From: a virus
Lineage: Duplodnaviria > Caudoviricetes
Length of the DNA: 64,000 nt
Direction: 5' to 3' (one strand)
Virus record (IMG/VR): IMGVR_UViG_3300006922_000005
Shown here: piece after piece, positions 1 through 64,000 of the stretch
Numbering within the stretch: the first letter of the stretch is position 1
Layout of the letters: each line of letters starts with the position of its first letter
The notes under the pieces: model-generated
What the model saw: the letters and a program-made list of their open reading frames with translations, nothing else
Told to the model about the DNA's origin: nothing
The model's database searches: none
Program-made: the position numbers and the translations under genes

Positions 1-67
1 CCTAAACTACCTGCTGAAGTTGTCCATACTGGTTTAGCCATTTTATATCCTCTTACCAGTATTTACC

Positions 68-3058
68 TTAACTATCAAACTGACTTACAATCCACCAACT
101 TGAGTTATACCATACTAGTGTTACAGCGCCGTATTCTGAGTTTTGTGAAACGTTTAAAGTACCAACTGACCCGTTAATTGTTAAGTTAACAATTAGATAT
201 CTGTCAACAAATGTAGCGCCACCGTTTACACTAAATTGTCCTCTGCTTACAACTTTGATTGTTTTCATTTGTCCATCAACTGAACCTGCACCTAAGTCTC
301 CATAAGCCTGATCAGCACCTACTGCTGTCCAATCACCTGTTGAAACAAATGTGTTAGTAGAAGTTGTATCAATTGTTTGTGCTGAAGCAGTTCCTGCAAT
401 ATTTAAAACTTGATTGCTTATATGTGATAGTGTTCCATCAATTCTTACATCACCATCTAAGTGAATATGTCCTGCACCCTGTGATGTAATTTGTAAAGTG
501 TTACCTGAAGGTATTGAAATCTGTGTTCCTGCAAGAGTTAAACTACCAACATCTGCTTTTGTTGTAGTAATAGCATTGTTTACACCGTCAACAATTAAAC
601 TAGAATCATCAGCAAATACACTACCTGTTAAGTCGCCGTCAACTGTTCCTACTGTGCTTGTTGCTGTAATACCTAATGCGTTTACAAAACTTTGTGTTAC
701 TCTTGCATCTACTTTTGAATCTGTAAAGTAAAGGTTAGTTGAACCTTCTGGCAAATTATCAGTAGTATTATTAGTTAATGATACTTTGTTAGCAACTCCA
801 TCTACTAGTAATGTACTATCATCACCAAACACACTACCTGTTATGTCGCCTGTAATTGAAGGACTTGCTGTATGTGTAATCTCACCTGATGTAGCATCGT
901 ACATCAATATAGTTGTACCAACTGCACTTCTAATTGGTTTAATTTTTAAACTATTTGCTGTGGTGTTGTCTAAAGTAGCGCCTGAAGCATTAATTACAAT
1001 TGAGTTTGCGGCTTGATTAGTCATACCTGCTTCATATCCAATTGCAACTGCATAATCTGCTTGTGTAGTTTCACCTGCCTGCATACCAATTGCAATTGAG
1101 CGTATCCCTTGGTTTGTTTGACCTGCTTCGTCACCTATTGCTACTGCACCAGTACCTTGTCCTACTTCACCTGCATCATCACCAATTGCTATTGCTTCAT
1201 CGCCTTGACTTGTTTTACCAGCAGTATATCCAATTGCTACTGTATTGGCACCTTGACTAGTTGAACCTGCTAGTCGACCAATTGCTATTGCACTGTTACC
1301 TTGTGTAGTATTACCTGCATTATTACCAACTGCTATTGCGTAGTCGCTTTGTGTTGTTGCTCCTGACGAATCACCAATTGCTACTGCTTTTAATCCTTGA
1401 TTTGTAAGACCCGCTGATGTACCAATTGCTACTGCAAATCCATTTTGTCCAGTTAGTCCTGCACTATTACCAATTGCAACGTTAGTTGAACTTACTGTTA
1501 AACTTGCTGTATCAATATTACCAACAATTTTATTATTGTTACCATCAACTAGTAATGTACTATCATCTCCAAATACTGAACCTGTAAAATCACCATCAAG
1601 TGTTACAAATTCTAATGCTGTTCCACTTGATGCAACTCTAACAAATTTGCCTGCGTCTGCGGCTGATCCTGCATATGAAGCCGGTGTGTCTGTTAAGCCA
1701 ACGAATGTAGATGAACCACCTCCGCCACCTCCGCCAGCACCCCATGCTAATTCTGTACCTGAAACTGGTACAACTAAAACTTCGCCTGCGTTACCAATTG
1801 TTCTTGGAAACTGGTATGCGTTATAGAAATCAACAGTACCTGTACCGTTAGCATCTAATGTTAAATTTTTATTTGAAACATTTGTTTTAATTCCTGTTTC
1901 ACTAATTTCAATATCATTAAGTGTAGCAACACCGCTTGAATTAAATGTAAAGTAAACTGGTTGACTTGCTGGTGGTCTTCCTGTTTCGAACGGAAGTAAT
2001 GCAACTTGATTAACTGTAGCATCTACAATACTTGCACCAACAGCACCTAATCCTAATGCATTATTATCACTGTCATTAATTGTAAATGATATTGTTGAAC
2101 CAGCACCAGTTGTATATGTTTGTCCACCGGACAATGCTTTGTTAACTACTGTTTCTACGTTAAGAGCATTTAATGCAATGTCACGGAAACTTGTTACTGT
2201 AATTAAATCTACAGGTAAATCAACACTTGTTTGTACTGTTAATGGACTAGGCTTAGTTCTATATGCTAAACCAAACTCACTACCTAACTGTCCTTGTACA
2301 CTAATATCAGCAGTATCAATAATAATTTTACCATCGCCACTTATTGTTTGTGCATTTGTATCAAGTGTTCCTGTAAGTTGTCCTTGAATTCCGCCGTTAA
2401 TATTTCCTAAAATCGTTTGTCCTGAACCTAATGTAAGTCCACCGTTAGCAGTAATTAATCCACCAAACTGTGATGTTCCTGTAATTACAGCATTAGTGTT
2501 TACGGTTAAGTTATCAGTAGTCATTGAGTCTGAATCAATTGAACCAATAGATGTAATTGTACTACCGGATCCACCAATAATACTATTACCTAAGATACTA
2601 AGGTCGCCGCCAAGTTGTGGAGTAGCATCATCCCCAACTTCAAATGCTCCTGTAATTACAATATCATTTCCGCTTTTAGTAACAACAATATTTGCATTAC
2701 CACCTTTTATTCCAACTAGTTGTCCTGATGAACTAGCAGTTAGTGTATCGCCATTATCTACTTGAATTGCTCCAAAGTCGTTGTCTGCTAAATTTGTTGT
2801 GTTTATGTATACGCTGTTACCATCAGATGTAAGTGCAATAGTACCATCACTGTTTCTTAATGATTTAAATTCTAAATTCTGTGCAGTTTTTACTTTAAAT
2901 ACACCTTCACCTATACCTAGGTTTGAAGCAGTATTAGTTTCTCCTCCAACAGCAAGTAATTCTGTAAAGTTATCGTTAACTTTATCAAACGCTGTTCTTA
3001 GATCGTCACCTGTACCATCATTTGGATTAGTACCTATATTAATTGTTTGTATTGCCAT
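68..3058 (-). CDS. Virion structural / tail-fibre-like adhesin (996 aa) with YadA-head-like repeats
   Basis: N-terminal INIGTNPNDGTGDDLRTAFDKVNDNF motif typical of T4-like baseplate/fibre proteins; about ten 16-aa A(V/I)AIG..AG...Q repeats; three GSVF(G/A)DDS repeats; poly-Gly hinge. Confidence 0.75.
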   Translation of the reverse strand: MAIQTINIGTNPNDGTGDDLRTAFDKVNDNFTELLAVGGETNTASNLGIGEGVFKVKTAQNLEFKSLRNSDGTIALTSDGNSVYINTTNLADNDFGAIQVDNGDTLTASSSGQLVGIKGGNANIVVTKSGNDIVITGAFEVGDDATPQLGGDLSILGNSIIGGSGSTITSIGSIDSDSMTTDNLTVNTNAVITGTSQFGGLITANGGLTLGSGQTILGNINGGIQGQLTGTLDTNAQTISGDGKIIIDTADISVQGQLGSEFGLAYRTKPSPLTVQTSVDLPVDLITVTSFRDIALNALNVETVVNKALSGGQTYTTGAGSTISFTINDSDNNALGLGAVGASIVDATVNQVALLPFETGRPPASQPVYFTFNSSGVATLNDIEISETGIKTNVSNKNLTLDANGTGTVDFYNAYQFPRTIGNAGEVLVVPVSGTELAWGAGGGGGGGSSTFVGLTDTPASYAGSAADAGKFVRVASSGTALEFVTLDGDFTGSVFGDDSTLLVDGNNNKIVGNIDTASLTVSSTNVAIGNSAGLTGQNGFAVAIGTSAGLTNQGLKAVAIGDSSGATTQSDYAIAVGNNAGNTTQGNSAIAIGRLAGSTSQGANTVAIGYTAGKTSQGDEAIAIGDDAGEVGQGTGAVAIGDEAGQTNQGIRSIAIGMQAGETTQADYAVAIGYEAGMTNQAANSIVINASGATLDNTTANSLKIKPIRSAVGTTILMYDATSGEITHTASPSITGDITGSVFGDDSTLLVDGVANKVSLTNNTTDNLPEGSTNLYFTDSKVDARVTQSFVNALGITATSTVGTVDGDLTGSVFADDSSLIVDGVNNAITTTKADVGSLTLAGTQISIPSGNTLQITSQGAGHIHLDGDVRIDGTLSHISNQVLNIAGTASAQTIDTTSTNTFVSTGDWTAVGADQAYGDLGAGSVDGQMKTIKVVSRGQFSVNGGATFVDRYLIVNLTINGSVGTLNVSQNSEYGAVTLVWYNSSWWIVSQFDS

Positions 3059-3079
3059 AATAGTTTCCTACACCTTTAT

Positions 3080-6000
3080 TTACAGTCTTCCAACCACAAC
3101 TTCGATGGTTCCAATATCTGTTGAATTATAATCTTGCAGTGCTTTACCGATAACACTCCCTAATTTTGGATTGTCCGTTGCAACTCCAACTCCTGGAACA
3201 TCACTTGTTACAATCATATCACCTTTTGTAATATTACCTACTACTTTACATGGTACACGACCTGTTAATGCTACAGTAACAACAAAGTCTCCTGCTAGGT
3301 CTGCATTCATTAAGTGTGCTGGATTAGTTGAAACTACTCCTGCAACTTTAGTAGTCATCATTTCGTTTGCTTTGGTAACTTCATTTTCACCGCCAAACAT
3401 AATAACTGTGCCTGGCTCATAAGTATTATCACCTAAATAATTCTCTGCCAAGTCAGCAAATCTAGCACTTGTTGCAGTACCTTGGAATAAAGTTGCATAT
3501 ACATTAGCATATTTGTTACCTGATGTTCCAAGATCATATGTATTATTTGCACTTGGTCTAATAGCACGACCAATCAATGTGCCTGTCATTGTATCACCAT
3601 CAATATCTACATAGTCTGCATCGTGATTGTGATTAACTGATGTACTAATATCTGCGGCACCGCTACCATCAAAGTCAACTGTACCTGTTACTGCGCCTGA
3701 TACTGATATTGCTCTTGCTGTTGTAAGTTTAGCCGCACTACCTGCAAATGATGAGTTAGCAACAACTTCTGCTATTGTAAGTGCTGTTGCTCCTGCATTA
3801 TTTTGAATTGTAAAGTTTGTGGCTGTATCTTTTTTCTTAATGACTTCTGCATGTAATGTTGTACCGTAAATATCATTCCAAAATTTTGTACTAGATCCTA
3901 AATCAGTTGTGTTATCTACTTTAGGTTCTAAATTAACAACACGTAAAGTAGTAGCATCGTTCATACTTACTGTGCCGTCTTTCATTAAAGCACCAGCAGT
4001 TTTTACGTTTGCATAATCTGTTACATCTGCACCATCTTCAACATTAGCAATAGTTCTTACCTGTGCAGGTGTAAGTGGACTAACTGCCGACGCCGCACCT
4101 CCGCCTGCAGGTACACCTAAAATACTTGATGCCGCTTGGTGTACAATTTTGCTTAATGGAACACCGTCTGTTAGACCTGTTGAAGTTTTTAAAGTAACCC
4201 AACCTGTGTCAATTGTAAATTGTGAATCATCAAACGCCGCAAGTCCACTTGATTGTTGTATCATACGTGAGTTTGTAACAAAGCCACCGCTGATATAAGG
4301 TGTAAATCCAACTGTTCCGTTTACTGCACCTGTTAGTGCTTGGTCAGTGTAAATTGTAAAGTTTGTATTATCAACTTTACTAATATAATAAAAGTTTGTG
4401 TTAAGTTCAATTGTACCTGCAATATTGTTAATACCAATTAAGTCTCCATTAACAAGATCGTGTGCAGATGAAGTAGTAATTCTAATTGGGTTACTTAAAG
4501 TAACACCACTAATTGCTTTACCACCTGCGTTAGCACTTGCTCTTGCAGTTGCAAGTTCCATGCTTAATTTAGATTGTTGTATTCCAGCAATTTCACTAAC
4601 ATCAGGATCTTTAATAGAACCTGTTGCTAAACCAACTTGTATTGAATTACCTGCTCTTATAAATCTAATGTCACTACCTGTGCCTGTTGGTTCACCAAAT
4701 GTTCTTGAACCACTAACTGCATCAGTTGTAGTATCAAGTGCAGTATTAACCATACCAACAATTGGATTACCTAAACCGTCTACAGTGTTTGTTCCTGTAA
4801 ACATTAATAAATCTGTGTTAGCAGGATTTCCTGTAATAGTTGTACCTTCTAATCCACCAATACTGTTTTGTGTATCTACATATTGTTTTGTAACTGCATC
4901 ACTTCCATCAACTGGATCACGTAACGATTTAATTCTATTACCGTTCATGTCAATTGATCCACTGTCAACAGTACTATCATTTAACATTACAAATGCTGTT
5001 ACATCAGTTCTAACACTGTCTGTAAAGTCACCTTTGAATACACTGTCTGCATATAATTTGTTAATTGCATCAGTGTTGTTTGTTCCTTGGAAAATGTTTG
5101 TAATTTTGTTAGCGTTTAGATTAAGTTCGCCATTCATTCTGTTCCAAGCAAGGTTAGTGCCGTTGTAGCCTGCTCTATTTAATAATCCAAATGTACCACC
5201 AGCCGCCTGTGAACCTGTTGTACTTGGCTCTGGAAAATCACTTCCGTCTTCGTGCTGTCCAATAATACTACTGTTAATATATTTGACTAAAGTTGATTCT
5301 GTTGGTACAGCATCATCTGACTGTCCTTGCATTTTTCTATCAGTTGAAAACTCGTCAATTGATGTACCTTTTGTAAATTTTAAACTGTCAACGTTTGTTA
5401 AACCAATGTTTGCATTAAGTTCAACTGAACCATCGCCTTGGTTAACACGGAAGAACTGTCCAACTCTAAAGTTACCATCTTGGTCTGTACTTGCATAGAA
5501 TGTTCTACCTGATCCAACTTCAACTGCTTCGTTTGCTTGGTCTGCACTAAAGTCTGGTTTACCTTCAGGTGATCCATAAACGTTGTTTGGATAGTTACTG
5601 TCAATATAGTTACCCCAACCAATGTTTAGGAAGTCGTGTCCTGTTGCTCTCATAGTAGAAATACGTGTTGTAACAATTGACGTTGTACCACTTGATAAGT
5701 TTGGTGGAACACGTAAATCTAATAAATGTTCTTGTACATTAGAAACTGTACCAGTTGGTTCTTGTACGTCAAATCTTTCTACGTTTAGAATTCTAAATAC
5801 TTGTGCGTCAATACCTACACCAGCAAATTTTAATGCACTACTTGGTAAAACTCTTGGAGCATCTGTAATACCTGTTAGTAGAACTTTTTTACCAATTGTA
5901 AGTGTAATGTTAGCATCATTTGGAATCTGTGTTCCTGTTCCAATGTTTAGTGCTGATCCTAATGATAGTGTTGCTTTACCACCAAATATTGCATCAGCGC

Positions 6001-9000
6001 CTGATCCACTGTATGTTCCGTCTATTACTGATGTTGCATCAAAACCTGTACTTAAACTTGAGTTTGTGTACATAAAGAATTCTGTAGTTCCATTACCACT
6101 AGTAACATCAATATAGTATGCTCCGTCTATTGTAGTAAAACCGTTTCCGTCAAGTCCTTCAATTACTACAACTGAACCATGTCTAAATCCGTGTGCAGAA
6201 CTTGTTGTAATTTTAGTTGCACTACCTACGTTAATACTAGCAATTTCAAATCTAGCACCTGTGATTTCATTTACTACATATTCTGTTGTGTCACTGTTTG
6301 TTGAGTATGCTGTTAATTCAATCCTTGAATCTTCAAAAGGCAAATAATCAAAGTCTTTAATTTTTATTTCTGTATTACCTGATTTGTTAACAGTACCGCC
6401 TACTGTATCTGCTTTAACAATCTGTGTATAATCTGGATCTGGTGAACCAGTTGCTTGTGCGTTAACATGTCTAAAGAATGTTACACCACTTTGTAAGTTT
6501 TCGTTTGGATCACTACCTTCTGCTTTTAAACCAATACGTCCATAACAACTTGAACCGTTAAGTGATCTAATTTGTCCACCGTTTCTTGCCCAATAAGATG
6601 TATCACAATAATAAGTGAATACAGATACTGCTTCAATTAGTCCTGCGTTAGTTGCAATTAATCCAAATCCGTCTGAGTTGATTTGTGTATAGTCATTACA
6701 AGTCATGGACTTGTTACCAGCAGTTTCTAATCTAATTTCAGTTGTTTGTGGAATGTTACCTGTTGAGTTAGATGTTGTTCTTGCTATAATTGTTGTTGTA
6801 CTTGCAAGTGTAAGAGTTTGTTTAAATGTACCTGCACCTAGTCCGTCATCAACTGGTGCTGTTGCTCCAACTACTCTATGTGTAAATTTTTCAAAGTCAC
6901 TTACACCAGTTACAAAGTTTCTTGAATCTTGGTATAAGAATGTTGTTGGTAATTGTATTTCTCTTGTTAAACCTTGTAGTGTAATAGTAGATCCACTTGC
7001 AGGGTTATCAACTACTGTACCATATTGTACACCAGCATTACCGTCAACATATTGACCACCACCACCTTGTCCTGAGAAACTTGAAACTGTTTGTACATAA
7101 GGTGATTTAGTTAAAATTTGTCCTTCTGGATCAAGTACGTTAATAAAACCTTGATGTCTACGTAAACTTAAATTACGTAGTATTGTAGCATTGTTCATTA
7201 AGAACAAATCCATATGTTGGTTTAGTTTCTTAAGTTCAATTACTGTATTGTTATTAATTGTTGCACCAAGTGTTGTAGCCGTTGTTGTATTGATGTCAGA
7301 GTAAATATTACCTCTCCATCTACTAGTATCTCCAACAGCATCTGGATCACTTGCCCAATCTTTAACGTAATATGTTACAGAGTTACTAACAAAGTATAAA
7401 CCGTTAACTGGAGGATAAGCAACATCTTTGATTGTAATTTGATTACTACCAATTTGGTTAACTGAACCACTAAATGTATCTGCACGTGAATACTGTGAGT
7501 CATAGTGATTTCTAAATCTTGATTCTTTTGGAAGTGCTGTTCCGTTATATCTTAATAAGTCACCTTTTTCATATGTTAAGTCGATTGCACGTGAAGGAGG
7601 TCTAACGCCAACTAATGGTTGTATAATTGTACGTCTAAACTCATCACCTTTAAGTGAAACATTTTCTGGCAATACAATTGGAAAGTATTCTTCGTAAAGT
7701 CCTGACTCAACAAAAATTGTAATTTCAGGTAATGGAATATTTGTTTCTCTACCTTCACCGCCTGTTTTTGTTGGAGCAACACCTGTACCGTTTGTAATCA
7801 CATTGGTAATAATGTCCATCAATGTACCAATAGTAGTAGACGCTCCTGATTCTGCAATAATTGCCGCATCAATAAATTGTTCAAATCCACTTTGATTACT
7901 AAATGTACCTTCAAATGTTGGTAATGATCCAAGTCCTGAATTAATAACAGTTGTAATACTGTTCATTAAGTTGTTTACTTTTGTACTTGCCGCACCTTCA
8001 CCGTTGTTTGAACTTGTGTATTGTGTATATGTTGATTGTTTACTACTTGTATATGACAAGTTTTGTAAAACAAAGTTTCTTACTAGGTCTTTAGCAAAGT
8101 CTAGTGCATCAACAGTTTGTGCTTGTTGCCCAGCAACTTGACTTGTTGCACCGTCCCAATAGTTTTGTGCGTTATCTCTTGATTTAGTGTTACCACCAAA
8201 TTTTAAATCAAATGCAACGCCTTCTAAAATTAATTTTGTATCACGTCTACATTTAGATTCATTGTATGTAAAGCCTGTCCAAATACCTACATTGTTTGTA
8301 ATTTGATCATTAATATATGCAATAGTTTCTTCAGCAACAAAATCTAAGTTTTGTGTAATTAAATCATGTGCATAAGGATTTCTAGTATTGCTTGGAGCAA
8401 CATATGCAGTGTTTGTTAAAACATTTGTTGTAATTAAATTTTTAGCAAAGTTAATTGCCGCTACTGTTTCACTTTGTTGTCCTGCAACTCTTGATGTAGC
8501 ACCATCCCAATAACTTAATGCCGCATCAACAGTTTTTGAATTACCTACATAAGTTAAATCAAAACTTACAGCATCAATAATTAATCCTAAGTCTCTAAAA
8601 CACTTGTCTCTATTAAATGTAAATGTATCTGCAAAATCATCTGTGTTGTCGCCATCGTTGATTTCGTTTTCAATAAATGCAAGAGTTTCTTCTTGAATAA
8701 ATCTTCTGTTGTCAACAAGTAATTTATTAGCCAGTACGTTTGTTAAATCTTCAGTACCGTCTGCCGCTAGATTAACTGTGTATGGTCCAGGTTTCTTAGA
8801 AGGAACTTTCCAATAAACATCTCCTGTAAATAGTCCTTGATCTTTAAGAACTATATCACCTTTTATAATACGTTCTGCATAAAAACATGCTTCACGTACA
8901 GAGTTAAATGCATATGATTGAGCACGACCAATTTGATTTTCATCAGCACCTGCCGCTTTCATCTGTGCTTCTGTTCTACCTGACTTACTTACAAAAATAT

Positions 9001-9667
9001 TGTTTGTACTTGTAAAACTATTTTTATCTACATAACCTTTTGTCGCCGCTTGTAATGATGGATCTGCAAATGATGGTGTCTCACTTAATAATAGTGGACC
9101 AGTCATTGTGTCACCTGCTAGAGCAACTTTTGAATCTGTATACTTTTTGTTTACTGCTTCATCTGCTAGTGTAGGAACTCTTGGGTCACTACCATTTCTT
9201 AAAAGAATTTGTCCAGTAGCAGTATCACCGCCACCTGCTAAAAAGTTAGTATCAACATAATCTTTAGTTGCGGCATCTCCTGTTTTTAACGGAGTACCTA
9301 AGTTTTCAATTAAAAAGTTGTTAGCATCTAAGTTACCACCAAGTTCCGGACTTGTATCACGTACAACTTCTGTACCTGTATTTCTAATAATAATTTTTGT
9401 AGGATCAGTAGCATTGTCAATAGTAAGGCCTTCACCTTCTAATAGTTTTTCTACTACTGCATCACCAGTTGTATTAGTTGCTAAAATTTTGTTTGCTGTA
9501 ATTGCTGAAGGAGTATTATCTAAGTTTTGAAAGTTTAAACCACCACCTAGTCCTAGTGCCGCATAAATTTCAACAAAGTTGTTATTAACTTTATCAAAAC
9601 CTACTCTAATACTATCACCGGTAGCGTCATTACCCGTAGTACCAATGTTTACTTCTTTACGTGCCAT
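3080..9667 (-). CDS. Very large virion structural / fibre protein (2195 aa) with C-terminal intramolecular-chaperone-like domain
   Basis: Same N-terminal motif as 68..3058; two tandem KC(F/R)RD...YWDGATS.VAGQQ repeats; C-terminal FADLAENY...GRVPCKV...IGKAL domain. Confidence 0.75.
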   Translation of the reverse strand: MARKEVNIGTTGNDATGDSIRVGFDKVNNNFVEIYAALGLGGGLNFQNLDNTPSAITANKILATNTTGDAVVEKLLEGEGLTIDNATDPTKIIIRNTGTEVVRDTSPELGGNLDANNFLIENLGTPLKTGDAATKDYVDTNFLAGGGDTATGQILLRNGSDPRVPTLADEAVNKKYTDSKVALAGDTMTGPLLLSETPSFADPSLQAATKGYVDKNSFTSTNNIFVSKSGRTEAQMKAAGADENQIGRAQSYAFNSVREACFYAERIIKGDIVLKDQGLFTGDVYWKVPSKKPGPYTVNLAADGTEDLTNVLANKLLVDNRRFIQEETLAFIENEINDGDNTDDFADTFTFNRDKCFRDLGLIIDAVSFDLTYVGNSKTVDAALSYWDGATSRVAGQQSETVAAINFAKNLITTNVLTNTAYVAPSNTRNPYAHDLITQNLDFVAEETIAYINDQITNNVGIWTGFTYNESKCRRDTKLILEGVAFDLKFGGNTKSRDNAQNYWDGATSQVAGQQAQTVDALDFAKDLVRNFVLQNLSYTSSKQSTYTQYTSSNNGEGAASTKVNNLMNSITTVINSGLGSLPTFEGTFSNQSGFEQFIDAAIIAESGASTTIGTLMDIITNVITNGTGVAPTKTGGEGRETNIPLPEITIFVESGLYEEYFPIVLPENVSLKGDEFRRTIIQPLVGVRPPSRAIDLTYEKGDLLRYNGTALPKESRFRNHYDSQYSRADTFSGSVNQIGSNQITIKDVAYPPVNGLYFVSNSVTYYVKDWASDPDAVGDTSRWRGNIYSDINTTTATTLGATINNNTVIELKKLNQHMDLFLMNNATILRNLSLRRHQGFINVLDPEGQILTKSPYVQTVSSFSGQGGGGQYVDGNAGVQYGTVVDNPASGSTITLQGLTREIQLPTTFLYQDSRNFVTGVSDFEKFTHRVVGATAPVDDGLGAGTFKQTLTLASTTTIIARTTSNSTGNIPQTTEIRLETAGNKSMTCNDYTQINSDGFGLIATNAGLIEAVSVFTYYCDTSYWARNGGQIRSLNGSSCYGRIGLKAEGSDPNENLQSGVTFFRHVNAQATGSPDPDYTQIVKADTVGGTVNKSGNTEIKIKDFDYLPFEDSRIELTAYSTNSDTTEYVVNEITGARFEIASINVGSATKITTSSAHGFRHGSVVVIEGLDGNGFTTIDGAYYIDVTSGNGTTEFFMYTNSSLSTGFDATSVIDGTYSGSGADAIFGGKATLSLGSALNIGTGTQIPNDANITLTIGKKVLLTGITDAPRVLPSSALKFAGVGIDAQVFRILNVERFDVQEPTGTVSNVQEHLLDLRVPPNLSSGTTSIVTTRISTMRATGHDFLNIGWGNYIDSNYPNNVYGSPEGKPDFSADQANEAVEVGSGRTFYASTDQDGNFRVGQFFRVNQGDGSVELNANIGLTNVDSLKFTKGTSIDEFSTDRKMQGQSDDAVPTESTLVKYINSSIIGQHEDGSDFPEPSTTGSQAAGGTFGLLNRAGYNGTNLAWNRMNGELNLNANKITNIFQGTNNTDAINKLYADSVFKGDFTDSVRTDVTAFVMLNDSTVDSGSIDMNGNRIKSLRDPVDGSDAVTKQYVDTQNSIGGLEGTTITGNPANTDLLMFTGTNTVDGLGNPIVGMVNTALDTTTDAVSGSRTFGEPTGTGSDIRFIRAGNSIQVGLATGSIKDPDVSEIAGIQQSKLSMELATARASANAGGKAISGVTLSNPIRITTSSAHDLVNGDLIGINNIAGTIELNTNFYYISKVDNTNFTIYTDQALTGAVNGTVGFTPYISGGFVTNSRMIQQSSGLAAFDDSQFTIDTGWVTLKTSTGLTDGVPLSKIVHQAASSILGVPAGGGAASAVSPLTPAQVRTIANVEDGADVTDYANVKTAGALMKDGTVSMNDATTLRVVNLEPKVDNTTDLGSSTKFWNDIYGTTLHAEVIKKKDTATNFTIQNNAGATALTIAEVVANSSFAGSAAKLTTARAISVSGAVTGTVDFDGSGAADISTSVNHNHDADYVDIDGDTMTGTLIGRAIRPSANNTYDLGTSGNKYANVYATLFQGTATSARFADLAENYLGDNTYEPGTVIMFGGENEVTKANEMMTTKVAGVVSTNPAHLMNADLAGDFVVTVALTGRVPCKVVGNITKGDMIVTSDVPGVGVATDNPKLGSVIGKALQDYNSTDIGTIEVVVGRL

Positions 9668-9670
9668 ATT

Positions 9671-9994
9671 TTAAACTCCGAAACTTTCCCCACATCCGCA
9701 ACTGCTTGTTGCGTTAGGATTGCTAATATTCATATAAGAACCAAAAACTTCTTTCTTAAAGTCTACTGTTGTACCTGCTACAAACATTAGACCTGCTCCA
9801 TCAATGGCAAAACTACCATTGCTTAATTCTATTACTTCATCGTCTTTGTTTACTTCGTTAACAGCATGCCATTCATACGTAAAACCAGCACATCCGCCGC
9901 CCTTAACGCTTAATTTAACGTACTTTGTGCCTTCCTTGGCAATTACGCTTTCCATGTGTTCTTTTGCTGAATCTGTTACATTTACGATGCTCAT
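9671..9994 (-). CDS. iscA: HesB/IscA-family Fe-S cluster assembly protein
   Basis: KGGGCAGF and C-terminal SCGCGESF motifs. Confidence 0.92.
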   Translation of the reverse strand: MSIVNVTDSAKEHMESVIAKEGTKYVKLSVKGGGCAGFTYEWHAVNEVNKDDEVIELSNGSFAIDGAGLMFVAGTTVDFKKEVFGSYMNISNPNATSSCGCGESFGV

Positions 9995-10051
9995 GTCAAT
10001 ATTTATGTTAAAATTTTATAATCCGAATGTAAACGAGTAAATACAACTGAA

Positions 10052-10339
10052 ATGTTTATTAGAGTCGAAAACAGCATTACACATTACTATCGTAAGAGTA
10101 AAAAGGGTAAGTTTCACCCTTATAAACGCATGAAACAAATAGCAGTATTTGTTTGCGATGAGTGTGAAAAAGAATTTAAACGTGAAAAAGGTAAAGTAGA
10201 CCCTAAACGTTTAAGCGACAATTACTTCCATGTATGTGAAAACTGTGATCCTAAGAGATTTGCACAAAAGAAAGGCGTTCAAAAACGTCTTGTGTGGAAT
10301 ATGCCTGCTGGTAGTAGTTTAGATATTAGTAAAATTTAA
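10052..10339 (+). CDS. Hypothetical protein with two CxxC pairs (zinc-ribbon-like)
   Basis: CDEC and CENC; TAAATA late-promoter motif upstream. Confidence 0.6.
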   Translation: MFIRVENSITHYYRKSKKGKFHPYKRMKQIAVFVCDECEKEFKREKGKVDPKRLSDNYFHVCENCDPKRFAQKKGVQKRLVWNMPAGSSLDISKI

Positions 10340-10704
10340 AAGTCTAAAGCAAGTTGCCATTCTTCTGCAACGTTATCTTTGCTCCATTGCGGAAGCATAG
10401 TAGTAACTACTTCAACATTATTAATTTTATCATGTGCTTCAAGTGTAAGTTTTTTCACTTGTTTAAGAAGTTCATCAGCAAACGGACACCATGCACTAGT
10501 GAATGTCATTAATACATGTAATGTACCGTCTGCTGTGATTTTAAGATCATATATCAACCCTAGGTCGTATATGTTTATAGAAATTTCAGGATCAAATATC
10601 CCTTTTAGAGCATCAATTACTGATGAACGTACTTCATCACGTAGTACAGGATCTTCTTGTACATTGTCTAAAGTTTTTTCAAAGGCATTTGATTCGACTT
10701 GCAT
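10336..10704 (-). CDS. DUF59/SufT-like iron-sulfur cluster maturation protein
   Basis: DPEISINIYDLGLIY, MTFTSAWCP, PQWS motifs; start moved to 10704, where ATG overlaps the upstream TAA. Confidence 0.85.
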   Translation of the reverse strand: MQVESNAFEKTLDNVQEDPVLRDEVRSSVIDALKGIFDPEISINIYDLGLIYDLKITADGTLHVLMTFTSAWCPFADELLKQVKKLTLEAHDKINNVEVVTTMLPQWSKDNVAEEWQLALDF

Positions 10705-10868
10705 TAGTCTTCTTTTTTCCAAATAGTCCATGCACCATATGCAATAGCCGCATATGCCGCTAGTTTTGCAAAAGGTCCTGCAATAAGAACAATAACTCCG
10801 ATTGCAATAAGAGCCGCTCCATCTAGTGATGTACGCTCTTCAAGTCTTGCTTTAATCCAATTTTTCAT
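10704..10868 (-). CDS. Small membrane protein (54 aa, MKNWIKARLEERTSLDGAALIAIG...), not in ORF track
   Basis: Read by hand; AGGGG SD; stop overlaps next ATG; hydrophobic. Confidence 0.65.
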   Translation of the reverse strand: MKNWIKARLEERTSLDGAALIAIGVIVLIAGPFAKLAAYAAIAYGAWTIWKKED

Positions 10869-10879
10869 TTGTTTCCCCT

Positions 10880-11086
10880 TTATTTCTTTGTTGCTTTTTT
10901 CTTTGCAACTGTTTTCTTGGCCGCTGTTTTTTTAGCAGGCGCTTTTTTCTTGGCCGCTGGTTTTTTAGCAGGCGCTTTTTTCTTTGTAACTGTTTTCTTC
11001 TTAGGTTTCTTCTCTTTTACTTCCATTTCTTTTGTAAGTACAAGAGTTTCTTCTGATGAAAATAGTCGTGTTAACCATCCAAACAT
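10880..11086 (-). CDS. Small Lys/Ala-rich histone-H1-tail-like protein
   Basis: KKKAPAKKPAAKKKAPAKKTAAKK repeats; AGGAG SD. Confidence 0.65.
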   Translation of the reverse strand: MFGWLTRLFSSEETLVLTKEMEVKEKKPKKKTVTKKKAPAKKPAAKKKAPAKKTAAKKTVAKKKATKK

Positions 11087-11095
11087 CTTATTCTC

Positions 11096-11650
11096 CTATT
11101 TGTCTGTTAATATAATTACCCCGCAGGCTAGTCTTTCACCTGCGTTTCCGGTTTTGAGTGATTCTTCATCTCCGCCTTTGCCAAGATCGTCCTCATCTGA
11201 ATGAACTACAATACTACGACCCACTACACTTCGTTTGCCTATAAGGTCAATACGTTCTGCAATGATGGTGAAGTCGGCTATGCCGTCTGTGTTCGCTGTA
11301 ACATTTTCTAAATCGCCAACGTGACCGTTCTGTAATCCGCCGTGATCTACATTATCCGGATTGTAGTGGCCACCAGCAGTTTCACAGCCATTTGTCAAAT
11401 CACCAAATTCGTGTATATGAAATCCATGTTTGCCCGGCTCAAGTCCTGTAATACGTCCTACAATTACAGTGCCTTCACCTTCGTTCATTTGTCTTAATAG
11501 AATAGTACCTTTTACTGTTTCACTTTGTTCTAGTTCGCACATGGCTGTAACATGTGATTGTGATTCAGTTAGTGCTGATAAGTGGTTGCACTGGCACTCA
11601 GTGGCCTTCGTTCTAAAGCAACGTTTATCTGATATCTCTTGTAATTTCAT
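11096..11650 (-). CDS. sodC: Cu/Zn superoxide dismutase
   Basis: [15 protein letters not shown]...H...[22 protein letters not shown]: all Cu/Zn ligands and catalytic Arg present; no signal peptide. Confidence 0.95.
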
Positions 11651-11734
11651 ACAACTATTTATTGTTCTTTTTTATACAAGTCCCATAATTTATACTTGTT
11701 TCTCCAAGTGTTCATCTCTGATGCTAACTTGTCG

Positions 11735-12847
11735 TTATGTGGTATAAACTTTAGAGGTTCTTGCTCGAGTACTTTCCGGATTGGACTGCTCTCGAATAAA
11801 ATCTCGTCCTCGCTCATAACAATATTTATGCAAATTAATACTTGCTAGATTTTTTGCTTTGCTTTCACACATGATATCTGCATATGGTAAAAATGATAAT
11901 GCCCAGTCATTAACAGCATTGTTAGGATAGTAGTCACTGTGGGCTCTTAGTTTGCCTTTCTTGTATCCTGCTTCTAATAGTGCAGGCATGTTAGGCATAG
12001 TATCGTGTGCAAACCCTTCTGGCAGTGCTTCATCTCTGCTGTATGAATAATGTATCACAGGACGCACACCACGCCACGAATCAATTACACGAGCAAATCT
12101 ATCGTCAGTGGGACGCATATATTCACCTTCACGACACCAGTGGTGGTGTATGTCCAGTACGAGGGCACAGGTGTCGACCAACTCGAGACTGTCCATGATA
12201 CCCCATTTGTTTTCATCGTTCTCAATCGTAATGCAGTTTCTCGCTTCTTGAGATAATCTTGTGTTAACTGCGTGTTTGATACCGGCTGGACCTTGTCTGC
12301 CTGATATATGGACATTGCATTTGAAGTCCTGGAAGGTCTTGCCGTATCCCATCCAGCGTATGACATCGGTGTGATATTCAAATTCTTCTACGCTCCTATT
12401 TACTATTTCCGGATTATCTGAAGCAAGGACTGTAAATTGGCCTGGGTGCATTGAGAGTCTAACATCGAGGGCTCTTGCTGTTTCTCCGACTTTCGCAAAT
12501 TCTCTCGACGCATATTCCACCACGTCAGGCTTACGCCAATAATAACTCCAATCGTGCTGGGTATAAACAGGAAGTACATCACTACCCAATCTGACCATTC
12601 TAAGTTCATCTGGCAATCCTCCTACATACTTGATAAGATTGTGGTACGCTTCAATATTGTGTACCATGATATCCCACAAGCGTTCTTCAGCAACATCTTT
12701 AGTTTGTCTATTAAGCCACTGAACTGTTGTACTACGAGTATTTAGTGGCCGCTGAATTTCTTCTAGTAGTTTTTTCTTTTGTGTTTGATCTGGATGCATG
12801 TACTTACATGCAAAGCCTAAACGTCTAACAGTTCCAGTCGAATTCAT
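11735..12847 (-). CDS. uvsE: UV damage endonuclease (UVDE)
   Basis: RLGFAC, RLSMHPGQFTVLAS, IENDE, LDIHHH, HSDY, MCESKAK motifs. Confidence 0.9.
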   Translation of the reverse strand: MNSTGTVRRLGFACKYMHPDQTQKKKLLEEIQRPLNTRSTTVQWLNRQTKDVAEERLWDIMVHNIEAYHNLIKYVGGLPDELRMVRLGSDVLPVYTQHDWSYYWRKPDVVEYASREFAKVGETARALDVRLSMHPGQFTVLASDNPEIVNRSVEEFEYHTDVIRWMGYGKTFQDFKCNVHISGRQGPAGIKHAVNTRLSQEARNCITIENDENKWGIMDSLELVDTCALVLDIHHHWCREGEYMRPTDDRFARVIDSWRGVRPVIHYSYSRDEALPEGFAHDTMPNMPALLEAGYKKGKLRAHSDYYPNNAVNDWALSFLPYADIMCESKAKNLASINLHKYCYERGRDFIREQSNPESTRARTSKVYTT

Positions 12848-13553
12848 CTTTTAGTATCTTCCAAGTTTCTTTGTAGTTCTTTACATTATAGCAGTGACCA
12901 AGGTCCTTGTCAATGATTACTTTTTTCAAAGGATAGTCATTTCCTTCTTTGTGCATTGCATCACCAAAGAAATGTAATATATCATTAACAGGATCAAAAT
13001 CTTTTATAATTTGGCTTTTATCAAAACCGTTTGGGAAAATATCCATTCCAGTTTCGCCACCTACTACTGCTTTTAATCTTGGAAAATAATTATTGAACGC
13101 CGTTGCAATAGTATTTCGTTCATCGTGCTTTGTATCATATTCTACATATAGTTTTCTTTCGCCTAATGTAGCATGACGTCCTACAATACTAAAGTTAACC
13201 ATGCCTGGTCGTTCTTCAATATGGTTACCTGTACGTAATGGAAATGTACTTTCCTCTAGTTTAGACTCTAACCAATGTCGTGTATCTTTAGGTAATATCC
13301 AAGAACTTGTATGAATATTTTTTTCGCCTTTGTATATATCACAGCCACTGCAATTATATACAAGTTCAGCCATGCCGTACAGTCTATCGCCTATTTGTTC
13401 AACTGTTTTAGGTCTATCACTACCTGTAACAAGGTATACATAATTAGTTTTACAAAAATGAAAAAAGAACTTTTCAAACTCAGGATCAATCTTCCCTCTA
13501 CTAGGAGTAAGTGTTCCGTCTACATCAAAAATAAATCTGTTTACAACTGTCAT
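12825..13553 (-). CDS. HAD-IIB hydrolase, eukaryotic-type phosphomannomutase-like
   Basis: FDVDGTLT, VTGSD, NFSIVGR, GGETGMDI, FFGD...GNDYP; ATGA coupling at 13550-13553. Confidence 0.8.
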   Translation of the reverse strand: MTVVNRFIFDVDGTLTPSRGKIDPEFEKFFFHFCKTNYVYLVTGSDRPKTVEQIGDRLYGMAELVYNCSGCDIYKGEKNIHTSSWILPKDTRHWLESKLEESTFPLRTGNHIEERPGMVNFSIVGRHATLGERKLYVEYDTKHDERNTIATAFNNYFPRLKAVVGGETGMDIFPNGFDKSQIIKDFDPVNDILHFFGDAMHKEGNDYPLKKVIIDKDLGHCYNVKNYKETWKILKDEFDWNC

Positions 13554-14428
13554 GTCCAATTATTCCTTACCCACGGATCTTCACACATATGAGGATTTGG
13601 GTCACCGTGAAAGACACAAATACAACATTGACTAGGTGGTACTACATCTTCTACTTTACTAAATTTTCTATTACCTTTTGCACCGCTTTGTAAAGATCTA
13701 TCTTTACGTATTTCCCATTTCCAACTTTGTATCCATTCATCAGGCCAAGTTTTGGCTGTACCTTTTGCCGCTGTCCATAACCAGTCTTGATCTCCAAAGT
13801 GTTTTTGGATAATTGCTTTTGGATCTTTAATAAAGTCTGTCCATACATGATTGAGTTGACCTAACTTAAATCTAATTACAGAACTATTATACTTTTCCCA
13901 TTTAGGTTGCATTGCTCTTGTAAAATCTCTGATAACACACCAATCATCTGTTTCGTATTCAAACAATTTATTTAGGTTACCACTAATAACTACATCAAGA
14001 TCCATATATAAAATTGTACTATCTTGTGCTAGAGGTAAATTTGCACTATACATATATGGTTTACACCACCAACCTGAAAGTTCTTTTGGTAACTCTAAAC
14101 ATTGAATGTCTTTATCTAAGCCTCTAGGATCATCTGTAAGACAAACAAACTTAAAAGGAATAGTTAGGTTACGTTTTACCATACTGTACAATACATTTAC
14201 ATATTGACTAGAATATTTGTTACCGTGTTTTAAACATAATACATAATTTTGTTTATGTAATTTATCAGGTGCACGTTCTCCATAAAGTTCTTGCCAATCT
14301 TTTGTTTTTTGTTCTTCACTAGCAATGCGTAACTTGGCTTCTAATTTATCTTGCTTTTCTTTTCGACGCTTTTCACGAATAATTTTCCACTGTTCTTTTG
14401 TGTATTGTGATTTGTCTAGTTTTGCCAT
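13550..14428 (-). CDS. Glycosyltransferase (GT-A, GT8-like) with basic N-terminal extension
   Basis: LYMDLDVVI (DxD), NSSVIRF, GDQDWL, VFHGDPNP. Confidence 0.75.
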   Translation of the reverse strand: MAKLDKSQYTKEQWKIIREKRRKEKQDKLEAKLRIASEEQKTKDWQELYGERAPDKLHKQNYVLCLKHGNKYSSQYVNVLYSMVKRNLTIPFKFVCLTDDPRGLDKDIQCLELPKELSGWWCKPYMYSANLPLAQDSTILYMDLDVVISGNLNKLFEYETDDWCVIRDFTRAMQPKWEKYNSSVIRFKLGQLNHVWTDFIKDPKAIIQKHFGDQDWLWTAAKGTAKTWPDEWIQSWKWEIRKDRSLQSGAKGNRKFSKVEDVVPPSQCCICVFHGDPNPHMCEDPWVRNNWT

Positions 14429-15087
14429 CTATCAATGTCCTCGGGAGTGTTTATTTCTACTCCATTAAAATCAGCATGTAGGCATCCTATATCCCAACCT
14501 GCTTTAAGCCAGCGTAATTGCTCTAACTTCTCAACTTGTTCTTCTTGTTCAATTTCGTAAGTATTATAAAATTCTAATACGTTGCGTGAGTATCCGTATA
14601 TACCTAAATGCCAATGTCCGTATCCTGTAATACCTCTACCAAACCATAATGCTTTATCGCCTGATCGAATCATCTTAACACTATTAGGATCGTCTTGCAT
14701 TTCTTTGGGCATGTCTGTCCACAACGTAGTTATTTGATAATGTTGCAAATGCCATATGCATCGCTCTATCATTTGTAATGTTACATCAGGCATATCACCT
14801 TGTACATTTACAAACTGATCATACTCGTCTAGTAATGCACTTTTCTTAACTGCACCTGCAATTCGTTCAGTACCATTTTCATAATCATCATTGTCCATAA
14901 TACAATTTGGACCAATAACATTATAAATGTCTTGATGATCAGTAAGCACGTATGTTGGTATCTTAGACGCTGTACAAGCGTCATACACTCGCTTTATCAT
15001 AGGAACACCATTAAGCATAGCAAGTGGTTTACCAGGAAAGCGTGTGCTACCGTATCTAGCCGGTATAAGAATAGCGGTGGATTTCAT
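14416..15087 (-). CDS. kdsB: CMP-Kdo synthetase
   Basis: IPARYGSTRFPGKPLA, NGTERI, NVQGD, HLGIYGY, LEQLRWL. Confidence 0.92.
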   Translation of the reverse strand: MKSTAILIPARYGSTRFPGKPLAMLNGVPMIKRVYDACTASKIPTYVLTDHQDIYNVIGPNCIMDNDDYENGTERIAGAVKKSALLDEYDQFVNVQGDMPDVTLQMIERCIWHLQHYQITTLWTDMPKEMQDDPNSVKMIRSGDKALWFGRGITGYGHWHLGIYGYSRNVLEFYNTYEIEQEEQVEKLEQLRWLKAGWDIGCLHADFNGVEINTPEDIDRWQN

Positions 15088-15835
15088 CTACTACCTTTTC
15101 AAAGTCTTTTAAATGTAATGCGTTTGGACCATCACTAGGTGCATTGTCTGGATCATGATGAACTTCTAAAAAGAAATTTCTGACCCCAAGAGCACTCCCA
15201 GCACGAGCCAACCCAGGCACATAATCACGATTGCCGCCGCTACTAGTCCCGTGTCCTCCGGGTTTTTGGACAGAGTGCGTAACATCAAACACGACATCAG
15301 CATCAATATTGTTGAGCATATAGTCAAGACCAGTATAATCCACCACAAGAGTGTTATATCCAAAACTAGTTCCCCTTTCAGTTATCCAAACTTCTTTTGC
15401 ACCTTCTGTTTTTGAAAGTATATTATCAACGTCCCAAGGTGCTAGAAATTGTCCCTTTTTAATATTTACAATCTTTCCTGTTTTACATGCCGCCTGTACT
15501 AGGTCAGTTTGTCTACACAAGAATGCAGGGATTTGTAATACATCTACAATGTCATTATAGTATGCACCTATTTTAAGAATTTCATTTATGTTGTGTACAT
15601 CAGTAACTATCTTAAAAGGATTTTTTACTTTGTCTTTAATAATTGCAAAGTCATCCATAGTTGTTTTAAGACCTAAGCCTCGAATACCCTTTAGATTAGA
15701 ACGATTTGCTTTATCAAAACTTGCTTTAAAAATATATTCAATACCATATTTTCTACAAACACGACTACACTCTACAGCAATTCGTAAACTCTGTTCTAGT
15801 GTTTCATGTTGACATGGTCCTGCTATAATTCTCAA
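15056..15835 (-). CDS. kdsA: Kdo-8-phosphate synthase
   Basis: IAGPC, KASFDKANRS, QIPAFLCRQTDL, KKGQFLAP, ERGTSFGY, THSVQKPG; TTG start overlapping upstream TGA. Confidence 0.95.
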   Translation of the reverse strand: MRIIAGPCQHETLEQSLRIAVECSRVCRKYGIEYIFKASFDKANRSNLKGIRGLGLKTTMDDFAIIKDKVKNPFKIVTDVHNINEILKIGAYYNDIVDVLQIPAFLCRQTDLVQAACKTGKIVNIKKGQFLAPWDVDNILSKTEGAKEVWITERGTSFGYNTLVVDYTGLDYMLNNIDADVVFDVTHSVQKPGGHGTSSGGNRDYVPGLARAGSALGVRNFFLEVHHDPDNAPSDGPNALHLKDFEKVVDEIHRYSYTG

Positions 15836-16161
15836 TGGTTTCTCCCTCCATCGAACACACAAATAAAATATAAATCATCATGCATACCTGCATGTACACG
15901 ATGGAATACACCGTCTTTGATTAATACTGTATCACCTGGTTGTACTTTAATTGTTTCATCATCAAGTTCCATTTTACCAACACCTTCAATAAACATATAC
16001 ACTTCTTCTTGTCCGTCGTGTTTATGTCCTCTAGTGCTTTTTCTTCTGTTTAGTCTAGTACTTGATACAACTAAATTATTAAGTTCTGTATTGTCTTTTA
16101 CAATATAGTTTTCATCTTCTTTAACTATTTTGCCTCCGACTCTCCAATGTGTATATCTCAT
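15832..16161 (-). CDS. Cupin-domain protein
   Basis: GHKH...EEVY..IEG.G and GVFHRV cupin motifs; start refined to ATG after queD stop. Confidence 0.75.
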   Translation of the reverse strand: MRYTHWRVGGKIVKEDENYIVKDNTELNNLVVSSTRLNRRKSTRGHKHDGQEEVYMFIEGVGKMELDDETIKVQPGDTVLIKDGVFHRVHAGMHDDLYFICVFDGGRNH

Positions 16162-16162
16162 A

Positions 16163-16633
16163 TTATGCCTCGAGTATAGATCTTCGAGCCTCATAAATTG
16201 CTGAATTAGCACCGTGTTCTGCACACTCAACTCTTACAACATAACAACGATTGTTGCTTTGTTCTCTAATCAGTTTGTCTGCAAAGTTAAAGGCATGTTC
16301 AGCAAACTTCTCTGCACCAACACCATCAAAGACTCTAATCTCTGCAAGGTCAAGTGCTTCAAGTTGTTCCATTACATCCATGTGCGGATCTCGTTTGTCA
16401 ACTGCTACTTTATGATCAAAGTTATCTTCAAGCCATGCTTTGATTTGTTTTAGTCCACCAAAGTCTACTGCCCAATTTTTATTGTCTAGTTCTTTGCAAC
16501 CAAATGTAAATGTAAATGCTAGACTATAACCATGTAACAGATGGCAGTGTGAATGATCTGCGTTAGGTTGTCTGAACACCGCTGATAAACCAATGTTGTG
16601 TCCGTAATGTTTTGTACTATAATGTATTCCCAT
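16163..16633 (-). CDS. queD: 6-pyruvoyl/6-carboxy-tetrahydropterin synthase (QueD-like)
   Basis: HCHLLHGY, VDFGGLK, FDHK, GAEKFAE, EHGANSA. Confidence 0.88.
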   Translation of the reverse strand: MGIHYSTKHYGHNIGLSAVFRQPNADHSHCHLLHGYSLAFTFTFGCKELDNKNWAVDFGGLKQIKAWLEDNFDHKVAVDKRDPHMDVMEQLEALDLAEIRVFDGVGAEKFAEHAFNFADKLIREQSNNRCYVVRVECAEHGANSAIYEARRSILEA

Positions 16634-16754
16634 AATTTTCTCCTACTTGTATTATTTTATGGGCGGCAGAATTAGAAGGGTTGACGCCAAGTCCTTGATG
16701 TATGTATATATGCCAATTTACCTGTTGGTGAAAATTTTCTATAAACATAGCACT

Positions 16755-16782
16755 ATTATAGCAGATTATTTGTTTTTGTCAA
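16755..16782 (-). promoter_or_regulatory. Sigma70-type promoter upstream of queD
   Basis: TTGACA-16-TATAAT. Confidence 0.7.
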
Positions 16783-17383
16783 TAAGTTTTTTTAAATTTT
16801 CGTAATTATCGATAAAAAAATTATCAAAATGATCCCATTGTTCTGGTGGTTCCCATTCGTCAGGCTGTATTTGTAAAAACTTTATATTAGGATAGTGTTC
16901 AAACAGTTTAGCAGTTTGATATATCCAATAACTAGGATCAGTAGCAGGCTTATCTTGATTGTTATAATTATCTGTGCTTTTATATACGTTATTAAATGTG
17001 TTATTATTACCCCATAAATCAAATCCTAGCATCACTACATACTCAGGTTGAATAGTACATGCCAAGTTTAATGCATGTCCTCCACTTCCCCAATGCCACG
17101 GATCGTCTTGTCGCTTTTCGCCTTGGTATGGAAGTTCTGGTAAGCACAATACATTACGCCAAAAACTAAATTGCTTGTACCAATCGCTTCTAGTGTGTAC
17201 AGGATTTTCGTATGAATTGTTTACTGCTTCTTGTACCATACGTCTGTCACAGCAAACTAATTGATCTGGATGAAAGTCTCTATGAACAGCATTAGTTCCA
17301 ATAGTACTTCCTAACCATTCCAATGTATACAGGTCAAAATTCTTACGGCTTTCCCCGTTGCCTATAACGGTAACATACTTCAT
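16766..17383 (-). CDS. Putative CstII/GT42- or Maf-like sugar transferase
   Basis: VIGNGESR...IGTN...VMLGFDL resembles the GNGPS...RCN...GIDF scaffold of CMP-sugar transferases. Confidence 0.5.
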   Translation of the reverse strand: MKYVTVIGNGESRKNFDLYTLEWLGSTIGTNAVHRDFHPDQLVCCDRRMVQEAVNNSYENPVHTRSDWYKQFSFWRNVLCLPELPYQGEKRQDDPWHWGSGGHALNLACTIQPEYVVMLGFDLWGNNNTFNNVYKSTDNYNNQDKPATDPSYWIYQTAKLFEHYPNIKFLQIQPDEWEPPEQWDHFDNFFIDNYENLKKLIDKNK

Positions 17384-17391
17384 AAGTGTAT

Positions 17392-17730
17392 TTACTTGCC
17401 GCGAATGTCTTTGACTAAGTTTTTAATATCACGTATTTCGGATAATACGGTTTGAACATTTAATTCTGCTTTTGCTGTTCTGTCTGCAATAGTGCCAATA
17501 GTATGTACTGTCCAAAACCACCATGTAACAGCCGTCATAGCAAATACACCTGCACCAATGCCGGCAATAATTTGCCAATCGATTGATCCAAAGTACCATA
17601 ATACTATTCCGATTATAATATATAAGATAGGCGATACCTTAGCGTACAAGTCCCACCATCGTACATCACGTTTGATCTTATCAGGCTCGTTTTGAAAATT
17701 TTTAAAAATTATTGTCTTATTATTGCTCAT
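17392..17730 (-). CDS. Two-TM membrane protein with C-terminal coiled coil
   Basis: Start refined to 17730 (TAAATA-N5-ATG); two hydrophobic helices. Confidence 0.65.
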   Translation of the reverse strand: MSNNKTIIFKNFQNEPDKIKRDVRWWDLYAKVSPILYIIIGIVLWYFGSIDWQIIAGIGAGVFAMTAVTWWFWTVHTIGTIADRTAKAELNVQTVLSEIRDIKNLVKDIRGK

Positions 17731-17773
17731 ATCAATATTTATCTTTTCTAATAAAATTATTAATATGGCAGTA

Positions 17774-18871
17774 TTATGTTCCGATAAATCCCCATGGTGA
17801 CCAGTTACCCGGTGTACCACTGGCTGTACATACCCAACCAATGGGAGCAGTATTTTTTGGATTTTCATTCCACACTGTGTCACCTTTGTTCCAGTGTCCG
17901 TTAGTTGGCGGCTTGTCCGCAACCATAAACAAACGATTTTGAAAACGTATGTTACCTGCAACTTCTAAATCCTCTGAAGGATTTTTTACACCAATGCCTA
18001 GTTTACCGTAAACACGATGTGTACTGCTAGTATTGCCTTCTTGACCAATTGTAACATCACCATTAAAACTTACTTTAATACGTGCTTGGTCATCTGTTAT
18101 TATACGTAAATTTTTATTATTATATGTTCCAATTTTAGCATCACCATCCTCAGCATCAATAATAATATTAGTGTCATTAGCAAAGTTATATACTGCTAAA
18201 TCGCCTGCAGGTTTATCTGTACCAATACCTAGTCTATCTAAGTTGGGATCAAAGAACAATGTTTCAGCAACACTTAGACGTCCTGCAACATTTAAATTAC
18301 GTAAAGTGCCTACTTCTTGTAAACTACTTTTACGAACAGTTCCGCCTAGTGTATCAAATGATAATACATCATTGCCGTCAATCATAAACGAACGATCTTT
18401 ATGTATGTCTATAGGTTCGGTAGACCAAAATCTATCTGGATTGTTTTTGTAAATGAATTGTTTACTATATTTGCCACCACTCCATAAGAAGCCTGTGCCA
18501 ACATTTGATTTACGTTTGTTTTTGTGTGTGAATTCTATAAACTGACGTTCTGTTTTTTCATCAGCAATAAGTTCTTTAGTAACAAGACTGTCAACTTCTA
18601 GTGTACCTTTTACATGAACATTACCAACAAAGTCTGCGTTACCTTGTACTTGTATATCGCCCATAAGTGCATTAGTTTTAATCTTATCAACAACAACAAA
18701 TCCGTCCATTATAGTTAAAACAGTTGCAGTTGCTTTGTCTAGTATACCTACAGAACTAAAATCTTGTAGTGGGCCACCTTTGATCCATTCCCCGTTAAAC
18801 TCGCCTGATTTTAAATCAAGTTGTTCAACTCTAATCCCTTCGGGTTTGTCACCAAAAGTGGCCACAGGCAT
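17774..18871 (-). CDS. Tail fibre/spike-like structural protein
   Basis: RLGIG/KLGIG repeats; C-terminal W.KGD.VWN..P....GWVC..SGTPG.W domain as seen in tailspikes. Confidence 0.55.
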   Translation of the reverse strand: MPVATFGDKPEGIRVEQLDLKSGEFNGEWIKGGPLQDFSSVGILDKATATVLTIMDGFVVVDKIKTNALMGDIQVQGNADFVGNVHVKGTLEVDSLVTKELIADEKTERQFIEFTHKNKRKSNVGTGFLWSGGKYSKQFIYKNNPDRFWSTEPIDIHKDRSFMIDGNDVLSFDTLGGTVRKSSLQEVGTLRNLNVAGRLSVAETLFFDPNLDRLGIGTDKPAGDLAVYNFANDTNIIIDAEDGDAKIGTYNNKNLRIITDDQARIKVSFNGDVTIGQEGNTSSTHRVYGKLGIGVKNPSEDLEVAGNIRFQNRLFMVADKPPTNGHWNKGDTVWNENPKNTAPIGWVCTASGTPGNWSPWGFIGT

Positions 18872-19098
18872 TAAACTATCTCCTCGACTATTCCTAGCAC
18901 TTCTGCTAAAAATAATACTGCTCCTCCGAGCATTAATAAAAAGCCTGAATCAGCAATAAAAATATCAGTGTACTCATTTGCTGTCCATAAAATATATCCT
19001 GCAACTGCCATTAGGCCTGATGCTATAAATCTAAATATACTTTTTACAATACTAACTGCAAAGTGTCCTTTGCTAGGGTCTTTGTTTGCTATATTCAT
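18871..19098 (-). CDS. Small membrane protein
   Basis: Two hydrophobic segments; coupled to neighbours. Confidence 0.55.
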   Translation of the reverse strand: MNIANKDPSKGHFAVSIVKSIFRFIASGLMAVAGYILWTANEYTDIFIADSGFLLMLGGAVLFLAEVLGIVEEIV

Positions 19099-19100
19099 AT

Positions 19101-19694
19101 TTAATCCCTTCTTTCGAAGATCTCATCAATTAGACCATAATCAAGTGCTTCTTGTGCAGTCATAAACTTATCACGTTCCATGTCATTACTTAATTCATCA
19201 AATGTTTTTCCTTTAGAATTATGTTTTTCATAAATGTGTGTAAGTTCTTTTTTCAACTTAATAATTTCTTCTGCATGAATTTGAATATCAGTTGCTTGTC
19301 CACTAGCACCACCACTTGGTTGATGTATCATGTGTCTAGCATGTGGTAACATATAACGTTTACCTGGCTCTCCTGCTTGTGCAAGTAGACTACCCATTGA
19401 ACATGCTTGTCCCATTACGTAAGTCCACACAGGTGATTTGATGTATTGCATAGTATCATATATTGCCATACCACTGCTTACTACACCCCCTGGTGAATTA
19501 ATATAAAAGTTAATTGGTTTATCACGGTTTTGTGATTCCAATAAAATCAATTGTGCTGTAACTGTGTGTGCTACTGCATCATGAACTGGACCGTTTAGAA
19601 AAACAATTCGTTCTTTTAATAGTCTTGAAAAGATGTCATATGCTCTTTCGCCATTCTGTTCTTTTTCAACGACCATTGGGATTAGGTTACTCAT
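19101..19694 (-). CDS. clpP: Clp protease proteolytic subunit
   Basis: LIPMVVE, INSPGG, ACSMGS (Ser), MIHQP (His), ERDKF (Asp). Confidence 0.96.
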
Positions 19695-20953
19695 TAATAT
19701 ACTCCTATCAGTATTGTTTCTGGGTTTATTCTACCATTCATCATAGTAGGGGTTGTTGTAAGTTTCTCAATCCAGTTTTCAAACTTTTTACGTGTATTGA
19801 GATTCTTGACTTCTTGTAATTGCTCCATAGGTTTTCGTAGAGTCCACCATACGCTTTCTTTTTCTTTATAGCGTTGTAGTGTTTGACCTTTAAGAGCCAA
19901 TCCACTTCCTTCTCTACCAGTTCCTGTTGGATCTTCCATGTTAGTATAGTATATTCCAAGTTTTCTATTCTTGCTATTAAACACAACAAGACATGTTGCT
20001 CCAATTAGTTTGTGTGGAAGAATACTTGAAATTGCGTATTTCTCATCGGAAATTTTATATTTTAGTTTTTCAGTAAGTTTTTCAGGTGACTTTCTGCTTA
20101 TTTTTCTAGGCTTTCTATTTGCTTTACTTTCTGCAATAATAGCATCACATGCACTAATAATAGAAACCATAAAGTCGTATAGTTTTTTAATATCTTTTTT
20201 GTCGTAGTGTGCATATGCTTCTTTTAGTTGTTTAGCATAATCTTTTTCTTGTTCTGAAAACTTAGAAGTATCAGGTGGATTTAATAATTCATTGTATTCG
20301 CTAATTGCTAATTCGTAAAATGCAGTTATATTTCTAGCATGTGGTTGTTTACATTGTAGTTGACGCAACTTTTGTAGGGGTTTAATCGCCTTAAAATCTT
20401 TAATCTTTTTATCTGTAAAATCATCTAATGCTTGTTCAAAGTCTCCTACCATTATAGCAACTTGATCTCTTATACGTTCTTGTATAGTAGGTTTGTGTAC
20501 TTTATCTTCTTTCTTTTGTTCTTCTTCTTTTTCTTCTACAATGTCTTGTGCAATATTAAGTATTTCACTTAACCATTTATTAATGTATTCTGAATGAGGC
20601 TTTGGAGTTCCCATTGTACCTGGAAGACTTTCCCAGTATTCATTATACTTTTGATGTACATTTGGCATACCTTGTTTTGTTAGATTACAAAGGCAACCTA
20701 ATGTACTATTAAATCTATTCTCAGGTGCTTTAGTAAGAATGTTATATTGGTCTTTCCATTCGTCACTAGTCTTTACCCAATCTAATGTATATCTTTTAAA
20801 ATCGCTATTCTTCTTTTCTAAACGATAATATTGAAATGCATGATCCTTGCATCTGCTAAAGTAGGCACCATCCCACTCTGCACTGTCCTTAAAATCAGGT
20901 ACGGATGCACTCTTCGGTCTTTTAACAAGTTGTTTTCTTTTTGCCATCAGCAT
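19694..20953 (-). CDS. Hypothetical protein (419 aa), coupled to clpP
   Basis: Long ORF with genome-typical codon use; stop overlaps clpP ATG. Confidence 0.7.
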
Positions 20954-21050
20954 AAAACTCCAAATAAAGTATTGTTTAAATTATATATAGTCTTTTTAAA
21001 AAAAGCAAGAGGTTTTATGAGTGAAATTGCTCAATTGTAAGGATTTGTTA

Positions 21051-21290
21051 CTATTTGTCGAAGTAAAACTTAGAACCCCATGAAGATTTAATCTTGTTGA
21101 GGATTGATGCATTACAACCAATAACCTTCTGTGTTGAATTACTATCAATAACAGTATTGTATTTGATCCAAGTCCAGAACTGAACAAAGTCTGCGTCAGT
21201 TGTTTCAGGCTTTGCTACTACTTTATATCTGTTGATTACAGGTATTTCAATAGTAAGTTTGCCTTTGTTGGTTTGTAATTGTGCTTTCAT
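21051..21290 (-). CDS. Hypothetical protein
   Basis: ORF abutting upstream gene. Confidence 0.55.
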   Translation of the reverse strand: MKAQLQTNKGKLTIEIPVINRYKVVAKPETTDADFVQFWTWIKYNTVIDSNSTQKVIGCNASILNKIKSSWGSKFYFDK

Positions 21291-21686
21291 TTATGTTGCT
21301 TTGCCTTCGCTAGACACAGGACCAAAGTTTGCACCTGGCATCACAATACATGCAAAATCTGGAGCAGGCATTATAACAATCGAAACTGAAAAGGTTTTTG
21401 GGTTTGCCCAAATAACCATTGGTCCTCTAAGAAACTGCCCATTTGGTAAACCCCATGTAACTAATGCTTGTGCTGTCGGTATTTCACCGTGTTTTCTCAG
21501 TAGTGCTTCAACAATCTCAGCAGGTCCGCAATCAACCAAAATAGGTAACTTCATTACCTGTGCATTAGGTTGTTGTTGAGGAGTTGGTGTTTCCTGTGTT
21601 TCCTGAGCAGTTAATTGGGTGAACATTGCACCGGAAAGCAATATTGCTCCGATGGTTAATCCTAAAGTTTTTAATAAGTGTTTCAT
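21291..21686 (-). CDS. Exported hypothetical protein
   Basis: Signal peptide; TAAATA-N5-ATG. Confidence 0.65.
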   Translation of the reverse strand: MKHLLKTLGLTIGAILLSGAMFTQLTAQETQETPTPQQQPNAQVMKLPILVDCGPAEIVEALLRKHGEIPTAQALVTWGLPNGQFLRGPMVIWANPKTFSVSIVIMPAPDFACIVMPGANFGPVSSEGKAT

Positions 21687-21698
21687 AATGTTATTTAG

Positions 21699-21788
21699 TG
21701 GCGGAAGGACTGGGATTCGAACCCAGGGAAGAGTTACCCCTTCGTCGGTTTAGTAAACCGGTGCTTTAAGCCGCTCAGCCATCCTTCC
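21699..21788 (-). tRNA. tRNA-Ser (anticodon ACT)
   Basis: GGAAGGA/TCCTTCC acceptor, long variable arm, GTTCGAATC T-loop, G73, encoded CCA; anticodon loop TTACTAA. Confidence 0.9.
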
Positions 21789-21886
21789 ACAAGTCTAACT
21801 TATGGTGATCATCCACGGCTCTCCGTAGATTAAAACATGTATACTATTAACAACGAGTGCAACTCCTAACATTTCTAAGTATCCCA

Positions 21887-22123
21887 TTACCTTTTTTCTT
21901 TCCTTATATTAACTTCTTGCTTGTGTACTACAAACTTTTCTATTTGAGACGGTTGTTTCACTAACCATCCGCCTTCATTAACAACAAAGACATCCCCAGG
22001 TTTGTATAACCAGTGGTCTTTAGGCTTACCTTCTTTACTAAACCCCATTACTTCTCCGGGCCAGTCTCCTGCAATTCTAAAGTTTTTACCAAATTGTTCT
22101 ACAGTGTAATCAAGCCACATCAT
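21887..22123 (-). CDS. Hypothetical protein
   Basis: ATGA-coupled small ORF. Confidence 0.55.
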   Translation of the reverse strand: MMWLDYTVEQFGKNFRIAGDWPGEVMGFSKEGKPKDHWLYKPGDVFVVNEGGWLVKQPSQIEKFVVHKQEVNIRKEKR

Positions 22124-22308
22124 AGATCAATCTCGTTTATTTGTATACAAATTGCTTGGGTTGACAGATTAAAGTTTCCATTTCCTTTACCTACTTGTTC
22201 ACTTAACATATCCCTCATACGAAAACATTCGTCCATAGTTCCTGGTAAGTCAACAACTGTACTAAAGGCCAATCCTGCTTCTATCCATATATAAACTAGA
22301 TACCACAT
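22120..22308 (-). CDS. Hypothetical protein
   Basis: TAATG-coupled small ORF. Confidence 0.5.
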   Translation of the reverse strand: MWYLVYIWIEAGLAFSTVVDLPGTMDECFRMRDMLSEQVGKGNGNFNLSTQAICIQINEIDL

Positions 22309-22469
22309 TAAACAGTTTCCTTGCTTGAGTGTATCAAACCGTAAACTTCGATTAAGTTACTGATTTGTGTAGCAAGGTGTGGCCATTTTTCTGTAAGTGT
22401 TTCTGCAAAACTATTACGTTCTTCAATTGACATTCTTGCGAATTGTTCAACTAGTGTATTAGTATCCAT
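22308..22469 (-). CDS. Small hypothetical protein (53 aa), not in ORF track
   Basis: AAGGAG SD and sigma70 promoter upstream. Confidence 0.6.
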   Translation of the reverse strand: MDTNTLVEQFARMSIEERNSFAETLTEKWPHLATQISNLIEVYGLIHSSKETV

Positions 22470-22495
22470 TTGTTTACTCCTTATTGTGTAAGTTT

Positions 22496-22524
22496 AATAT
22501 ACTACAAAAAGTAATGTTTGTCAA
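22496..22524 (-). promoter_or_regulatory. Sigma70-type early promoter
   Basis: TTGACA-17-TATATT. Confidence 0.7.
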
Positions 22525-22528
22525 CCTA

Positions 22529-22810
22529 TTATAGATATTCAACTTGTCCTGTAACTGTGTACATCTTTTTAAGAATTGATTCCACATCACTTTCAGTCAA
22601 AAAACCCTTCACAGTATCACCTTCTTCAGTGATGCCTGGCATTTCTACTTGTCCGTCACCTTTGAAGACAGCAATCTCATATAAGCCTTGGCGTCCGCCA
22701 TAACTTACTTCATTCTGTATAATTGACAGATCATATCCACCAAAGCGTACTTTGGCTTGTATGCCTTTAGGAATTAATGTTTCATTAAATGTTATATCAT
22801 TAAAAGTCAT
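22529..22810 (-). CDS. Hypothetical phage protein
   Basis: YDLSII...SYGG..GLYEIAV pattern; overlaps upstream gene. Confidence 0.6.
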   Translation of the reverse strand: MTFNDITFNETLIPKGIQAKVRFGGYDLSIIQNEVSYGGRQGLYEIAVFKGDGQVEMPGITEEGDTVKGFLTESDVESILKKMYTVTGQVEYL

Positions 22811-23225
22811 TATCCTCTTCTCCTTCGTCTAGATCTTCTCTTAATTGTTTTAGTTGTTCGGTAGTCATATTATTAACTTCACCGATACTTTTTTGTAATT
22901 TTACTGCATCTGGATGATCTGCATACACACCACCTTTTTCAAAATCACGTTCGTCTAGGATAGGACCTTTAGAGTCACTATCACGCATCATCTGAGTAAA
23001 TTCTTCAAGTAAGCGATCTTTAATAAAAGTTTCTAAATTCATACTATTCTTTTTATGACGATCACTTTCTATTTCTATATCTAAATCACTGACAATAGGT
23101 GTATGTGCATCGCACCACATCATTGGTAATCCGTCTTCACCATAATAAACTTCTACAATTTCATACCAAAACAAATCCGGAGAATCTTTTTGGTAACGGC
23201 GCATTATTCTAAAGTTCCAAGTCAT
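22800..23225 (-). CDS. Hypothetical phage protein
   Basis: MTWNFRIM...YEIVEVYY N-terminus; coupled ORF. Confidence 0.6.
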   Translation of the reverse strand: MTWNFRIMRRYQKDSPDLFWYEIVEVYYGEDGLPMMWCDAHTPIVSDLDIEIESDRHKKNSMNLETFIKDRLLEEFTQMMRDSDSKGPILDERDFEKGGVYADHPDAVKLQKSIGEVNNMTTEQLKQLREDLDEGEEDNDF

Positions 23226-23374
23226 TTTGTTATCTCTCTAATTTTTAATTTATAATCGTACATCGAGTTGTGTCCATTAAATTTAATAAGACAGTCTGTT
23301 ATGGTATAGTTTTTCCATCGTACTGTTTGTCCTGATGGGTATGTAACTTCGTATGTTCTTACTACGGTATCCAT
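23222..23374 (-). CDS. Small hypothetical protein
   Basis: Start refined to lie downstream of tRNA-Leu; AGGA SD. Confidence 0.45.
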   Translation of the reverse strand: MDTVVRTYEVTYPSGQTVRWKNYTITDCLIKFNGHNSMYDYKLKIREITK

Positions 23375-23398
23375 TAAGTTTGTCCTATATAGTTGCGT

Positions 23399-23485
23399 TG
23401 GTACGGACGGCGAGACTCGAACTCGCACGAACATGTGTTCTCAAGATTTTAAGTCTTGTGTGTCTACCTATTCCACCACGTCCGC
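23399..23485 (-). tRNA. tRNA-Leu (TAA)
   Basis: Cloverleaf, anticodon loop CTTAAAA, variable arm, A73, CCA. Confidence 0.93.
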
Positions 23486-23547
23486 GGCTAACGCCTTTAA
23501 TTAATTTGATTGTATTGCTCCCTAGGGAAATGTGTTACTGTTTATAT

Positions 23548-23576
23548 ACTATACTATCGAATGATATAGATGTCAA
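23548..23576 (-). promoter_or_regulatory. Sigma70-type promoter for tRNA-Leu
   Basis: TTGACA-17-TATAGT. Confidence 0.75.
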
Positions 23577-24256
23577 CTATTTTGTATATAAAAATATGTT
23601 TTTTTGAGCAATTTTTTTATGACAGGATGTCTTGTGTTAAAGTTCCATGCAGTTAGATATCCTACTAGGTTAGGTGAAAGTAAGTTTCCTAGTTTGTCAC
23701 GAAGTTCAGTTGTATTGTTTGCTTTTCGTAACATATCTAATGCTTGTTCTTTATCTGCGTGTCTTAGCAGTTCGCTTGAGATATTCTTTGCAAAGGCTTC
23801 TATCTCATCTTGATTACCTAAATACTTTTGTTCTCTATCAGTTGCACGAAAACCTTTTTGTGTCGCAAAGTCTCTTTTACGATATTGTTTACTGTGAATC
23901 ATTTCATGTTCAAGTGCATCAATAACTCTAAACTTAACTTCTTCTATAGTATCTGCTGAAAACTTTATACCATCTTTGTTTTTTGGATTAAACAACAAAT
24001 CAATTCTATAAGGATCTAATTCATCTTCATCGTCCCATGGATCATATGTTGCATTAAGATTCATGTCATTAACATCAACGTTGTTAGTGTAGTCTACTGA
24101 TACTTTTTCAACTCCTAAACTTGCTATTAGGCTTTTTAACTTTCTAGCAATATACTTAGGTTGAAGATTATCTCTAGTAAGATACGTTAGAAAAGGTTCT
24201 AGTATCTTTGCTAGTTCTGATCTATCTTGAGGTTGTTGTACTTCATATAAACGCAT
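23573..24256 (-). CDS. Putative zincin-type metallopeptidase
   Basis: HEMIH (HExxH) plus downstream EIEAFA; TAAATA-N5-ATG. Confidence 0.55.
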   Translation of the reverse strand: MRLYEVQQPQDRSELAKILEPFLTYLTRDNLQPKYIARKLKSLIASLGVEKVSVDYTNNVDVNDMNLNATYDPWDDEDELDPYRIDLLFNPKNKDGIKFSADTIEEVKFRVIDALEHEMIHSKQYRKRDFATQKGFRATDREQKYLGNQDEIEAFAKNISSELLRHADKEQALDMLRKANNTTELRDKLGNLLSPNLVGYLTAWNFNTRHPVIKKLLKKTYFYIQNS

Positions 24257-24264
24257 AATGCTAT

Positions 24265-24753
24265 TTAATCTAATTTGTATTCAAAATTTTGAGATACATC
24301 ATTTATATGTACTTGTTTTGCACCATTCTTAATATGAAAATGTGTTGCCATAGTTGTTAATGGTGATAGTGTTACTAGTCTACTAAACTTATGTGCCTTT
24401 GCCCATTCGCCTAGTTTTTTAATAATTTCTTTACCTGCACCTTTTTTTCTAGACCATACAGTGTATGCAACAACAATTTCTCCTCGTTGCCCGTCTTGGT
24501 TAGCAACCTGTGACATGTAATCCATTTCTCTAACTGTATGCGGTACTTCGGGACATAATGCAGTACAAACGATTGCTTCTATTTCTTCATTATACTTTAG
24601 ACCAAATATTTTTCGGCCGTGCATTATTCTAAAACCTAGTGTAAGTTCCGGTCTAACAGGATCCTCACTTACATCAATGTCGTCTAGTTCAACTAGTTCA
24701 GAACCTTTTACCCACTTAAAAAAGTCTTCGACACTGTCTTTAATTTTTAACAT
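24265..24753 (-). CDS. GNAT-fold-like protein
   Basis: YTVWSRKKGAGKEII resembles acetyl-CoA motif A; FHIKNGA near C-terminus. Confidence 0.5.
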   Translation of the reverse strand: MLKIKDSVEDFFKWVKGSELVELDDIDVSEDPVRPELTLGFRIMHGRKIFGLKYNEEIEAIVCTALCPEVPHTVREMDYMSQVANQDGQRGEIVVAYTVWSRKKGAGKEIIKKLGEWAKAHKFSRLVTLSPLTTMATHFHIKNGAKQVHINDVSQNFEYKLD

Positions 24754-24946
24754 TAATAGTATCTTCCTTCTTTGTTATTGACCATGCACCATGATCAAGT
24801 TCTTCCCATAATAGAGTGTCACCATCATCCCAACCCATTTGATTAAGACTTTCAGGTGGCAGATCTAAAAAGAGTTCTTTTGTTTTTCCGTTTTCTCTTA
24901 CTTGAACGATCCAACTGTTTGGACCTGTTTTCTTAGGATAGGACAT
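24740..24946 (-). CDS. AbrB/MazE/SpoVT-like DNA-binding protein
   Basis: LFLDLPPESLNQMGWDDGDTLLW pattern. Confidence 0.6.
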   Translation of the reverse strand: MSYPKKTGPNSWIVQVRENGKTKELFLDLPPESLNQMGWDDGDTLLWEELDHGAWSITKKEDTINVKN

Positions 24947-24956
24947 CCTGATCTCC

Positions 24957-25523
24957 CTATAATATTTCGTCTGCTATTCCCATGTCAACCATTTGTTTAG
25001 CAGTGTAGTATTGGTCCGAAGGATTTTTAATAAACTTTGTACGAACCTCTTGCATTGACATGCCTGTTGCTTCTTTCAATATATTTAAGCATCTAATTTC
25101 ACAGTTTTGATTTTCTTTCATCTGTGCTCTCATGTCATGCATTTTGGAATTCATTTCATCACTGTGTTGATGATTCATGCTACCTGCATTTTTACCAATA
25201 TATCGTTCACCTTCTTTACCACTTGCAAAAATTAAAAAACCTGCACTCATAACAGCACCAATACCAACAGTAGATATATTATGGTAACTGTATTTCATTA
25301 CATCAATAAGTGCAAAGGCTTCGTATAAATCTCCACCATATGTATTAATGTATAGTTCTAAAGTGCGTTTGGGTTTTTTCTGTAAGTTTGCCGATAATAT
25401 CCATTTAATACAATCGCCAACATTATCTGTAGTAATTTCTCCGTGTAGATAATATACGTCATTATCCAGAAGACTTTTGTCAATTGTTTCACTAAATGTT
25501 AAATTATCATATTTAGAAGGCAT
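24957..25523 (-). CDS. clpP2: Second, divergent ClpP-like protease subunit
   Basis: INTYGGD, VMSAG (Ser), MNHQ (His), DQYYTA...GIADEI. Confidence 0.85.
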   Translation of the reverse strand: MPSKYDNLTFSETIDKSLLDNDVYYLHGEITTDNVGDCIKWILSANLQKKPKRTLELYINTYGGDLYEAFALIDVMKYSYHNISTVGIGAVMSAGFLIFASGKEGERYIGKNAGSMNHQHSDEMNSKMHDMRAQMKENQNCEIRCLNILKEATGMSMQEVRTKFIKNPSDQYYTAKQMVDMGIADEIL

Positions 25524-25529
25524 AATAGT

Positions 25530-25558
25530 AATATACGTATATTTAGTTTAAAAGTCAA
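25530..25558 (-). promoter_or_regulatory. Sigma70-type promoter for clpP2
   Basis: TTGACT-17-TATATT. Confidence 0.7.
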
Positions 25559-25572
25559 CATCTTTATTGTCC

Positions 25573-25691
25573 AAGTACGGCCCCCATCCCGCCTACTCAG
25601 TGATCTGGCTCATTATGAACACGGAGTACCTACCAAACTACGCTCACGGATCCCCAGATCTTTCCTTATGTGTAGCATCATATTGTGCTAC
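25573..25691 (-). ncRNA. Candidate structured RNA 3' of tRNA-Arg(TCT)
   Basis: GC-rich island with stems GTAGCA/TGCTAC, GATCTGG/CCAGATC, GAGTAGGC/GCC-G-TACTT. Confidence 0.4.
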
Positions 25692-25696
25692 GGTAT

Positions 25697-25773
25697 TGGC
25701 CTGCCCGGCAGGATTCGAACCTGCAACCTACTGCTTAGAAGGCAGTTGATCTATCCAGTTGATCTACGGGCAG
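25697..25773 (-). tRNA. tRNA-Arg (TCT)
   Basis: CTGCCCG/CGGGCAG acceptor, anticodon loop CTTCTAA, CCA. Confidence 0.94.
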
Positions 25774-25778
25774 TAACT

Positions 25779-26039
25779 TCAATTATACTCCCTATAGTTC
25801 TTGATAGACCATTTTTCAACAACAGGTAAACCATTCTCATCTTCGTCTACTGCGACATAGGCCACAGTCTTTTTAACTGTACCATAACGGTATCCTTGAC
25901 CAACTACATCGCCTACCCAGATCTTGTGTGGGTAGTCGCACCATGTATCGCGATCATTCAGTGAAAATTCAAAATGGTTGCCCACTTCTTTTTCAACAAA
26001 TGCTCCAATTGGGTCTTTAGTGTGAGTCCAGTAAGCCAT
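25779..26039 (-). CDS. Hypothetical protein
   Basis: AGGAGG SD; promoter upstream. Confidence 0.65.
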   Translation of the reverse strand: MAYWTHTKDPIGAFVEKEVGNHFEFSLNDRDTWCDYPHKIWVGDVVGQGYRYGTVKKTVAYVAVDEDENGLPVVEKWSIKNYREYN

Positions 26040-26075
26040 ATAGGCCTCCTATTGCTGTTTTCTAACTATGTACTT

Positions 26076-26104
26076 ATAATAACACCACCCTATATAGAAG
26101 TCAA
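26076..26104 (-). promoter_or_regulatory. Sigma70-type promoter
   Basis: TTGACT-17-TATTAT. Confidence 0.65.
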
Positions 26105-26178
26105 CCACTAATTGCAATTATGTGCTAATATTTTTCCAATCCGGCGATAAATATCTATATCGAAGCGAGGATGTGTAC

Positions 26179-26457
26179 ATGGATTTTTTAGCGTTTGTTG
26201 GCGAAGTTGGTTTCCCTATTGCAGGAGCAATAGCCGCGGGATCATTTGTCTTCTTAACGTTAAAATTTATCCTAGCATCAGTAACAGGGTCAGTACAAGG
26301 TCTTAAAGGTATTATTGGTGCATTAGATAATCGTGTTCAAACTATGAACAACGACCTTGTTAAAATAGATGCATTATTAAGTTATGTATTAAGTATTAGA
26401 CCAAACGTTGATCGTATTGCGGCCAACGAAGGAAAAGAGGACGCTCGGCGTGATTAA
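26179..26457 (+). CDS. Small membrane protein, YvrJ-like (GFPI motif), paralogue 1
   Basis: GAGG SD before 26179; GFPIAG TM helix followed by coiled coil. Confidence 0.6.
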   Translation: MDFLAFVGEVGFPIAGAIAAGSFVFLTLKFILASVTGSVQGLKGIIGALDNRVQTMNNDLVKIDALLSYVLSIRPNVDRIAANEGKEDARRD

Positions 26458-26463
26458 AACAAG

Positions 26464-26793
26464 ATGACAACAGAATTAGCAAATGCAATTAAAGACTTTG
26501 GGTTTCCGATTGTTGCCGCTATGGGATTAGGTTATTTTGTTTATTATGTATGGAAGTGGGTAACCACTGAAATTAAACCTGTGCTAGGTGAAGCACAATC
26601 TACACTTATAAAATTAGTTGATCGTATTAGAATGTTAGATAATGATATGATTAGACTGAACACAAAACTATCAATGGTGTTAGAATACAAAGACGAGATA
26701 GAACAAGCCTCCGGGCAAAAACTAGACATAGACGATATTCTAACTAGGAACAAAAGTTTTTCTGAGGGGTTTGATAGTACGGGGAAAAAATAA
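26464..26793 (+). CDS. Small membrane protein, YvrJ-like (GFPI motif), paralogue 2
   Basis: GFPIVAAMG TM helix plus DRIRMLDNDMIRL coiled coil. Confidence 0.6.
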   Translation: MTTELANAIKDFGFPIVAAMGLGYFVYYVWKWVTTEIKPVLGEAQSTLIKLVDRIRMLDNDMIRLNTKLSMVLEYKDEIEQASGQKLDIDDILTRNKSFSEGFDSTGKK

Positions 26794-26879
26794 ATGTCAG
26801 AAGAACAAAAAAACTATTTTGCTTTGACTAAGTACATACTGATAGGATTAATATTCAGTATTGCAGTTGGAGTTGTAGT

Positions 26880-27251
26880 TTGTTATATGTGTTACTAACA
26901 TTTTTATTTTTACTTTTTGCTAAACATGCAATTTGTGATTTAGCAATTCAACGACTACTTCATTCAAATAAAGAAAAGTATCTTAATCAACAAGCACATA
27001 TTCACTACTTACATCACGGACTAGGTAGTTTGTTTGCAGGACTTGTTATTGATATTAAGTTCGCTTTTGTAATTTTTGTTTTAGACTATCTAATTCACTG
27101 GCACGTTGATTATTGTAAGACTCTTGTTCGTAAGTATTATGATCTGAAGGAAAAAGATTTGCAGTTTTGGGTATTGCAGTCTGCGGATCAGGTTCTACAC
27201 TATTTGACGTATATCCTATTTGCTGTTTTAGTTCTGCAATTCTACGCTTAA
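26880..27251 (+). CDS. DUF3307-like membrane protein
   Basis: KH..CD, H..H, HWHVD, DQVLH pattern. Confidence 0.7.
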   Translation: MLYVLLTFLFLLFAKHAICDLAIQRLLHSNKEKYLNQQAHIHYLHHGLGSLFAGLVIDIKFAFVIFVLDYLIHWHVDYCKTLVRKYYDLKEKDLQFWVLQSADQVLHYLTYILFAVLVLQFYA

Positions 27252-27274
27252 TTTGCATTACACGATATTCTATA

Positions 27275-29326
27275 TCACTTACCTGTTGCAATAAAAACTC
27301 CATTCCAATCTTTTGGTAAGTCTTGTGTTTGCTGGAATTCACAACGTTCGATCCACATCTTATAATATCCTTCCATCTTACCATCAAAGTGTCGCATTAA
27401 ATTATTGCAAAGTTTAATTGCTTCTTTAAAGTTTTGATTTCTATATTCTTTATGCATACGAATATGCATCTCTTGACTTTTTGTTATTGCATGTGTAACT
27501 TCAATATTTAATACTGTGTATATTGCGAGGCCAACACTCTTACCTTTAACTTGTAGATCATCTACTTTTAAGTAAAAGAAGTCGTCTTTTGTTGCTTCAT
27601 ATGTCGCTTCTCCAACAAGTAATAGACATCCGTATTCTTTACACTTGCTTTCAATACGAGCGGCTGTACTGACTGAGTCTCCAAGGACATCGTAACTGTG
27701 TCTTGCTGTACTGCCCATCTCGCCCAAATAACCAAGACCAGTATTAATACCAGCCCCCATCCCAACGGGTGGCCTGCCTTCGCTAGTAATTTTTTCATTA
27801 AACTTCTCCACTGCGGTTAACATTTTTAATCCTGTTTGGATTGCACTCTTAGGATGATGCGGATCGTCTAGTGGTGCACCGTGAATATGCATACTTGCAT
27901 CACCAATATATTTAATAACCATACCATCTGCATCTAGTATAGGTTGCGTAATTGCATCCATATAACTATTCATAATTTTAGTTAGGCCTTTTACATCATC
28001 TCCAAAACTTTCACCTAATGGTGTAAATCCTCTTAGATCGGAGAAGCAAATTGAAACTTCTTTTTTCATACCGTCTTTGATTAGTGCTGGATTCTCTTGT
28101 AGCATACGTACTACTGTTGGAGATGCGTATCCTGCGAACTGTTTCTTAATTGCTTGTTTCTCAAAAAATTCAACTACAAATCGATTAAACGTTGCATGAA
28201 ACCCTGTAATAACAGTTACAAGTACGAACCAACTCCAGTCCCATAGCATTAAATGCTTCGTAAACGCAATATAAGCACCGTACACTGGCGTTATAGAAGT
28301 AATGAGTATCATTGCCCCAACGGCCCAGTAAGGAGCACGTACGGCTACTAATATTAACAATAAGCCACCTACGATTGTTGCTATCCATTCTACAAATGTA
28401 GCATAATCGAAACGTACAATAGTGTCTCCATTTATAATAGTTTGGAGGCTAGTAGCAATAGGCATGTGTCCAAATTGTTCTCCACGTGGAGTGGCTATCA
28501 CATTGGCTAACCCTTCTGCTGTAATTCCTACAATTACTGTTTTACCTGCTAACATACTATAGTCATCTTGTGAAGCACTAACAGTTTCAAATTCTTTATT
28601 ATAACGTAACCATATTCTACCATATTGGTCAGTTTTAATTGTTGCATATTTTGGAACACGCATTGCAGTAATTCCGCCTTGTTGTGTTTTAACTTGATAA
28701 CTTGGATCACCAACAGCAACACGAATAGTTTCCATAGCAACACTAGGATATGTTTCATCACCAACTCTCATTATAAGAGGTACACGCCTTACGACACCAT
28801 CTATTTCTGGTACTGTTGATATTACTCCAACACCGTCTGCGTTTAATCCTAACAATTCAATTGGTCCTAACATACCTGGCCATTCAAACAACCAAGGCAT
28901 AGGATCGCCTATTTTAGCAACACCTCTTGGTACTGCATTTTTATTAACACCTTGTGTTGTTCCTGTTTGAGCAATAATTACACCATTACCTGCTAATGCT
29001 TCGGCAAGTTCCATATCTCCGCCTAGTCTATCTTCTTCAGAAAATAGTATAGGCATTACAATAATGCCAGCACCTGACTCACGTAACTTCCAAATTATAT
29101 CTGCAAGTGTTTTTCTGTTCCACGGCCACTGTCCGTATTTCTCAATTGACTTTTCGTCTATTTCTAAAATAGCAACATCTTGTGATACAGTAGGAATATC
29201 ATACTGTTGTATAATATCAAAACTTTTTAATCGTAGTGTTTCTTTAACATAAGGATCAGAAAATCCTATAAAAGAAAGTACTGCTAAAGTGACTAAAGCA
29301 GTTGCCCAATGTGTAATATATTTCAT
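27275..29326 (-). CDS. CHASE2-domain class III adenylate cyclase
   Basis: WPWNR...A.II, D.DGVVRR CHASE2 motifs; three TM helices; FSDLRGFT, KYIGD, YDVLGDSVSTAARIE. Confidence 0.92.
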   Translation of the reverse strand: MKYITHWATALVTLAVLSFIGFSDPYVKETLRLKSFDIIQQYDIPTVSQDVAILEIDEKSIEKYGQWPWNRKTLADIIWKLRESGAGIIVMPILFSEEDRLGGDMELAEALAGNGVIIAQTGTTQGVNKNAVPRGVAKIGDPMPWLFEWPGMLGPIELLGLNADGVGVISTVPEIDGVVRRVPLIMRVGDETYPSVAMETIRVAVGDPSYQVKTQQGGITAMRVPKYATIKTDQYGRIWLRYNKEFETVSASQDDYSMLAGKTVIVGITAEGLANVIATPRGEQFGHMPIATSLQTIINGDTIVRFDYATFVEWIATIVGGLLLILVAVRAPYWAVGAMILITSITPVYGAYIAFTKHLMLWDWSWFVLVTVITGFHATFNRFVVEFFEKQAIKKQFAGYASPTVVRMLQENPALIKDGMKKEVSICFSDLRGFTPLGESFGDDVKGLTKIMNSYMDAITQPILDADGMVIKYIGDASMHIHGAPLDDPHHPKSAIQTGLKMLTAVEKFNEKITSEGRPPVGMGAGINTGLGYLGEMGSTARHSYDVLGDSVSTAARIESKCKEYGCLLLVGEATYEATKDDFFYLKVDDLQVKGKSVGLAIYTVLNIEVTHAITKSQEMHIRMHKEYRNQNFKEAIKLCNNLMRHFDGKMEGYYKMWIERCEFQQTQDLPKDWNGVFIATGK

Positions 29327-29362
29327 ATTTGTATTTATTTGTGTTTAAGTTGGTGCTAAAGT

Positions 29363-29782
29363 TTATGATATATTGCACCAATACTGTTCTGCACCAGGCT
29401 GTAAAGACTCACAACCTCGTAGAAGTAATTCTAACATCACAGGTAGGTCTTGGGCAATACCAGTTATCATAGCAAGAAAAATAAACAGGAAAAATAGTAT
29501 AATAGGACTTAATAAAATTAACCACCAATAGGTTCTAAGTATTCCGTGTCCGTGTTCAAGTCTGTATTCTCTTTTATGAGCAAACCATCGTACTACTATT
29601 TTGATTATTGATTTAATTCCTCCAACAAACCAATCGCCTATAAAGTGTCTAATGATTCTAACAACAATAAGTATTGGACTTGAAACTACTTCCCATATCA
29701 AAAGTAATGCATCAACACAAAGATCAACAACGTGATCAATAGTCCACCATTCTTTAAAACGTTGCCATCTACTCTTGTTCAT
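29363..29782 (-). CDS. Hypothetical membrane protein
   Basis: Hydrophobic segments; late-promoter motif upstream. Confidence 0.55.
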   Translation of the reverse strand: MNKSRWQRFKEWWTIDHVVDLCVDALLLIWEVVSSPILIVVRIIRHFIGDWFVGGIKSIIKIVVRWFAHKREYRLEHGHGILRTYWWLILLSPIILFFLFIFLAMITGIAQDLPVMLELLLRGCESLQPGAEQYWCNIS

Positions 29783-29792
29783 AACGTATTTA

Positions 29793-31238
29793 TTATTGCT
29801 GAACTACAGTGGTTGTTCCACAACCATTTGCGTTAACACAGGTTTGACTTATTGAGTATGTTTGATTAGTTGAACCTTGTTGTGTAAGGTCAAGTGTTGC
29901 ACTAAACCCTGACATAGATACTGAAGTGTTGTGCTGTCCACTTCCGTCTTGTGTTATGTCAACTGTTTGATCACTGCCAACAGCAATTTCTGCATAGTGT
30001 GAACCTGCACCTTGTTGATATAAGTCTATATCATTGTCATCACCTTGTACACTTAGAAATGCTTTTTTATCTCCGTCATTGAGTTGACTTGCTAAAACAT
30101 TATTGTTGTCACCATCTAAATCTAATGCAAAGAAGTGTCCATTAGTTCCTATACCATTGTTGTGATTTTGTGTAATGCTTGTTGTATTAGTGTCACCATT
30201 AATACTAAACTCAAGTCTATTATCGTCTGCACCTGACGTACTACCTTGATCAGCAGTTGTTGTATTAGAGTCGCCTGTAATATTAAACAACATAACATTA
30301 TTGTTGCCTTTTTGTTTGAGTGTAGTAGTGTTATTGTTTCCTACAATCTCTGCATGTATCAAACTGTTTGTTGTACTACCACCGCCTGCAATAAGATTGT
30401 CATTGCCATCTTGTACAATAGTTAAATCGTTGTTGTCTCCTACTTGCTCAATGTATACGCCGTTGCCACTGTGTGTTACTGCTCTTGATGTTGTTATCTG
30501 TGTAGTCTGTGCGTTGCTTATGCTTGATGTATATGTGGTTGTTGTTGCAACTAATCCTTCTTCTTGCAAGGCTCGATACAACAAATCATTCATGTTAGAC
30601 GCATATTGATGAGTTGAAAGAAACTGACCATAACCAAATGTTACATAAACTGAACCACCATTTGAACCATAATCCCATTTGTGCATAATAGGAATATTAT
30701 TATTACTAGATGAGTTAGCGGCTACAGTTTCACCACCAGTTACATTGTACATATATTTGTCTGAACCTGGTAAAGTATTTTCACTAGTTGTACTACTTGC
30801 ATAGTCACCTTTTCTTACTGAATAGTAACAAGTATTGCATCCGCCACCTTGAGTAAAACTACCTACGCCCATCTTAGTTTCAATCAGTGCTTCTATACTG
30901 TTATTTCTGTTGGTTGCTCCGTTGGATCCTACTATAAGTAATTTGCCGCCGCCACTTACATAAGTGTCATACACTGACTTACAGGTACTACCACAGTTTG
31001 AAGTGCCTGTCATATCAATAACTAAATCCTGGCCTGATACATCACTTGAACTAGTTGTGCCACTTGTGCTACCTGAAACAGTAAAGCCTGCATCTTCAAG
31101 TTCGCTTTTTAGATGTGTATATTGGTCTGAAGTAACACCATTTCTATAATATATAAAGGCATCATTTGCAGATGCTTGTATAGGCAATACTAATAATAAA
31201 AATAATATACTACTGTACTTGAATAATGTCAATTTCAT
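29793..31238 (-). CDS. Secreted protein with C-terminal curlin-like repeats
   Basis: Signal peptide; repeated (I/V).Q.G..N units in C-terminal half; distinct N-terminal globular domain. Confidence 0.75.
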   Translation of the reverse strand: MKLTLFKYSSILFLLLVLPIQASANDAFIYYRNGVTSDQYTHLKSELEDAGFTVSGSTSGTTSSSDVSGQDLVIDMTGTSNCGSTCKSVYDTYVSGGGKLLIVGSNGATNRNNSIEALIETKMGVGSFTQGGGCNTCYYSVRKGDYASSTTSENTLPGSDKYMYNVTGGETVAANSSSNNNIPIMHKWDYGSNGGSVYVTFGYGQFLSTHQYASNMNDLLYRALQEEGLVATTTTYTSSISNAQTTQITTSRAVTHSGNGVYIEQVGDNNDLTIVQDGNDNLIAGGGSTTNSLIHAEIVGNNNTTTLKQKGNNNVMLFNITGDSNTTTADQGSTSGADDNRLEFSINGDTNTTSITQNHNNGIGTNGHFFALDLDGDNNNVLASQLNDGDKKAFLSVQGDDNDIDLYQQGAGSHYAEIAVGSDQTVDITQDGSGQHNTSVSMSGFSATLDLTQQGSTNQTYSISQTCVNANGCGTTTVVQQ

Positions 31239-32325
31239 TTTGTCCATCTCCAAGTTGATAATCTCTGTATTCGAAATCATTTTGTTGCATATTAATATTA
31301 TAACCATACTGTTGATCTAAACGTAATTCATAAAAGTTTCCTAATCCATCATCACGTCTTAATACCCAGTCAGGGTTTTGATCATACAGTTCTATTCCTG
31401 TTTCAGGATCTTTACCTAACTGTATACCTTTTTGTCTCGAGTCTAATGCTCCACGCATTAATCTTGCTAACTGTTGATTAATTAAATCTAATACGTTTGC
31501 AAGAAAGTTTTGTTCTAAAAAATCTATGTCTAAGTCAGTCATCCAAATATCTTTAGTTTGTGAACCAAGATAGTCTGAATTAAGTTCGTCAAATTCTAAA
31601 AAGTCAAATCCTAAAAAGTCTGCAAGTTTCTCTGCTCTTATTCTTTCTTCTTCGTCTGATATTTCTACAGGCTTACGAATGATTAATAAGTTTCCAATTA
31701 AACTTTCGTCAATGTCTAACATTAAAGGTTTGAGAGGATTATTCTTTGATGTTTCAACTACTGTTGCCTGAAATGCTTGATTAAGAATTACAGTACCAAC
31801 ATCAGAACTTACTTCAATTTCTCCTACAACACAGATTGCTGTTTTTCCATTACCGGAGCAACTAGGTAATAATATAATTGTTGAACTTCCTGTTTCATCT
31901 ACAGTCATTGAAAAGTCTGTACCACGTACACCAATTACTGCCGTTGGAGTTTTAATCTTTACATTCTGTCTAGAGTTCTTAGCAATTTGTCCAGATGCGT
32001 ACCTAACTGTTCCAAATGACGCTTTTAGCGAAAGACTTCCTGTTGAAGTGTTAGGATCGTATACGAATTCATCAATAACCAGTTTACTGTTTTGTGTAAC
32101 ATCTACTCTTGTTTCATCTAAAAACTGAATTGCTGTTTTACCTTTTTGTGTTCTAATAGTGTCGTAACTTTCAACTCCAGAACCTTCTTCACTAAGGATT
32201 TTGTCGCCAGCCTTTCTTTCGATGGTCGTGGCTCCTACTTGCTCGATTACTTCGCCAATGCTGGCAAACGCACTCGAGGTTATAGCCGTGAATAATAGTA
32301 TAGTTGTTACGAACAGTCTATGCAC
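31210..32325 (-). CDS. Secreted FecR-domain protein
   Basis: Signal peptide; D.IRT..G...I.FLD.T.V.V..NS.LVID, IKTPTAVIGVRGTDF. Confidence 0.85.
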   Translation of the reverse strand: MHRLFVTTILLFTAITSSAFASIGEVIEQVGATTIERKAGDKILSEEGSGVESYDTIRTQKGKTAIQFLDETRVDVTQNSKLVIDEFVYDPNTSTGSLSLKASFGTVRYASGQIAKNSRQNVKIKTPTAVIGVRGTDFSMTVDETGSSTIILLPSCSGNGKTAICVVGEIEVSSDVGTVILNQAFQATVVETSKNNPLKPLMLDIDESLIGNLLIIRKPVEISDEEERIRAEKLADFLGFDFLEFDELNSDYLGSQTKDIWMTDLDIDFLEQNFLANVLDLINQQLARLMRGALDSRQKGIQLGKDPETGIELYDQNPDWVLRRDDGLGNFYELRLDQQYGYNINMQQNDFEYRDYQLGDGQNEIDIIQVQ

Positions 32326-32329
32326 AGGA

Positions 32330-33034
32330 TTAGTCGTCCTGCGTTATGTCGATTTCAGCACCGTCACCATTAGTGGTTAAACTGATTATATTATCATACA
32401 ATCCACTTTGTGTAATGTTGATAAGTCCGCCATCTCCTGTATGACTATGTGTTAAAGTGTGTCCGTTAACATCGCCGTCATCATTAATATCAATAACTGC
32501 TGTATTACCTGCACTACCTTGACTATTTGAAATGTCGATATCTGCTATTGCACTTTTACCGTCTACTGTTAATGTAACTGTTTCTGATGCACCACTTGTG
32601 ATATCTATTGTACCAGTGAAGTTTTCTGCGTCTGCCGCTTCACCTACACTCACATTAATATCTGCACTTGATCCTGTTATGTCAATACTTAAACTTACAG
32701 TATCACAGTTTCCTGCTCCTGCACTATCACAGAGTAATGCTACATCATTACTGTTACCAGTAAGATCAATATTACCTGTGTAAGTTACACCTTTAACTAT
32801 TGCTGATACAACGTTAGCACCACCAATTTGGTCAATGTTAAACGTCATAGCGTTACCAGTAAGAGTCACTCCAGTTTGTGCTGTACCAATTACGTTGTTT
32901 TGTCCGTCTTGTGATATATCTAAATCTAAATTGTTACCCGACTGTTGAATGTATATGTCATTCGCAAATCCAGACCCAACTGAGAAAAAGAATAATACAA
33001 AACCCATCATTATATATTTTACTTTATTTTGCAT
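32330..33034 (-). CDS. Curlin-like secreted repeat protein (CsgA/B-like)
   Basis: Signal peptide; NDIYIQQSG.N.DLDISQDG.NN repeats. Confidence 0.7.
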   Translation of the reverse strand: MQNKVKYIMMGFVLFFFSVGSGFANDIYIQQSGNNLDLDISQDGQNNVIGTAQTGVTLTGNAMTFNIDQIGGANVVSAIVKGVTYTGNIDLTGNSNDVALLCDSAGAGNCDTVSLSIDITGSSADINVSVGEAADAENFTGTIDITSGASETVTLTVDGKSAIADIDISNSQGSAGNTAVIDINDDGDVNGHTLTHSHTGDGGLINITQSGLYDNIISLTTNGDGAEIDITQDD

Positions 33035-33051
33035 TCTCGCTCCTTGTTCTT

Positions 33052-33879
33052 TTAATGAAGATGTCGTCCTTCTGAAGTTATTTCTTTTCCTTTATACTTC
33101 CAAAGTTCGCCTTCTTCGCCTTTCTTTACTATTTCTCCTACACATGCCTCTATTGCGGCTCTAACTGCGTAGTTGGTAGGTTCATTGACCGCGGAACCCG
33201 TTTCTAATTCTAACGCTTTCGTTCCAAGATCTAAAAACCTAAATACATCTGCTCCAGACTTGTGACTTGCTATTGTTTTCTCACAGGCTACAGTAAGTAA
33301 TACTTCACCTGTTTGAACACTTACAATTCGCATTGCCACTGTTACTTGATCAGTTCGGTAACTTGTGTTAGCGCCGATACCAAAATATCTTGCTCCAACT
33401 CCGCCACTAGTTGTATTTGAATCATAGCCTACTACGCCACCTTCTAATAACAACCCTGCAAATAACATAGGTTTCAACTTAACTGCCTCTTTGCCTTCAA
33501 ATACTTCCCTTGTTGATCTTATCAATTGCCTTTCTTTAACCAAGTTATCTAAGCCTACACGTTCTACAACGGTAAACCAAGAACCCCCTCCTACCTTCTG
33601 AAGTGCGTTAATAACCCAAACTTCAGACCCTTGCGTTACCGCACTAGACAACTGACTAAAATTGTCACTTGGTTTTCGTTGTCCAGTTTTGTCCTGAAAA
33701 CTATAAACCGCTATAGTAATTTTAGGACCATCAAGTTTTGGCATTGCAACTAAAGTATCCTGTATGGGAGAGCGTGCCTCGGTTGGACTGCTCCAGTTTA
33801 CTTTTGCTGTTTGTGTAGCACACCCGTTTAAAAACGTCATTGCCAAAAACCCAATTATTAAAAATCTTATGCCTCTCAT
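33052..33879 (-). CDS. csgG: Curli secretion channel lipoprotein
   Basis: Lipobox LNGC; AVYSFQDKTGQRKP, FTVVERVGLDNLVKERQLIR, GGVVGYDSN. Confidence 0.93.
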   Translation of the reverse strand: MRGIRFLIIGFLAMTFLNGCATQTAKVNWSSPTEARSPIQDTLVAMPKLDGPKITIAVYSFQDKTGQRKPSDNFSQLSSAVTQGSEVWVINALQKVGGGSWFTVVERVGLDNLVKERQLIRSTREVFEGKEAVKLKPMLFAGLLLEGGVVGYDSNTTSGGVGARYFGIGANTSYRTDQVTVAMRIVSVQTGEVLLTVACEKTIASHKSGADVFRFLDLGTKALELETGSAVNEPTNYAVRAAIEACVGEIVKKGEEGELWKYKGKEITSEGRHLH

Positions 33880-33882
33880 ATT

Positions 33883-34332
33883 TTAGAATCCAAATCCGCT
33901 CAATGGAACAACAATCTCTGTAGTGCTACCGTCTTCTTCTGTAATTAGAAGTGTAATAGTATCAGACGTTGTATCCTTTACCCAGTAAATCGTAGCACCT
34001 TCAATAGTTGCAGTTCCGGAACTGTCTCCGTCATCAGTAAACATATTGTCAACTAATTGTTTAGACAGTTGAGCATAGATTCGAGATTCTATGTTGTTTA
34101 AAAACTTTGCTAAGGTAGTGCTATCTGCTTCACGTTTGGCTTTAGCCGCATCGGCCGCCGCTTTTTCTTCTGCTTCTTTCTTTCGAGTAAACTGTAACTG
34201 TTCAATTGACAGTACATGATTACTATATCCTGATCCATTAAAAGATGGATTTTTAAAAGTGAATACTTGTTCGCTCGCTCCAGCCGTACCAATAAGACAG
34301 ACGAACAATGTAGTCGTGACTATGTTTTTCAT
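33883..34332 (-). CDS. csgF: Curli assembly protein
   Basis: Signal peptide then F.FKNPSFNG.G; position upstream of csgG. Confidence 0.85.
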   Translation of the reverse strand: MKNIVTTTLFVCLIGTAGASEQVFTFKNPSFNGSGYSNHVLSIEQLQFTRKKEAEEKAAADAAKAKREADSTTLAKFLNNIESRIYAQLSKQLVDNMFTDDGDSSGTATIEGATIYWVKDTTSDTITLLITEEDGSTTEIVVPLSGFGF

Positions 34333-34444
34333 TTTCTGCTCTCCCATTGATATTTACCGCGATCTCTATTAAATACGCATAGTAAAGTAATTACAGTATT
34401 ATTTACTGTAAAATTTTTTACGATTAACCAGGAGTATTTAACCA

Positions 34445-34702
34445 ATGACAGCACAATCAGAGTCTGAACAGCAACTACAATCTAGAAAAGAGCAAGATGC
34501 TTTATATGAAATTTTTAGTGTAATATGGCCCCATGATCCTGATCCTGTAAAATGTGATCTCAACGACGAATTAAGCAGTCTGGAAAAGGTATTAGTTCAA
34601 GATGCAATGCGAAGTGTTAATAATAACAAAACCAAAGCGGCTAGTTTACTCAATATTAGCAGAGAAAATTTAATTTATAAACTTAAGAAGATTGCAGAAT
34701 AG
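34445..34702 (+). CDS. Stand-alone Fis-type HTH protein
   Basis: LEKVLVQDAMRSVNNNKTKAASLLNISRENLIYKLKK; AGGAG SD. Confidence 0.8.
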   Translation: MTAQSESEQQLQSRKEQDALYEIFSVIWPHDPDPVKCDLNDELSSLEKVLVQDAMRSVNNNKTKAASLLNISRENLIYKLKKIAE

Positions 34703-35132
34703 CATTTGTAGCATCTACTAATTCTTGTGTAGAAAACTTAAACCTATCTTTTTCAGGTAATAGTGCTGGTGTTAGAGCATGTTCTCGATCAAGATATTTG
34801 TATTCCATTTTAACGGGGTTGTAGTATTCTTCAACCCACTCAAACACTGTACGTGGATCAAATGCTCCACAAGTATAAACATCTAATTGTATTAATGCAG
34901 GATCTGTTTCATCCCAACTATGTAATACAATGTGACTGGTTTCTATAATTGCGGCAACTGTTAATCCTCGGTTGCCTTCCATTTCAACATACTTGGCAAA
35001 AGGACCCATAAGCACTTTCATGCCTATGCGATCAATCAGAGTTTGTATTTGATTACTTGCTGTGTTTTCGTTTGTAGGCGGATTAAGTACTTCCGCTCTT
35101 ATTATCACATGCTTATGCACGAGTGGTTTCAC
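34683..35132 (-). CDS. speD: S-adenosylmethionine decarboxylase proenzyme
   Basis: IIETSHIVLHSW.E, LDVYTCG; GTG start with TAAGTA-N5. Confidence 0.85.
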   Translation of the reverse strand: MKPLVHKHVIIRAEVLNPPTNENTASNQIQTLIDRIGMKVLMGPFAKYVEMEGNRGLTVAAIIETSHIVLHSWDETDPALIQLDVYTCGAFDPRTVFEWVEEYYNPVKMEYKYLDREHALTPALLPEKDRFKFSTQELVDATNAILQSS

Positions 35133-35154
35133 TCGACTACTTATATTTGTTAGT

Positions 35155-35229
35155 TGGTAGTCCCTAGGAGAATCGAACTCCTCTTTGCGAGATGAAAACC
35201 CGCTGTCCTAACCGATAGACGAAGGGACC
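35155..35229 (-). tRNA. tRNA-Glu (TTC)
   Basis: Cloverleaf, anticodon loop TTTTCAT, CCA. Confidence 0.92.
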
Positions 35230-35249
35230 TTAATTTTTTAATTATTAAC

Positions 35250-35278
35250 AGTATAGCACCAAAGCACTATACTGTCAA
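35250..35278 (-). promoter_or_regulatory. Sigma70-type promoter for tRNA-Glu
   Basis: TTGACA-17-TATACT. Confidence 0.75.
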
Positions 35279-35799
35279 CCTTTTCTAACCTCATCAATGT
35301 GTATAGGTGTAAAATTAATTTGTTCTACACAAACACACTTGTAAGGACCATCTGGACTAGGATTGCTATGTATATGTCCATGAGCGTTTATCCCAGGTCC
35401 GTTATCACCCCATCTATGTCTTTCTTCAAGAGTACTTGCATGTAATGGAGTATGAGTACAAATAACACCAGGTAACTCAATCCACAACTGTATATCCTTA
35501 AAGAACGGAGCAACATGTTTTACATTGTCATGGTTTCCAAGAACAAGTCTTTTCTTACCAGGTAACTTTGCAAAGTTTGCTTCTAACCATTCTACTTTGT
35601 TTTCACCAAACAATACATCACCTAAGTGTATAACTGTGTCCTGAGGCTTAACAGTATTTGTCCAGTTATCTAACATTGTTTGGTTCATTTCATCTACGTT
35701 AGAAAAAGGTCTGATAGATCTACCACCTTGTGTAAATTCAAGGATCTTACTGTGATTGAAATGTGTATCACTTATTAACCATATATCTTTTGCCATCAT
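35275..35799 (-). CDS. Calcineurin-like metallophosphoesterase
   Basis: SDTH, HLGD, GNHD, H.P, HGHIH motifs. Confidence 0.88.
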   Translation of the reverse strand: MMAKDIWLISDTHFNHSKILEFTQGGRSIRPFSNVDEMNQTMLDNWTNTVKPQDTVIHLGDVLFGENKVEWLEANFAKLPGKKRLVLGNHDNVKHVAPFFKDIQLWIELPGVICTHTPLHASTLEERHRWGDNGPGINAHGHIHSNPSPDGPYKCVCVEQINFTPIHIDEVRKG

Positions 35800-35822
35800 A
35801 TTCTCCTAACTAACTTATATAC

Positions 35823-35851
35823 ATTATAACATCGGTAATACCAGATGTCAA
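35823..35851 (-). promoter_or_regulatory. Consensus sigma70 promoter for the phosphoesterase
   Basis: TTGACA-17-TATAAT. Confidence 0.85.
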
Positions 35852-35859
35852 CCAAAAAT

Positions 35860-35933
35860 TGGAGTGGACGACAGGAATCGAACCTGTATACATGGATTTG
35901 CAATCCACTGCGTAACCATTCCGCCACGCCCAC
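35860..35933 (-). tRNA. tRNA-Cys (GCA)
   Basis: Anticodon loop TTGCAAA, U73, CCA. Confidence 0.94.
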
Positions 35934-35937
35934 AAAT

Positions 35938-36011
35938 TGGCATAGGTGGAGGGAATCGAACCCCCATTAACTGGTTTGGAATCAGTTGTGTTACCATTAC
36001 ACCACACCCAT
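35938..36011 (-). tRNA. tRNA-Trp (CCA)
   Basis: A1-U72, G73, anticodon loop TTCCAAA, CCA. Confidence 0.9.
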
Positions 36012-36048
36012 AAAAAAACCCCCGTAAGCATTATAACTCCGGGGGTCT
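36012..36048 (-). terminator. Intrinsic terminator (attenuator) abutting the 5' end of tRNA-Trp
   Basis: AGACCCCCG...CGGGGGT followed by a U-tract. Confidence 0.85.
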
Positions 36049-36071
36049 AAAATTCATTGCTGAACAACTGC

Positions 36072-36137
36072 CTACAAGACACTCCCGGGTGGTTCACAAC
36101 CACACCATTCATAATTATTTGTATACTTCGTATTCAT
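36072..36137 (-). CDS. Putative attenuator leader peptide MNTKYTNNYEWCGCEPPGSVL
   Basis: AAGGA SD, ATG 36137, TAG 36074-36072; lies between promoter and terminator; W/C codons match downstream tRNAs. Confidence 0.7.
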   Translation of the reverse strand: MNTKYTNNYEWCGCEPPGSVL

Positions 36138-36164
36138 TGTTCGCTTTCCTTATTAACTTTTTAC

Positions 36165-36193
36165 AGTATATTATCTTTTTGTCGTATTGTCAA
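36165..36193 (-). promoter_or_regulatory. Sigma70 promoter of leader-tRNA-Trp-tRNA-Cys unit
   Basis: TTGACA-17-TATACT. Confidence 0.8.
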
Positions 36194-36431
36194 CCACAAA
36201 TGCTTTAATTTTGTTAAAATTATTTGTAGTTTGTTCTTTACCTTCTTGCCAACTATTTTTTTGGTATTCTACTATATCTGCCCATTCGCTGATTACCCAG
36301 TTATTTATTTTTTCAACAATAACAGGTTTCTTCTTAGGTGTTAATGTTTCATCAGCACCTGCTGTTGTAACAAGAAGTACAAATAATATTGTTATACTTG
36401 CTACGATTGTTAATAGTGTCTTAGTTGTCAT
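36171..36431 (-). CDS. Exported/membrane-anchored hypothetical protein
   Basis: N-terminal hydrophobic signal; AAGGA SD. Confidence 0.6.
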   Translation of the reverse strand: MTTKTLLTIVASITILFVLLVTTAGADETLTPKKKPVIVEKINNWVISEWADIVEYQKNSWQEGKEQTTNNFNKIKAFVVDNTTKR

Positions 36432-36451
36432 ATATTCCTTTTGTTAGTTTT

Positions 36452-36528
36452 TGGCCTGCTCGGGAGGACTCGAACCTCCGACCTTTGGTTCCGCAAACCA
36501 ATGTTCTATCCGGCTGAACTACGAGCAG
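36452..36528 (-). tRNA. tRNA-Arg (anticodon GCG)
   Basis: CTGCTCG/CGAGCAG acceptor, TTGGT/ACCAA stem, loop TTGCGGA, CCA. Confidence 0.92.
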
Positions 36529-36550
36529 TTTTTGTTTCATATATAACTTA

Positions 36551-36579
36551 ACTATATATGGTAAAACCGTTTTTGTCAA
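36551..36579 (-). promoter_or_regulatory. Sigma70 promoter for tRNA-Arg(GCG)
   Basis: TTGACA-17-TATAGT. Confidence 0.75.
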
Positions 36580-36597
36580 CCAGATTTTTAATCCAAT

Positions 36598-36792
36598 TTA
36601 ATATGTACAAGTAAGTTCAGCACCTGGATTAACATGACGTTCAACTTCGTCAATCAAACTCTTTTCATCTGAATCGCTTGGTGCTTGGGGATTTTTATTT
36701 TGGGTTACTGTTGGTTTAGCATTACAGTTGTCCAATTTGAATGTGCAAGATATAAGGAATATCGCAATGAATATCAGCAGTGTGTAACGCAT
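36598..36792 (-). CDS. Small putative lipoprotein
   Basis: MRYTLLIFIAIFLISC lipobox. Confidence 0.55.
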   Translation of the reverse strand: MRYTLLIFIAIFLISCTFKLDNCNAKPTVTQNKNPQAPSDSDEKSLIDEVERHVNPGAELTCTY

Positions 36793-36800
36793 GGTTGTAT

Positions 36801-37427
36801 TTATTTGTACTTTGGTCCTAATGCCCAAACTACCATGCTTTTTCTTGTACCTTCTGTAACTGGTAAAACTCTATGAGGCACTGTTGAACTAAAAATAACC
36901 ATGTCTCCAATTCCGCCTAGTTTCACAATTTCTGTTTTGCGTTCGTTGTGTTCCATGCCACCGTCTAATTCAAATCCTCCACCTGTGTATTCGGTTGGAT
37001 CGTTCATTAGTATAGTTGCACTTAATTTTCTTAACTTACCCGGAAAGGCAGTATCGTCACCATATGGCCACGGGTGGGCATCATAGTGCCAATCGTAGTG
37101 TCCCTGCTCATGCCCGTGATATTCAGTGTATTGACAATCTTCAAATTGATCAATGTGTAAATCCCATTGACATTCTTGATTAGCAGTTACGAACATCTGT
37201 TGTAAACGTTCGTATATCCACGGTTCTTGGAAGAACCAAAGATCGCTTCTGCGTATGTCTGCATTTGGAATGCCACTAAACGTTTCTTCATGGGCAGGGT
37301 CTTTAGTTTGAAATCCAGTCATACCTCGTTGGTTATGACCTAGTTTAGCCAACCGTTCTATTTCTTTACACTCATCTGGTGTAAAAACTTTTAAGTAAGT
37401 TTGAAATAGAATAGGTGAGTTAAGCAT
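36801..37427 (-). CDS. 2OG-Fe(II) oxygenase (prolyl-hydroxylase-like)
   Basis: YDWHYD, RKLSATI, Y.GG.F, PHRV.PVT.GTR.S. Confidence 0.88.
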   Translation of the reverse strand: MLNSPILFQTYLKVFTPDECKEIERLAKLGHNQRGMTGFQTKDPAHEETFSGIPNADIRRSDLWFFQEPWIYERLQQMFVTANQECQWDLHIDQFEDCQYTEYHGHEQGHYDWHYDAHPWPYGDDTAFPGKLRKLSATILMNDPTEYTGGGFELDGGMEHNERKTEIVKLGGIGDMVIFSSTVPHRVLPVTEGTRKSMVVWALGPKYK

Positions 37428-37627
37428 TAGAAGTACTTGTTAAGCATTTCAAGTCTGTCGTGTGCAGTTGCCATTTTATCTAACTCTTTTTGAATAGTTT
37501 CGATAATATCGCTATGCTCGCCGATGCCTACGACTTGTTGCATGTATACTTCAATATTTGCTTTGTGCAGATCAATTTCTGCTTCGGCATGTTTCTTAGC
37601 CGCTGAGATCAATATTTCTTTCAACAT
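37427..37627 (-). CDS. Conserved-type small phage protein
   Basis: ANIEVY...VGIGEH pattern; SD; promoter upstream. Confidence 0.65.
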   Translation of the reverse strand: MLKEILISAAKKHAEAEIDLHKANIEVYMQQVVGIGEHSDIIETIQKELDKMATAHDRLEMLNKYF

Positions 37628-37659
37628 AAATTCCTTCCTTGTGTGTTAGCGTTGCTTAC

Positions 37660-37688
37660 ACTATACTTATTTTAGATTAAAAAGTCAA
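37660..37688 (-). promoter_or_regulatory. Sigma70-type promoter
   Basis: TTGACT-17-TATAGT. Confidence 0.7.
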
Positions 37689-37692
37689 CCTT

Positions 37693-38853
37693 TTATTTGG
37701 CAGTTGGATTAACTTGGAAGAATGTGTCTGTTCCTTGTGTAGGAATAATTGCTGGTAGCGATTTTTTGATTGATGCACCAGTCATTAACTTAACCATGCT
37801 TTCGCCTGATGAAGCAGTTATCATTGAGCGGTTCCCAACAACTAAACTAGAAGCAGTTCGCCATGCTCCGCCCATATCATGATGTTCTTTGTACCAGTCA
37901 AAGTTTGCTTGAACATATGCATTAAGTACTTTGTCTGGACTTACATTAGGTGTTTGAAAAACACTTGTAATTTTATCTCCGTAAGTTTGGAATCTTTGTT
38001 GGAAGATAGCATTACCTAATGCTTGTCTTTCTTGTGTTGACATATCTAAATGATTTATTACTCTTACAAAATCAACTACGTTAATACTTTTTTGTGGCTT
38101 GTCTATAGTTCTTAGTTTACTTGCTTTGAAACCTTCCATGTCTTGTAGTCCACCGCTTTGGTAATCGCTAATGGCTTGTGATACTGTAGGGAACTTTTGT
38201 AGTACATCAAGAACATCACGTGTACTAACACCACCTTCTCCTAGTCTACCTGAGCCTGTAGGACCTTTTGAAGTGTTACTAATATTTTCTGAGTGTGCAA
38301 CTTTTAATTCTACTGGAACACCTGATGCTGATCCATCTGGATTTCTACCAGTTGTTACCATTAAATCACCTGTACCTTGTTGCGTTATATTTTGACTTAG
38401 AATAGCAAACGCATGTTCGCCTTTACCTGCTCTTTTTTGACCTAACCCAAATTTAATAAACTCCATAAACATTATTTCGTTTACTTTGTCTCCGTAAAAT
38501 AAATCATCAAAATTGTAGTGTCCGTCTTTTAAGAAACAAGCATGATTAACACATTTGTTCTTTTCAAAGTTATCTAAGAACTTGTTCTTTTGTGCAATAC
38601 TTAAACCGTTAGCACCTGCCATCTTTTCAGATATAAGTTGAATAGTTTTTTCACCATACTCGCCTGCTAACTCTTTACTGATCTTAGGAAAGATTCTGTC
38701 AACAACATTTGTTTTGTGTAGTAGTGTGTATACACGATCTAATAATTTAACTTGTTCTTCGTCATTAGGATCAAGATCCTTGACTCTATCAAAGATGTCT
38801 TGCTTTGCCGCTTCTGGATCGGTATACTCTCGTAAGAATTCTAATGCTCTCAT
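37693..38853 (-). CDS. Hypothetical late protein, possible PD-(D/E)xK nuclease fold
   Basis: GKGE...GDL...VELK; TAAATA-N5-ATG. Confidence 0.5.
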   Translation of the reverse strand: MRALEFLREYTDPEAAKQDIFDRVKDLDPNDEEQVKLLDRVYTLLHKTNVVDRIFPKISKELAGEYGEKTIQLISEKMAGANGLSIAQKNKFLDNFEKNKCVNHACFLKDGHYNFDDLFYGDKVNEIMFMEFIKFGLGQKRAGKGEHAFAILSQNITQQGTGDLMVTTGRNPDGSASGVPVELKVAHSENISNTSKGPTGSGRLGEGGVSTRDVLDVLQKFPTVSQAISDYQSGGLQDMEGFKASKLRTIDKPQKSINVVDFVRVINHLDMSTQERQALGNAIFQQRFQTYGDKITSVFQTPNVSPDKVLNAYVQANFDWYKEHHDMGGAWRTASSLVVGNRSMITASSGESMVKLMTGASIKKSLPAIIPTQGTDTFFQVNPTAK

Positions 38854-38861
38854 AGCAATAT

Positions 38862-39569
38862 TTATACCTTTTTTGGAAATAGCATATCAGTACAAAAACG
38901 CTCTACATCTGCTTCATTAAGTCCTAATGACTTCATTACTTTAGGTGTATGTGGGTTTTGTTGCTGATTGTGACAGTACCAGTTTTGTCCTTCAAGTACT
39001 GTGTTGCGATCGCCCGTGTTATTATGATCACCAATTGATTCAAGGTATACTTTTAAATTATTTTGTGCTAGGTCAATAATAGTGTCTGCTTCGTCCATAT
39101 CACTTACATTACCTGCCGCTACCATAGAGCCTGAAAATATATTAGTTGCCCATTCTGGTAATTCACGTTTTTTGCTAGGAACATATTCACTTACAGTATC
39201 TTCAAACCATTCTACCATATTATGATCAGCACCTTGCCCATTAGGTCCACCTAGTGGACTATAGTCATGAAATGCACCTGTCATTTTGTTTTTACCTGCA
39301 ATAACATCAAATCCGTAAATAGGACCATTGTTATGTAACTGCGGAAAAATACAAACGTGCATCATCCATAAGCCTTTTGTAGTAGTAGCATCTACGACAT
39401 CAATGTGTGCTCTACGAATGTTATTGTTTTGCCACACACGATTAATCCAACCGTTGTCAGGTTGATTAAAATAGTCTAATCCATCTTCAGCATATTCTGT
39501 TCCATACTCATCGAACATATCAATAATGTTGAATTTGCAATCATTAAGTTTATTCCAAAGTTCACTCAC
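38862..39569 (-). CDS. pcyX: Ferredoxin-dependent bilin reductase (PcyA/PcyX-type)
   Basis: RRAHID, MMHVCIFP, GFDVIAG, AFHDYSP, QQQNPHT; Asp where cyanobacterial PcyA has Glu76; coupled to heme oxygenase. Confidence 0.8.
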   Translation of the reverse strand: MSELWNKLNDCKFNIIDMFDEYGTEYAEDGLDYFNQPDNGWINRVWQNNNIRRAHIDVVDATTTKGLWMMHVCIFPQLHNNGPIYGFDVIAGKNKMTGAFHDYSPLGGPNGQGADHNMVEWFEDTVSEYVPSKKRELPEWATNIFSGSMVAAGNVSDMDEADTIIDLAQNNLKVYLESIGDHNNTGDRNTVLEGQNWYCHNQQQNPHTPKVMKSLGLNEADVERFCTDMLFPKKV

Positions 39570-40101
39570 TGCTTAAATCCTTGAATAGTTCTGTGGCAAA
39601 CTGAAAGCATTTGATTGCTTCGTCAACATATAGGTCTTCTTTACCTTCTAGTCTACTGCGTACTTCAGCAATAAGTTCTTTTTCATTACCGTTAAATTTA
39701 TAGTATTTTCCATCGCCGGGTACACGTTTAGCAATTATTTGTCCGCCATGTAAATCACCAAAGTGTCTAACATATATGTGAGCAAGTAATTGTTCTGGAT
39801 CATATTCGTGTAGTTTATATAGATGTTCTTTGTAGTCTACTGCACTACCTTTTATAGTAAAGTTTCCGCCAAGTTGATTAAAGTCTTCTTTGATTGCTTC
39901 TGCTCTACATATACCTTCAATACCTTTAAGAATGCCAGCATGTCCTGCCCATTCTTCAAGTGCTTCGTAAACAAACAATTGATTGTATAGATACTCTGCG
40001 TACTGTGATTCTGTAAGTTGTCCTTTGAGAAGTTTACGTGCAAAGTCGCTACGTTCTGCAGATTTATGAAATTCCCAGGTTAATTCTTTAAGTGTTGCCA
40101 T
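39562..40101 (-). CDS. hemO: Heme oxygenase
   Basis: Proximal His (EFHKSAE), HIYVRHFGDLHGGQ, FY-type loop, EA..CF. Confidence 0.9.
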   Translation of the reverse strand: MATLKELTWEFHKSAERSDFARKLLKGQLTESQYAEYLYNQLFVYEALEEWAGHAGILKGIEGICRAEAIKEDFNQLGGNFTIKGSAVDYKEHLYKLHEYDPEQLLAHIYVRHFGDLHGGQIIAKRVPGDGKYYKFNGNEKELIAEVRSRLEGKEDLYVDEAIKCFQFATELFKDLSSE

Positions 40102-40109
40102 ATTGATAT

Positions 40110-40727
40110 TTACTCAGAAAAGTTTACATTGCCACTAACAGTGATTCTATAATCATCGCTAGTGTAAAAAGGATATACTGTGTGCGGCATTGCACTAGGA
40201 AAAATACAAATCTTTCCATTAAATGTTTTGTCTACAGGAATAGGCACTGTAGTATGTTCGCCTAGTGTATTTCTAAAGGCAAACTCAAAGTGTCCTGCAA
40301 GATTGTTGTTGCTTTGTTTTCCTGGACCAGTTGCTAACTCGTCATTTATACTATACGGTATATCTAACCATATAACAAAACTAAAAAGTCCTGTATGATT
40401 ATGAACAGGATTAAATTCGTATTTCTTTTGAAAGTTAATCCAAAAGTCTTTTAATATAATTTGCGACTGTCTTACTAACTGTGGTTTGTATGCAGGATAG
40501 TTGTCTTTGTAAAACTTACAAGCATTTAATATAAACGGCTCGCATTGTGCTTTGATATCTGCTAAGTCAAATTCATTTTCAATATTACCAGCAAGATTTT
40601 TATTGTAGTCAGTGCCACTAGTAAAGTTTTGTTTTAAACTATTTGATTTTTGCCTAAGGATATCTAAAACGTTTGGATCAACGTCAGCAATTACATATCC
40701 AATATTGGCAAATTGATAGGCATCCAT
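40110..40727 (-). CDS. 2OG-Fe(II) oxygenase-like protein
   Basis: WINFQKKYEFNPVHNH, FPS...H.V.PF...RITVSGN. Confidence 0.8.
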   Translation of the reverse strand: MDAYQFANIGYVIADVDPNVLDILRQKSNSLKQNFTSGTDYNKNLAGNIENEFDLADIKAQCEPFILNACKFYKDNYPAYKPQLVRQSQIILKDFWINFQKKYEFNPVHNHTGLFSFVIWLDIPYSINDELATGPGKQSNNNLAGHFEFAFRNTLGEHTTVPIPVDKTFNGKICIFPSAMPHTVYPFYTSDDYRITVSGNVNFSE

Positions 40728-41032
40728 TATGCAAGATCTACTTTGACCTGAAGTGGATAACCGCTTTCTCTTGCTAGTACACTTGTTTCTACACCTTTTT
40801 GTTCTGCAATTTCATATGTGTAGATTCCTGCAACACCTTGTCCATTTTGATGGATCTGTTGCATTATTGCTTCTGCTCTATCTATATTATGTTTAAAGAT
40901 TTCCTTTAGTACTTGAACAACAAAGTCCATAGGAGTTACATTGTCATTAAAAAATGTAACCTTGTACATGCCAGGTTCTTTAATAGCAGATATTTGTTTT
41001 TCTTTTGTTACTGTATCTGTATGAGTAGTCAT
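40727..41032 (-). CDS. clpS: N-degron adaptor ClpS
   Basis: YKVTFFNDNVTPMDFVV, IH.NG.G.AG.Y..EIAE.K, YPL. Confidence 0.92.
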   Translation of the reverse strand: MTTHTDTVTKEKQISAIKEPGMYKVTFFNDNVTPMDFVVQVLKEIFKHNIDRAEAIMQQIHQNGQGVAGIYTYEIAEQKGVETSVLARESGYPLQVKVDLA

Positions 41033-41100
41033 AATAATTACCTTTAACCCTTTTTAATATTTATAGTATATAATACACTAGATTAATTAATAATGCAAGA

Positions 41101-41126
41101 AGGGAGAGTGCCAAAACACTCCCCCT
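41101..41126 (-). terminator. Intrinsic terminator after hsp20
   Basis: 10-bp stem AGGGGGAGTG/CACTCTCCCT (G-U only on minus strand) followed by TCTT. Confidence 0.65.
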
Positions 41127-41139
41127 ATATTGCTGTGTA

Positions 41140-41577
41140 TTACTTAGGACTATTAATCTTAATAGTCTTTGGCTTTAGTGCTTCTGGTACTTCACGTACT
41201 AAATGCACATTCAGCATACCTAGTTCAAGATTAGCATCTGCTACTTTAACATGGTCAGCGAGTGTAAACTCTCTACGGAAGTTGCGTCCGCCAATACCCT
41301 TGTGTAGGTAGTTGACATCTTCATCTCCTTTTGGAGCAGTTCCTTCGATTTTCAATTGATCACCATCTGTGGTAATTGAAAGGTTGTCCATACCAAAGCC
41401 TGCAACTGCTAATGAGATCATATACTCATCATCGTTGATTTGTGCTATATTGTATGGGGGATACCCGTTTCCGTTTGGACTATTTGCGAACTGTCTTTCC
41501 ATTTCGTTAAACAGTCTATCAAAGCCAATTGTGGCTCTTTGGAAGTTAGGTAGGTCTAGAGTTGTTAGTCTTGTCAT
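41140..41577 (-). CDS. ibpA: Small heat shock protein (IbpA/Hsp20)
   Basis: GFDRLF, YPPYNI, LAVAGF, YLHKGI..RNF.R.F, GMLNVHL. Confidence 0.93.
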   Translation of the reverse strand: MTRLTTLDLPNFQRATIGFDRLFNEMERQFANSPNGNGYPPYNIAQINDDEYMISLAVAGFGMDNLSITTDGDQLKIEGTAPKGDEDVNYLHKGIGGRNFRREFTLADHVKVADANLELGMLNVHLVREVPEALKPKTIKINSPK

Positions 41578-41628
41578 ATTATTTCTCCTTTATTAAGCAA
41601 GATTAATTGTTGTACCCTTTCGGCGTAC
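41575..41628 (-). promoter_or_regulatory. ROSE-like RNA thermometer leader of hsp20
   Basis: GTACGCC-GAAA-GGGTAC hairpin, then CTTGCT opposite the AAGGAG SD. Confidence 0.6.
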
Positions 41629-41633
41629 ACTTT

Positions 41634-41641
41634 TATTTATA
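41634..41641 (-). promoter_or_regulatory. T4-type late promoter TATAAATA
   Basis: Exact TATAAATA; predicted +1 coincides with the first base of the leader hairpin. Confidence 0.65.
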
Positions 41642-41760
41642 ACAGTTTTATCTGTTACATATATTATATAAGCATTAATAGTAAAAAGTCAAGTCTTTTT
41701 GGAAATATTTTTAGATCAAACAAGCATGATAAATAATATACGTACATAATAGGATATAAC

Positions 41761-42051
41761 ATGGATACAAACAAAAGATTAGATTTGTTAGAGAAAAAGA
41801 TCGATTTGATTATGGATACGCTGAATATTACTTTGGAAAGCAAACCAGTAGCAACAGCATCTATACCAGTTATTGATGATTCAAATGTTAGACTTGAGAT
41901 TCAAAAACTTAAGAACGAAATTAAAGTTCTTAAAATTAGGTTTAGAAAGTTACCTATGCAAAGTCCTCTAAGACAGGAAATGCTAGACAACATTGAAAAG
42001 TTAATGCAACATCAAGCAGACTTAGAAACAGAACTAAATGCAACACATTGA
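41761..42051 (+). CDS. Coiled-coil hypothetical protein
   Basis: AGGA SD; overlaps hemA start. Confidence 0.6.
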
Positions 42052-43228
42052 TAAATTTGAACAGGCGATACTAAACCTTAAAGAAGAGGGCAGGTATCGT
42101 GTGTTCAACGATATTCTAAGAGAGTGTGGGGATTTTCCTAAAGCAATTTGGTATTCAAAATATGCTGTTACAAAGATTGTTAATTGGTGTTCTAACGATT
42201 ACTTAGGTATGGGTCAACATCAATTTGTTTTAGATGCAATGAAAACAGCATTAGAAACAGCAGGTGCAGGTAGTGGTGGTACTAGAAACATTAGTGGTAC
42301 AACTCATTATCATGTTGCACTTGAACTAGAACTAGCACGTTTACACAACAAAGAATCAGCACTATTATTCACTAGTGCCTTTAATGCAAACGAAACTACA
42401 TTAGAAACTATTGCAAAAATTATCCCAGACATTACATTTATTAGTGACAGTAACAATCATAGTTCATTAATACAAGGTATAAGACACAGTGGTGCTAAAA
42501 AAATTATTTGGACACACAATGATTTAGAAGAATTAGAATTAAAACTAAAACAGATTTCAGGACCTAAAATGGTTGTATTTGAATCTGTTTATAGTATGGA
42601 CGGAGACATAGCACCAGTAGGTGATATTGTTAAACTATGTAAAAAGTACAAAGCAATAAGTTACATAGACGAAGTACATGCTGTAGGATTATATGGACCA
42701 AACGGTGGAGGTGTGTGCGAAGAAAGAAATGTACACCCTGATATAATCAATGGTACTCTAGCCAAAGCATATGGAGTACAAGGCGGATATATTGCCGCTG
42801 ACAAAACATTTATAGATGCAATACGAAGTTACGCACCTGCATTTATATTTACAACATCAATGAGTCCTGTTTTATGTGCAGGTGCATTAGCATCAGTAAA
42901 GTATGTAAAAGAACATAAAGAACTTAGAATGATGTTGCAAGTAAAGTCGGAAGAACTAAAAAGAAAGTTTATAGACAAAGGTATTCCGATACTTGAAAAT
43001 AATAGCCATATTGTTCCAGTTATGATTAAAGACCCTGTAAAGTGCAAACAAATATCAGATGATTTATTATACAAAGACGGAATATATGTGCAACCAATAA
43101 ATTATCCTACTGTTGAAAAAGGCACAGAACGTTTAAGGTTTTGTCCTGGACCTAATCACTCATCAGGAATGATGGATGAACTTGTGGATAAATTACTTAC
43201 AGTGTTAGAAAGGCACAAAATAATATGA
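42038..43228 (+). CDS. hemA: 5-aminolevulinate synthase (C4/Shemin pathway)
   Basis: [53 protein letters not shown] (PLP Lys), [14 protein letters not shown]. Confidence 0.95.
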
Positions 43229-43644
43229 ATAAAATAAAAAAATATATGTATCAGGCAATTGGTTTTTTATGTGTTGGTCTAGCCTATATCGGAGTAGTGA
43301 CACCCGGAATACCTTTTTCAATCTTCCTTGTAATTGCGGCATGGGCATTTGCAAAGAGTTCACCAAAAATGGAGGCTTGGTTATACAACCACCCATGGTT
43401 TGGTAAATTCCTAACTAACTGGAATAAGAAAAGAGTATTTCCTACAAAAGGAAAATACGCAATGGTAATTGTAATGGCTTCTACACTTGCGTTTACTTTT
43501 TACGCAACAGGCAACTTAAAAGCAGTTGCGTGGAGTGGTGCATTTATGTTAGGTGTAGCAATATGGGCATGGAGATATCCTGGTTCAGTTGAAGAACACA
43601 AACGTAGAGTTGATGCAGGACAAAGAGTTGCATGGCTGAAATAG
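43225..43644 (+). CDS. YbaN/DUF454-family inner membrane protein
   Basis: G...[11 protein letters not shown]...[11 protein letters not shown]...WL..HP.FG. Confidence 0.8.
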
Positions 43645-43829
43645 ATTATACAGATACAGATGGTTTGCAAGTGTTATGGCATTTGCTAACCACTGAGCCG
43701 TTCTTTTGGGTAATACTTTCCATTGGCTTTGTAGCAATACTATTAAGTTGGTGGGCAGAAAGACTACAAGACAAAGACGACGATCATGTTGTCCAATACT
43801 ATGATGACAACCATCATATTAATCGTTAA
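43632..43829 (+). CDS. Small single-TM protein
   Basis: Hydrophobic helix; overlaps ybaN-like gene end. Confidence 0.5.
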   Translation: MAEIDYTDTDGLQVLWHLLTTEPFFWVILSIGFVAILLSWWAERLQDKDDDHVVQYYDDNHHINR

Positions 43830-43840
43830 GGAAATATAAA

Positions 43841-44398
43841 TTGATAGATGTACAATTAACTAAAAAGCCAATACTATTAGATCCATTTTTACCCGAAGAA
43901 TGGTTACACATACGTATTAAGAAAGAAGTTCTTAATCAAGGGTTTCCGTGGCACTATCCAGGCATTGCAGTTATTGATGATCCAGATCCTTATGCAACAT
44001 GCTTCGCTACACAATTTTATGATAAACCTACAGGTGACGACAAATGGTATCTAGCACCAAGTCTTACTCATGCGTTTGATAGTTTTGCATGGCACAATCA
44101 AAGTTGGTTGCAAATCGATCATTTGATGAGATGTAGAGCAAACATGTATGCTCCAGGACAAGTAACAAGTCCACACATTGATAATGAAAATGAAAATCGT
44201 TGGAGTTTGTTATACTATCTAAATGATGCTGACGGTGGTACAGTTATTGACGGAACTGAATATCATCATAAAGAAAACACTGCGGTATTTTTTGATGCAA
44301 GATTAAATCACTATCCAATTAAATCTACAACGCCCAGCCGAGTCAGTGTAAACTGGATTATGGCCGGACGTTATAAACAAGATACAGTTAAAATCTAA
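43841..44398 (+). CDS. 2OG-Fe(II) oxygenase-like protein
   Basis: RCRANMY, PHID, LYYLNDADGGT, H......RVSVN. Confidence 0.8.
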   Translation: MIDVQLTKKPILLDPFLPEEWLHIRIKKEVLNQGFPWHYPGIAVIDDPDPYATCFATQFYDKPTGDDKWYLAPSLTHAFDSFAWHNQSWLQIDHLMRCRANMYAPGQVTSPHIDNENENRWSLLYYLNDADGGTVIDGTEYHHKENTAVFFDARLNHYPIKSTTPSRVSVNWIMAGRYKQDTVKI

Positions 44399-44948
44399 AT
44401 CCTAAACTAGTACCAAACAGCATGTCTGTTTTATTAAAGTCTTTATCACTATCTCGTTGCACAAACATATTAAGTTGTGCTTTTGTACCTAGTGGAAACT
44501 TATAGCCTAGTTTAGTTTGATATTCATCTACACTTAAATCATTACTATAACCACTGCCTAGCCTAAGCATTGGATTAACTTCTAAGTACATACCTTTTAC
44601 TCTTAACCCTATTGCAGATCTTACTCTCCAATAGTCGTTGCGTGTACCTTCGTAGTAACGATATTCAACTCGAGGCTTTATGTAAACTAAACCGTTATCA
44701 TATAGTTTGTAGTCTATACGTGGACGATGTTCAGTTTTACTTCCGTTTTCATCATACCTATATGCAAACTTCCATTTGCCTACATACTTTTCTATTTGTA
44801 TATGAGAACGCTCACTACTAGTATATTGTCTTGTTTCTATACCATAGTTTGAGTTTTGTATTTTTAGTGTGAATTGATTGCTATCGAAATCATCCGCCCA
44901 TGCTAACATAGGGAAACATAAAATTAATGTTGTGAGAATTTTTTTCAT
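44388..44948 (-). CDS. Outer-membrane beta-barrel-like protein
   Basis: Signal peptide AWA; alternating aromatic beta-strands; C-terminal Phe (GFRF). Confidence 0.7.
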   Translation of the reverse strand: MKKILTTLILCFPMLAWADDFDSNQFTLKIQNSNYGIETRQYTSSERSHIQIEKYVGKWKFAYRYDENGSKTEHRPRIDYKLYDNGLVYIKPRVEYRYYEGTRNDYWRVRSAIGLRVKGMYLEVNPMLRLGSGYSNDLSVDEYQTKLGYKFPLGTKAQLNMFVQRDSDKDFNKTDMLFGTSLGFRF

Positions 44949-44994
44949 TTGATTGATCGGGCGAAATTATTAGCCTCGCCCGATACCTAAGTTT

Positions 44995-46044
44995 TTAAAT
45001 TATTAGTGTAAGTGCACCTGCACCTAAGAGTAATGCTATCCATGCACCTAGTGCATTTAAGTATTTCTTCCAAGGTGTGCCAAAGTATAGTTTACCAATT
45101 GCCATGCATTTGTGCATAGGTGATATTAAGTATCCTGCATAATCTAATGCAAAGAACCATACAAAATATTCAACTCCGTATACTAAAGATAGTATAGTAG
45201 TAATAGCGGCAAATCTGCTACTTGAACCAAACAAGAATGCTGATCCAAATGCTAACGCACTTATGATACTAAATCCTGTTATTGTATTAATATCAAATGC
45301 AGTATTTTCAAGATATGCTTTGATGTCATTAGTATTCTCTCTAGTAAAGTTTGCAACTACAATGATAACTGCTACCCAAGCAAGTAACTTAAAATCTACA
45401 AAGCCTAGTAACTTTTTATAATCCCATGTTAACGTAAGAATCATATAGTAAAATAGTAATGCACCAAACACTAACCACGGGTCTAACCCTCCAATAGGTT
45501 TAAGTGCTAGAACAATAGCAACTAAAAACGGAAACACATTTCTAATAACGTTTGATACTTTAAAATGTTTATTCTGTGTGTTAAGTTCAATGTCATCTTC
45601 TTTTACAAAGAAAGTAATATATGTAAACACTACTCCTAGTGATACAATTAATAGAGGCAGTAGTTTGAACACAACTGCTCCGTATCCAATACTAAATGCG
45701 GCCATAGGAATAAGAATAGTCTTTTCCAATGGTGACCAAACATAATAGTGGTGAGTTGATAGATAGTCGATAATGCCAAACTTCTCTCGTCCTTTTGATC
45801 CTTTCGGAGGAGCGAGGGTGTCTAACATACCAGCCGAAACTGTTACTCGACCTGATATGGGAAGTATACCAGTAAACGCACTCATTAGTGCAACAATTAC
45901 ACGTTTTGATTTAAACACTTTTTGTATGTAGGCATAAGCACCTGCAAACAAATTATGTTCTTTTATCAAACCCGCAATCATCATAATGAACGCAATAAAC
46001 AGTAGGTATTCTTGCCCCTTGTACAGCAAGTTTATATTTTCCAA
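44995..46044 (-). CDS. Multi-pass membrane transporter (IT-superfamily-like)
   Basis: About ten TM helices; GILPISG and ISPMHKC motifs; AGGAG SD with TTG start. Confidence 0.65.
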   Translation of the reverse strand: MENINLLYKGQEYLLFIAFIMMIAGLIKEHNLFAGAYAYIQKVFKSKRVIVALMSAFTGILPISGRVTVSAGMLDTLAPPKGSKGREKFGIIDYLSTHHYYVWSPLEKTILIPMAAFSIGYGAVVFKLLPLLIVSLGVVFTYITFFVKEDDIELNTQNKHFKVSNVIRNVFPFLVAIVLALKPIGGLDPWLVFGALLFYYMILTLTWDYKKLLGFVDFKLLAWVAVIIVVANFTRENTNDIKAYLENTAFDINTITGFSIISALAFGSAFLFGSSSRFAAITTILSLVYGVEYFVWFFALDYAGYLISPMHKCMAIGKLYFGTPWKKYLNALGAWIALLLGAGALTLII

Positions 46045-46093
46045 GGTAATTTCTCCTGTTGTTTAATGCTTCGATGTAATCTTAGCGGTCGTT

Positions 46094-46130
46094 AAAAAAC
46101 TGTTAGAAACACTATGCCTCTAACAGTTTT
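46094..46130 (-). terminator. Terminator hairpin after peroxiredoxin
   Basis: 12-bp inverted repeat AAAACTGTTAGA/TCTAACAGTTTT with U-tract. Confidence 0.65.
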
Positions 46131-46158
46131 ATTTAAGTTAATGCTAATTGTGTGATAC

Positions 46159-46713
46159 TTACTCTGGTGTTGATGCAGTCTGTAAGTAAGTCATCATATT
46201 TTCTGGAGTAGTTTCAATGTATGGATCAGCATCTGAACCTTCATTGTTAATACCTGGCTCTTGCCACCATTGTTCTACAACGCCGTCATTAATAACAGCC
46301 ATGTAACGCCAACTACGCATTCCGAATCCTACATGATTCTTGCCAATAAGCATACCCATGTAACGTGTAAAGTTTCCACTACCATCTGGAATAACTTTTA
46401 CATTATTAACTTTAAGTATCTCAGCCCATGCATTCATTACAAATGTGTCATTAACTGAACAACAATATACTTCATCAATACCTAATGATTTAATAGTATT
46501 ATAATTTTCTTCAAAACTTGGTAATTGTGTTGATGTACATGTTGGTGTAAACGCACCTGGTAAACTAAACAACACAACACGTTTACCTTTGAAGTAGTCA
46601 TCTGATGTCATTGTTGTCCACATACCTTCATCAAAACTGCAACCGTCATCTAAGACTGAATCGCCAGTTCTAATTCGGAACGTTGTATTTGGGATTTCAA
46701 ATCCTTTAATCAT
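46159..46713 (-). CDS. Peroxiredoxin (Prx5-type)
   Basis: FSLPGAFTPTC, SVND.FVM.AW, DGSG.FT, RSWRY. Confidence 0.92.
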   Translation of the reverse strand: MIKGFEIPNTTFRIRTGDSVLDDGCSFDEGMWTTMTSDDYFKGKRVVLFSLPGAFTPTCTSTQLPSFEENYNTIKSLGIDEVYCCSVNDTFVMNAWAEILKVNNVKVIPDGSGNFTRYMGMLIGKNHVGFGMRSWRYMAVINDGVVEQWWQEPGINNEGSDADPYIETTPENMMTYLQTASTPE

Positions 46714-46725
46714 TGTTTTTCCTTA

Positions 46726-47847
46726 TTAGTTATTAGCATAAACACTATTAAACTGTTGTGTACACCTAATAAACGTTGTACAACGCATTAAGTGTTTAAG
46801 TCTAATAGCACCTGCATATGTACAAGTACTACGCAATCCGCCTAGTAAATCTTGTACTGTAGCCGCAACATCGCCCCTATAAGGAACAAACACTTCACGG
46901 CCTTCTGATGAACGATAATCTTTCAATCCACCAAAATGCTTTTTATTTGCGGCATCACTACTCATGCCATAAAATTGTACAAACTGCTTTTGTTCGTAAT
47001 GTGGCATGTAGTTGCCATTGTCTAAAAGAGTTGCTTCTTTTGAAAGATAGTGTTTAGTAATTACTTCACCACCACCTTGGTCGTGTCCGGCGAGCATACC
47101 TCCTAGCATTACAAAGTCAGCACCTCCAGCAAACGCTTTAGCAACATCGCCAGGACAAGTACAACCGCCATCAGCGATAATATGTCCACCAAGGCCATGT
47201 GCCGCGTCGGCGCATTCCATGACTGCGGATAACTGCGGATATCCAACACCAGTCTGTATCCTAGTAGTACAAACACTACCAGGCCCAATCCCAACTTTAA
47301 CAATATCTGCTCCTGCAAGAATTAACTCCTCTGTCATTTCACCTGTTACAACGTTACCTGCTATAATTACTAGATTTGGATATAGTGTTCTAAATTCTGC
47401 TACTGTATCTCTAAAGCGACTGCTATAACCGTTTGCAACATCAATACAAACATACTTTAGTCTACTGCCTGTTTGCTCATATACATCTCTAAACTTTGCA
47501 TGGTCGGCATCTGTAATACCAATACTCATTGCAACATAGTCTGTACGTTCCGGTATGTCACTATCAAAATAATTAACTAATTCGTTTATACTATAAGTTT
47601 TAACTAAACAAGTAAAGATTTTACCTTCAGCAAGTTTGTCTGCCATTTCAAATGTGCCAACACCGTCCATGTTAGCCGCCATAATAGGTGTGCCACGATA
47701 GTGTCTATATTCTGTTTTATCGCCTTTGTAGTTACGGAATGTAAATCCTCTTTCTAGATCAACTTCTTTACGACTACCTAGTGTACTACGTTTAGGACGA
47801 ATGAGTACGTCTTTGTAGTCTAGTTTAGTATCTTCTTCAATTCGCAT
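46726..47847 (-). CDS. guaC: GMP reductase
   Basis: [46 protein letters not shown]. Confidence 0.93.
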
Positions 47848-48376
47848 TTAAGTTTAACTCCTTGTATGCTGTCTGTACCGATAATGCTTGATAGTAACAA
47901 TCAGCCAAGGCATTGTGTGCTTCTTGTTGAATTGCTTTACGTGGATCTTTAGATAGTAAACTAAACAATGTTCTACTATCTCTTATCTGCCAAAAGTTCC
48001 ATGGTATAGGTAATCCTAATTGCTGGTACAAATTTTCTAATATAACAATATCAAAAGCAGGCCCTTGAGCCCATACTACATCAACACCAACAAGAAACTT
48101 GTTGATCTCTTTTGTCATTTGATCTAAACTAATACGTCCTTCTTCTGAAAAGGCTTCTTCTTGCACACTCTGGGTTTGCTTACCCCACCATTCGATAGTA
48201 CTTTCATCTTGTGTTCTTTTTAATTTGTCTTGCTCGTCTATGTCAAGTTTTTGATAAAGACCACTGTGTGGTTCTTCATTAGTGAAAGGGTCGAATTTGA
48301 TTGCGCCTAATGTTAGTATCACACAATCTGGTTTAGTGCCTAGAGTTTCTAGGTCTATCATTGCATGTGTTGCCAT
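47837..48376 (-). CDS. DEDD-type 3'-5' exonuclease
   Basis: [26 protein letters not shown]. Confidence 0.85.
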
Positions 48377-48388
48377 TTCTATTGCCTA

Positions 48389-48655
48389 TTAGTAGTTGTT
48401 TTTATTGTCTAACAATGCACGTTGTTGCCTACGTACTGCCTGTTTTTTAGCCTTGCGTTTCTTATCGCTAGGTTTTTCATAGTACTGCTTGTCTCGAAAG
48501 TCATTAATAATTCCGCTTTCAGCAACTTTGCGTTTAAACTTACGCATGGCTTTCATAAACTCTCGTTCACCTTCGCCACGTACTACTACACTCAGGCCCG
48601 CTTCGTTGGGGTCTCTAACTTGTGCCATTGATCTTACCTTAATGTTTTTTGCCAT
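48389..48655 (-). CDS. rpsU: Ribosomal protein bS21
   Basis: VVR......KAMRKFKRKV..SGI......KQYYEKPS.KKR. Confidence 0.88.
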   Translation of the reverse strand: MAKNIKVRSMAQVRDPNEAGLSVVVRGEGEREFMKAMRKFKRKVAESGIINDFRDKQYYEKPSDKKRKAKKQAVRRQQRALLDNKNNY

Positions 48656-49892
48656 TTGTCCTTTTGTTTCTATATACCAGTAACGGTGTATCGTTATTAG
48701 TTATCGTTTCTTCTTGTATCGTTATAGTGTCCAACCCTTCTGCCGCTAAATCTTCAGCGTCATATTGATACTGTAACAGTGCCTCTTCTATAATCTTTTT
48801 AAGTCCACGAGCACCTGTCTTAAGTTCTTGTGCTTTAGAAGCAATCGCTTTAATTGCTCCTTCAGTGAACTCTAAGTTTATATTGTCTAGTCCAAACAAA
48901 TAACTATATTGTTTTACTAAACTGTTCTTAGGCTCTTTAATAATACTACATAGTTGCTCTTGTGTCAACTGATTTACGTATGTAATTAAGCCAAAACGAC
49001 CAATAAACTCTGGAATGAAACCGTACTTGATTAAGTCTTCTGGAAGTATTTGTGACAAATCTGCTTCTGCGTTTGGATCTTGTATGTCTGCACCAAACCC
49101 CATTCCGTTTTGATTTGTACGTTCTGATAGTAGTTTATCCAATCCAACAAATGCACCACCAACTACAAATAATATATCTTTTGTATCAATGTCTACCATT
49201 TCAGCACCTGGATGCTTACGTTTGTTTTGTCCTGCATTAACTCTAACTTTAGTGCCTTCAATAATCTTTAAAAGACCTTGTTGTACACCTTCTCCACTAA
49301 CATCTCTTGTAACTGAAACGTTTTGTGATTTCTTTGTAATTTTATCAATTTCGTCTACAAACACAATACCACGTTGTGCTAGTTCAATGTTTCCATCTGC
49401 TTCTGTTACTAGTCTAGTAATAATACTTTCTACATCATCACCAACGTATCCTGCTTCTGTAAGTGTTGTAGCATCACAAATAGCAAACGGTACATTAAGG
49501 AAGTCTGCAATAGTTTGTGCAATTAATGTTTTACCTGATCCTGTTGGACCCATAACCATTACGTTAGTTTTATCTAATTTAATATCGTCACTTGGATTGT
49601 TTAATTTTTTGTAGTGTTGTGCTACTGCAACACTCATTGCTAACTTTGTTTGTTCCTGTCCAATTACATGTTGATCAAGATACTCTTTAATCATCTTTGG
49701 ATTAAGTTTAGTTGTATCAAATGCTTCTTTCTTAGTATGAATACTTTTAACTTTTTCTTTAGTTAAAATAGTTACACATAAGTCAATACATTCATTACAA
49801 ATTGCACTGTCGTCACCGACAATCAATTTGGTTACTTCTTTTTTATCTTTGCCACAAAAGTGACAGTGGTGATCTTGTTGTTTATTGCTCAT
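48639..49892 (-). CDS. clpX: ClpX AAA+ unfoldase
   Basis: Zn domain CHFC...CNEC, GPTGSGKT, GYVG, VDEID, RDVSGEGVQQ, RKH, MGF loop, GARGL. Confidence 0.96.
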   Translation of the reverse strand: MSNKQQDHHCHFCGKDKKEVTKLIVGDDSAICNECIDLCVTILTKEKVKSIHTKKEAFDTTKLNPKMIKEYLDQHVIGQEQTKLAMSVAVAQHYKKLNNPSDDIKLDKTNVMVMGPTGSGKTLIAQTIADFLNVPFAICDATTLTEAGYVGDDVESIITRLVTEADGNIELAQRGIVFVDEIDKITKKSQNVSVTRDVSGEGVQQGLLKIIEGTKVRVNAGQNKRKHPGAEMVDIDTKDILFVVGGAFVGLDKLLSERTNQNGMGFGADIQDPNAEADLSQILPEDLIKYGFIPEFIGRFGLITYVNQLTQEQLCSIIKEPKNSLVKQYSYLFGLDNINLEFTEGAIKAIASKAQELKTGARGLKKIIEEALLQYQYDAEDLAAEGLDTITIQEETITNNDTPLLVYRNKRTNGKKH

Positions 49893-50274
49893 TGTATACC
49901 TTATCTAAAAAATTGTTGATGTCAGTTACATTGTTTGTACTAATCAGACTGTAAACTTCTTTCATATTTTTATCCTCTGTGTAGTAGTAAACATTGCTCT
50001 TACTTAATATGTAACTAGTATATTGTACACTAATATCACTGGTATTGTCAAGATTAATATACGTTTTAATTTCACCATTTACTTTGTTAAGTAACCAAGT
50101 AGGGTTATTTTCATTTGTATATGCATACAGGTTTATTTCTCTATCATCTTTTTGTTTGCCCAAGTAGTTACTAATCTTTTCTTTTTCAGCATCTGTAGTA
50201 TTAATTAGATTTAAAGAAAAGTTGTTGTTGTATAAGTTATCGGGCGGTGTGATCAAGTTTATTTTATTTGGCAT
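49882..50274 (-). CDS. Hypothetical protein
   Basis: Coupled ORF upstream of clpX. Confidence 0.6.
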   Translation of the reverse strand: MPNKINLITPPDNLYNNNFSLNLINTTDAEKEKISNYLGKQKDDREINLYAYTNENNPTWLLNKVNGEIKTYINLDNTSDISVQYTSYILSKSNVYYYTEDKNMKEVYSLISTNNVTDINNFLDKVYNEQ

Positions 50275-50275
50275 A

Positions 50276-52207
50276 TTAATTCTTATCTAATAATGTAGTA
50301 ATCTTATTTGCTTCAGTTTCTGTAAGGTCGTCTACTTTAATTAGTCCGTCCTTTAACCTTTCTATAAGAGATATGATATGCTTTTGACTTGCGTCTCTAT
50401 ACTGTTCTTCAGTAATTTCTAGTTCTTTAATCTTGCTAGGATCAAAACTTTGTCTTGCTTTGTTTATTTTGTTAAACACACTATTTTCATTCTGTTCTGA
50501 ATTTTGTTCAAAATCTTCTGGATTATTCTCTGCTTCTTCGTTTGCTTTCTCTACCCAACTGTTCCAGGCATCTAAGTCATCAATCTTTTCAAGTTGTTGA
50601 GTAACTGTTTGTTGTGATTCCTTTGATGCTTGATCCGGCCATTGCCCTTTGTCTTTCATATCGTCAATAGTATCATCAACGTCATTTACTTTTTCGTCAG
50701 CATAGAAAAATGGATTTATTGTTTTAGTATACTTTTTCTTAGTGTCTGTATCAAAATTAATTTCTATTTGATTAGGATCGACAGTTTTCTGCGGATTAAT
50801 TTCTTCTTGTTCAACAGTTTTCTGCGGTTCAGGATCTATGTCTTCCCAAAGGAGGTATTGGTCAGTCTTTTTTTTAGATACTACGGACTCTTTCTTTTCT
50901 TCTGTGTCCGGGGGAATGTTGGCATCAATTGCTTTAGCACGATCAAACTCATAGTTTTGTCTGTGTGCTTCGTCCCACTCTTCTTGTGTAACTGTTGGAG
51001 TGTTATCCGGATCGTTGTCCGGATCGTGCTTTGGGGGCAAACTACCTCCCGTATTTCTCCAATGGAATGTATATTGCGATGCAATTAGTAATAGTACTGC
51101 TAGTGGATCAAATACAAATATAATTATAATAATAACCCAACGTACTGCTTCTTCTAACATATTTTGTGTAGCATTTTCGCCATAAACAAATTCTGCAATA
51201 TATTTGATAGGACCTACTTCTGCTTCAAGTTTTCTGTACTCACCTTCAAGTGCATACTTCTCATCTGTTAGTGTATCTATTTCTGTGTTAGCATTTTTAA
51301 TTCTTAAGTTTTGTGCATCTACTTGTGCGTCAATGTCTGCTGTCTTATCAGTATCGCCTAGTTGATTACGTAAACGATTAATAAGAGCATTTGAATCTTT
51401 TATTTGTTGTTCTACAGTAGTACGTAGACGTTTAATTTCCTCTGCGGCCGCTTTTGCTTGAGGATTGTTACTAGCACGTTCAATCTTATCAATAAGTTCG
51501 TTTCGTTCTTTTGCTTTTGCTTCTTGCCAGTCACCAATCTTGTCAGCAGTCTTTTTACCAAAGATACCGTCAGCACTAGCACCAATCATTTGTTGTGCTT
51601 TTTTAGTATCGCCACTATCGATGTAACCTTGTAGAGTTTCCATCTCAGCATCTATTTTAGCAAGTTCATTTTTATATAGTGTTGCTTGGCTATCAATAAT
51701 TTTTTGTTGTTCATCAATAGCAGGTTGTACTCTAACATATGCTTTGTCAATACGTTCTTGTTCAGCATCTATTTGTGCTTGTATGTTAGCATCGCCACCA
51801 ACTGTACTTGTTTCTAATTTTTTAATTTTTTCTTCAGCACGAACAATAATATCTTGTTGTCTTTCAATCTCACCTGTAAGACGTTCTACTTGTGCAACAC
51901 TTTCTTCGCCTGCACTTGTTTGTTCAATATGTGCTTTAGATAAGAATCCAAATATACCCATGCTTGTAATAAACATGAGAACAATTACTGCGGTTGTGAG
52001 ATATGTTTTAAGCCACCATGTTGCTTGTTGCCAATACTTGTGTAACCATACTGCGGTAACAAGTTTACCTACTTCTAATGCAGTACCCATAATAATAATG
52101 GGAATTGCCGCCGCGGCAAAAATAGCCACTAGACCTGCAATGGAATAGTATATAGCCACTGCCGAAATTGTTAAGGCAGATAAAAGTGTAAGTATACCGT
52201 ATAACAT
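50276..52207 (-). CDS. Membrane protein with long coiled coil and embedded peptidoglycan-binding-like motif
   Basis: N-terminal TMs, EVGKL, GASADGIFGKKT, EVGPIKYIAE, VFDPLAV, acidic tail. Confidence 0.65.
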   Translation of the reverse strand: MLYGILTLLSALTISAVAIYYSIAGLVAIFAAAAIPIIIMGTALEVGKLVTAVWLHKYWQQATWWLKTYLTTAVIVLMFITSMGIFGFLSKAHIEQTSAGEESVAQVERLTGEIERQQDIIVRAEEKIKKLETSTVGGDANIQAQIDAEQERIDKAYVRVQPAIDEQQKIIDSQATLYKNELAKIDAEMETLQGYIDSGDTKKAQQMIGASADGIFGKKTADKIGDWQEAKAKERNELIDKIERASNNPQAKAAAEEIKRLRTTVEQQIKDSNALINRLRNQLGDTDKTADIDAQVDAQNLRIKNANTEIDTLTDEKYALEGEYRKLEAEVGPIKYIAEFVYGENATQNMLEEAVRWVIIIIIFVFDPLAVLLLIASQYTFHWRNTGGSLPPKHDPDNDPDNTPTVTQEEWDEAHRQNYEFDRAKAIDANIPPDTEEKKESVVSKKKTDQYLLWEDIDPEPQKTVEQEEINPQKTVDPNQIEINFDTDTKKKYTKTINPFFYADEKVNDVDDTIDDMKDKGQWPDQASKESQQTVTQQLEKIDDLDAWNSWVEKANEEAENNPEDFEQNSEQNENSVFNKINKARQSFDPSKIKELEITEEQYRDASQKHIISLIERLKDGLIKVDDLTETEANKITTLLDKN

Positions 52208-52252
52208 AGTCTTGTATTTACCCTTATATTTGGTGTTAGTAAACCTGGTACT

Positions 52253-52687
52253 TTAATTATATGGTCTAAATGTCCAAGACTTTCCCATGTTAGTTGAACA
52301 AGCATACTCGCTCAAATTTCTAGTCTTAGTTTCATACCATACTTGACTGTTAAGCAATCTACAATACGAACCACCGTATGTTTCTGTCATAACAATTTTA
52401 ATACTACCTGATGTGTTGCTTTTAGCATCTTGCCAATTAATCGATTCGCCATCAGTCATATTGTTAATAGCAAAGTAAATTGATTGTGTATGCTTACTTG
52501 CCGCCTCTGGTGGCATACGCCACACTGTGTTTTCTATAATCCTTGTAACAGATGTCGACACACTATTACCTGTGTGATTGTACTTACTGTTTATAGACAT
52601 GTTGCTACTTACAGGACTATTATAATTGTGTGAAGAACATGCACCTAAAATTAATAGTATACTACTGAGCAATAACGTTCGGTACAT
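52253..52687 (-). CDS. Lipoprotein with 17-kDa-surface-antigen-like C-terminal domain
   Basis: Lipobox LGAC; W....SNTSG.I......YCR....V......YAC. Confidence 0.65.
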   Translation of the reverse strand: MYRTLLLSSILLILGACSSHNYNSPVSSNMSINSKYNHTGNSVSTSVTRIIENTVWRMPPEAASKHTQSIYFAINNMTDGESINWQDAKSNTSGSIKIVMTETYGGSYCRLLNSQVWYETKTRNLSEYACSTNMGKSWTFRPYN

Positions 52688-52988
52688 AAGTCCAACTCCC
52701 ATCTTGTAGTTGACAAGCCATTGTATAACTTGTAGTTAATTTTCCTGCAACAGGATAACTTTGTCTTGCCCATCCACACTTGCGGCCATCAAAGCCACTT
52801 TGTAGTGTCATTTTAGGATTAGGTTTGTCAGTACACTCTACTATCACTTCACTAGAACTAGTAGTACTATCTTTCAGTATCTTCGTACTTGATGTATGGC
52901 AATACTGTGATTGATCAACTACCATCTTAGGAGTGCTTGAGCATCCTGTCATAACTGCTAATCCAATTAGGATTACCAAGCACCTCAT
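52662..52988 (-). CDS. Cys-rich lipoprotein
   Basis: Lipobox MTGC. Confidence 0.6.
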   Translation of the reverse strand: MRCLVILIGLAVMTGCSSTPKMVVDQSQYCHTSSTKILKDSTTSSSEVIVECTDKPNPKMTLQSGFDGRKCGWARQSYPVAGKLTTSYTMACQLQDGSWTYVPNVIAQ

Positions 52989-53476
52989 TAGTCTGTTCTC
53001 TGTGACTTAGACTCTGCTACCAAACTATCAAATACATCTTTAGGCATTCTAAGTTTTACGAAAGTATATTGTTTACCTGCGTATACATAAGTTGCTCTAT
53101 CTTCTTCGATGTGTTGTGTGATTGGTGTATCTTTTACAACGTAAGAAATAAATGTATTAGTTGTCTTACTGTCGTTTTTAAACTCAAGTTCTGTTTTTGA
53201 GTTTACGTTACCGTTGATACGTTTTGCAAAATTATTCATTGCAATAGCATACATCTGCTCTTCTGCGGCTTGTTGGTAAATTGATTCACCAGCCCCACAT
53301 GCATATGCATACTCTTTAGTCCACCAAAAGTATCCTTCGGTTCCTGATTGGGCACATGACGCATACCATTTAGGTTGTGCATATGTGTCTCTTTCTGCGA
53401 TAGTTGTCATGGATGAACAAGCACCAAGTGTACTTGCAATCACTCCTGCAACTGCGATTTTAAATAAGCCTTTCAT
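52988..53476 (-). CDS. Lipoprotein (LPP20-like)
   Basis: Lipobox LGAC; P.WY, A.N..A..I pattern. Confidence 0.6.
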   Translation of the reverse strand: MKGLFKIAVAGVIASTLGACSSMTTIAERDTYAQPKWYASCAQSGTEGYFWWTKEYAYACGAGESIYQQAAEEQMYAIAMNNFAKRINGNVNSKTELEFKNDSKTTNTFISYVVKDTPITQHIEEDRATYVYAGKQYTFVKLRMPKDVFDSLVAESKSQRTD

Positions 53477-53569
53477 TATTGCCTCCTTTGTTAGCCTGTT
53501 TGTTTAGCCTATATATACATAATAACATCATTACCGGTTTTGTCAACGGTTAAGTTTACCAAAGTGAAC

Positions 53570-53806
53570 CTACCCTTGTCCTCCACCAGTTCCGACTAAT
53601 TTCATTTCCATTCCTGCCTGCATTACTACTACAGTATTATTTGGAAATAAACTCTGAAATTGTTTTTGTACTTTCATTCTATCACCTGTTGCTAACGGAA
53701 GTTTATGTTCTACAACAATAACGTCTCCTGCTTTGGGCGATACTTTTTTTACATCTCCTAGAATTTGATATGCTAGTTTGGATGTCTTTAGTGCTGGGTC
53801 AGCCAT
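53570..53806 (-). CDS. Hypothetical protein
   Basis: GAGGAG SD. Confidence 0.6.
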   Translation of the reverse strand: MADPALKTSKLAYQILGDVKKVSPKAGDVIVVEHKLPLATGDRMKVQKQFQSLFPNNTVVVMQAGMEMKLVGTGGGQG

Positions 53807-53807
53807 T

Positions 53808-54269
53808 TTAGTTTCTCCTCATTTGTGCGATCTCTGTCGCTTGTTTAGATCCTGTTGTATCATCTTCGTCCGCAAATACAGGAACAAGATTACTTTTGTG
53901 CATCATAGCAATACCTACAAGTTTGCGTTCACCTGTGTATCGCATTGATTCTTTTCTAGTAGCAGGTGCAAAACTTTCCTTTGATGCAAGACTTGGAATG
54001 TTTTCAGTTGTTCTTGTTTGTGGACCTGAATATTGCCACGGAGCACTTGATACTGCTTTTGTTTGTTTAGGCTTGTACTGCCCTTTACAGTAAGCGATAT
54101 AATCATCTAGTTGTTCAAACTGATGCTGATGAAGATGCTTTCGACGCATTTCTTTGTTATGCTGACGCCATTGCACTTCATACTTTTTAAGTTGTGCTTC
54201 TGTAACTTTTTTAGACTTACGTTTTTTTGTGTTGAGAGTAGTCAACCCTCTTGCTAGATGCATTGTCAT
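53808..54269 (-). CDS. Hypothetical basic protein
   Basis: C-terminal GIAMMHKSNLVPVF motif. Confidence 0.65.
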   Translation of the reverse strand: MTMHLARGLTTLNTKKRKSKKVTEAQLKKYEVQWRQHNKEMRRKHLHQHQFEQLDDYIAYCKGQYKPKQTKAVSSAPWQYSGPQTRTTENIPSLASKESFAPATRKESMRYTGERKLVGIAMMHKSNLVPVFADEDDTTGSKQATEIAQMRRN

Positions 54270-54289
54270 AATAGTTATTGTAACTCCAT

Positions 54290-54937
54290 TTATGGTAATT
54301 GTCTAGTTATAATTGTATCAAAAACTATGCCTGCGTATTTTGGATTTGTACTCCAAGCATCTAGTTTTTCTAACAATCTTCGGTAATCCCAATCTCCATT
54401 ATCGTATTGTTTTTCTCTTTCTCTACGAAAGTCTTTATATGCAGAATGGTTATTAATTGTATCAATCATATCCTGTACACTAGAACATTTTGTTTTATAC
54501 ACCTTTACTCCAAATCTAGCATTAGGAACTTCTAATGGTTTGAGTTGCGGTGCATCTGGATCCCATGTTCTTATTCCAAATAGATTATTGCCTTCTGTTG
54601 CAAATCTACTTGTACCCCAAGCGGATTCAATTCCTGCCATGCTTATTATAATAGCACTAGGTATTCTTTGCCTTGGTGCAGTTTTAAAATTGATATAATC
54701 AATACAAGTTTTTAAAGATGAAATAAATGATTCGTCATTATTGTATTCGAACGAAGGTTCATGTAAACCAAAACTGTGTGCAGTTTCGACTACATCTGCT
54801 TCAACTGTGTGAATGATCTTGTTCTTTACAATATCGTTAGGACGCCAAGTTCCGTATATATACGCTACACCAATAATAGTGATTACTATTGTGTATCTGA
54901 ATAATGTTGGTAAGAACTTTTTAAATTTATTTTTCAT
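54290..54937 (-). CDS. Membrane-anchored glucosaminidase (GH73/Bax-like)
   Basis: IESAWGTSRFATEGNNLFG, WSTNPKY. Confidence 0.85.
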   Translation of the reverse strand: MKNKFKKFLPTLFRYTIVITIIGVAYIYGTWRPNDIVKNKIIHTVEADVVETAHSFGLHEPSFEYNNDESFISSLKTCIDYINFKTAPRQRIPSAIIISMAGIESAWGTSRFATEGNNLFGIRTWDPDAPQLKPLEVPNARFGVKVYKTKCSSVQDMIDTINNHSAYKDFRREREKQYDNGDWDYRRLLEKLDAWSTNPKYAGIVFDTIITRQLP

Positions 54938-55121
54938 AAACTTTATCGTTGCTTAACAGTGATAGTTGATATACAAGTTGTCTTCGAACACTTCCCCAAT
55001 AGTTTAGTTGCCACCCTGTGTTTGCTGTTTCAAGCACTGTGTCAACACTTTCTATTCGTTTCATCCAAAGCGCCATACGGTCCTCCTTGGGCATTCTCCA
55101 ACAAGCCTCTTTAAACTGCAT
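54927..55121 (-). CDS. Hypothetical protein
   Basis: Coupled small ORF. Confidence 0.55.
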   Translation of the reverse strand: MQFKEACWRMPKEDRMALWMKRIESVDTVLETANTGWQLNYWGSVRRQLVYQLSLLSNDKVYEK

Positions 55122-55123
55122 TT

Positions 55124-55612
55124 TTAGTCTCCGTTAGTATGACCGTTTGTTAACTTTGCTAGTTCACTTGCTTCTTTTTGGAATCGTCTCGGTAACCCTG
55201 TCCAACGTGATACTTCACCGTCGTTATTGATTTTGAAACTACCTGCTACTGTGTAAATCTCATTGCCGTCTTTGTCTTCTGCAACAAATTTACGTACAAC
55301 GCCGTTGATTATACCATTGCCTGTGTCTCTGCCTACTTCCCATTTATATTTGCCTGACGGTCCTTCATACACCGATTCGTTGCCCCATTCATTGCGGCAG
55401 ATCGTCTTGATGTTTTCAAGTACCTCTATACTTTTAGCCATTGTGTTTTGCCTCCTTAAGCCATTAGTTTTAATAATACCAGTTTTACCAGTATTAGTAT
55501 TATAATACACTGCTTCAGAGGTTTTGTCAATTGTAGATTTTACCAATTTTACCACTTTGTGTTCGTAATTGGATTTATTGTCCAGATTGGACGAAGATAG
55601 ATTTGCTTTCAT
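55124..55612 (-). CDS. Hypothetical protein with two in-frame starts (55612, 55441)
   Basis: AGGAG SD before 55612 and AGGAGG before 55441. Confidence 0.6.
   Translation of the reverse strand: MKANLSSSNLDNKSNYEHKVVKLVKSTIDKTSEAVYYNTNTGKTGIIKTNGLRRQNTMAKSIEVLENIKTICRNEWGNESVYEGPSGKYKWEVGRDTGNGIINGVVRKFVAEDKDGNEIYTVAGSFKINNDGEVSRWTGLPRRFQKEASELAKLTNGHTNGD
55502..55530 (-). promoter_or_regulatory. Internal sigma70-type promoter
   Basis: TTGACA-17-TATTAT. Confidence 0.65.
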
Positions 55613-55671
55613 GCCTTGATTCTCCTTTTATATGCCTTTGTGCCTAAGTTGCCTTAGTGTATGTGTATTTA

Positions 55672-58600
55672 TTATACGGGATAGTGGCCGTTAATTAAAA
55701 TTTCCATACCACTATTGGAGATATCACTAAAAGATTGTGTACTGTCCGTTCCGTTAGCGTCTACTGTGACAATGGTAAAGAATGAATTACTTTCTTCAAT
55801 TTGAGCATGTACTGTAACACCTCCACTAAATCCAGACACGTTATACAGCATAATTGGAAATCCTGTTTGTCCGCCTTGATCAGTTAAGTCAGCACATGCA
55901 AAAGGAAGACTAATTCTTATATCACCTGATGGTAATGCCTGTCCATTTGACGTTTGTAGTTTACCACTAATGAAACAACGGTTTCCTATTTTAGTGTAAC
56001 TCATTTTTTGGAAGCCTGTGGTTGTTGTTAAACTTCCGCTTGATGATCCTGTAATTGTATAATCATGCAATCCTTCTGCATATGTATCAAGTTGTGCAGT
56101 TGCTACTTTACCTGTACCACCATCAATGATCATTGTAGAATCATCTGCAAACACGCTACCTCTTACGTCACCTTTAAGTGTTCCGTTAAGTGTACCATGT
56201 AATTGTCCTGTTAAGCCGTCAAGTACTAGAGTAGAGTTATCACTAAACACACTACCAGTAAAGTTACCAAGTATAGAATCACCTGCTTTATAGTAACCTG
56301 AATCATTTGTAAGAACACTTATGTTATCACTTGCTTGTAAGAAACTTGTTCCGTCAATAGTAACAGTCGGAGTAGTTTGGTCTTGTGCGGCAGTTACCGT
56401 AATACCGTTAGTACCTAAAAATTGGAAAGTACCTTGATTGGCCATATTAAAGCCTGTTGAATCATCTCCAACAATATTAAAGTTAATTGCTTGTTCGTTC
56501 GTTAAGTACCCTGCGTCATTAGTTAATCTACTAATATTAGAACCGTCTGTTAAGTAGTCAACTAGTGAACCACTTTGTGCAATACCTTTTGTATCAAATG
56601 TAATTCTATTATATGTTCCAGGTGCTATAGGGCTGTCTGCTAGAGTAACATTGATAGATGTTGTACCCGTACCTGTTACATCGCCAAACAATGTAATTGT
56701 TTCATTGCCACCGTCGATAGTAATATTACCTTCTGCATCAGTTGTAGTTGTAATGTTACCTGTACCAGCAAACTTAATTGTTTCGTCTTTGACTACTGTT
56801 CTAACTGTACTATCATCACCTGTTACAAACAGTTGTGAAATATAGTTTGCGTCATTTACAAGTTCACTTACATTGTCACCTGTTTCTAAACCTGAGGTAA
56901 TGTAACCTGGGTTGACAAAGTTTACAGTTATGTTTCCTTCAGCATCACTTGAGGTTGTTAAGTTTGTTCCTCCAAGTATCTTAATGTTTTCACTTTGTTT
57001 AACAACACGCATTGTAGAGTCATCTGCTCCAATGCTAAACAAGTTGTTTTCAATGTTTGCAAATCTATTTGTAACTGTTGTTGCGAAGTTTCCATCGTCA
57101 TTAAGTGCCGCGGCTAATTCATTTAGAGTGTTTAATTGTTCAGGGGCACTGTCTAGTACTGCCGCTACCTTAACGTCTACTTGTGCTTGTGTATAAGCGT
57201 CTGTGATACCATAGCCTGTAAGTGTAGTTGGTGTTCCTGTAACACTACCCCAAGTAAAGTCTTGTGCTACACCTGTAATTGTAATATTGCCTTCAGCATC
57301 ACTTGCTGTTGTAATTGCAGTTCCGCCTATAACTTTAACATCTTCACCTGAACTGATTGTACGCATTGTACTATCATCTGCACCTATACGGAAATTATAT
57401 GTTGATCCTACTTGATCGGCTGTTACGTAACCTGCATTGTTTGTAAATTCTGTTATGTTTGCACCACTAGAAACAAAGTTGCTATCGTTAGTAAATGAAC
57501 TAACTGCTGTAGGTGCTCCGCTTAAAACACTGTAAGGTATTGATCCACTTACGCCGTCAACAAGTAATGTACTATCATCTGCAAATACTGAACCTTTTAA
57601 ATCTGTGTTAATTAAATTTTCTAAACTTATTGATAAAGCAAAAGCCGCCGCATCAACTTTAATTTGTCCTGTTGTTCCTAGTACTGTAAACGTATCGCCT
57701 ACGCCAATACTACCTGAACCTGTGTTACCTGCTGTTGCTATTGCTTGTTGGTATGTAGTTAATGTTGGACCTGTAATTGTAATATTGCCTTCAGCATCAC
57801 TTGCTGTTGTAATATTTGTACCACCAAGTATTTTAAAACCTTCACCTGCTTTAATGTCACGCATGGTTGAATCATCTGCACCTACATTCAATGTAAAATT
57901 ATTTGGAATATCTGCAAGTGTAACATACCCTGCATTGTTTGTCCATTGAGTAATGTTACCTGATTTGTTTACTAGTGTGTCTGATGAACTTGCAGTAATA
58001 AATCCTGTGTCGTTTGTAAGGTCTGAAACGTTAGCAGGTCCTGTAATAGTAAGTGCACCAGTACCTGTGTTAACACTTGTTGAAATACTATTAGCACCTA
58101 AAACTTGTATTGTTGTATCTGTTGTAACTTGATAACTTGCAGAGGCATCGTCAGCAATATTCCATTTGTATGTTCCTGCTAGACTTGGTTTATTAGTTAA
58201 GTCTGCATAGTCACCTGATGTTGCTACTGTTGCGAATGCAGTGTTAACAGCACTTGTAACTAGTCCTTTAGCATTTACTGTTACAGTATTAAATGTTCCA
58301 ACGTTGGAGTTTACTGTGTCAAGAGTAAGTGTAACTGTACTTGCGTTTGCGGCAATGGCTCCACCAGTGTCACCACTCATGTCTCCGTCAAATGTAATGT
58401 TTGGTCTGCCTGTTAAATCTCCGTATCCACCACTAGTTGCTACTGCGGCAAATCCTGCTTCTGTAATTGTTTGATTAATCCAAGCACCTGTACTTGTATC
58501 ATATTGTAATAATTCATTGTCAGCAATACTTGTTATATTAACATTTTGAAGTGTACCTAAATCGTCTCCACTTACATCAGTTATAAAAGCCGATGTTGCA

Positions 58601-58959
58601 TTGTTGTATTGTGATAGGTCAGTGTTAGCACTAATTGTAATATCACCTTCAGCATTTGAAGCAGTACTAATTACTCCACCGTCACCTAGTATACCTAAGT
58701 TCTCACCACCTTGTACAATTCTAACTGTACTATCATCTGCACGTAATTCAACTCTACCAATAGCACTAGCAACAATATCTTCTGCACTTTGTAGACTTAA
58801 TGTAACAGCATCTGAGTTTGAATCAACAGTAAAATTAACACCAGGGCCTCCAATTACCGTAAGTGTGTCATTGTCTGCGTCTGCAACTACTTGTCCTACG
58901 CTAGACCCACCTTTTTGAAAGGCCATTATACGGAATGAATCGATTACTTTTACTGACAT
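55672..58959 (-). CDS. Repetitive virion fibre-like structural protein (1095 aa)
   Basis: Repeated (G/R)ADDST(M/V)R...SDAEGNITI modules and GSVFADDST repeats. Confidence 0.75.
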   Translation of the reverse strand: MSVKVIDSFRIMAFQKGGSSVGQVVADADNDTLTVIGGPGVNFTVDSNSDAVTLSLQSAEDIVASAIGRVELRADDSTVRIVQGGENLGILGDGGVISTASNAEGDITISANTDLSQYNNATSAFITDVSGDDLGTLQNVNITSIADNELLQYDTSTGAWINQTITEAGFAAVATSGGYGDLTGRPNITFDGDMSGDTGGAIAANASTVTLTLDTVNSNVGTFNTVTVNAKGLVTSAVNTAFATVATSGDYADLTNKPSLAGTYKWNIADDASASYQVTTDTTIQVLGANSISTSVNTGTGALTITGPANVSDLTNDTGFITASSSDTLVNKSGNITQWTNNAGYVTLADIPNNFTLNVGADDSTMRDIKAGEGFKILGGTNITTASDAEGNITITGPTLTTYQQAIATAGNTGSGSIGVGDTFTVLGTTGQIKVDAAAFALSISLENLINTDLKGSVFADDSTLLVDGVSGSIPYSVLSGAPTAVSSFTNDSNFVSSGANITEFTNNAGYVTADQVGSTYNFRIGADDSTMRTISSGEDVKVIGGTAITTASDAEGNITITGVAQDFTWGSVTGTPTTLTGYGITDAYTQAQVDVKVAAVLDSAPEQLNTLNELAAALNDDGNFATTVTNRFANIENNLFSIGADDSTMRVVKQSENIKILGGTNLTTSSDAEGNITVNFVNPGYITSGLETGDNVSELVNDANYISQLFVTGDDSTVRTVVKDETIKFAGTGNITTTTDAEGNITIDGGNETITLFGDVTGTGTTSINVTLADSPIAPGTYNRITFDTKGIAQSGSLVDYLTDGSNISRLTNDAGYLTNEQAINFNIVGDDSTGFNMANQGTFQFLGTNGITVTAAQDQTTPTVTIDGTSFLQASDNISVLTNDSGYYKAGDSILGNFTGSVFSDNSTLVLDGLTGQLHGTLNGTLKGDVRGSVFADDSTMIIDGGTGKVATAQLDTYAEGLHDYTITGSSSGSLTTTTGFQKMSYTKIGNRCFISGKLQTSNGQALPSGDIRISLPFACADLTDQGGQTGFPIMLYNVSGFSGGVTVHAQIEESNSFFTIVTVDANGTDSTQSFSDISNSGMEILINGHYPV
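57272..57315. repeat. 44-nt exact direct repeat, copy 1
   Basis: cctgtaattgtaatattgccttcagcatcacttgctgttgtaat, identical to 57770..57813. Confidence 0.9.
57770..57813. repeat. 44-nt exact direct repeat, copy 2
   Basis: Identical to 57272..57315. Confidence 0.9.
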
Positions 58960-58994
58960 ATTTTATGGTTCTCCTTACTGTATTTACCGTTGAT

Positions 58995-59028
58995 AAAAGA
59001 ATAGGAGCATTGTTACCAACACTCCTAT
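58995..59028 (-). terminator. Intrinsic terminator downstream of tmRNA
   Basis: ATAGGAGTGTTG-GTAA-CAATGCTCCTAT followed by TCTTTT. Confidence 0.7.
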
Positions 59029-59154
59029 CTTTTAAATATACTGGTTTTATATGTTATGTCGCCTACGGCGTGGATAGAGTCCGTTCTATACTGTGTTCTT
59101 TTTGTTATAGTTAAAGGTGCTTTTGTATATACACTATTTATATTGCTCTCTATA

Positions 59155-59420
59155 GTATGCAACTTTTCTGTTGCCAGGTAAGTTGCCAACCCCTACGTGC
59201 CTAAACTAGGCCGCTAATGCCATTTCTGGCGCATAATTGTCATTTGCAATTATAAAGTTTCTTCGCGATAACCGTGCTTAGATCCGGATAACTCCACTAA
59301 CTCTATTAACTACCAGTCGATCCTATTTCGACCCCATCATAAGCACACTCGGTAAATGTGTTTATGGTGGAGTCGCCCGGTACCGCCCCGGGGTCCTGAA
59401 TAGCGTTTGAATTGCTTCAA
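59155..59420 (-). ncRNA. ssrA: Circularly permuted two-piece tmRNA; tag ANDNYAPEMALAA
   Basis: Acceptor piece ending CGACTCCACCA (59365), short intervening hairpin, GGGGTCGAAATAGGATCGAC (from 59335), G3-U70, tag 59247..59206; ends approximate. Confidence 0.93.
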
Positions 59421-59433
59421 CGTTACATATATA

Positions 59434-59462
59434 GTTATACTATCATTTTACCAAAAAGTCAA
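59434..59462 (-). promoter_or_regulatory. Sigma70-type promoter for ssrA
   Basis: TTGACT-17-TATAAC. Confidence 0.65.
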
Positions 59463-59546
59463 CCTTTTCTTCAGAATCTATTAGTTTGTTTCTATTACGT
59501 AATAACTAATGCTCAAGAAAATACTCAATATTAACAATGGAGAGTT

Positions 59547-59741
59547 ATGACAGATGATAGATCAGTTGACGCAACTTATGAAAACGAAGGTAGCGTTGTA
59601 ACAATTCCTTTAAAGGAATACGACAAACTTCGTGAACGACAAAAATACATTACAGATAAAAGCCTAATATCAGTTATCGATAAAATCGAAGAACTAGTTA
59701 GAGCCTTACGAAAACATATTGTAAGAACGGAGATAGAATAA
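59547..59741 (+). CDS. Hypothetical protein
   Basis: GGAG SD; coupled to next ORF. Confidence 0.6.
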   Translation: MTDDRSVDATYENEGSVVTIPLKEYDKLRERQKYITDKSLISVIDKIEELVRALRKHIVRTEIE

Positions 59742-59989
59742 TGGCCAAAATGAGAACATATACTTTCTACGACGGAGACAATGTAGAAACTAAAGAAGAA
59801 ATGAGTTATAGGAAAGCAGTACGCTCTTTCCAAGGTAGCACAAAAAGTAAATCAGTTAGAGTAGAATGGACAGCCAAAAAAGGCGGAACATACGAAATGA
59901 TACAATCATTACCATTAGGTAGAAAAATAAGACAGGCGGCAATATTAGAAAAGAAAAGAGCGGCCTTAAAAGCAAAGTTAGGAAAGTAA
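59741..59989 (+). CDS. Hypothetical basic protein
   Basis: TAATG coupling. Confidence 0.6.
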   Translation: MAKMRTYTFYDGDNVETKEEMSYRKAVRSFQGSTKSKSVRVEWTAKKGGTYEMIQSLPLGRKIRQAAILEKKRAALKAKLGK

Positions 59990-59990
59990 T

Positions 59991-60134
59991 ATGAAAATAC
60001 ATAAGTCATACGAAGGACATGTTTCACAACCTAAGAAAACAAGTCAAGCAGGTTCCAAAGCACGTTGCAAGTTTTCATCAATGAACAAATCTAAAAAACG
60101 TAGTCACAAGTTTTATAGAGGACAAGGAAAATAA
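59991..60134 (+). CDS. Small basic protein ending YRGQGK (47 aa), not in ORF track
   Basis: Fills gap exactly; TAATG coupling to next gene. Confidence 0.65.
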   Translation: MKIHKSYEGHVSQPKKTSQAGSKARCKFSSMNKSKKRSHKFYRGQGK

Positions 60135-60322
60135 TGGCTGGAATAAAAGCACGTGGAGTTATTACTAACCACTTAAAAAGATATCACAAAGAAAGAGAAA
60201 TTATACCTTGCAAATATATTGCTGATGGCAAAGGTAAAGGTATAATGGTTGCTCAATATAAAGATACTAGAGATTTAGTAGTTGATGATAAAGATGTTCC
60301 TATTGCTTGGGGTAGAGCCTAA
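60134..60322 (+). CDS. Hypothetical protein
   Basis: Coupled ORF. Confidence 0.6.
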   Translation: MAGIKARGVITNHLKRYHKEREIIPCKYIADGKGKGIMVAQYKDTRDLVVDDKDVPIAWGRA

Positions 60323-60609
60323 CCACCTGCAAAACAATTAGCACTACCAGCGGCAACTGATGTACACCCGGTGATGCTATCACCTATTCTTCCGCAACCT
60401 TTTCCATTAATAAAAACAGTAGTTGACCCAAGTGTTATCGGAGCCGCATGTGAAGGACATGGTACACCAGGTAATAAATGTCCTGTGTTAACATCATCTT
60501 TTCTTGATATTCCTATACCGTTTGCAAATACAGTACTACTTCCTACTGCTCTAGTCATTCCTGAACAGTGAGGTACATCTGCATCACCTATTCTAGTTAT
60601 TGCTGGCAT
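60319..60609 (-). CDS. PAAR-motif protein (gp5.4-like spike tip)
   Basis: MPAITRIGD, GSSTVFANG, His/Cys metal ligands, GSTTVFING..CGRIGD, GS.NCFAGG. Confidence 0.88.
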   Translation of the reverse strand: MPAITRIGDADVPHCSGMTRAVGSSTVFANGIGISRKDDVNTGHLLPGVPCPSHAAPITLGSTTVFINGKGCGRIGDSITGCTSVAAGSANCFAGG

Positions 60610-60799
60610 TACGTTCAATCTCCATAAGTTGTTCTAACCTAGCAGGCCATTGTTCTATTTCAGCGTGTTGTTCTTCTGTATGTGGGGCTTCAGGTATGTG
60701 TGGTACAAACTTAATTACATGATCAAATTTGCTAGGAACATCTTCCCATTTATCCACAGTTACCTGTTTGCCTTCAACTATAAATGTAAACTCGTGCAT
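60593..60799 (-). CDS. Hypothetical late protein
   Basis: TAAATA-N5-ATG; FDHVIKF.P...PH.EEQH. Confidence 0.65.
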   Translation of the reverse strand: MHEFTFIVEGKQVTVDKWEDVPSKFDHVIKFVPHIPEAPHTEEQHAEIEQWPARLEQLMEIERNASNN

Positions 60800-60812
60800 A
60801 CGAGTATTTATT

Positions 60813-61124
60813 TTACTTTACTTTGAGATTTGGTGGTGCAGTTACTATGCTTGATGTTTGTTGTTGATATAGTTCTGCAAACTGCTTAATAGTTTTAGTA
60901 ATAACCATTATGCTTTCTTTTTTAAACAAGTATCCTTTGTCAGGCTCACCTGTAAATAAGAACTGTTGTAACCCTAACCCTTGTCCATTCATTACAAGAG
61001 TAAGAGGAGTTTTAATCTTAAAACCCTTTTCATTTTCTTCTGTAAGTTTACCTACAATTTCTTCGCCGGAGTTAAGTTTAAAAGTAACTGTATCTCCAAC
61101 TTTATATGGTGCTTCTATTAACAT
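60813..61124 (-). CDS. Hypothetical protein, possible Sm-like beta fold
   Basis: VTFKLNSGEEIVGKL pattern; coupled to glutaredoxin. Confidence 0.6.
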   Translation of the reverse strand: MLIEAPYKVGDTVTFKLNSGEEIVGKLTEENEKGFKIKTPLTLVMNGQGLGLQQFLFTGEPDKGYLFKKESIMVITKTIKQFAELYQQQTSSIVTAPPNLKVK

Positions 61125-61375
61125 TATATTGTGTGTCCTGTTCCGTTATAACCTGTTTCATCAATGTAGTTTACAAGTTGATCGTAACCCCCAATAGTTT
61201 TTCCATTGATTTTGATTTGTGGTACAGTTCTTGCAGTTGGGAACCACTCCATTAATTCTTCTCTAGTGTAGTCAGTTCCTAGAGATTTATATGTATGTTC
61301 AAGTTGTCTTGTCTTGCACAGATTTACTGCTTTAACACAATACGGGCAACTTGGCTTTCCGAATATTTCGATCAT
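61124..61375 (-). CDS. grx: Glutaredoxin
   Basis: CPYC, TVPQI, IGGYD. Confidence 0.93.
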   Translation of the reverse strand: MIEIFGKPSCPYCVKAVNLCKTRQLEHTYKSLGTDYTREELMEWFPTARTVPQIKINGKTIGGYDQLVNYIDETGYNGTGHTI

Positions 61376-62505
61376 AGTTTGAAGTCCTTAAATGTATCTT
61401 TGTTAATGTCTTGTTTAACACCGCCAACGATATAACTTTCAACTTCTGTTTCTTGTGGGGCAACTTGTAGTCCTGCACTTGACAACCAATGTTGTGTCCA
61501 CGGTAGCGGATTAGTGTTTAATGGACGATCATATAACATATCAAGTCCTAGTGCTTTCAATCTTTTGTTAGCAATAAACTCAACATAAGCATGAAGAAGA
61601 TTAGCATTAAGTCCAATCATACTTCCGTCTTTGAATAAGTAGTCCGCCCAATTTTTTTCTTCTGCAACACATTCACGCCACAGGTCATAAACTTCATCTT
61701 TAAGTTCTTCTGCGATTTTAGCCATGTCTGGATCATCGTCACCTTTGGCCCAATGTTTAAGAATGTGTGTACTTAGGTTAAGGTGTGTTGCTTCATCTCT
61801 TGCAATAAGACTAATAATCTTAGCACTACCTTCCATCATTTTTAATTCACCAAATGCAAACGTACATGCAAATGAAACATAAAAACGTAAACCTTCTAAA
61901 ATGTTTACAGTCATCATTGCTTTGTATAATGCTTTCTTAACATCATACATAGTACCTTTGTTTTTATTAAAGTAATTGTTTGCAATGTCATTAAACTCGT
62001 CATAGTATTTTGTAACACTAATTGCACGTTCAATAATTTTTTCATCATCAAGAATAGTATCAAACACTTCACTAGGATTAGCATATACATTTTTTACAAT
62101 GTGTGTATATGAACGTGAATGAATTGTTTCAAAAAAGTCCCAAGCAATAATACAACCTTCTAGTTCTGGATTTGAACAGTAAGGTAAAAAACTTAGACAT
62201 GGTCCACGTCCTTGTACACTATCAAGTAGTGTTTGATATTTTAAATTACTTGTAAAGATATGCTTTTGTTCATCACGAAGTTGCTGATAGTCACCTCTAT
62301 CTTTTTGTAAACTAACTTCCTCTGGTCTCCAAAAATAACCAAGCATTGTTTGATTAAGTTTATCGTACTCAGGATATTTGAATACATCATATCTCTGTGT
62401 GTTTTGATCTGCTCCAAAGAACATATGCTCTTTTGTAAAATCAATCTTCTCTCGGTTAAAAACTGTCTTTGTCATCGCTTTAGTATTACCCTTCTTCCTC
62501 GTCAT
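61372..62505 (-). CDS. nrdB: Ribonucleotide reductase class Ia beta subunit (alternative start 62475)
   Basis: FWRPEE, ETIHSRSY, LEGLRFYVSF, RDEATH, VAPQETE. Confidence 0.96.
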   Translation of the reverse strand: MTRKKGNTKAMTKTVFNREKIDFTKEHMFFGADQNTQRYDVFKYPEYDKLNQTMLGYFWRPEEVSLQKDRGDYQQLRDEQKHIFTSNLKYQTLLDSVQGRGPCLSFLPYCSNPELEGCIIAWDFFETIHSRSYTHIVKNVYANPSEVFDTILDDEKIIERAISVTKYYDEFNDIANNYFNKNKGTMYDVKKALYKAMMTVNILEGLRFYVSFACTFAFGELKMMEGSAKIISLIARDEATHLNLSTHILKHWAKGDDDPDMAKIAEELKDEVYDLWRECVAEEKNWADYLFKDGSMIGLNANLLHAYVEFIANKRLKALGLDMLYDRPLNTNPLPWTQHWLSSAGLQVAPQETEVESYIVGGVKQDINKDTFKDFKL

Positions 62506-62511
62506 AAATCC

Positions 62512-64000
62512 TTAAATCGCACACGCATCACACATTTCATCATCTTGATCAACTGTCTGCGTATTACCGTTTTGGCCATTTGTATGACCGTTTGTACCAT
62601 TAATTATAGCACCATTTGTTTTGTTGTCAACCGCTTGTTGTTCCAATTGGTCAGCATCATCTTCAGCACCTTTAAAGTCATAAGTGTTTTGATAGTAACT
62701 TGTTTTCCAACCCATCTTATATGTTGTTAACATGTCTTTCATCATAATACTCATAGGCACTTCGTTGTTCTCATACTGTAATGGATTATATGACCAGTTA
62801 CCACTAATGGCTTGGTCGAAAAACTTTTGCATTACAGCGACGATATTTATGTAACCTTCGTTACCTTTCATGTCCCATAGTAGGGTATAAAAGTTCTTTA
62901 GTTGACTATACTGTGGTACAATCTGCTTAAGAGGCCCTTTTTTGCTCTTCTTAACGGACAAGTAACCTCTAGGTGGTTCAATTCCGTTGGTAGCGTTCGA
63001 CACAACGGAACTGCTCTCCGAAGGCATCTGTGCGGACAATGTTGAGTGCCGTAACCCGTGTTGCTTGATGCTCTTGCGTAAAGTAGTCCAATCATGATTA
63101 AGTTTCTTTCCAACGATGTCGTTGACTTCTTCTTTGTACGTGTCGATAGGCATAATGCCGTCTGAATATTTAGTACGGTTGAAGTACTCACAAGCACCAC
63201 GTTCTTCTGCTAACTTATTACTTGCTTTTAATAGATAATACTGGAAACTTTCAGTTAGGTCGTGTACAAGTTTCCATGCTTCTTTATCGGCATAGTTGAC
63301 TTTGTGTTTTGCTAGGTAATGTGCTAGGCCGATATAACCAATACCTAATGAGCGTCGAGCCTTTGTGCTGATCTCAGCGGCTTTTACAGGATATCCTTGA
63401 TACTCAATAATTTCCTCTAATGCTCGAACGGACAAATCACACAGTTCTTCAAGTTCTGAATTTTCTTTGTTTAATGTTAATGCACCTACGTTAATTGCAC
63501 TTAGAATACATAATGCAATTTCGCCTTCAGCATCATCAATATGTTGAATAGGTTTAGTAGGCAATGTAATTTCTTGACATAAGTTACTCATGTAAATAGG
63601 ATCTTTAAATGAACTATGTGTATTACAGTGATCAACATTCATAATATAGATACGTCCTGTTTCTGCACGTTCTTTTAATACTGATGAAAATAATTCATGT
63701 GCATCTATTTTCTTTTTACGAATAGATGTTTTACGTTCATACATTTCATATAGTTCTTTAAACTTATCATTATCGCCTGAATAAAATGCTTCATATAATC
63801 CTGGCACATCATGTGGCGAGAAAAGAGTTATGTCTCCACCGGACAATAACCTTTCATACATTAATTTGTTAAGTTGAATAGAATAATCTAACTTACGTAC
63901 TCTATTATCATCTGTACCTTTATTATTTTTTAGTACAAGGATGTCTTCAATTTCATAATGCCAAAGTGGGAAGTGTGTAGTTGCACTACCACCACGTACA
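62512..64000 (-). CDS. nrdA: Ribonucleotide reductase class Ia alpha subunit, 5'-truncated by window edge
   Basis: Frame open to window end; SNLCQEI, GIEP, KTSYYQN, C-terminal CDAC. Confidence 0.96.
   Translation of the reverse strand, partial: VRGGSATTHFPLWHYEIEDILVLKNNKGTDDNRVRKLDYSIQLNKLMYERLLSGGDITLFSPHDVPGLYEAFYSGDNDKFKELYEMYERKTSIRKKKIDAHELFSSVLKERAETGRIYIMNVDHCNTHSSFKDPIYMSNLCQEITLPTKPIQHIDDAEGEIALCILSAINVGALTLNKENSELEELCDLSVRALEEIIEYQGYPVKAAEISTKARRSLGIGYIGLAHYLAKHKVNYADKEAWKLVHDLTESFQYYLLKASNKLAEERGACEYFNRTKYSDGIMPIDTYKEEVNDIVGKKLNHDWTTLRKSIKQHGLRHSTLSAQMPSESSSVVSNATNGIEPPRGYLSVKKSKKGPLKQIVPQYSQLKNFYTLLWDMKGNEGYINIVAVMQKFFDQAISGNWSYNPLQYENNEVPMSIMMKDMLTTYKMGWKTSYYQNTYDFKGAEDDADQLEQQAVDNKTNGAIINGTNGHTNGQNGNTQTVDQDDEMCDACAI

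Follow-up and report, generated by a model that had tools for sequence, protein, structure and literature searches.

Since 2020 the question has stood why abundant ocean phages devote 7 kb to curli genes, and the locus described here bears on it. It lies in a 64,000-nucleotide stretch of viral DNA (IMG/VR record IMGVR_UViG_3300006922_000005, here called the window), where curli secretion genes are joined to genes for a FecR-domain protein and a CHASE2 nucleotide cyclase. Our analysis suggests that this module builds a surface probe which is anchored through the outer membrane and coupled to the CHASE2 receptor; we put the probability of the whole explanation, from probe to receptor, at about one half.

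Gene content and linkage of the module

The module is defined here as csgF, csgG, a curlin gene, a FecR gene, a second curlin gene, an adenylate cyclase gene and two small genes. The preliminary description listed seven open reading frames on one strand, and an ORF check and Pfam matches confirm them, with their named families and in the same order, on the minus strand. That list overlooked the two small membrane genes (26179-26793, plus strand), and of the three TAAATA motifs it had the one before the cyclase, which stands, and missed those before csgF and the TM gene. The features are:

26179..26457, plus: S1, small membrane/coiled-coil protein of 92 amino acids (AAs), core member, paralogue of S2
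26464..26793, plus: S2, small membrane/coiled-coil protein of 109 AAs with a GFPI motif, core member
27275..29326, minus: CHASE2-class III nucleotide cyclase receptor (Pfam E 6e-42 and 6e-18)
29332..29337, minus: TAAATA-N5-ATG motif before the cyclase (sequence, motif scan, relatives)
29363..29782, minus: TM protein of 139 AAs, no family assigned
29787..29792, minus: TAAATA-N4-ATG motif before the TM gene (motif scan)
29793..31238, minus: curlin B, with signal peptide, head domain and curlin repeats (Pfam E 8e-11)
30543..31166, minus: swappable head of curlin B, GIFT/IFT52-like alpha-beta fold (fold and sequence comparison)
31210..32325, minus: FecR-domain protein with signal peptide (Pfam E 5e-11)
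32330..33034, minus: curlin A, 234 AAs, with signal peptide and curlin repeats (PF07012, E 8e-5)
33052..33879, minus: CsgG outer-membrane pore lipoprotein (PF03783, E 5e-52)
33883..34332, minus: CsgF (PF10614, E 6e-17), N-terminal FxFxNPxFxG motif kept
34351..34356, minus: late-type TAAATA promoter motif before csgF (sequence, relatives)
34391..34411, no strand: candidate operator, an inverted repeat (8-5-8) that separates the HTH gene from the csgF promoter
34445..34702, plus: Fis-like HTH gene divergent from csgF (HTH_8, E 2e-11)

The gene set itself is not new. Only csgF and csgG had been taken to be reported in phages, but the whole set, including FecR and the cyclase, is already published for pelagiphages (Wittmers 2022, PMC9599517). 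The type VIII secretion (T8SS) modules of cultured HTVC008M (gp011-019) and Melnitz (97-104) have the same genes in the same order as the window, csgF-csgG-curlin-FecR with the second curlin and the cyclase downstream, together with the short genes called "HK". The window cyclase is 72.7% identical to that of Melnitz and its CsgG is 63% identical to that of HTVC008M; unlike the pelagiphage T8SS records, the carrier is a marine T4-like jumbo phage of about 350 kb. A search of five fragments for Gp23, run without a positive control, gave no match, and a later one found Gp23 in 4/5 larger records. The main text of Wittmers 2022 (PMC9599517) mentions neither CHASE2 nor PA14 and labels the small genes histidine kinases, and it reports modules that lack the cyclase. 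Our literature search found nothing on curli in marine jumbo phages or on phage type I secretion with FecR. The Melnitz record places the module in OM43 phages too.

The conserved linkage proposed earlier holds in both directions in a synteny survey. All 52 cyclase loci with 6 kb of upstream sequence carry csgF, csgG, curlin A, FecR and curlin B; FecR and curlin are present in 71/71 csgG loci, the cyclase in each of the 43 csgG loci with 7 kb downstream, and S1/S2 adjoin the module in 51/51. The surveyed loci are mutually related and were chosen by likeness, so these counts are not independent. A separate csgG scan with a single protein reached near relatives only. Matches labelled as bacterial MAGs at 35–40% GC (L096-L102, L115, L123, L169, L259, L260) are treated as phage contigs. 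Linkage is kept through inversions (L002-L004, L266), and curlin B is absent from some loci (L259, L260). Since the cyclase is started separately and insertions and inversion are tolerated, linkage need not mean contact. FecR and the cyclase are absent within 10 kb of csgG at 69 ordinary bacterial loci. Parts of the module occur at 90–99% identity in three metatranscriptome contig sets, which are not used as evidence of expression because the contigs hide strand and level and DNA carry-over is possible.

The curli proteins

The window encodes a CsgG pore lipoprotein, CsgF and predicted exported curlin-repeat subunits, as curli/type VIII secretion systems do, and it has CsgG, CsgF and Sec-exported curlin repeats in common with the curli (CsgABFG) of E. 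coli and alphaproteobacteria. It differs from these in that no csgE, csgC or csgD is seen in the window and curlin B can bear a folded head. The lipobox cysteine of CsgG (Cys20) is invariant, and the second ATG of csgF, at 34332, is preceded by a GGGAG ribosome site. In quick trees the window CsgG lies inside a viral clade, a 37-row set (99) apart from 69 bacterial rows; because the trees are quick and the Henriciella row sits on a long branch, we claim no donor direction.

The N-domain of curlin B (about 208 AAs) is GIFT-like in the window and PA14 in HTVC008M. About 14/50 curlin B proteins carry a head and most do not; strains that share 99% identity in the cyclase have 63% identity in the head. 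The C-terminal Cys pair of curlin B is kept in 49/50.

The FecR-domain protein

The FecR protein has a hydrophobic segment from residue 4 that ends in AFA-S and is predicted to be a cleavable signal peptide. There follow a FecR/plug-like domain (residues 23-217), an acidic low-confidence linker (about 225-275), a helix (274-297) and a C-terminal beta domain whose last strand is of the curlin type. The terminal motif phi-x-phi-x-Q is present at the end of this protein in 45/46 and 76/78 cases and at the ends of curlin A (40/45) and curlin B (45/50); elsewhere it was found in CsgG 0/42, cyclase 0/54 and background 13/761. Residues 20-116 of the FecR model match the RIN domain of MpIBP (5IX9) with Z 8.1 and rmsd 2.1 over 74/76 residues, and RIN is also the top, though weak, sequence match (E 0.076). 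RIN is a periplasmic plug too big for TolC (PMC5550230). Because its head folds like the MpIBP plug and it ends in a curlin-type strand, the FecR protein looks like CsgG cargo, and from the model we predict that it is a cargo whose head is retained.

The retained RTX adhesins MpIBP and LapA (PMC5550230) share with it the plug fold followed by a linker and then a surface part. The window protein differs from them in being Sec-dependent and tied to CsgG, in having a larger, full FecR domain as its head, and in having a CHASE2 cyclase as neighbour in place of LapD/LapG. A type I exporter and a C-terminal RTX signal are absent at the window locus; such an exporter is found in sister phages.

A type I secretion form of the module

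In these sister phages curli is replaced by a type I exporter and a FecR-headed giant adhesin, while the cyclase, S1/S2 and the TM gene are kept. About 20 viral loci have this form (giant adhesin, TolC, ABC membrane part, HlyD, TM gene, CHASE2 cyclase and S1/S2), which is the whole MpIBP/LapA layout. One type I adhesin (L473) has the same GIFT-like head as the window curlin B (E 1e-11); profile comparison of that head with the adhesin of another locus (L446) was not significant (probability 0.3%). No csgG was seen in the L446 record, which is 41% complete and so is not proof of absence.

The nearest bacterial kin of the FecR protein are the heads of RTX proteins beside type I exporters, and its SAR11 kin lie beside a Slam-like barrel and a CHASE2-SpoIIE receptor at 10/13 loci, plus two more. 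The preliminary description was right that FecR and CHASE2 are recurrent neighbours in bacteria; both recur with an outer-membrane translocon, as they also do in the phage type I form.

S1, S2 and the TM protein

S2 is probably one of the published "HK" genes. We reject the histidine kinase label: S1 and S2 are membrane proteins of 92–109 AAs, and 29 members have no HisKA or HATPase Pfam domain and no invariant His. Among named families YvrJ comes closest (score 0.89), which serves as a lead only; a single Pfam match reaches E 0.07, and comparison with the cyclase profile gave no match. Their homologues stand ahead of csgF in HTVC008M and Melnitz, and after the cyclase on the other strand in the window. 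The TM gene is present in 7/52 curli loci; that it was a chance insertion became less plausible once a 43%-identical homologue turned up directly before the cyclase in many type I variants.

Promoter motifs

The TAAATA-N5-ATG described as a late start of the cyclase is real and not due to chance, as the spacing counts show: 14 TAAATA sites lie 3–7 nt from an ATG, against 0–4 for unrelated permutations, and the spacing is exactly 5 nt at 11/17 ORF-linked sites of the window. About 30 of some 50 relatives have it ahead of the cyclase as well, and it gives the cyclase a start of its own that is probably leaderless. It is a putative late promoter. TAAATA also precedes csgF in most loci whose operon opens with csgF; it stands before two genes for tail fibres, and is missing before RNR and ClpX. 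The Fis-like HTH gene is accessory (18/52 loci), and most loci that bear it have palindromes at the place of the 8-5-8 repeat.

The cyclase and its product

The two metal-binding aspartates (D430, D476), R557 and the phosphate lysine K594 of a class III cyclase are, with K472, invariant in 54/54 relatives. The gene is under purifying selection (dN 0.009–0.011, dS 0.17–0.20). Since the ATP-specifying Lys/Asp pair is kept (K472 in 54/54, D546 in 50/54), the sequence indicates that the product is probably cAMP, perhaps made at a low rate. The catalytic (transition-state) Asn is replaced by Ser553 in 50/54; this Asn has been called essential in mammalian cyclases, and its loss is tolerated in some (Ma1120 and Rv1900c are active natural exceptions), so Ser553 lowers the likelihood of activity without excluding it. 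The Melnitz cyclase is a Ser variant and that of HTVC008M is canonical.

The cAMP output proposed earlier is not supported: besides the Ser, three complete phage genomes (Melnitz, HTVC008M and a 357-kb relative) contain no cNMP-binding PF00027 domain, and only 6/121 Pelagibacteraceae (SAR11) genomes have one. That a cAMP reader is not recognisable in the phages or in most SAR11 genomes points to an unrecognised receptor or another product.

What the module may do

The explanation we favour runs as follows. Late in infection, judging by the TAAATA motifs, CsgG and CsgF would form an outer-membrane pore, as is established for their families in E. coli. Both curlins, whose domains are seen, would be exported through it and stack up as a stalk, a short beta-solenoid that in some strains would bear a swappable binding head at its tip. 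The FecR protein would be cargo of CsgG as well, with its C-terminal curlin-type strand outside and joined to the stalk, its acidic linker inside the pore, and its folded head left in the periplasm as a plug; this threading is modelled on RIN of MpIBP in TolC, from the observed likeness of fold and the terminal motif. The retained head may then be the ligand of CHASE2, as gene company suggests, so that cyclase activity would depend on whether the probe is assembled, bound, pulled or lost. A complex prediction for the CHASE2 domain (22-308) with the FecR protein (23-292) scored 0.00, which we take neither for nor against. The cyclic nucleotide reader would not be of the CRP type, and S1/S2, the only other constant partners, are guessed to be accessory or output subunits. 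A more specific form, in which a FecR tether threaded through the curli pore or type I channel gates the cyclase and a non-CRP receptor steers infection according to contact or load, is speculative and quite unlikely to be right in every part.

There is precedent in Sinorhizobium, where signalling from an outer-membrane component to a CHASE2 adenylate cyclase has been demonstrated (NsrA-CyaK/CyaD1/D2-Clr, PMC7529298); the proposed phage system differs in that no Clr/CRP was found and a curli pore takes the place of the beta-barrel receptor. The trans-envelope relay of the preliminary description fits the two-way linkage and the recurrence of FecR and CHASE2 with a translocon, while its superinfection and cAMP parts are unsupported.

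A serious, if rather unlikely, alternative is that variable-headed curli serve first as adhesin or shield, aggregating cells ("sibling capture") or masking receptors, with FecR only anchoring the fibre; the cyclase would be a regulator inherited along with them, acting inside-out or independently. This hypothesis is already published; heads of the PA14 and GIFT-like kinds are typical of the tips of adhesins, near-identical strains exchange them, and the type I form has the build of a Lap/MpIBP adhesin. It leaves unexplained why a receptor cyclase and S1/S2 are retained with two unrelated exporters, and neither clumping nor fibres were seen in Melnitz infections.

It is doubtful that cAMP is raised when a second phage adsorbs or cells touch, and that it delays lysis as in T4, with S1/S2 possibly holin-like. 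The late-type motifs and the short membrane proteins, with YvrJ as their nearest named family, agree with such a role. However, no locus links the module to lysis genes, no cAMP reader was found, and a chromosomal copy of the module persists in a bacterium without S1/S2. T4 lysis inhibition depends on RI and the holin T and involves no second messenger, and no T or RI homologue was seen; we found no evidence for the superinfection sensing and lysis-inhibition analogy put forward earlier.

Iron or nutrient uptake, with CsgG as an open channel and FecR as an iron-citrate regulator (Wittmers 2022, PMC9599517), is highly improbable. Residues 52-217 of the FecR model do match PupR/FecR signalling domains (Z 14–15.5), the periplasmic fold shared with FecA-FecR-FecI surface signalling. 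Unlike those proteins, the window FecR has a cleavable signal peptide, a curlin-like C-terminus and no membrane anchor or cytoplasmic anti-sigma domain, and there is no ECF sigma factor or TonB-dependent receptor in the module or among the window's neighbouring genes. Least probable is that CsgG/F have been turned into a lysis pore of the pinholin or secretin type, for which a structural argument was published for Melnitz (Buchholz 2022), since its premise is that curlins are absent, yet both are in Melnitz and curlin is in every csgG locus surveyed, and the CsgG lipobox is kept.

If the more specific form, with its threaded tether and gated cyclase, were true, a protein ligand would be assigned to the orphan CHASE2 domain, and cargo that is retained would be a class new to the curli pore. 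With FecR predicted to be CsgG cargo and the exporter interchangeable, the comparison makes both the purpose of curli and the CHASE2 ligand directly testable, and there are two cultured carriers, HTVC008M with the PA14 head and canonical cyclase and Melnitz with the Ser variant.

Conservation of the module

The preliminary description placed csgF, csgG, a first curlin gene (A), a gene for a secreted FecR protein, a second curlin gene (B), a gene for a transmembrane (TM) protein and a CHASE2 cyclase gene on one strand; all seven are present, on the minus strand of the window, with the TM protein 139 aa long. Their linkage is also borne out. In a synteny survey from the cyclase, csgF, csgG, both curlin genes and the FecR gene accompany it in all 52 loci with enough upstream DNA, and the small membrane genes S1 and S2 (26179–26793, plus strand, in the window) in 51 of these; surveys anchored on csgG find FecR and curlin genes in 71/71 and the cyclase in 43/43 loci, and those anchored on S1 find it adjoining the module in 51/51 and always paired with S2 (the loci are related, duplicates included, so these counts measure conservation and cannot be read as separate events). 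Unrelated small genes can sit between curlin B and the cyclase, and in loci L002–L004 and L266 the curli half lies in reversed orientation yet still next to the cyclase; both findings fit a cyclase gene with a start of its own. Contigs L096–L102, L115, L123, L169, L259 and L260, filed as bacterial MAGs, look like phage contigs with the module.

The gene set is already published: Wittmers et al. 2022 described HK(s)-CsgF-CsgG-CsgA/B-FecR-CsgA/B-AC in Pelagibacter podo- and myoviruses, and the cultured phages HTVC008M and Melnitz have this same order. What is added here is a sharper, testable mechanism. The published "HK" genes are probably S1/S2, membrane/coiled-coil paralogues of 92–109 aa from which kinase domains are absent; their nearest named family is YvrJ, a weak lead.

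The source of the window is a marine T4-like jumbo phage. The window encodes tail fibres and RNR and has eight tRNA/tmRNA genes; its nearest record (66 kb) is 19% complete, a relative with the same module has a complete genome of 357,559 bp and a Gp23-type capsid gene, and marine metagenomes contain DNA near-identical to the window. Other features of the window are:

11096–11650, Cu/Zn SOD-like gene
19101–19694, 24957–25523 and 48639–49892, two ClpP-like genes and a ClpX-like ATPase gene
38862–40101, heme oxygenase-like and ferredoxin-dependent bilin reductase-like genes, TAAATA-N5 start
59115–59458 and 21699–36528, permuted tmRNA and seven tRNAs (one a tRNA-Ser call with an unusual ACT anticodon)

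Exchange of the exporter

A second phage version of the module, found through S1/S2 in L446 and about 20 loci, has a type I exporter.

Other versions of the module and related gene sets (L-numbers are related loci or contigs)
Type I phage version; L446:10533–19946, L469–L477, L484–L504; in order, FecR-headed giant adhesin, TolC, ABC membrane half, HlyD, homologue of the 139-aa TM gene, CHASE2 cyclase, S1/S2
SAR11 islands; L210, L226, L246–L258; CHASE2-SpoIIE receptor, Slam-like barrel, FecR protein
Hyphomonadaceae operon; L118:6466–12489, L178–L180; csgF, phage-type csgG, curlin, FecR, CHASE2 cyclase, without S1/S2

The type I adhesin (1200–1700 aa) consists of a FecR head, an acidic spacer and cadherins; Walker A motifs are absent from these loci, the ABC protein being a membrane half without ATPase. 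The nearest alphaproteobacterial FecR kin (136/401 genomes) are heads of RTX proteins adjoining type I exporters, some of them near cyclases. SAR11 has its own CHASE2 receptor in about 22 of 121 genomes, of the SpoIIE type where scanned and mostly next to genes for a Slam-like barrel and a FecR protein. Constant throughout are the FecR head and the CHASE2 receptor, while the outer-membrane route varies. Some island FecR proteins have long Lys-rich C-terminal tails.

The Hyphomonadaceae operon is chromosomal (52% GC, surrounded by transport and metabolic genes) in one marine lineage (Henriciella sp./Hyphomonas TMED17 MAGs), the sole carrier among 151 family genomes searched. In a quick tree its CsgG groups on the phage side on a long branch. 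FecR and cyclase are absent within 10 kb at the other 69 bacterial csgG loci. Brevundimonas jumbo phages (search matches H17–H21), which are unrelated large phages, have distant CsgG-like genes (28% identity).

FecR protein and curlin B

The modelled FecR protein (pLDDT 75) has a beta-rich head and, after a poorly ordered acidic linker (44–53 residues, 27% Asp/Glu), a helix followed by a beta domain at the C-terminus. In structure comparisons of the model the head resembles the signalling domains of FecR/PupR (Z 14–15.5), and residues 20–116 match the MpIBP anchor RIN (Z 8.1, 74/76 residues), which is kept in the periplasm, unable to pass TolC (PMC5550230). A phi-x-phi-x-Q strand, which also ends both curlins, forms the C-terminus in 45/46 FecR proteins (background 13/761) and in 76 of 78 in a second set. 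The protein has a signal peptide and lacks an anti-sigma part. Our inference is that CsgG exports it while its head is held back. The protein would be threaded through the export pore as an anchored surface probe and would relay to CHASE2, presumably late in infection and with cAMP as the probable product; we give this reading as a whole a probability of about 0.5. That the curli are an adhesin or shield and the cyclase is co-inherited seems to us less likely, and the superinfection sensing and lysis delay proposed in the preliminary description are unsupported.

A head is present in about 14 of 50 curlin B proteins. That of the window adopts a fold similar to the IFT52/GIFT domain (Foldseek E 8e-5, TM 0.58–0.61, model pLDDT 63), which occurs on secreted proteins, one fused to FecR. 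One type I adhesin has a GIFT-like head matching curlin B of the window (E 1e-11), and PA14 takes its place in L030, L037 and HTVC008M gp018. Between strains with 99% identical cyclases the head is 63% identical (dN 0.29, dS ~1.0), probably reflecting allele exchange rather than demonstrated positive selection.

Cyclase and cyclic nucleotide reader

All cyclases compared keep the metal Asp pair together with Lys472, Arg557 and Lys594. In a derived clade (support 100) Asp546 is present and a Ser replaces the transition-state Asn; the type I version has the canonical Asn. Cyclases active without this Asn are known and dN/dS is ~0.05, so activity is likely, judging by sequence. The weak link of the probe reading is the reader of the nucleotide: cNMP-binding domains are absent from Melnitz, HTVC008M and the complete jumbo relative and occur in only 6/121 Pelagibacteraceae. 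The window phage may have a host other than SAR11. Class III cyclases, like cNMP-binding domains, are almost wholly absent from the Pelagibacteraceae sample; of three cyclase matches there, two are the phage module itself and one is a stop-ridden frame.

TAAATA motif and csgF upstream region

The TAAATA-N5-ATG start reported for the cyclase is a real motif, with a spacing of exactly 5 nt at 11/17 ORF-linked sites. The same motif lies ahead of csgF, of the TM gene and of most related cyclases. In the window it precedes two tail-fibre genes and is not found upstream of RNR or ClpX, which makes late timing, and a role as a putative late motif, plausible. Upstream of csgF lie:

34391–34702, divergent Fis-like gene, and a palindrome at the csgF promoter
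35275–35799, metallophosphoesterase-like gene, 1 kb from csgF

The latter, possibly a cyclic-nucleotide hydrolase, is not a constant neighbour of the module. Other loci share a GTGTWAA...TTWACAC palindrome, from which that of the window differs.

Follow-up and report, generated by a model that had tools for sequence, protein, structure and literature searches.

A probable ribosome-mediated transcription attenuator in front of a tRNA-Trp-led tRNA operon of marine phages

Introduction

The attenuators trpL, hisL, pheL, leuL and thrL of enterobacteria combine a short, control-codon-bearing ORF close to the promoter with an intrinsic terminator and an antiterminator that shares a strand with the terminator, and the phage locus described here has the same layout. 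As in this group, the stop codon is positioned so that a terminating ribosome would mask the antiterminator, and the control codon (UGG) names the product. Unlike this group, however, the locus is phage-borne, has no sequence relation to the known leaders (no Rfam match) and contains no 1:2 protector or pause hairpin that we could find, and it would regulate tRNAs instead of biosynthetic enzymes, so that the product would act directly on the sensor. The pheST attenuator of Escherichia coli, in which a leader peptide with cognate codons controls a gene of the translation apparatus, has a synthetase as its output, while the output of the phage element would be the tRNA itself. T-box riboswitches are likewise terminator/antiterminator switches that report tRNA charging and control translation-related genes, but they bind uncharged tRNA directly, without a leader ORF, and the phage leader is far shorter.

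Phage tRNA genes are usually discussed as passive aids to codon usage or as spares against host defences that cut tRNAs, and we know of almost nothing on the control of their expression. The literature searched contained no account of a leader-peptide attenuator for tRNA genes and described such attenuators only for amino-acid and synthetase genes; this agrees with the initial annotation of the locus, made from the sequence alone, in which no described phage attenuator was known to have the sensed tRNAs as its output. The E. coli tRNA-Phe genes pheU and pheV were considered as genes with attenuator-like leaders and rejected, with pheV lying 105 nt after yqgA and having a plain promoter and no leader ORF.

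An attenuator yielding the tRNA for its own control codon would amount to direct feedback on decoding capacity. If this holds, the phage measures the state of the host translation machinery and doses its own tRNAs accordingly, and textbook attenuation is extended from amino-acid and synthetase genes to tRNA genes, with a compact natural sensor of tRNA availability as its form. The family is abundant in marine metagenomes, and its carrier phages resemble those of SAR11, the most numerous bacteria of the sea. We consider it likely that the locus is a ribosome-mediated (leader-peptide) transcription attenuator controlling a tRNA-Trp-led tRNA operon.

Results

Organization of the locus

The window, i.e., the whole stretch of 64,000 nt that was analysed, comes from the Caudoviricetes virus record IMGVR_UViG_3300006922_000005, and all parts of the putative attenuator lie on its minus strand:

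36165..36193, minus strand: sigma-70-type promoter TTGACA-17-TATACT, 11/12 consensus positions
36147..36151, minus strand: Shine-Dalgarno sequence AAGGA, 9 nt before the ATG
36072..36137, minus strand: leader ORF of 21 codons plus TAG, MNTKYTNNYEWCGCEPPGSVL (ORF translation)
36096..36107, minus strand: proposed sensor codons TGG-TGT-GGT-TGT (Trp, Cys, Gly, Cys), read from the sequence
36089..36103, minus strand: small hairpin GUGGUU/AACCAC over the Cys-Gly-Cys-Glu-Pro codons (folding)
36077..36087, minus strand: base helix of the antiterminator, 5' strand, CGGGAGUGUCU, whose end lies 2 nt before the stop codon
36040..36087, minus strand: whole antiterminator hairpin, including the stop codon at 36074-36072 (folding)
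36012..36048, minus strand: intrinsic terminator, a hairpin of -15.2 kcal/mol plus U7
35938..36011, minus strand: tRNA-Trp(CCA) with encoded CCA (ARAGORN; Rfam tRNA 62.2 bits)
35860..35933, minus strand: tRNA-Cys(GCA), 4 nt after tRNA-Trp (ARAGORN; Rfam tRNA 64.1 bits)
35823..35851, minus strand: next promoter, TTGACA-17-TATAAT, 12/12 consensus positions

Every element named in the initial annotation was found, at the same coordinates. The promoter hexamers occupy 36193-36188 (TTGACA) and 36170-36165 (TATACT) with a spacer of 17 nt, the promoter overlaps the 3' end of an upstream 86-aa ORF, and a TTGAC(A)-17/18-TATAnT promoter is present at the equivalent site in all relatives. The leader contains one Trp codon (TGG, 36107-36105) and two Cys codons (TGT, 36104-36102 and 36098-36096). 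The terminator hairpin spans 36045-36019, with its 5' arm at 36045-36036 and its 3' arm at 36029-36019, and is followed by U7 at 36018-36012; the tRNA-Trp gene starts at the base right after this U-tract. The small GUGGUU/AACCAC hairpin neither competes nor overlaps with the antiterminator and was observed only in the leader type of the window, being absent from other lineages.

The perfect promoter at 35851-35823 is the downstream limit of the attenuated unit. The order of tRNA-Trp and tRNA-Cys had been read correctly at the outset, but tRNA-Glu(TTC), which had been listed as following further on, lies at 35229-35155 and does not belong to the unit, as this promoter, a metallophosphoesterase gene and a further promoter (35278-35250) intervene. 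The tRNA-Arg(GCG) and tRNA-Glu genes of the window have promoters only ~21–23 nt upstream, without a leader.

Terminator and antiterminator

The segment at 36087-36077 pairs with AGACCCCCG at 36048-36040 in a duplex of -14.5 kcal/mol, an energy that was matched by 1.8% of dinucleotide shuffles. The energy of the antiterminator hairpin is -18.3 kcal/mol in the window and -21.9 kcal/mol in the GGGGGU variant, which is the commoner one. A G-to-A change (GGG AGT) makes the window a minority form: the other 13 loci found of the same type read GGG GGT, by which CCGGGGGU becomes perfectly complementary to ACCCCCGG over 8 bp.

In the full-length equilibrium fold, the terminator forms with a probability of 0.99. 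Nascent RNA was modelled by omitting the terminator 3' arm and simulating the ribosome by masking (partition function), and the pairing probability of the terminator 5' arm with the pre-stop segment was then 0.78 in the free RNA, 0.98 when the mask represented a ribosome at Trp or Cys, and 0.00 when it was placed at the stop codon, which satisfies the requirements of the attenuation model. The two conformers, whose folding the initial annotation had proposed as a check, are mutually exclusive and switch with the position of the masked ribosome. The spacing given there between the Trp codon and the antiterminator, about 15 nt, needs correction to 20 nt, counted from the start of the codon to the first paired base. 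We found no conserved sequence upstream that would pair with the G-run, and no protector (1:2), anti-antiterminator or pause hairpin, so an untranslated leader would be predicted to read through and not to terminate; this counts against the attenuator reading.

Distribution and conservation of the module

The locus belongs to a conserved module family of about 190 loci in at least 80 distinct versions, carried by contigs of uncultured marine phages. The loci were collected by three viral-contig scans for tRNA-Trp, a scan for the leader, and a metagenome scan that used the RNA switch alone as its key; together they comprise 187 leader-bearing loci, with 80 distinct combinations of leader and array. 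All versions have in common a near-consensus sigma-70 promoter, a Shine-Dalgarno sequence, an ORF of 15–24 codons (starting with ATG or GTG), a hairpin of about -20 kcal/mol, a terminator, and a tRNA array directly after it; the 5' strand of the hairpin contains the last codons and the stop codon of the ORF, and its base pairs with the terminator 5' arm. The terminators are hairpins of -11 to -18 kcal/mol with U6–7 directly before the tRNA.

The scan on the RNA switch included neither the Trp codon nor the tRNA in its pattern. A Trp codon was nevertheless present in all 90 of the 90 SD-preceded in-frame leaders that it returned, and tRNA-Trp was the first gene in 97 of 100 complete loci, a link that persists even where the tRNA-Trp sequences differ strongly. 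Cys was present in 71/90 of these leaders. Among the collected loci, a strong terminator adjoins the first tRNA in 70/104 distinct arrays that begin with tRNA-Trp, and in 1 of ~195 that begin with another tRNA; a terminator next to the array is specific to Trp-led arrays, beyond chance.

In 43/43 distinct leaders from viral contigs, the sequence that begins directly behind the Trp codon and runs to the 5' arm of the terminator folds as one hairpin, with a mean energy of -19.9 kcal/mol and a mean z of -3.5 against dinucleotide shuffles. Over 72 distinct leaders, mean energies are -20.0 kcal/mol for the antiterminator and -16.3 kcal/mol for the terminator, the distance from the Trp codon to the first paired base ranges from 9 to 20 nt (median 12), the first paired base lies 11–13 nt from the stop codon in 66/72, and the stop codon is within the 5' strand of the antiterminator hairpin in 72/72. 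In several lineages the antiterminator starts only 9–12 nt after the first UGG base, leaving little room for a ribosome that has UGG in the A site, and this counts against the attenuator reading.

Lineages that differ in sequence retain the terminator/antiterminator pair. Within the conserved core group, covariation was not above that of shuffles (82.6% paired vs 82.5%), though pairs were better kept than in slid controls, and RNAalifold on MAFFT alignments recovered only the terminator or the GGG:CCC pairs, because the spacer architectures of the lineages differ. Since covariation could not be demonstrated in the core group, cross-lineage swap and chimera tests were used instead. In the chimera test of 14 lineages, native antiterminator halves summed to -251.5 kcal/mol vs -200 +/- 9.4 kcal/mol for swapped halves (0/20,000 permutations), and in the base-helix swap test 1.9% of 720 permutations equalled the native arrangement. 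Sequence and computation show the parts and how they are conserved, the structures that exclude each other, the geometry and the tie between Trp codon and tRNA-Trp. The comparison with related phages proposed in the initial annotation favours the attenuator interpretation, with the Trp codon and the leading position of tRNA-Trp being essentially invariant.

These data bear on another explanation, in which the leader is an unregulated micropeptide or small-RNA gene, the tRNAs come from transcripts that constitutively leak past the terminator or start at another promoter, and the complementarity is fortuitous. The leader peptide is indeed conserved, a terminated leader would be a stable RNA of ~150 nt, and the attenuator RNA rnTrpL and the peptide peTrpL of Sinorhizobium provide precedent for action in trans (PMC7298713). 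We nevertheless regard this explanation as very unlikely, as the hairpin halves co-vary in the chimera test, the stop codon is inside the hairpin in all 72 leaders, and, upon frame shift, nucleotides are kept and the C-terminal residues are not (L031, L039). The gap between U-tract and tRNA is too small for a promoter, and the other tRNAs of the same phage have promoters directly upstream. A TATAAT in the terminator loop (36035-36030) of the window's leader type could speak for another start, but it was rejected as an internal promoter on account of its poor -35 and its restriction to a single lineage. A second candidate, in the core family, combines a TTGACA over the stop codon and, 18 nt further, a TATTTT/TATATT-like hexamer; it was also rejected, as transcripts from it would begin immediately ahead of the terminator hairpin and lack the 5' strand of the antiterminator.

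No leader family was recognised by database searches. With Rfam at E up to 1, positions 35000-36700 gave only tRNAs and one chance miRNA match, with no Trp_leader or other leader family and no match to the T-box riboswitch model, and at gathering thresholds three related loci gave tRNAs only. The leader had no match in GenBank phage isolates. In cellular genomes at least 120 matches were obtained, all of them chance among the matches listed and none with the extended motif; the attenuator is likely absent from bacteria, although this is not proven. The leader family is short, Trp-centred and confined to marine phage contigs. Metatranscriptome contigs contain the locus (such contigs carry no 3'-end or level information).

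Translation and conservation of the leader peptide

Translation of the leader ORF is inferred from its pattern of variation. The AAGGAA motif is conserved in an alignment of 20 variants, ATG and GTG exchange at the start and TGA, TAA and TAG at the stop, and length changes are mostly multiples of three. The third codon position is the most variable (codon entropy 0.40/0.55/0.69), and Pro is kept across CCA, CCT and CCG. Most leaders have a single Trp codon, with a second arising only from T+GGGG in some and three being present in L319. Classical attenuators have tandem or multiple control codons, and the single Trp codon is therefore a point against the attenuator reading.

The M-x-K-T-N-T N-terminus and the C-W-P-P core of the leaders are conserved as amino acids, something that a plain hungry-codon sensor would not require and that hints at a role of the nascent chain. 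The same RNA switch could accordingly be set by an arrest peptide or sensor of translation capacity, with slowing caused by the nascent chain (x-I-x-C-W-P-P), dependent on EF-P or capacity, and not by scarcity of charged tRNA-Trp. In favour of this, C-W-P-P and K-T-N-T are kept as amino acids across synonymous codons, PP occurs in 67/90 leaders, and the Trp-Pro-Pro core after hydrophobic or aromatic residues is shared with FxxYxIWPPP, a known strong arrest sequence of E. coli (PMC11669330). Unlike that motif, however, the leaders lack the third Pro and the F/Y/I register, having at most W-P-P with Cys at -1, and 23/90 have no PP at all, including those with WPL, WPS, WC and the W-C-G-C order of the window; arrest is untested in the phage leaders. 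With Pro in the A site, the edge of a stalled ribosome would cover part of the base helix and favour termination over read-through, which leaves the logic unclear. Arrest would also leave unexplained why tRNA-Trp always comes first and why the presence of Cys, Gly, Ser and Tyr codons goes with the set of tRNAs. We therefore judge it unlikely, albeit the most serious of the rivals to attenuation by decoding.

The position of the Trp codon recalls TnaC. There, the essential Trp is codon 12, D16 and P24 precede the stop codon, and termination is Rho-dependent. Sensing of free tryptophan in this manner, where Trp in the exit tunnel would prevent release at the stop codon and the switch would be set by the ribosome stalled there, would fit the Trp at codon 12 in 35/43 distinct ORFs and the UGA stop of most leaders. 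But equivalents of Asp16 and Pro24 are missing, the spacing from Trp to stop varies from 7 to 13 codons, TAA and TAG also occur as stop codons, and the terminator is of the intrinsic, not the Rho-dependent, kind. Moreover, a ribosome held at the stop codon favours termination, giving less tRNA-Trp at high free Trp, which has no evident use. This explanation is barely credible to us.

Proposed mechanism

In the preferred reading, host RNA polymerase would start at the sigma-70 promoter and transcribe a leader of ~150 nt, on which a ribosome would load at the Shine-Dalgarno sequence and translate the short ORF. With fast decoding, the ribosome would reach the stop codon, 11–13 nt inside the 5' strand of the long hairpin, and keep this strand open, such that the terminator arms pair and transcription stops at the U-tract, one base short of tRNA-Trp. 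A ribosome waiting at UGG, or at a neighbouring Cys codon, would instead allow the hairpin 9–20 nt downstream to form and sequester the terminator 5' arm. By this antitermination, polymerase would enter tRNA-Trp and tRNA-Cys and, in relatives, also Pro, Ser and other tRNAs, and RNase P would remove the leader from the read-through transcript. The tRNAs made would relieve the stall, resulting in negative feedback on tRNA supply; the phage thus probably makes tRNA-Trp and tRNA-Cys only when ribosomes are short of them. The interpretation as trp-type attenuation in the initial annotation is supported by the relatives and the geometry, and its signal is inferred. Stalling at UGG, efficient termination and shortage of charged tRNA as the trigger are likewise inferences, for which there is no experimental or transcript-end evidence, and an anticodon nuclease as the trigger is pure speculation.

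Leader codons and the downstream tRNA set

Other leader codons (Cys, Pro, Ser, Gly and Tyr) tend to follow the downstream tRNAs. A Cys codon and tRNA-Cys were found together in 46 cases, the codon only in 21, the tRNA only in one (L329, whose leader has no Cys codon) and neither in 12 (odds ratio 26). For 102 of 118 non-Trp tRNAs the cognate amino acid is present in the sensor region, vs 84.3 +/- 3.0 under permutation. After correction for relatedness, this tendency is only suggestive: the tree-controlled Cys test gave ~4 concordant and 0 discordant pairs (median p 0.125), the direction being right and the test underpowered. Many leaders retain Cys and Pro codons though only tRNA-Trp lies downstream, so that the link is firm for Trp and weaker for Cys. 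Sensing of both Trp and Cys on behalf of their own tRNAs, as first proposed, consequently holds firmly for Trp, while Cys only tends to accompany tRNA-Cys.

An extended reading is that the leader is a modular codon-for-tRNA sensor co-evolving with the operon, in which each tRNA (Trp, Cys, Pro, Ser(UGA), Gly, Tyr and others) would have a cognate codon just upstream of the antiterminator, swapped along with the tRNA gene. This would provide self-tuning feedback on the supply of every tRNA of the array. On present evidence it remains a tentative possibility that we do not quite favour, and the change of control codons with the identity of the downstream tRNAs, a check raised in the initial annotation, is met by a trend and by single cases and not beyond relatedness. 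L319 has a YY pair in its leader and tRNA-Tyr downstream. Between L289 and L292, which have 3 differences in ~190 nt, a change of TGT to GGT accompanies the replacement of tRNA-Cys by tRNA-Gly.

Organization of the tRNA-Trp locus

The initial annotation had proposed a ribosome-stalling attenuator in front of tRNA-Trp and tRNA-Cys, and its description is accurate, since the promoter, SD, leader ORF, terminator and tRNA-Trp/tRNA-Cys order were all present in the window, as was the complementarity between the pre-stop segment and the terminator arm:

36193-36188 and 36170-36165, minus strand: promoter, TTGACA-17 nt-TATACT
36151-36147, minus strand: SD, AAGGA
36137 (ATG) to 36074-36072 (TAG), minus strand: leader ORF of 21 codons, MNTKYTNNYEWCGCEPPGSVL
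36107-36105, minus strand: leader Trp codon
36104-36102 and 36098-36096, minus strand: leader Cys codons
36045-36019, minus strand: terminator hairpin, -15.2 kcal/mol
36018-36012, minus strand: terminator U-tract, 7 U
36011-35938, minus strand: tRNA-Trp(CCA), starting on the base right after the U-tract
35933-35860, minus strand: tRNA-Cys(GCA), 4 nt past tRNA-Trp
35851-35823: perfect promoter between tRNA-Cys and tRNA-Glu
35278-35250: further promoter between a metallophosphoesterase gene and tRNA-Glu

The pre-stop segment (36087-36077) complements AGACCCCCG in the terminator 5′ arm (36048-36040), with a duplex energy of -14.5 kcal/mol that 1.8% of shuffles match. The tRNA-Glu, which had been placed further on, is a separate unit, with two promoters and the metallophosphoesterase gene intervening. 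In the window, tRNA-Glu and tRNA-Arg(GCG) each lack a leader and have a near-consensus promoter some 21-23 nt in front of them; the long leader is thus a peculiarity of the Trp-Cys pair.

Distribution of the element

Three IMG/VR scans keyed on tRNA-Trp pieces, and two further scans with a looser tRNA pattern and with the leader itself, recovered many contigs sharing the layout of the window with very different sequences. The leader peptides of these relatives include MSKTIRTQLCWPLRGMS, MSQTNTTYITCWPPSGGMS, MSRIRTTYFCWCTPQGRALS, MSYNRTAYKPDWCSRGEGMF and MTTMMKQIKQHCIRWFSEGRSVS, as well as IKTNTICIICWPPKGGMS, which has a GTG start. In the leader-keyed scan, tRNA-Trp was the first downstream tRNA in every phage-like match, even where its own sequence was quite different, and the GC-rich chance matches had no tRNA. 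Bias was least in a metagenome scan whose pattern held only the G-run, stop region and terminator 5′ arm; it returned 113 matches, 100 of them with full context, and tRNA-Trp came first in 97 of these 100 loci. Of the 100, 90 have an ORF that follows an SD and reads in frame into the conserved stop; Trp occurs in all 90, Cys in 71 and Pro-Pro in 67. As an internal control, Trp-led arrays were compared with other arrays of the same loci, and a strong terminator adjoins the first tRNA in 70 of 104 distinct Trp-led arrays vs 1 of about 195 arrays led otherwise. GenBank phage isolates gave no leader match and no isolate is known to carry the element; the cellular genomes gave at least 120 pattern matches, all due to chance among the matches listed.

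The predicted antiterminator and its competition with the terminator

In each of the 43 distinct leaders from viral contigs, the sequence running from the post-Trp codon to the terminator 5′ arm folds as one long hairpin, the antiterminator, with energies from -12.9 to -23.4 kcal/mol (mean -19.9; mean z -3.5 vs dinucleotide shuffles). Its base is a G-run paired with the terminator C-run, and the final codons of the ORF, stop included, lie in its 5′ strand. Across 72 distinct leaders, the mean energies of antiterminator and terminator are -20.0 and -16.3 kcal/mol, pairing begins 9-20 nt (median 12) past the first base of UGG, and the stop codon starts 11-13 nt into the 5′ strand in 66 of the 72. 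The pairing is preserved across lineages with different sequences, including the core group (a conserved set of the fetched marine phage contig loci, which bear L-numbers).

Table. Antiterminator pairing by lineage (lineage; 5′ strand; 3′ strand)
Window type; CCGGGGGU; ACCCCCGG
Core group; AGGGGU; AGCCCCU
L048; GGGCUUU; AAAGCCC
L044; AGAGGG; CCCUCU
L079; GGCAGGAGUG; CACCCCUGCU
L135, inner helix; UUGACGU; GACGUCAA
L140, inner helix; GACAU; AUGUC

When base-helix partners were swapped among six lineages, the own pairs summed to -84.5 kcal/mol vs a mean of -66.4, with 1.9% of permutations at least as strong, and chimeras of hairpin halves between lineages set a native sum of -251.5 against -200 ± 9.4 (0 of 20,000 permutations). 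Both results support co-variation of the two halves across lineages. The evidence for it lies between lineages and not inside the core group, because the core pairs, kept at 82.6% vs 32-71% in slid controls, are not maintained above shuffles. A micropeptide or small-RNA gene without regulation would account for neither the placement of the stop codon nor the co-varying halves, and is considered very unlikely.

Partition-function folds were computed in eleven lineages for nascent RNA still lacking the terminator 3′ arm, with ribosome footprints masked. With no ribosome masked, the pairing probability of 5′ arm and pre-stop segment was 0.5-0.99 in 10 of 11 lineages (0.13 in L048), and for most lineages it stayed high when the footprint was placed on the Trp codon or one codon earlier. 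A footprint at the stop left 0.00-0.03 in 10 of 11, the exception being L039 (0.50), whose frame-shifted ORF ends further downstream. In full-length RNA at equilibrium the terminator is always preferred, so the choice would be kinetic, as in classical attenuators.

The window has A at 36083 where the other 13 loci found with this leader type have G (GGG AGT vs GGG GGT). The change interrupts an otherwise perfect 8-bp base helix; the antiterminator energy goes from -21.9 to only -18.3 kcal/mol, and the predicted occupancy falls from 0.99 to 0.78. Either natural polymorphism or an error in assembly may account for the A.

In L011 (2498-2651) and in the majority of core-family leaders, a TTGACA encloses the stop codon (TCT TGA CAT), with a TATTTT/TATATT-like hexamer 18 nt further downstream. 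Lying inside the antiterminator, the two resemble a promoter or a sigma-dependent pause site; a promoter at this position was judged implausible.

Coding signals in the leader and proposed mechanism

The signs that the leader ORF is translated are indirect only. The SD is conserved at a fixed spacing, the start is ATG or GTG, and TGA, TAA or TAG occupies one stop position. Length differences between Trp and G-run are mostly multiples of three, codon entropy is 0.40, 0.55 and 0.69 by position, the third being the most variable, and Pro at codons 13-14 is kept via CCA, CCT and CCG. In two lineages, L031 and L039-42, the frame is shifted relative to the conserved nucleotides GGGGUAUGUYUUGA, with the C-terminal peptide altered and the RNA motif unchanged, as expected if the 5′ part of the ORF were under constraint for its codons and the 3′ part for its RNA.

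A tRNA operon under trp-type attenuation is the best reading and, resting on sequence comparison and thermodynamic folding models, with metatranscriptome contigs that carry no 3′-end information, a probable one. Fast translation to the stop would open the antiterminator and lead to termination one base before tRNA-Trp, while a ribosome waiting at UGG or the adjacent Cys codon would leave the antiterminator closed and the tRNAs would be transcribed; their accumulation would then relieve the stall. Set against published work, it would extend an established mechanism to a new kind of target, tRNA genes, in a closed feedback loop. Searches of the full-text literature turned up no leader-peptide attenuator of tRNA genes, and E. 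coli pheV, a candidate for such a gene, was rejected, having a plain promoter and no leader ORF.

Unlike the textbook attenuator, the phage family usually has a single control codon, and conserves an N-terminal K-T-N-T and C-W-P-P as amino acids. No protector hairpin was found in it, which would make read-through the outcome for an untranslated leader. The amino-acid conservation keeps alive an arrest-peptide or EF-P-dependent variant of the switch, and ribosome arrest is known for WPPP inside FxxYxIWPPP (PMC11669330). The variant nevertheless seems unlikely: a ribosome stalled on the Pro codons would mask the base helix in part, PP is missing from a quarter of the leaders, and the link to tRNA-Trp would remain unexplained. 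A TnaC-like sensor of free Trp can hardly be entertained, as the defining residues are absent from the leaders and the terminator is intrinsic.

Leader codons and the downstream tRNA set

The arrays behind tRNA-Trp vary (Trp alone, Trp-Cys, Trp-Pro-Cys, Trp-Pro-Ser(UGA)-Cys, Trp-Tyr-Cys and others), and 80 distinct leader-plus-array combinations were scored, the sensor region being codons 2 through Trp+2.

Table. Sensor-region codons and downstream tRNAs (amino acid; both; codon only; tRNA only; neither; Fisher p)
Cys; 46; 21; 1; 12; 5e-5 (odds ratio 26)
Pro; 28; 44; 0; 8; 0.026
Gly; 2; 3; 1; 74; 0.009
Ser; 8; 33; 0; 39; 0.003

For 102 of 118 non-Trp tRNAs the amino acid occurs in the sensor region, vs 84.3 ± 3.0 with arrays permuted (0 of 5000). 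L289 and L292 have three differences in about 190 nt of promoter plus leader, one of them in the codon before Trp; this codon is TGT (Cys) and GGT (Gly), and the third tRNA Cys(GCA) and Gly(UCC), respectively, with identical tRNA-Trp and tRNA-Pro. As a caveat, GGT is not the preferred codon of the UCC anticodon. L291 has GGT and no Cys codon, with tRNA-Gly present and tRNA-Cys absent. The leader of L319 (MFKTTTMYYRWC...) goes with Trp, Tyr and Cys tRNAs, that of L079 (MTTMMKQIKQHCIRW...) with Trp, Ile, Lys, Gln, Cys and Met tRNAs, and tRNA-Ser(UGA) occurs in all four loci with W-P-S(TCA) leaders.

These simple tests overstate the case because the loci are related. When the tree was made with the sensor codons left out, 6-7 independent pairs differ in the Cys codon, and tRNA-Cys is concordant in about 4, opposite in about 0 and unchanged in about 2 (median p 0.125). 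Exceptions also exist, as Cys and Pro codons persist in many leaders that are followed by tRNA-Trp alone, and L329 lacks a Cys codon although tRNA-Cys is present. As far as comparison of the loci can tell, the link between leader Trp codon and tRNA-Trp is firm; owing to the relatedness and these exceptions, multi-codon matching is probable but unproven.

Variant loci and genomic context

The attenuator can be absent, since a same-family tRNA-Trp in L064 (about 7319-7392) directly follows a protein-coding gene without promoter, leader or terminator. In L132 (4044-4135), L100, L131, L148, L162, L165 and L329, a structured element of about 90 nt, with closing stem ACUACACUA...UAGUGUAGU and no match to any Rfam family, lies between U-tract and tRNA-Trp and shifts the tRNA about 90 nt from the terminator. 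Most close relatives of the window, such as L016 (4856-4948), L007 and L010, have a 93-nt GC-rich insert, without a match in Rfam, between tRNA-Trp and tRNA-Cys, where the spacer of the window is only 4 nt. Some family tRNA-Trp are unusually long by ARAGORN (85-88 nt vs the usual 74 nt) and are expanded in the D-arm and variable region; in L289 and L292 the tRNA-Trp is 88 nt long and about 50 nt past the terminator.

The closest viral record to the window has 98-99% identity over the attenuator region. The window carries csgG/csgF-like curli genes, speD, 2OG-Fe(II) oxygenases and a bilin reductase gene with 75% DNA identity to Pelagibacter phage Mosig, and pelagimyophages have been reported with the same gene set (PMC7029224). 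An asterisk-flagged tmRNA gene was called by ARAGORN at 59115-59458 (minus strand), with tag peptide ANDNYAPEMALAA, and a tRNA-Ser with the rare anticodon ACU (A34) lies at 21699-21788 (minus strand).
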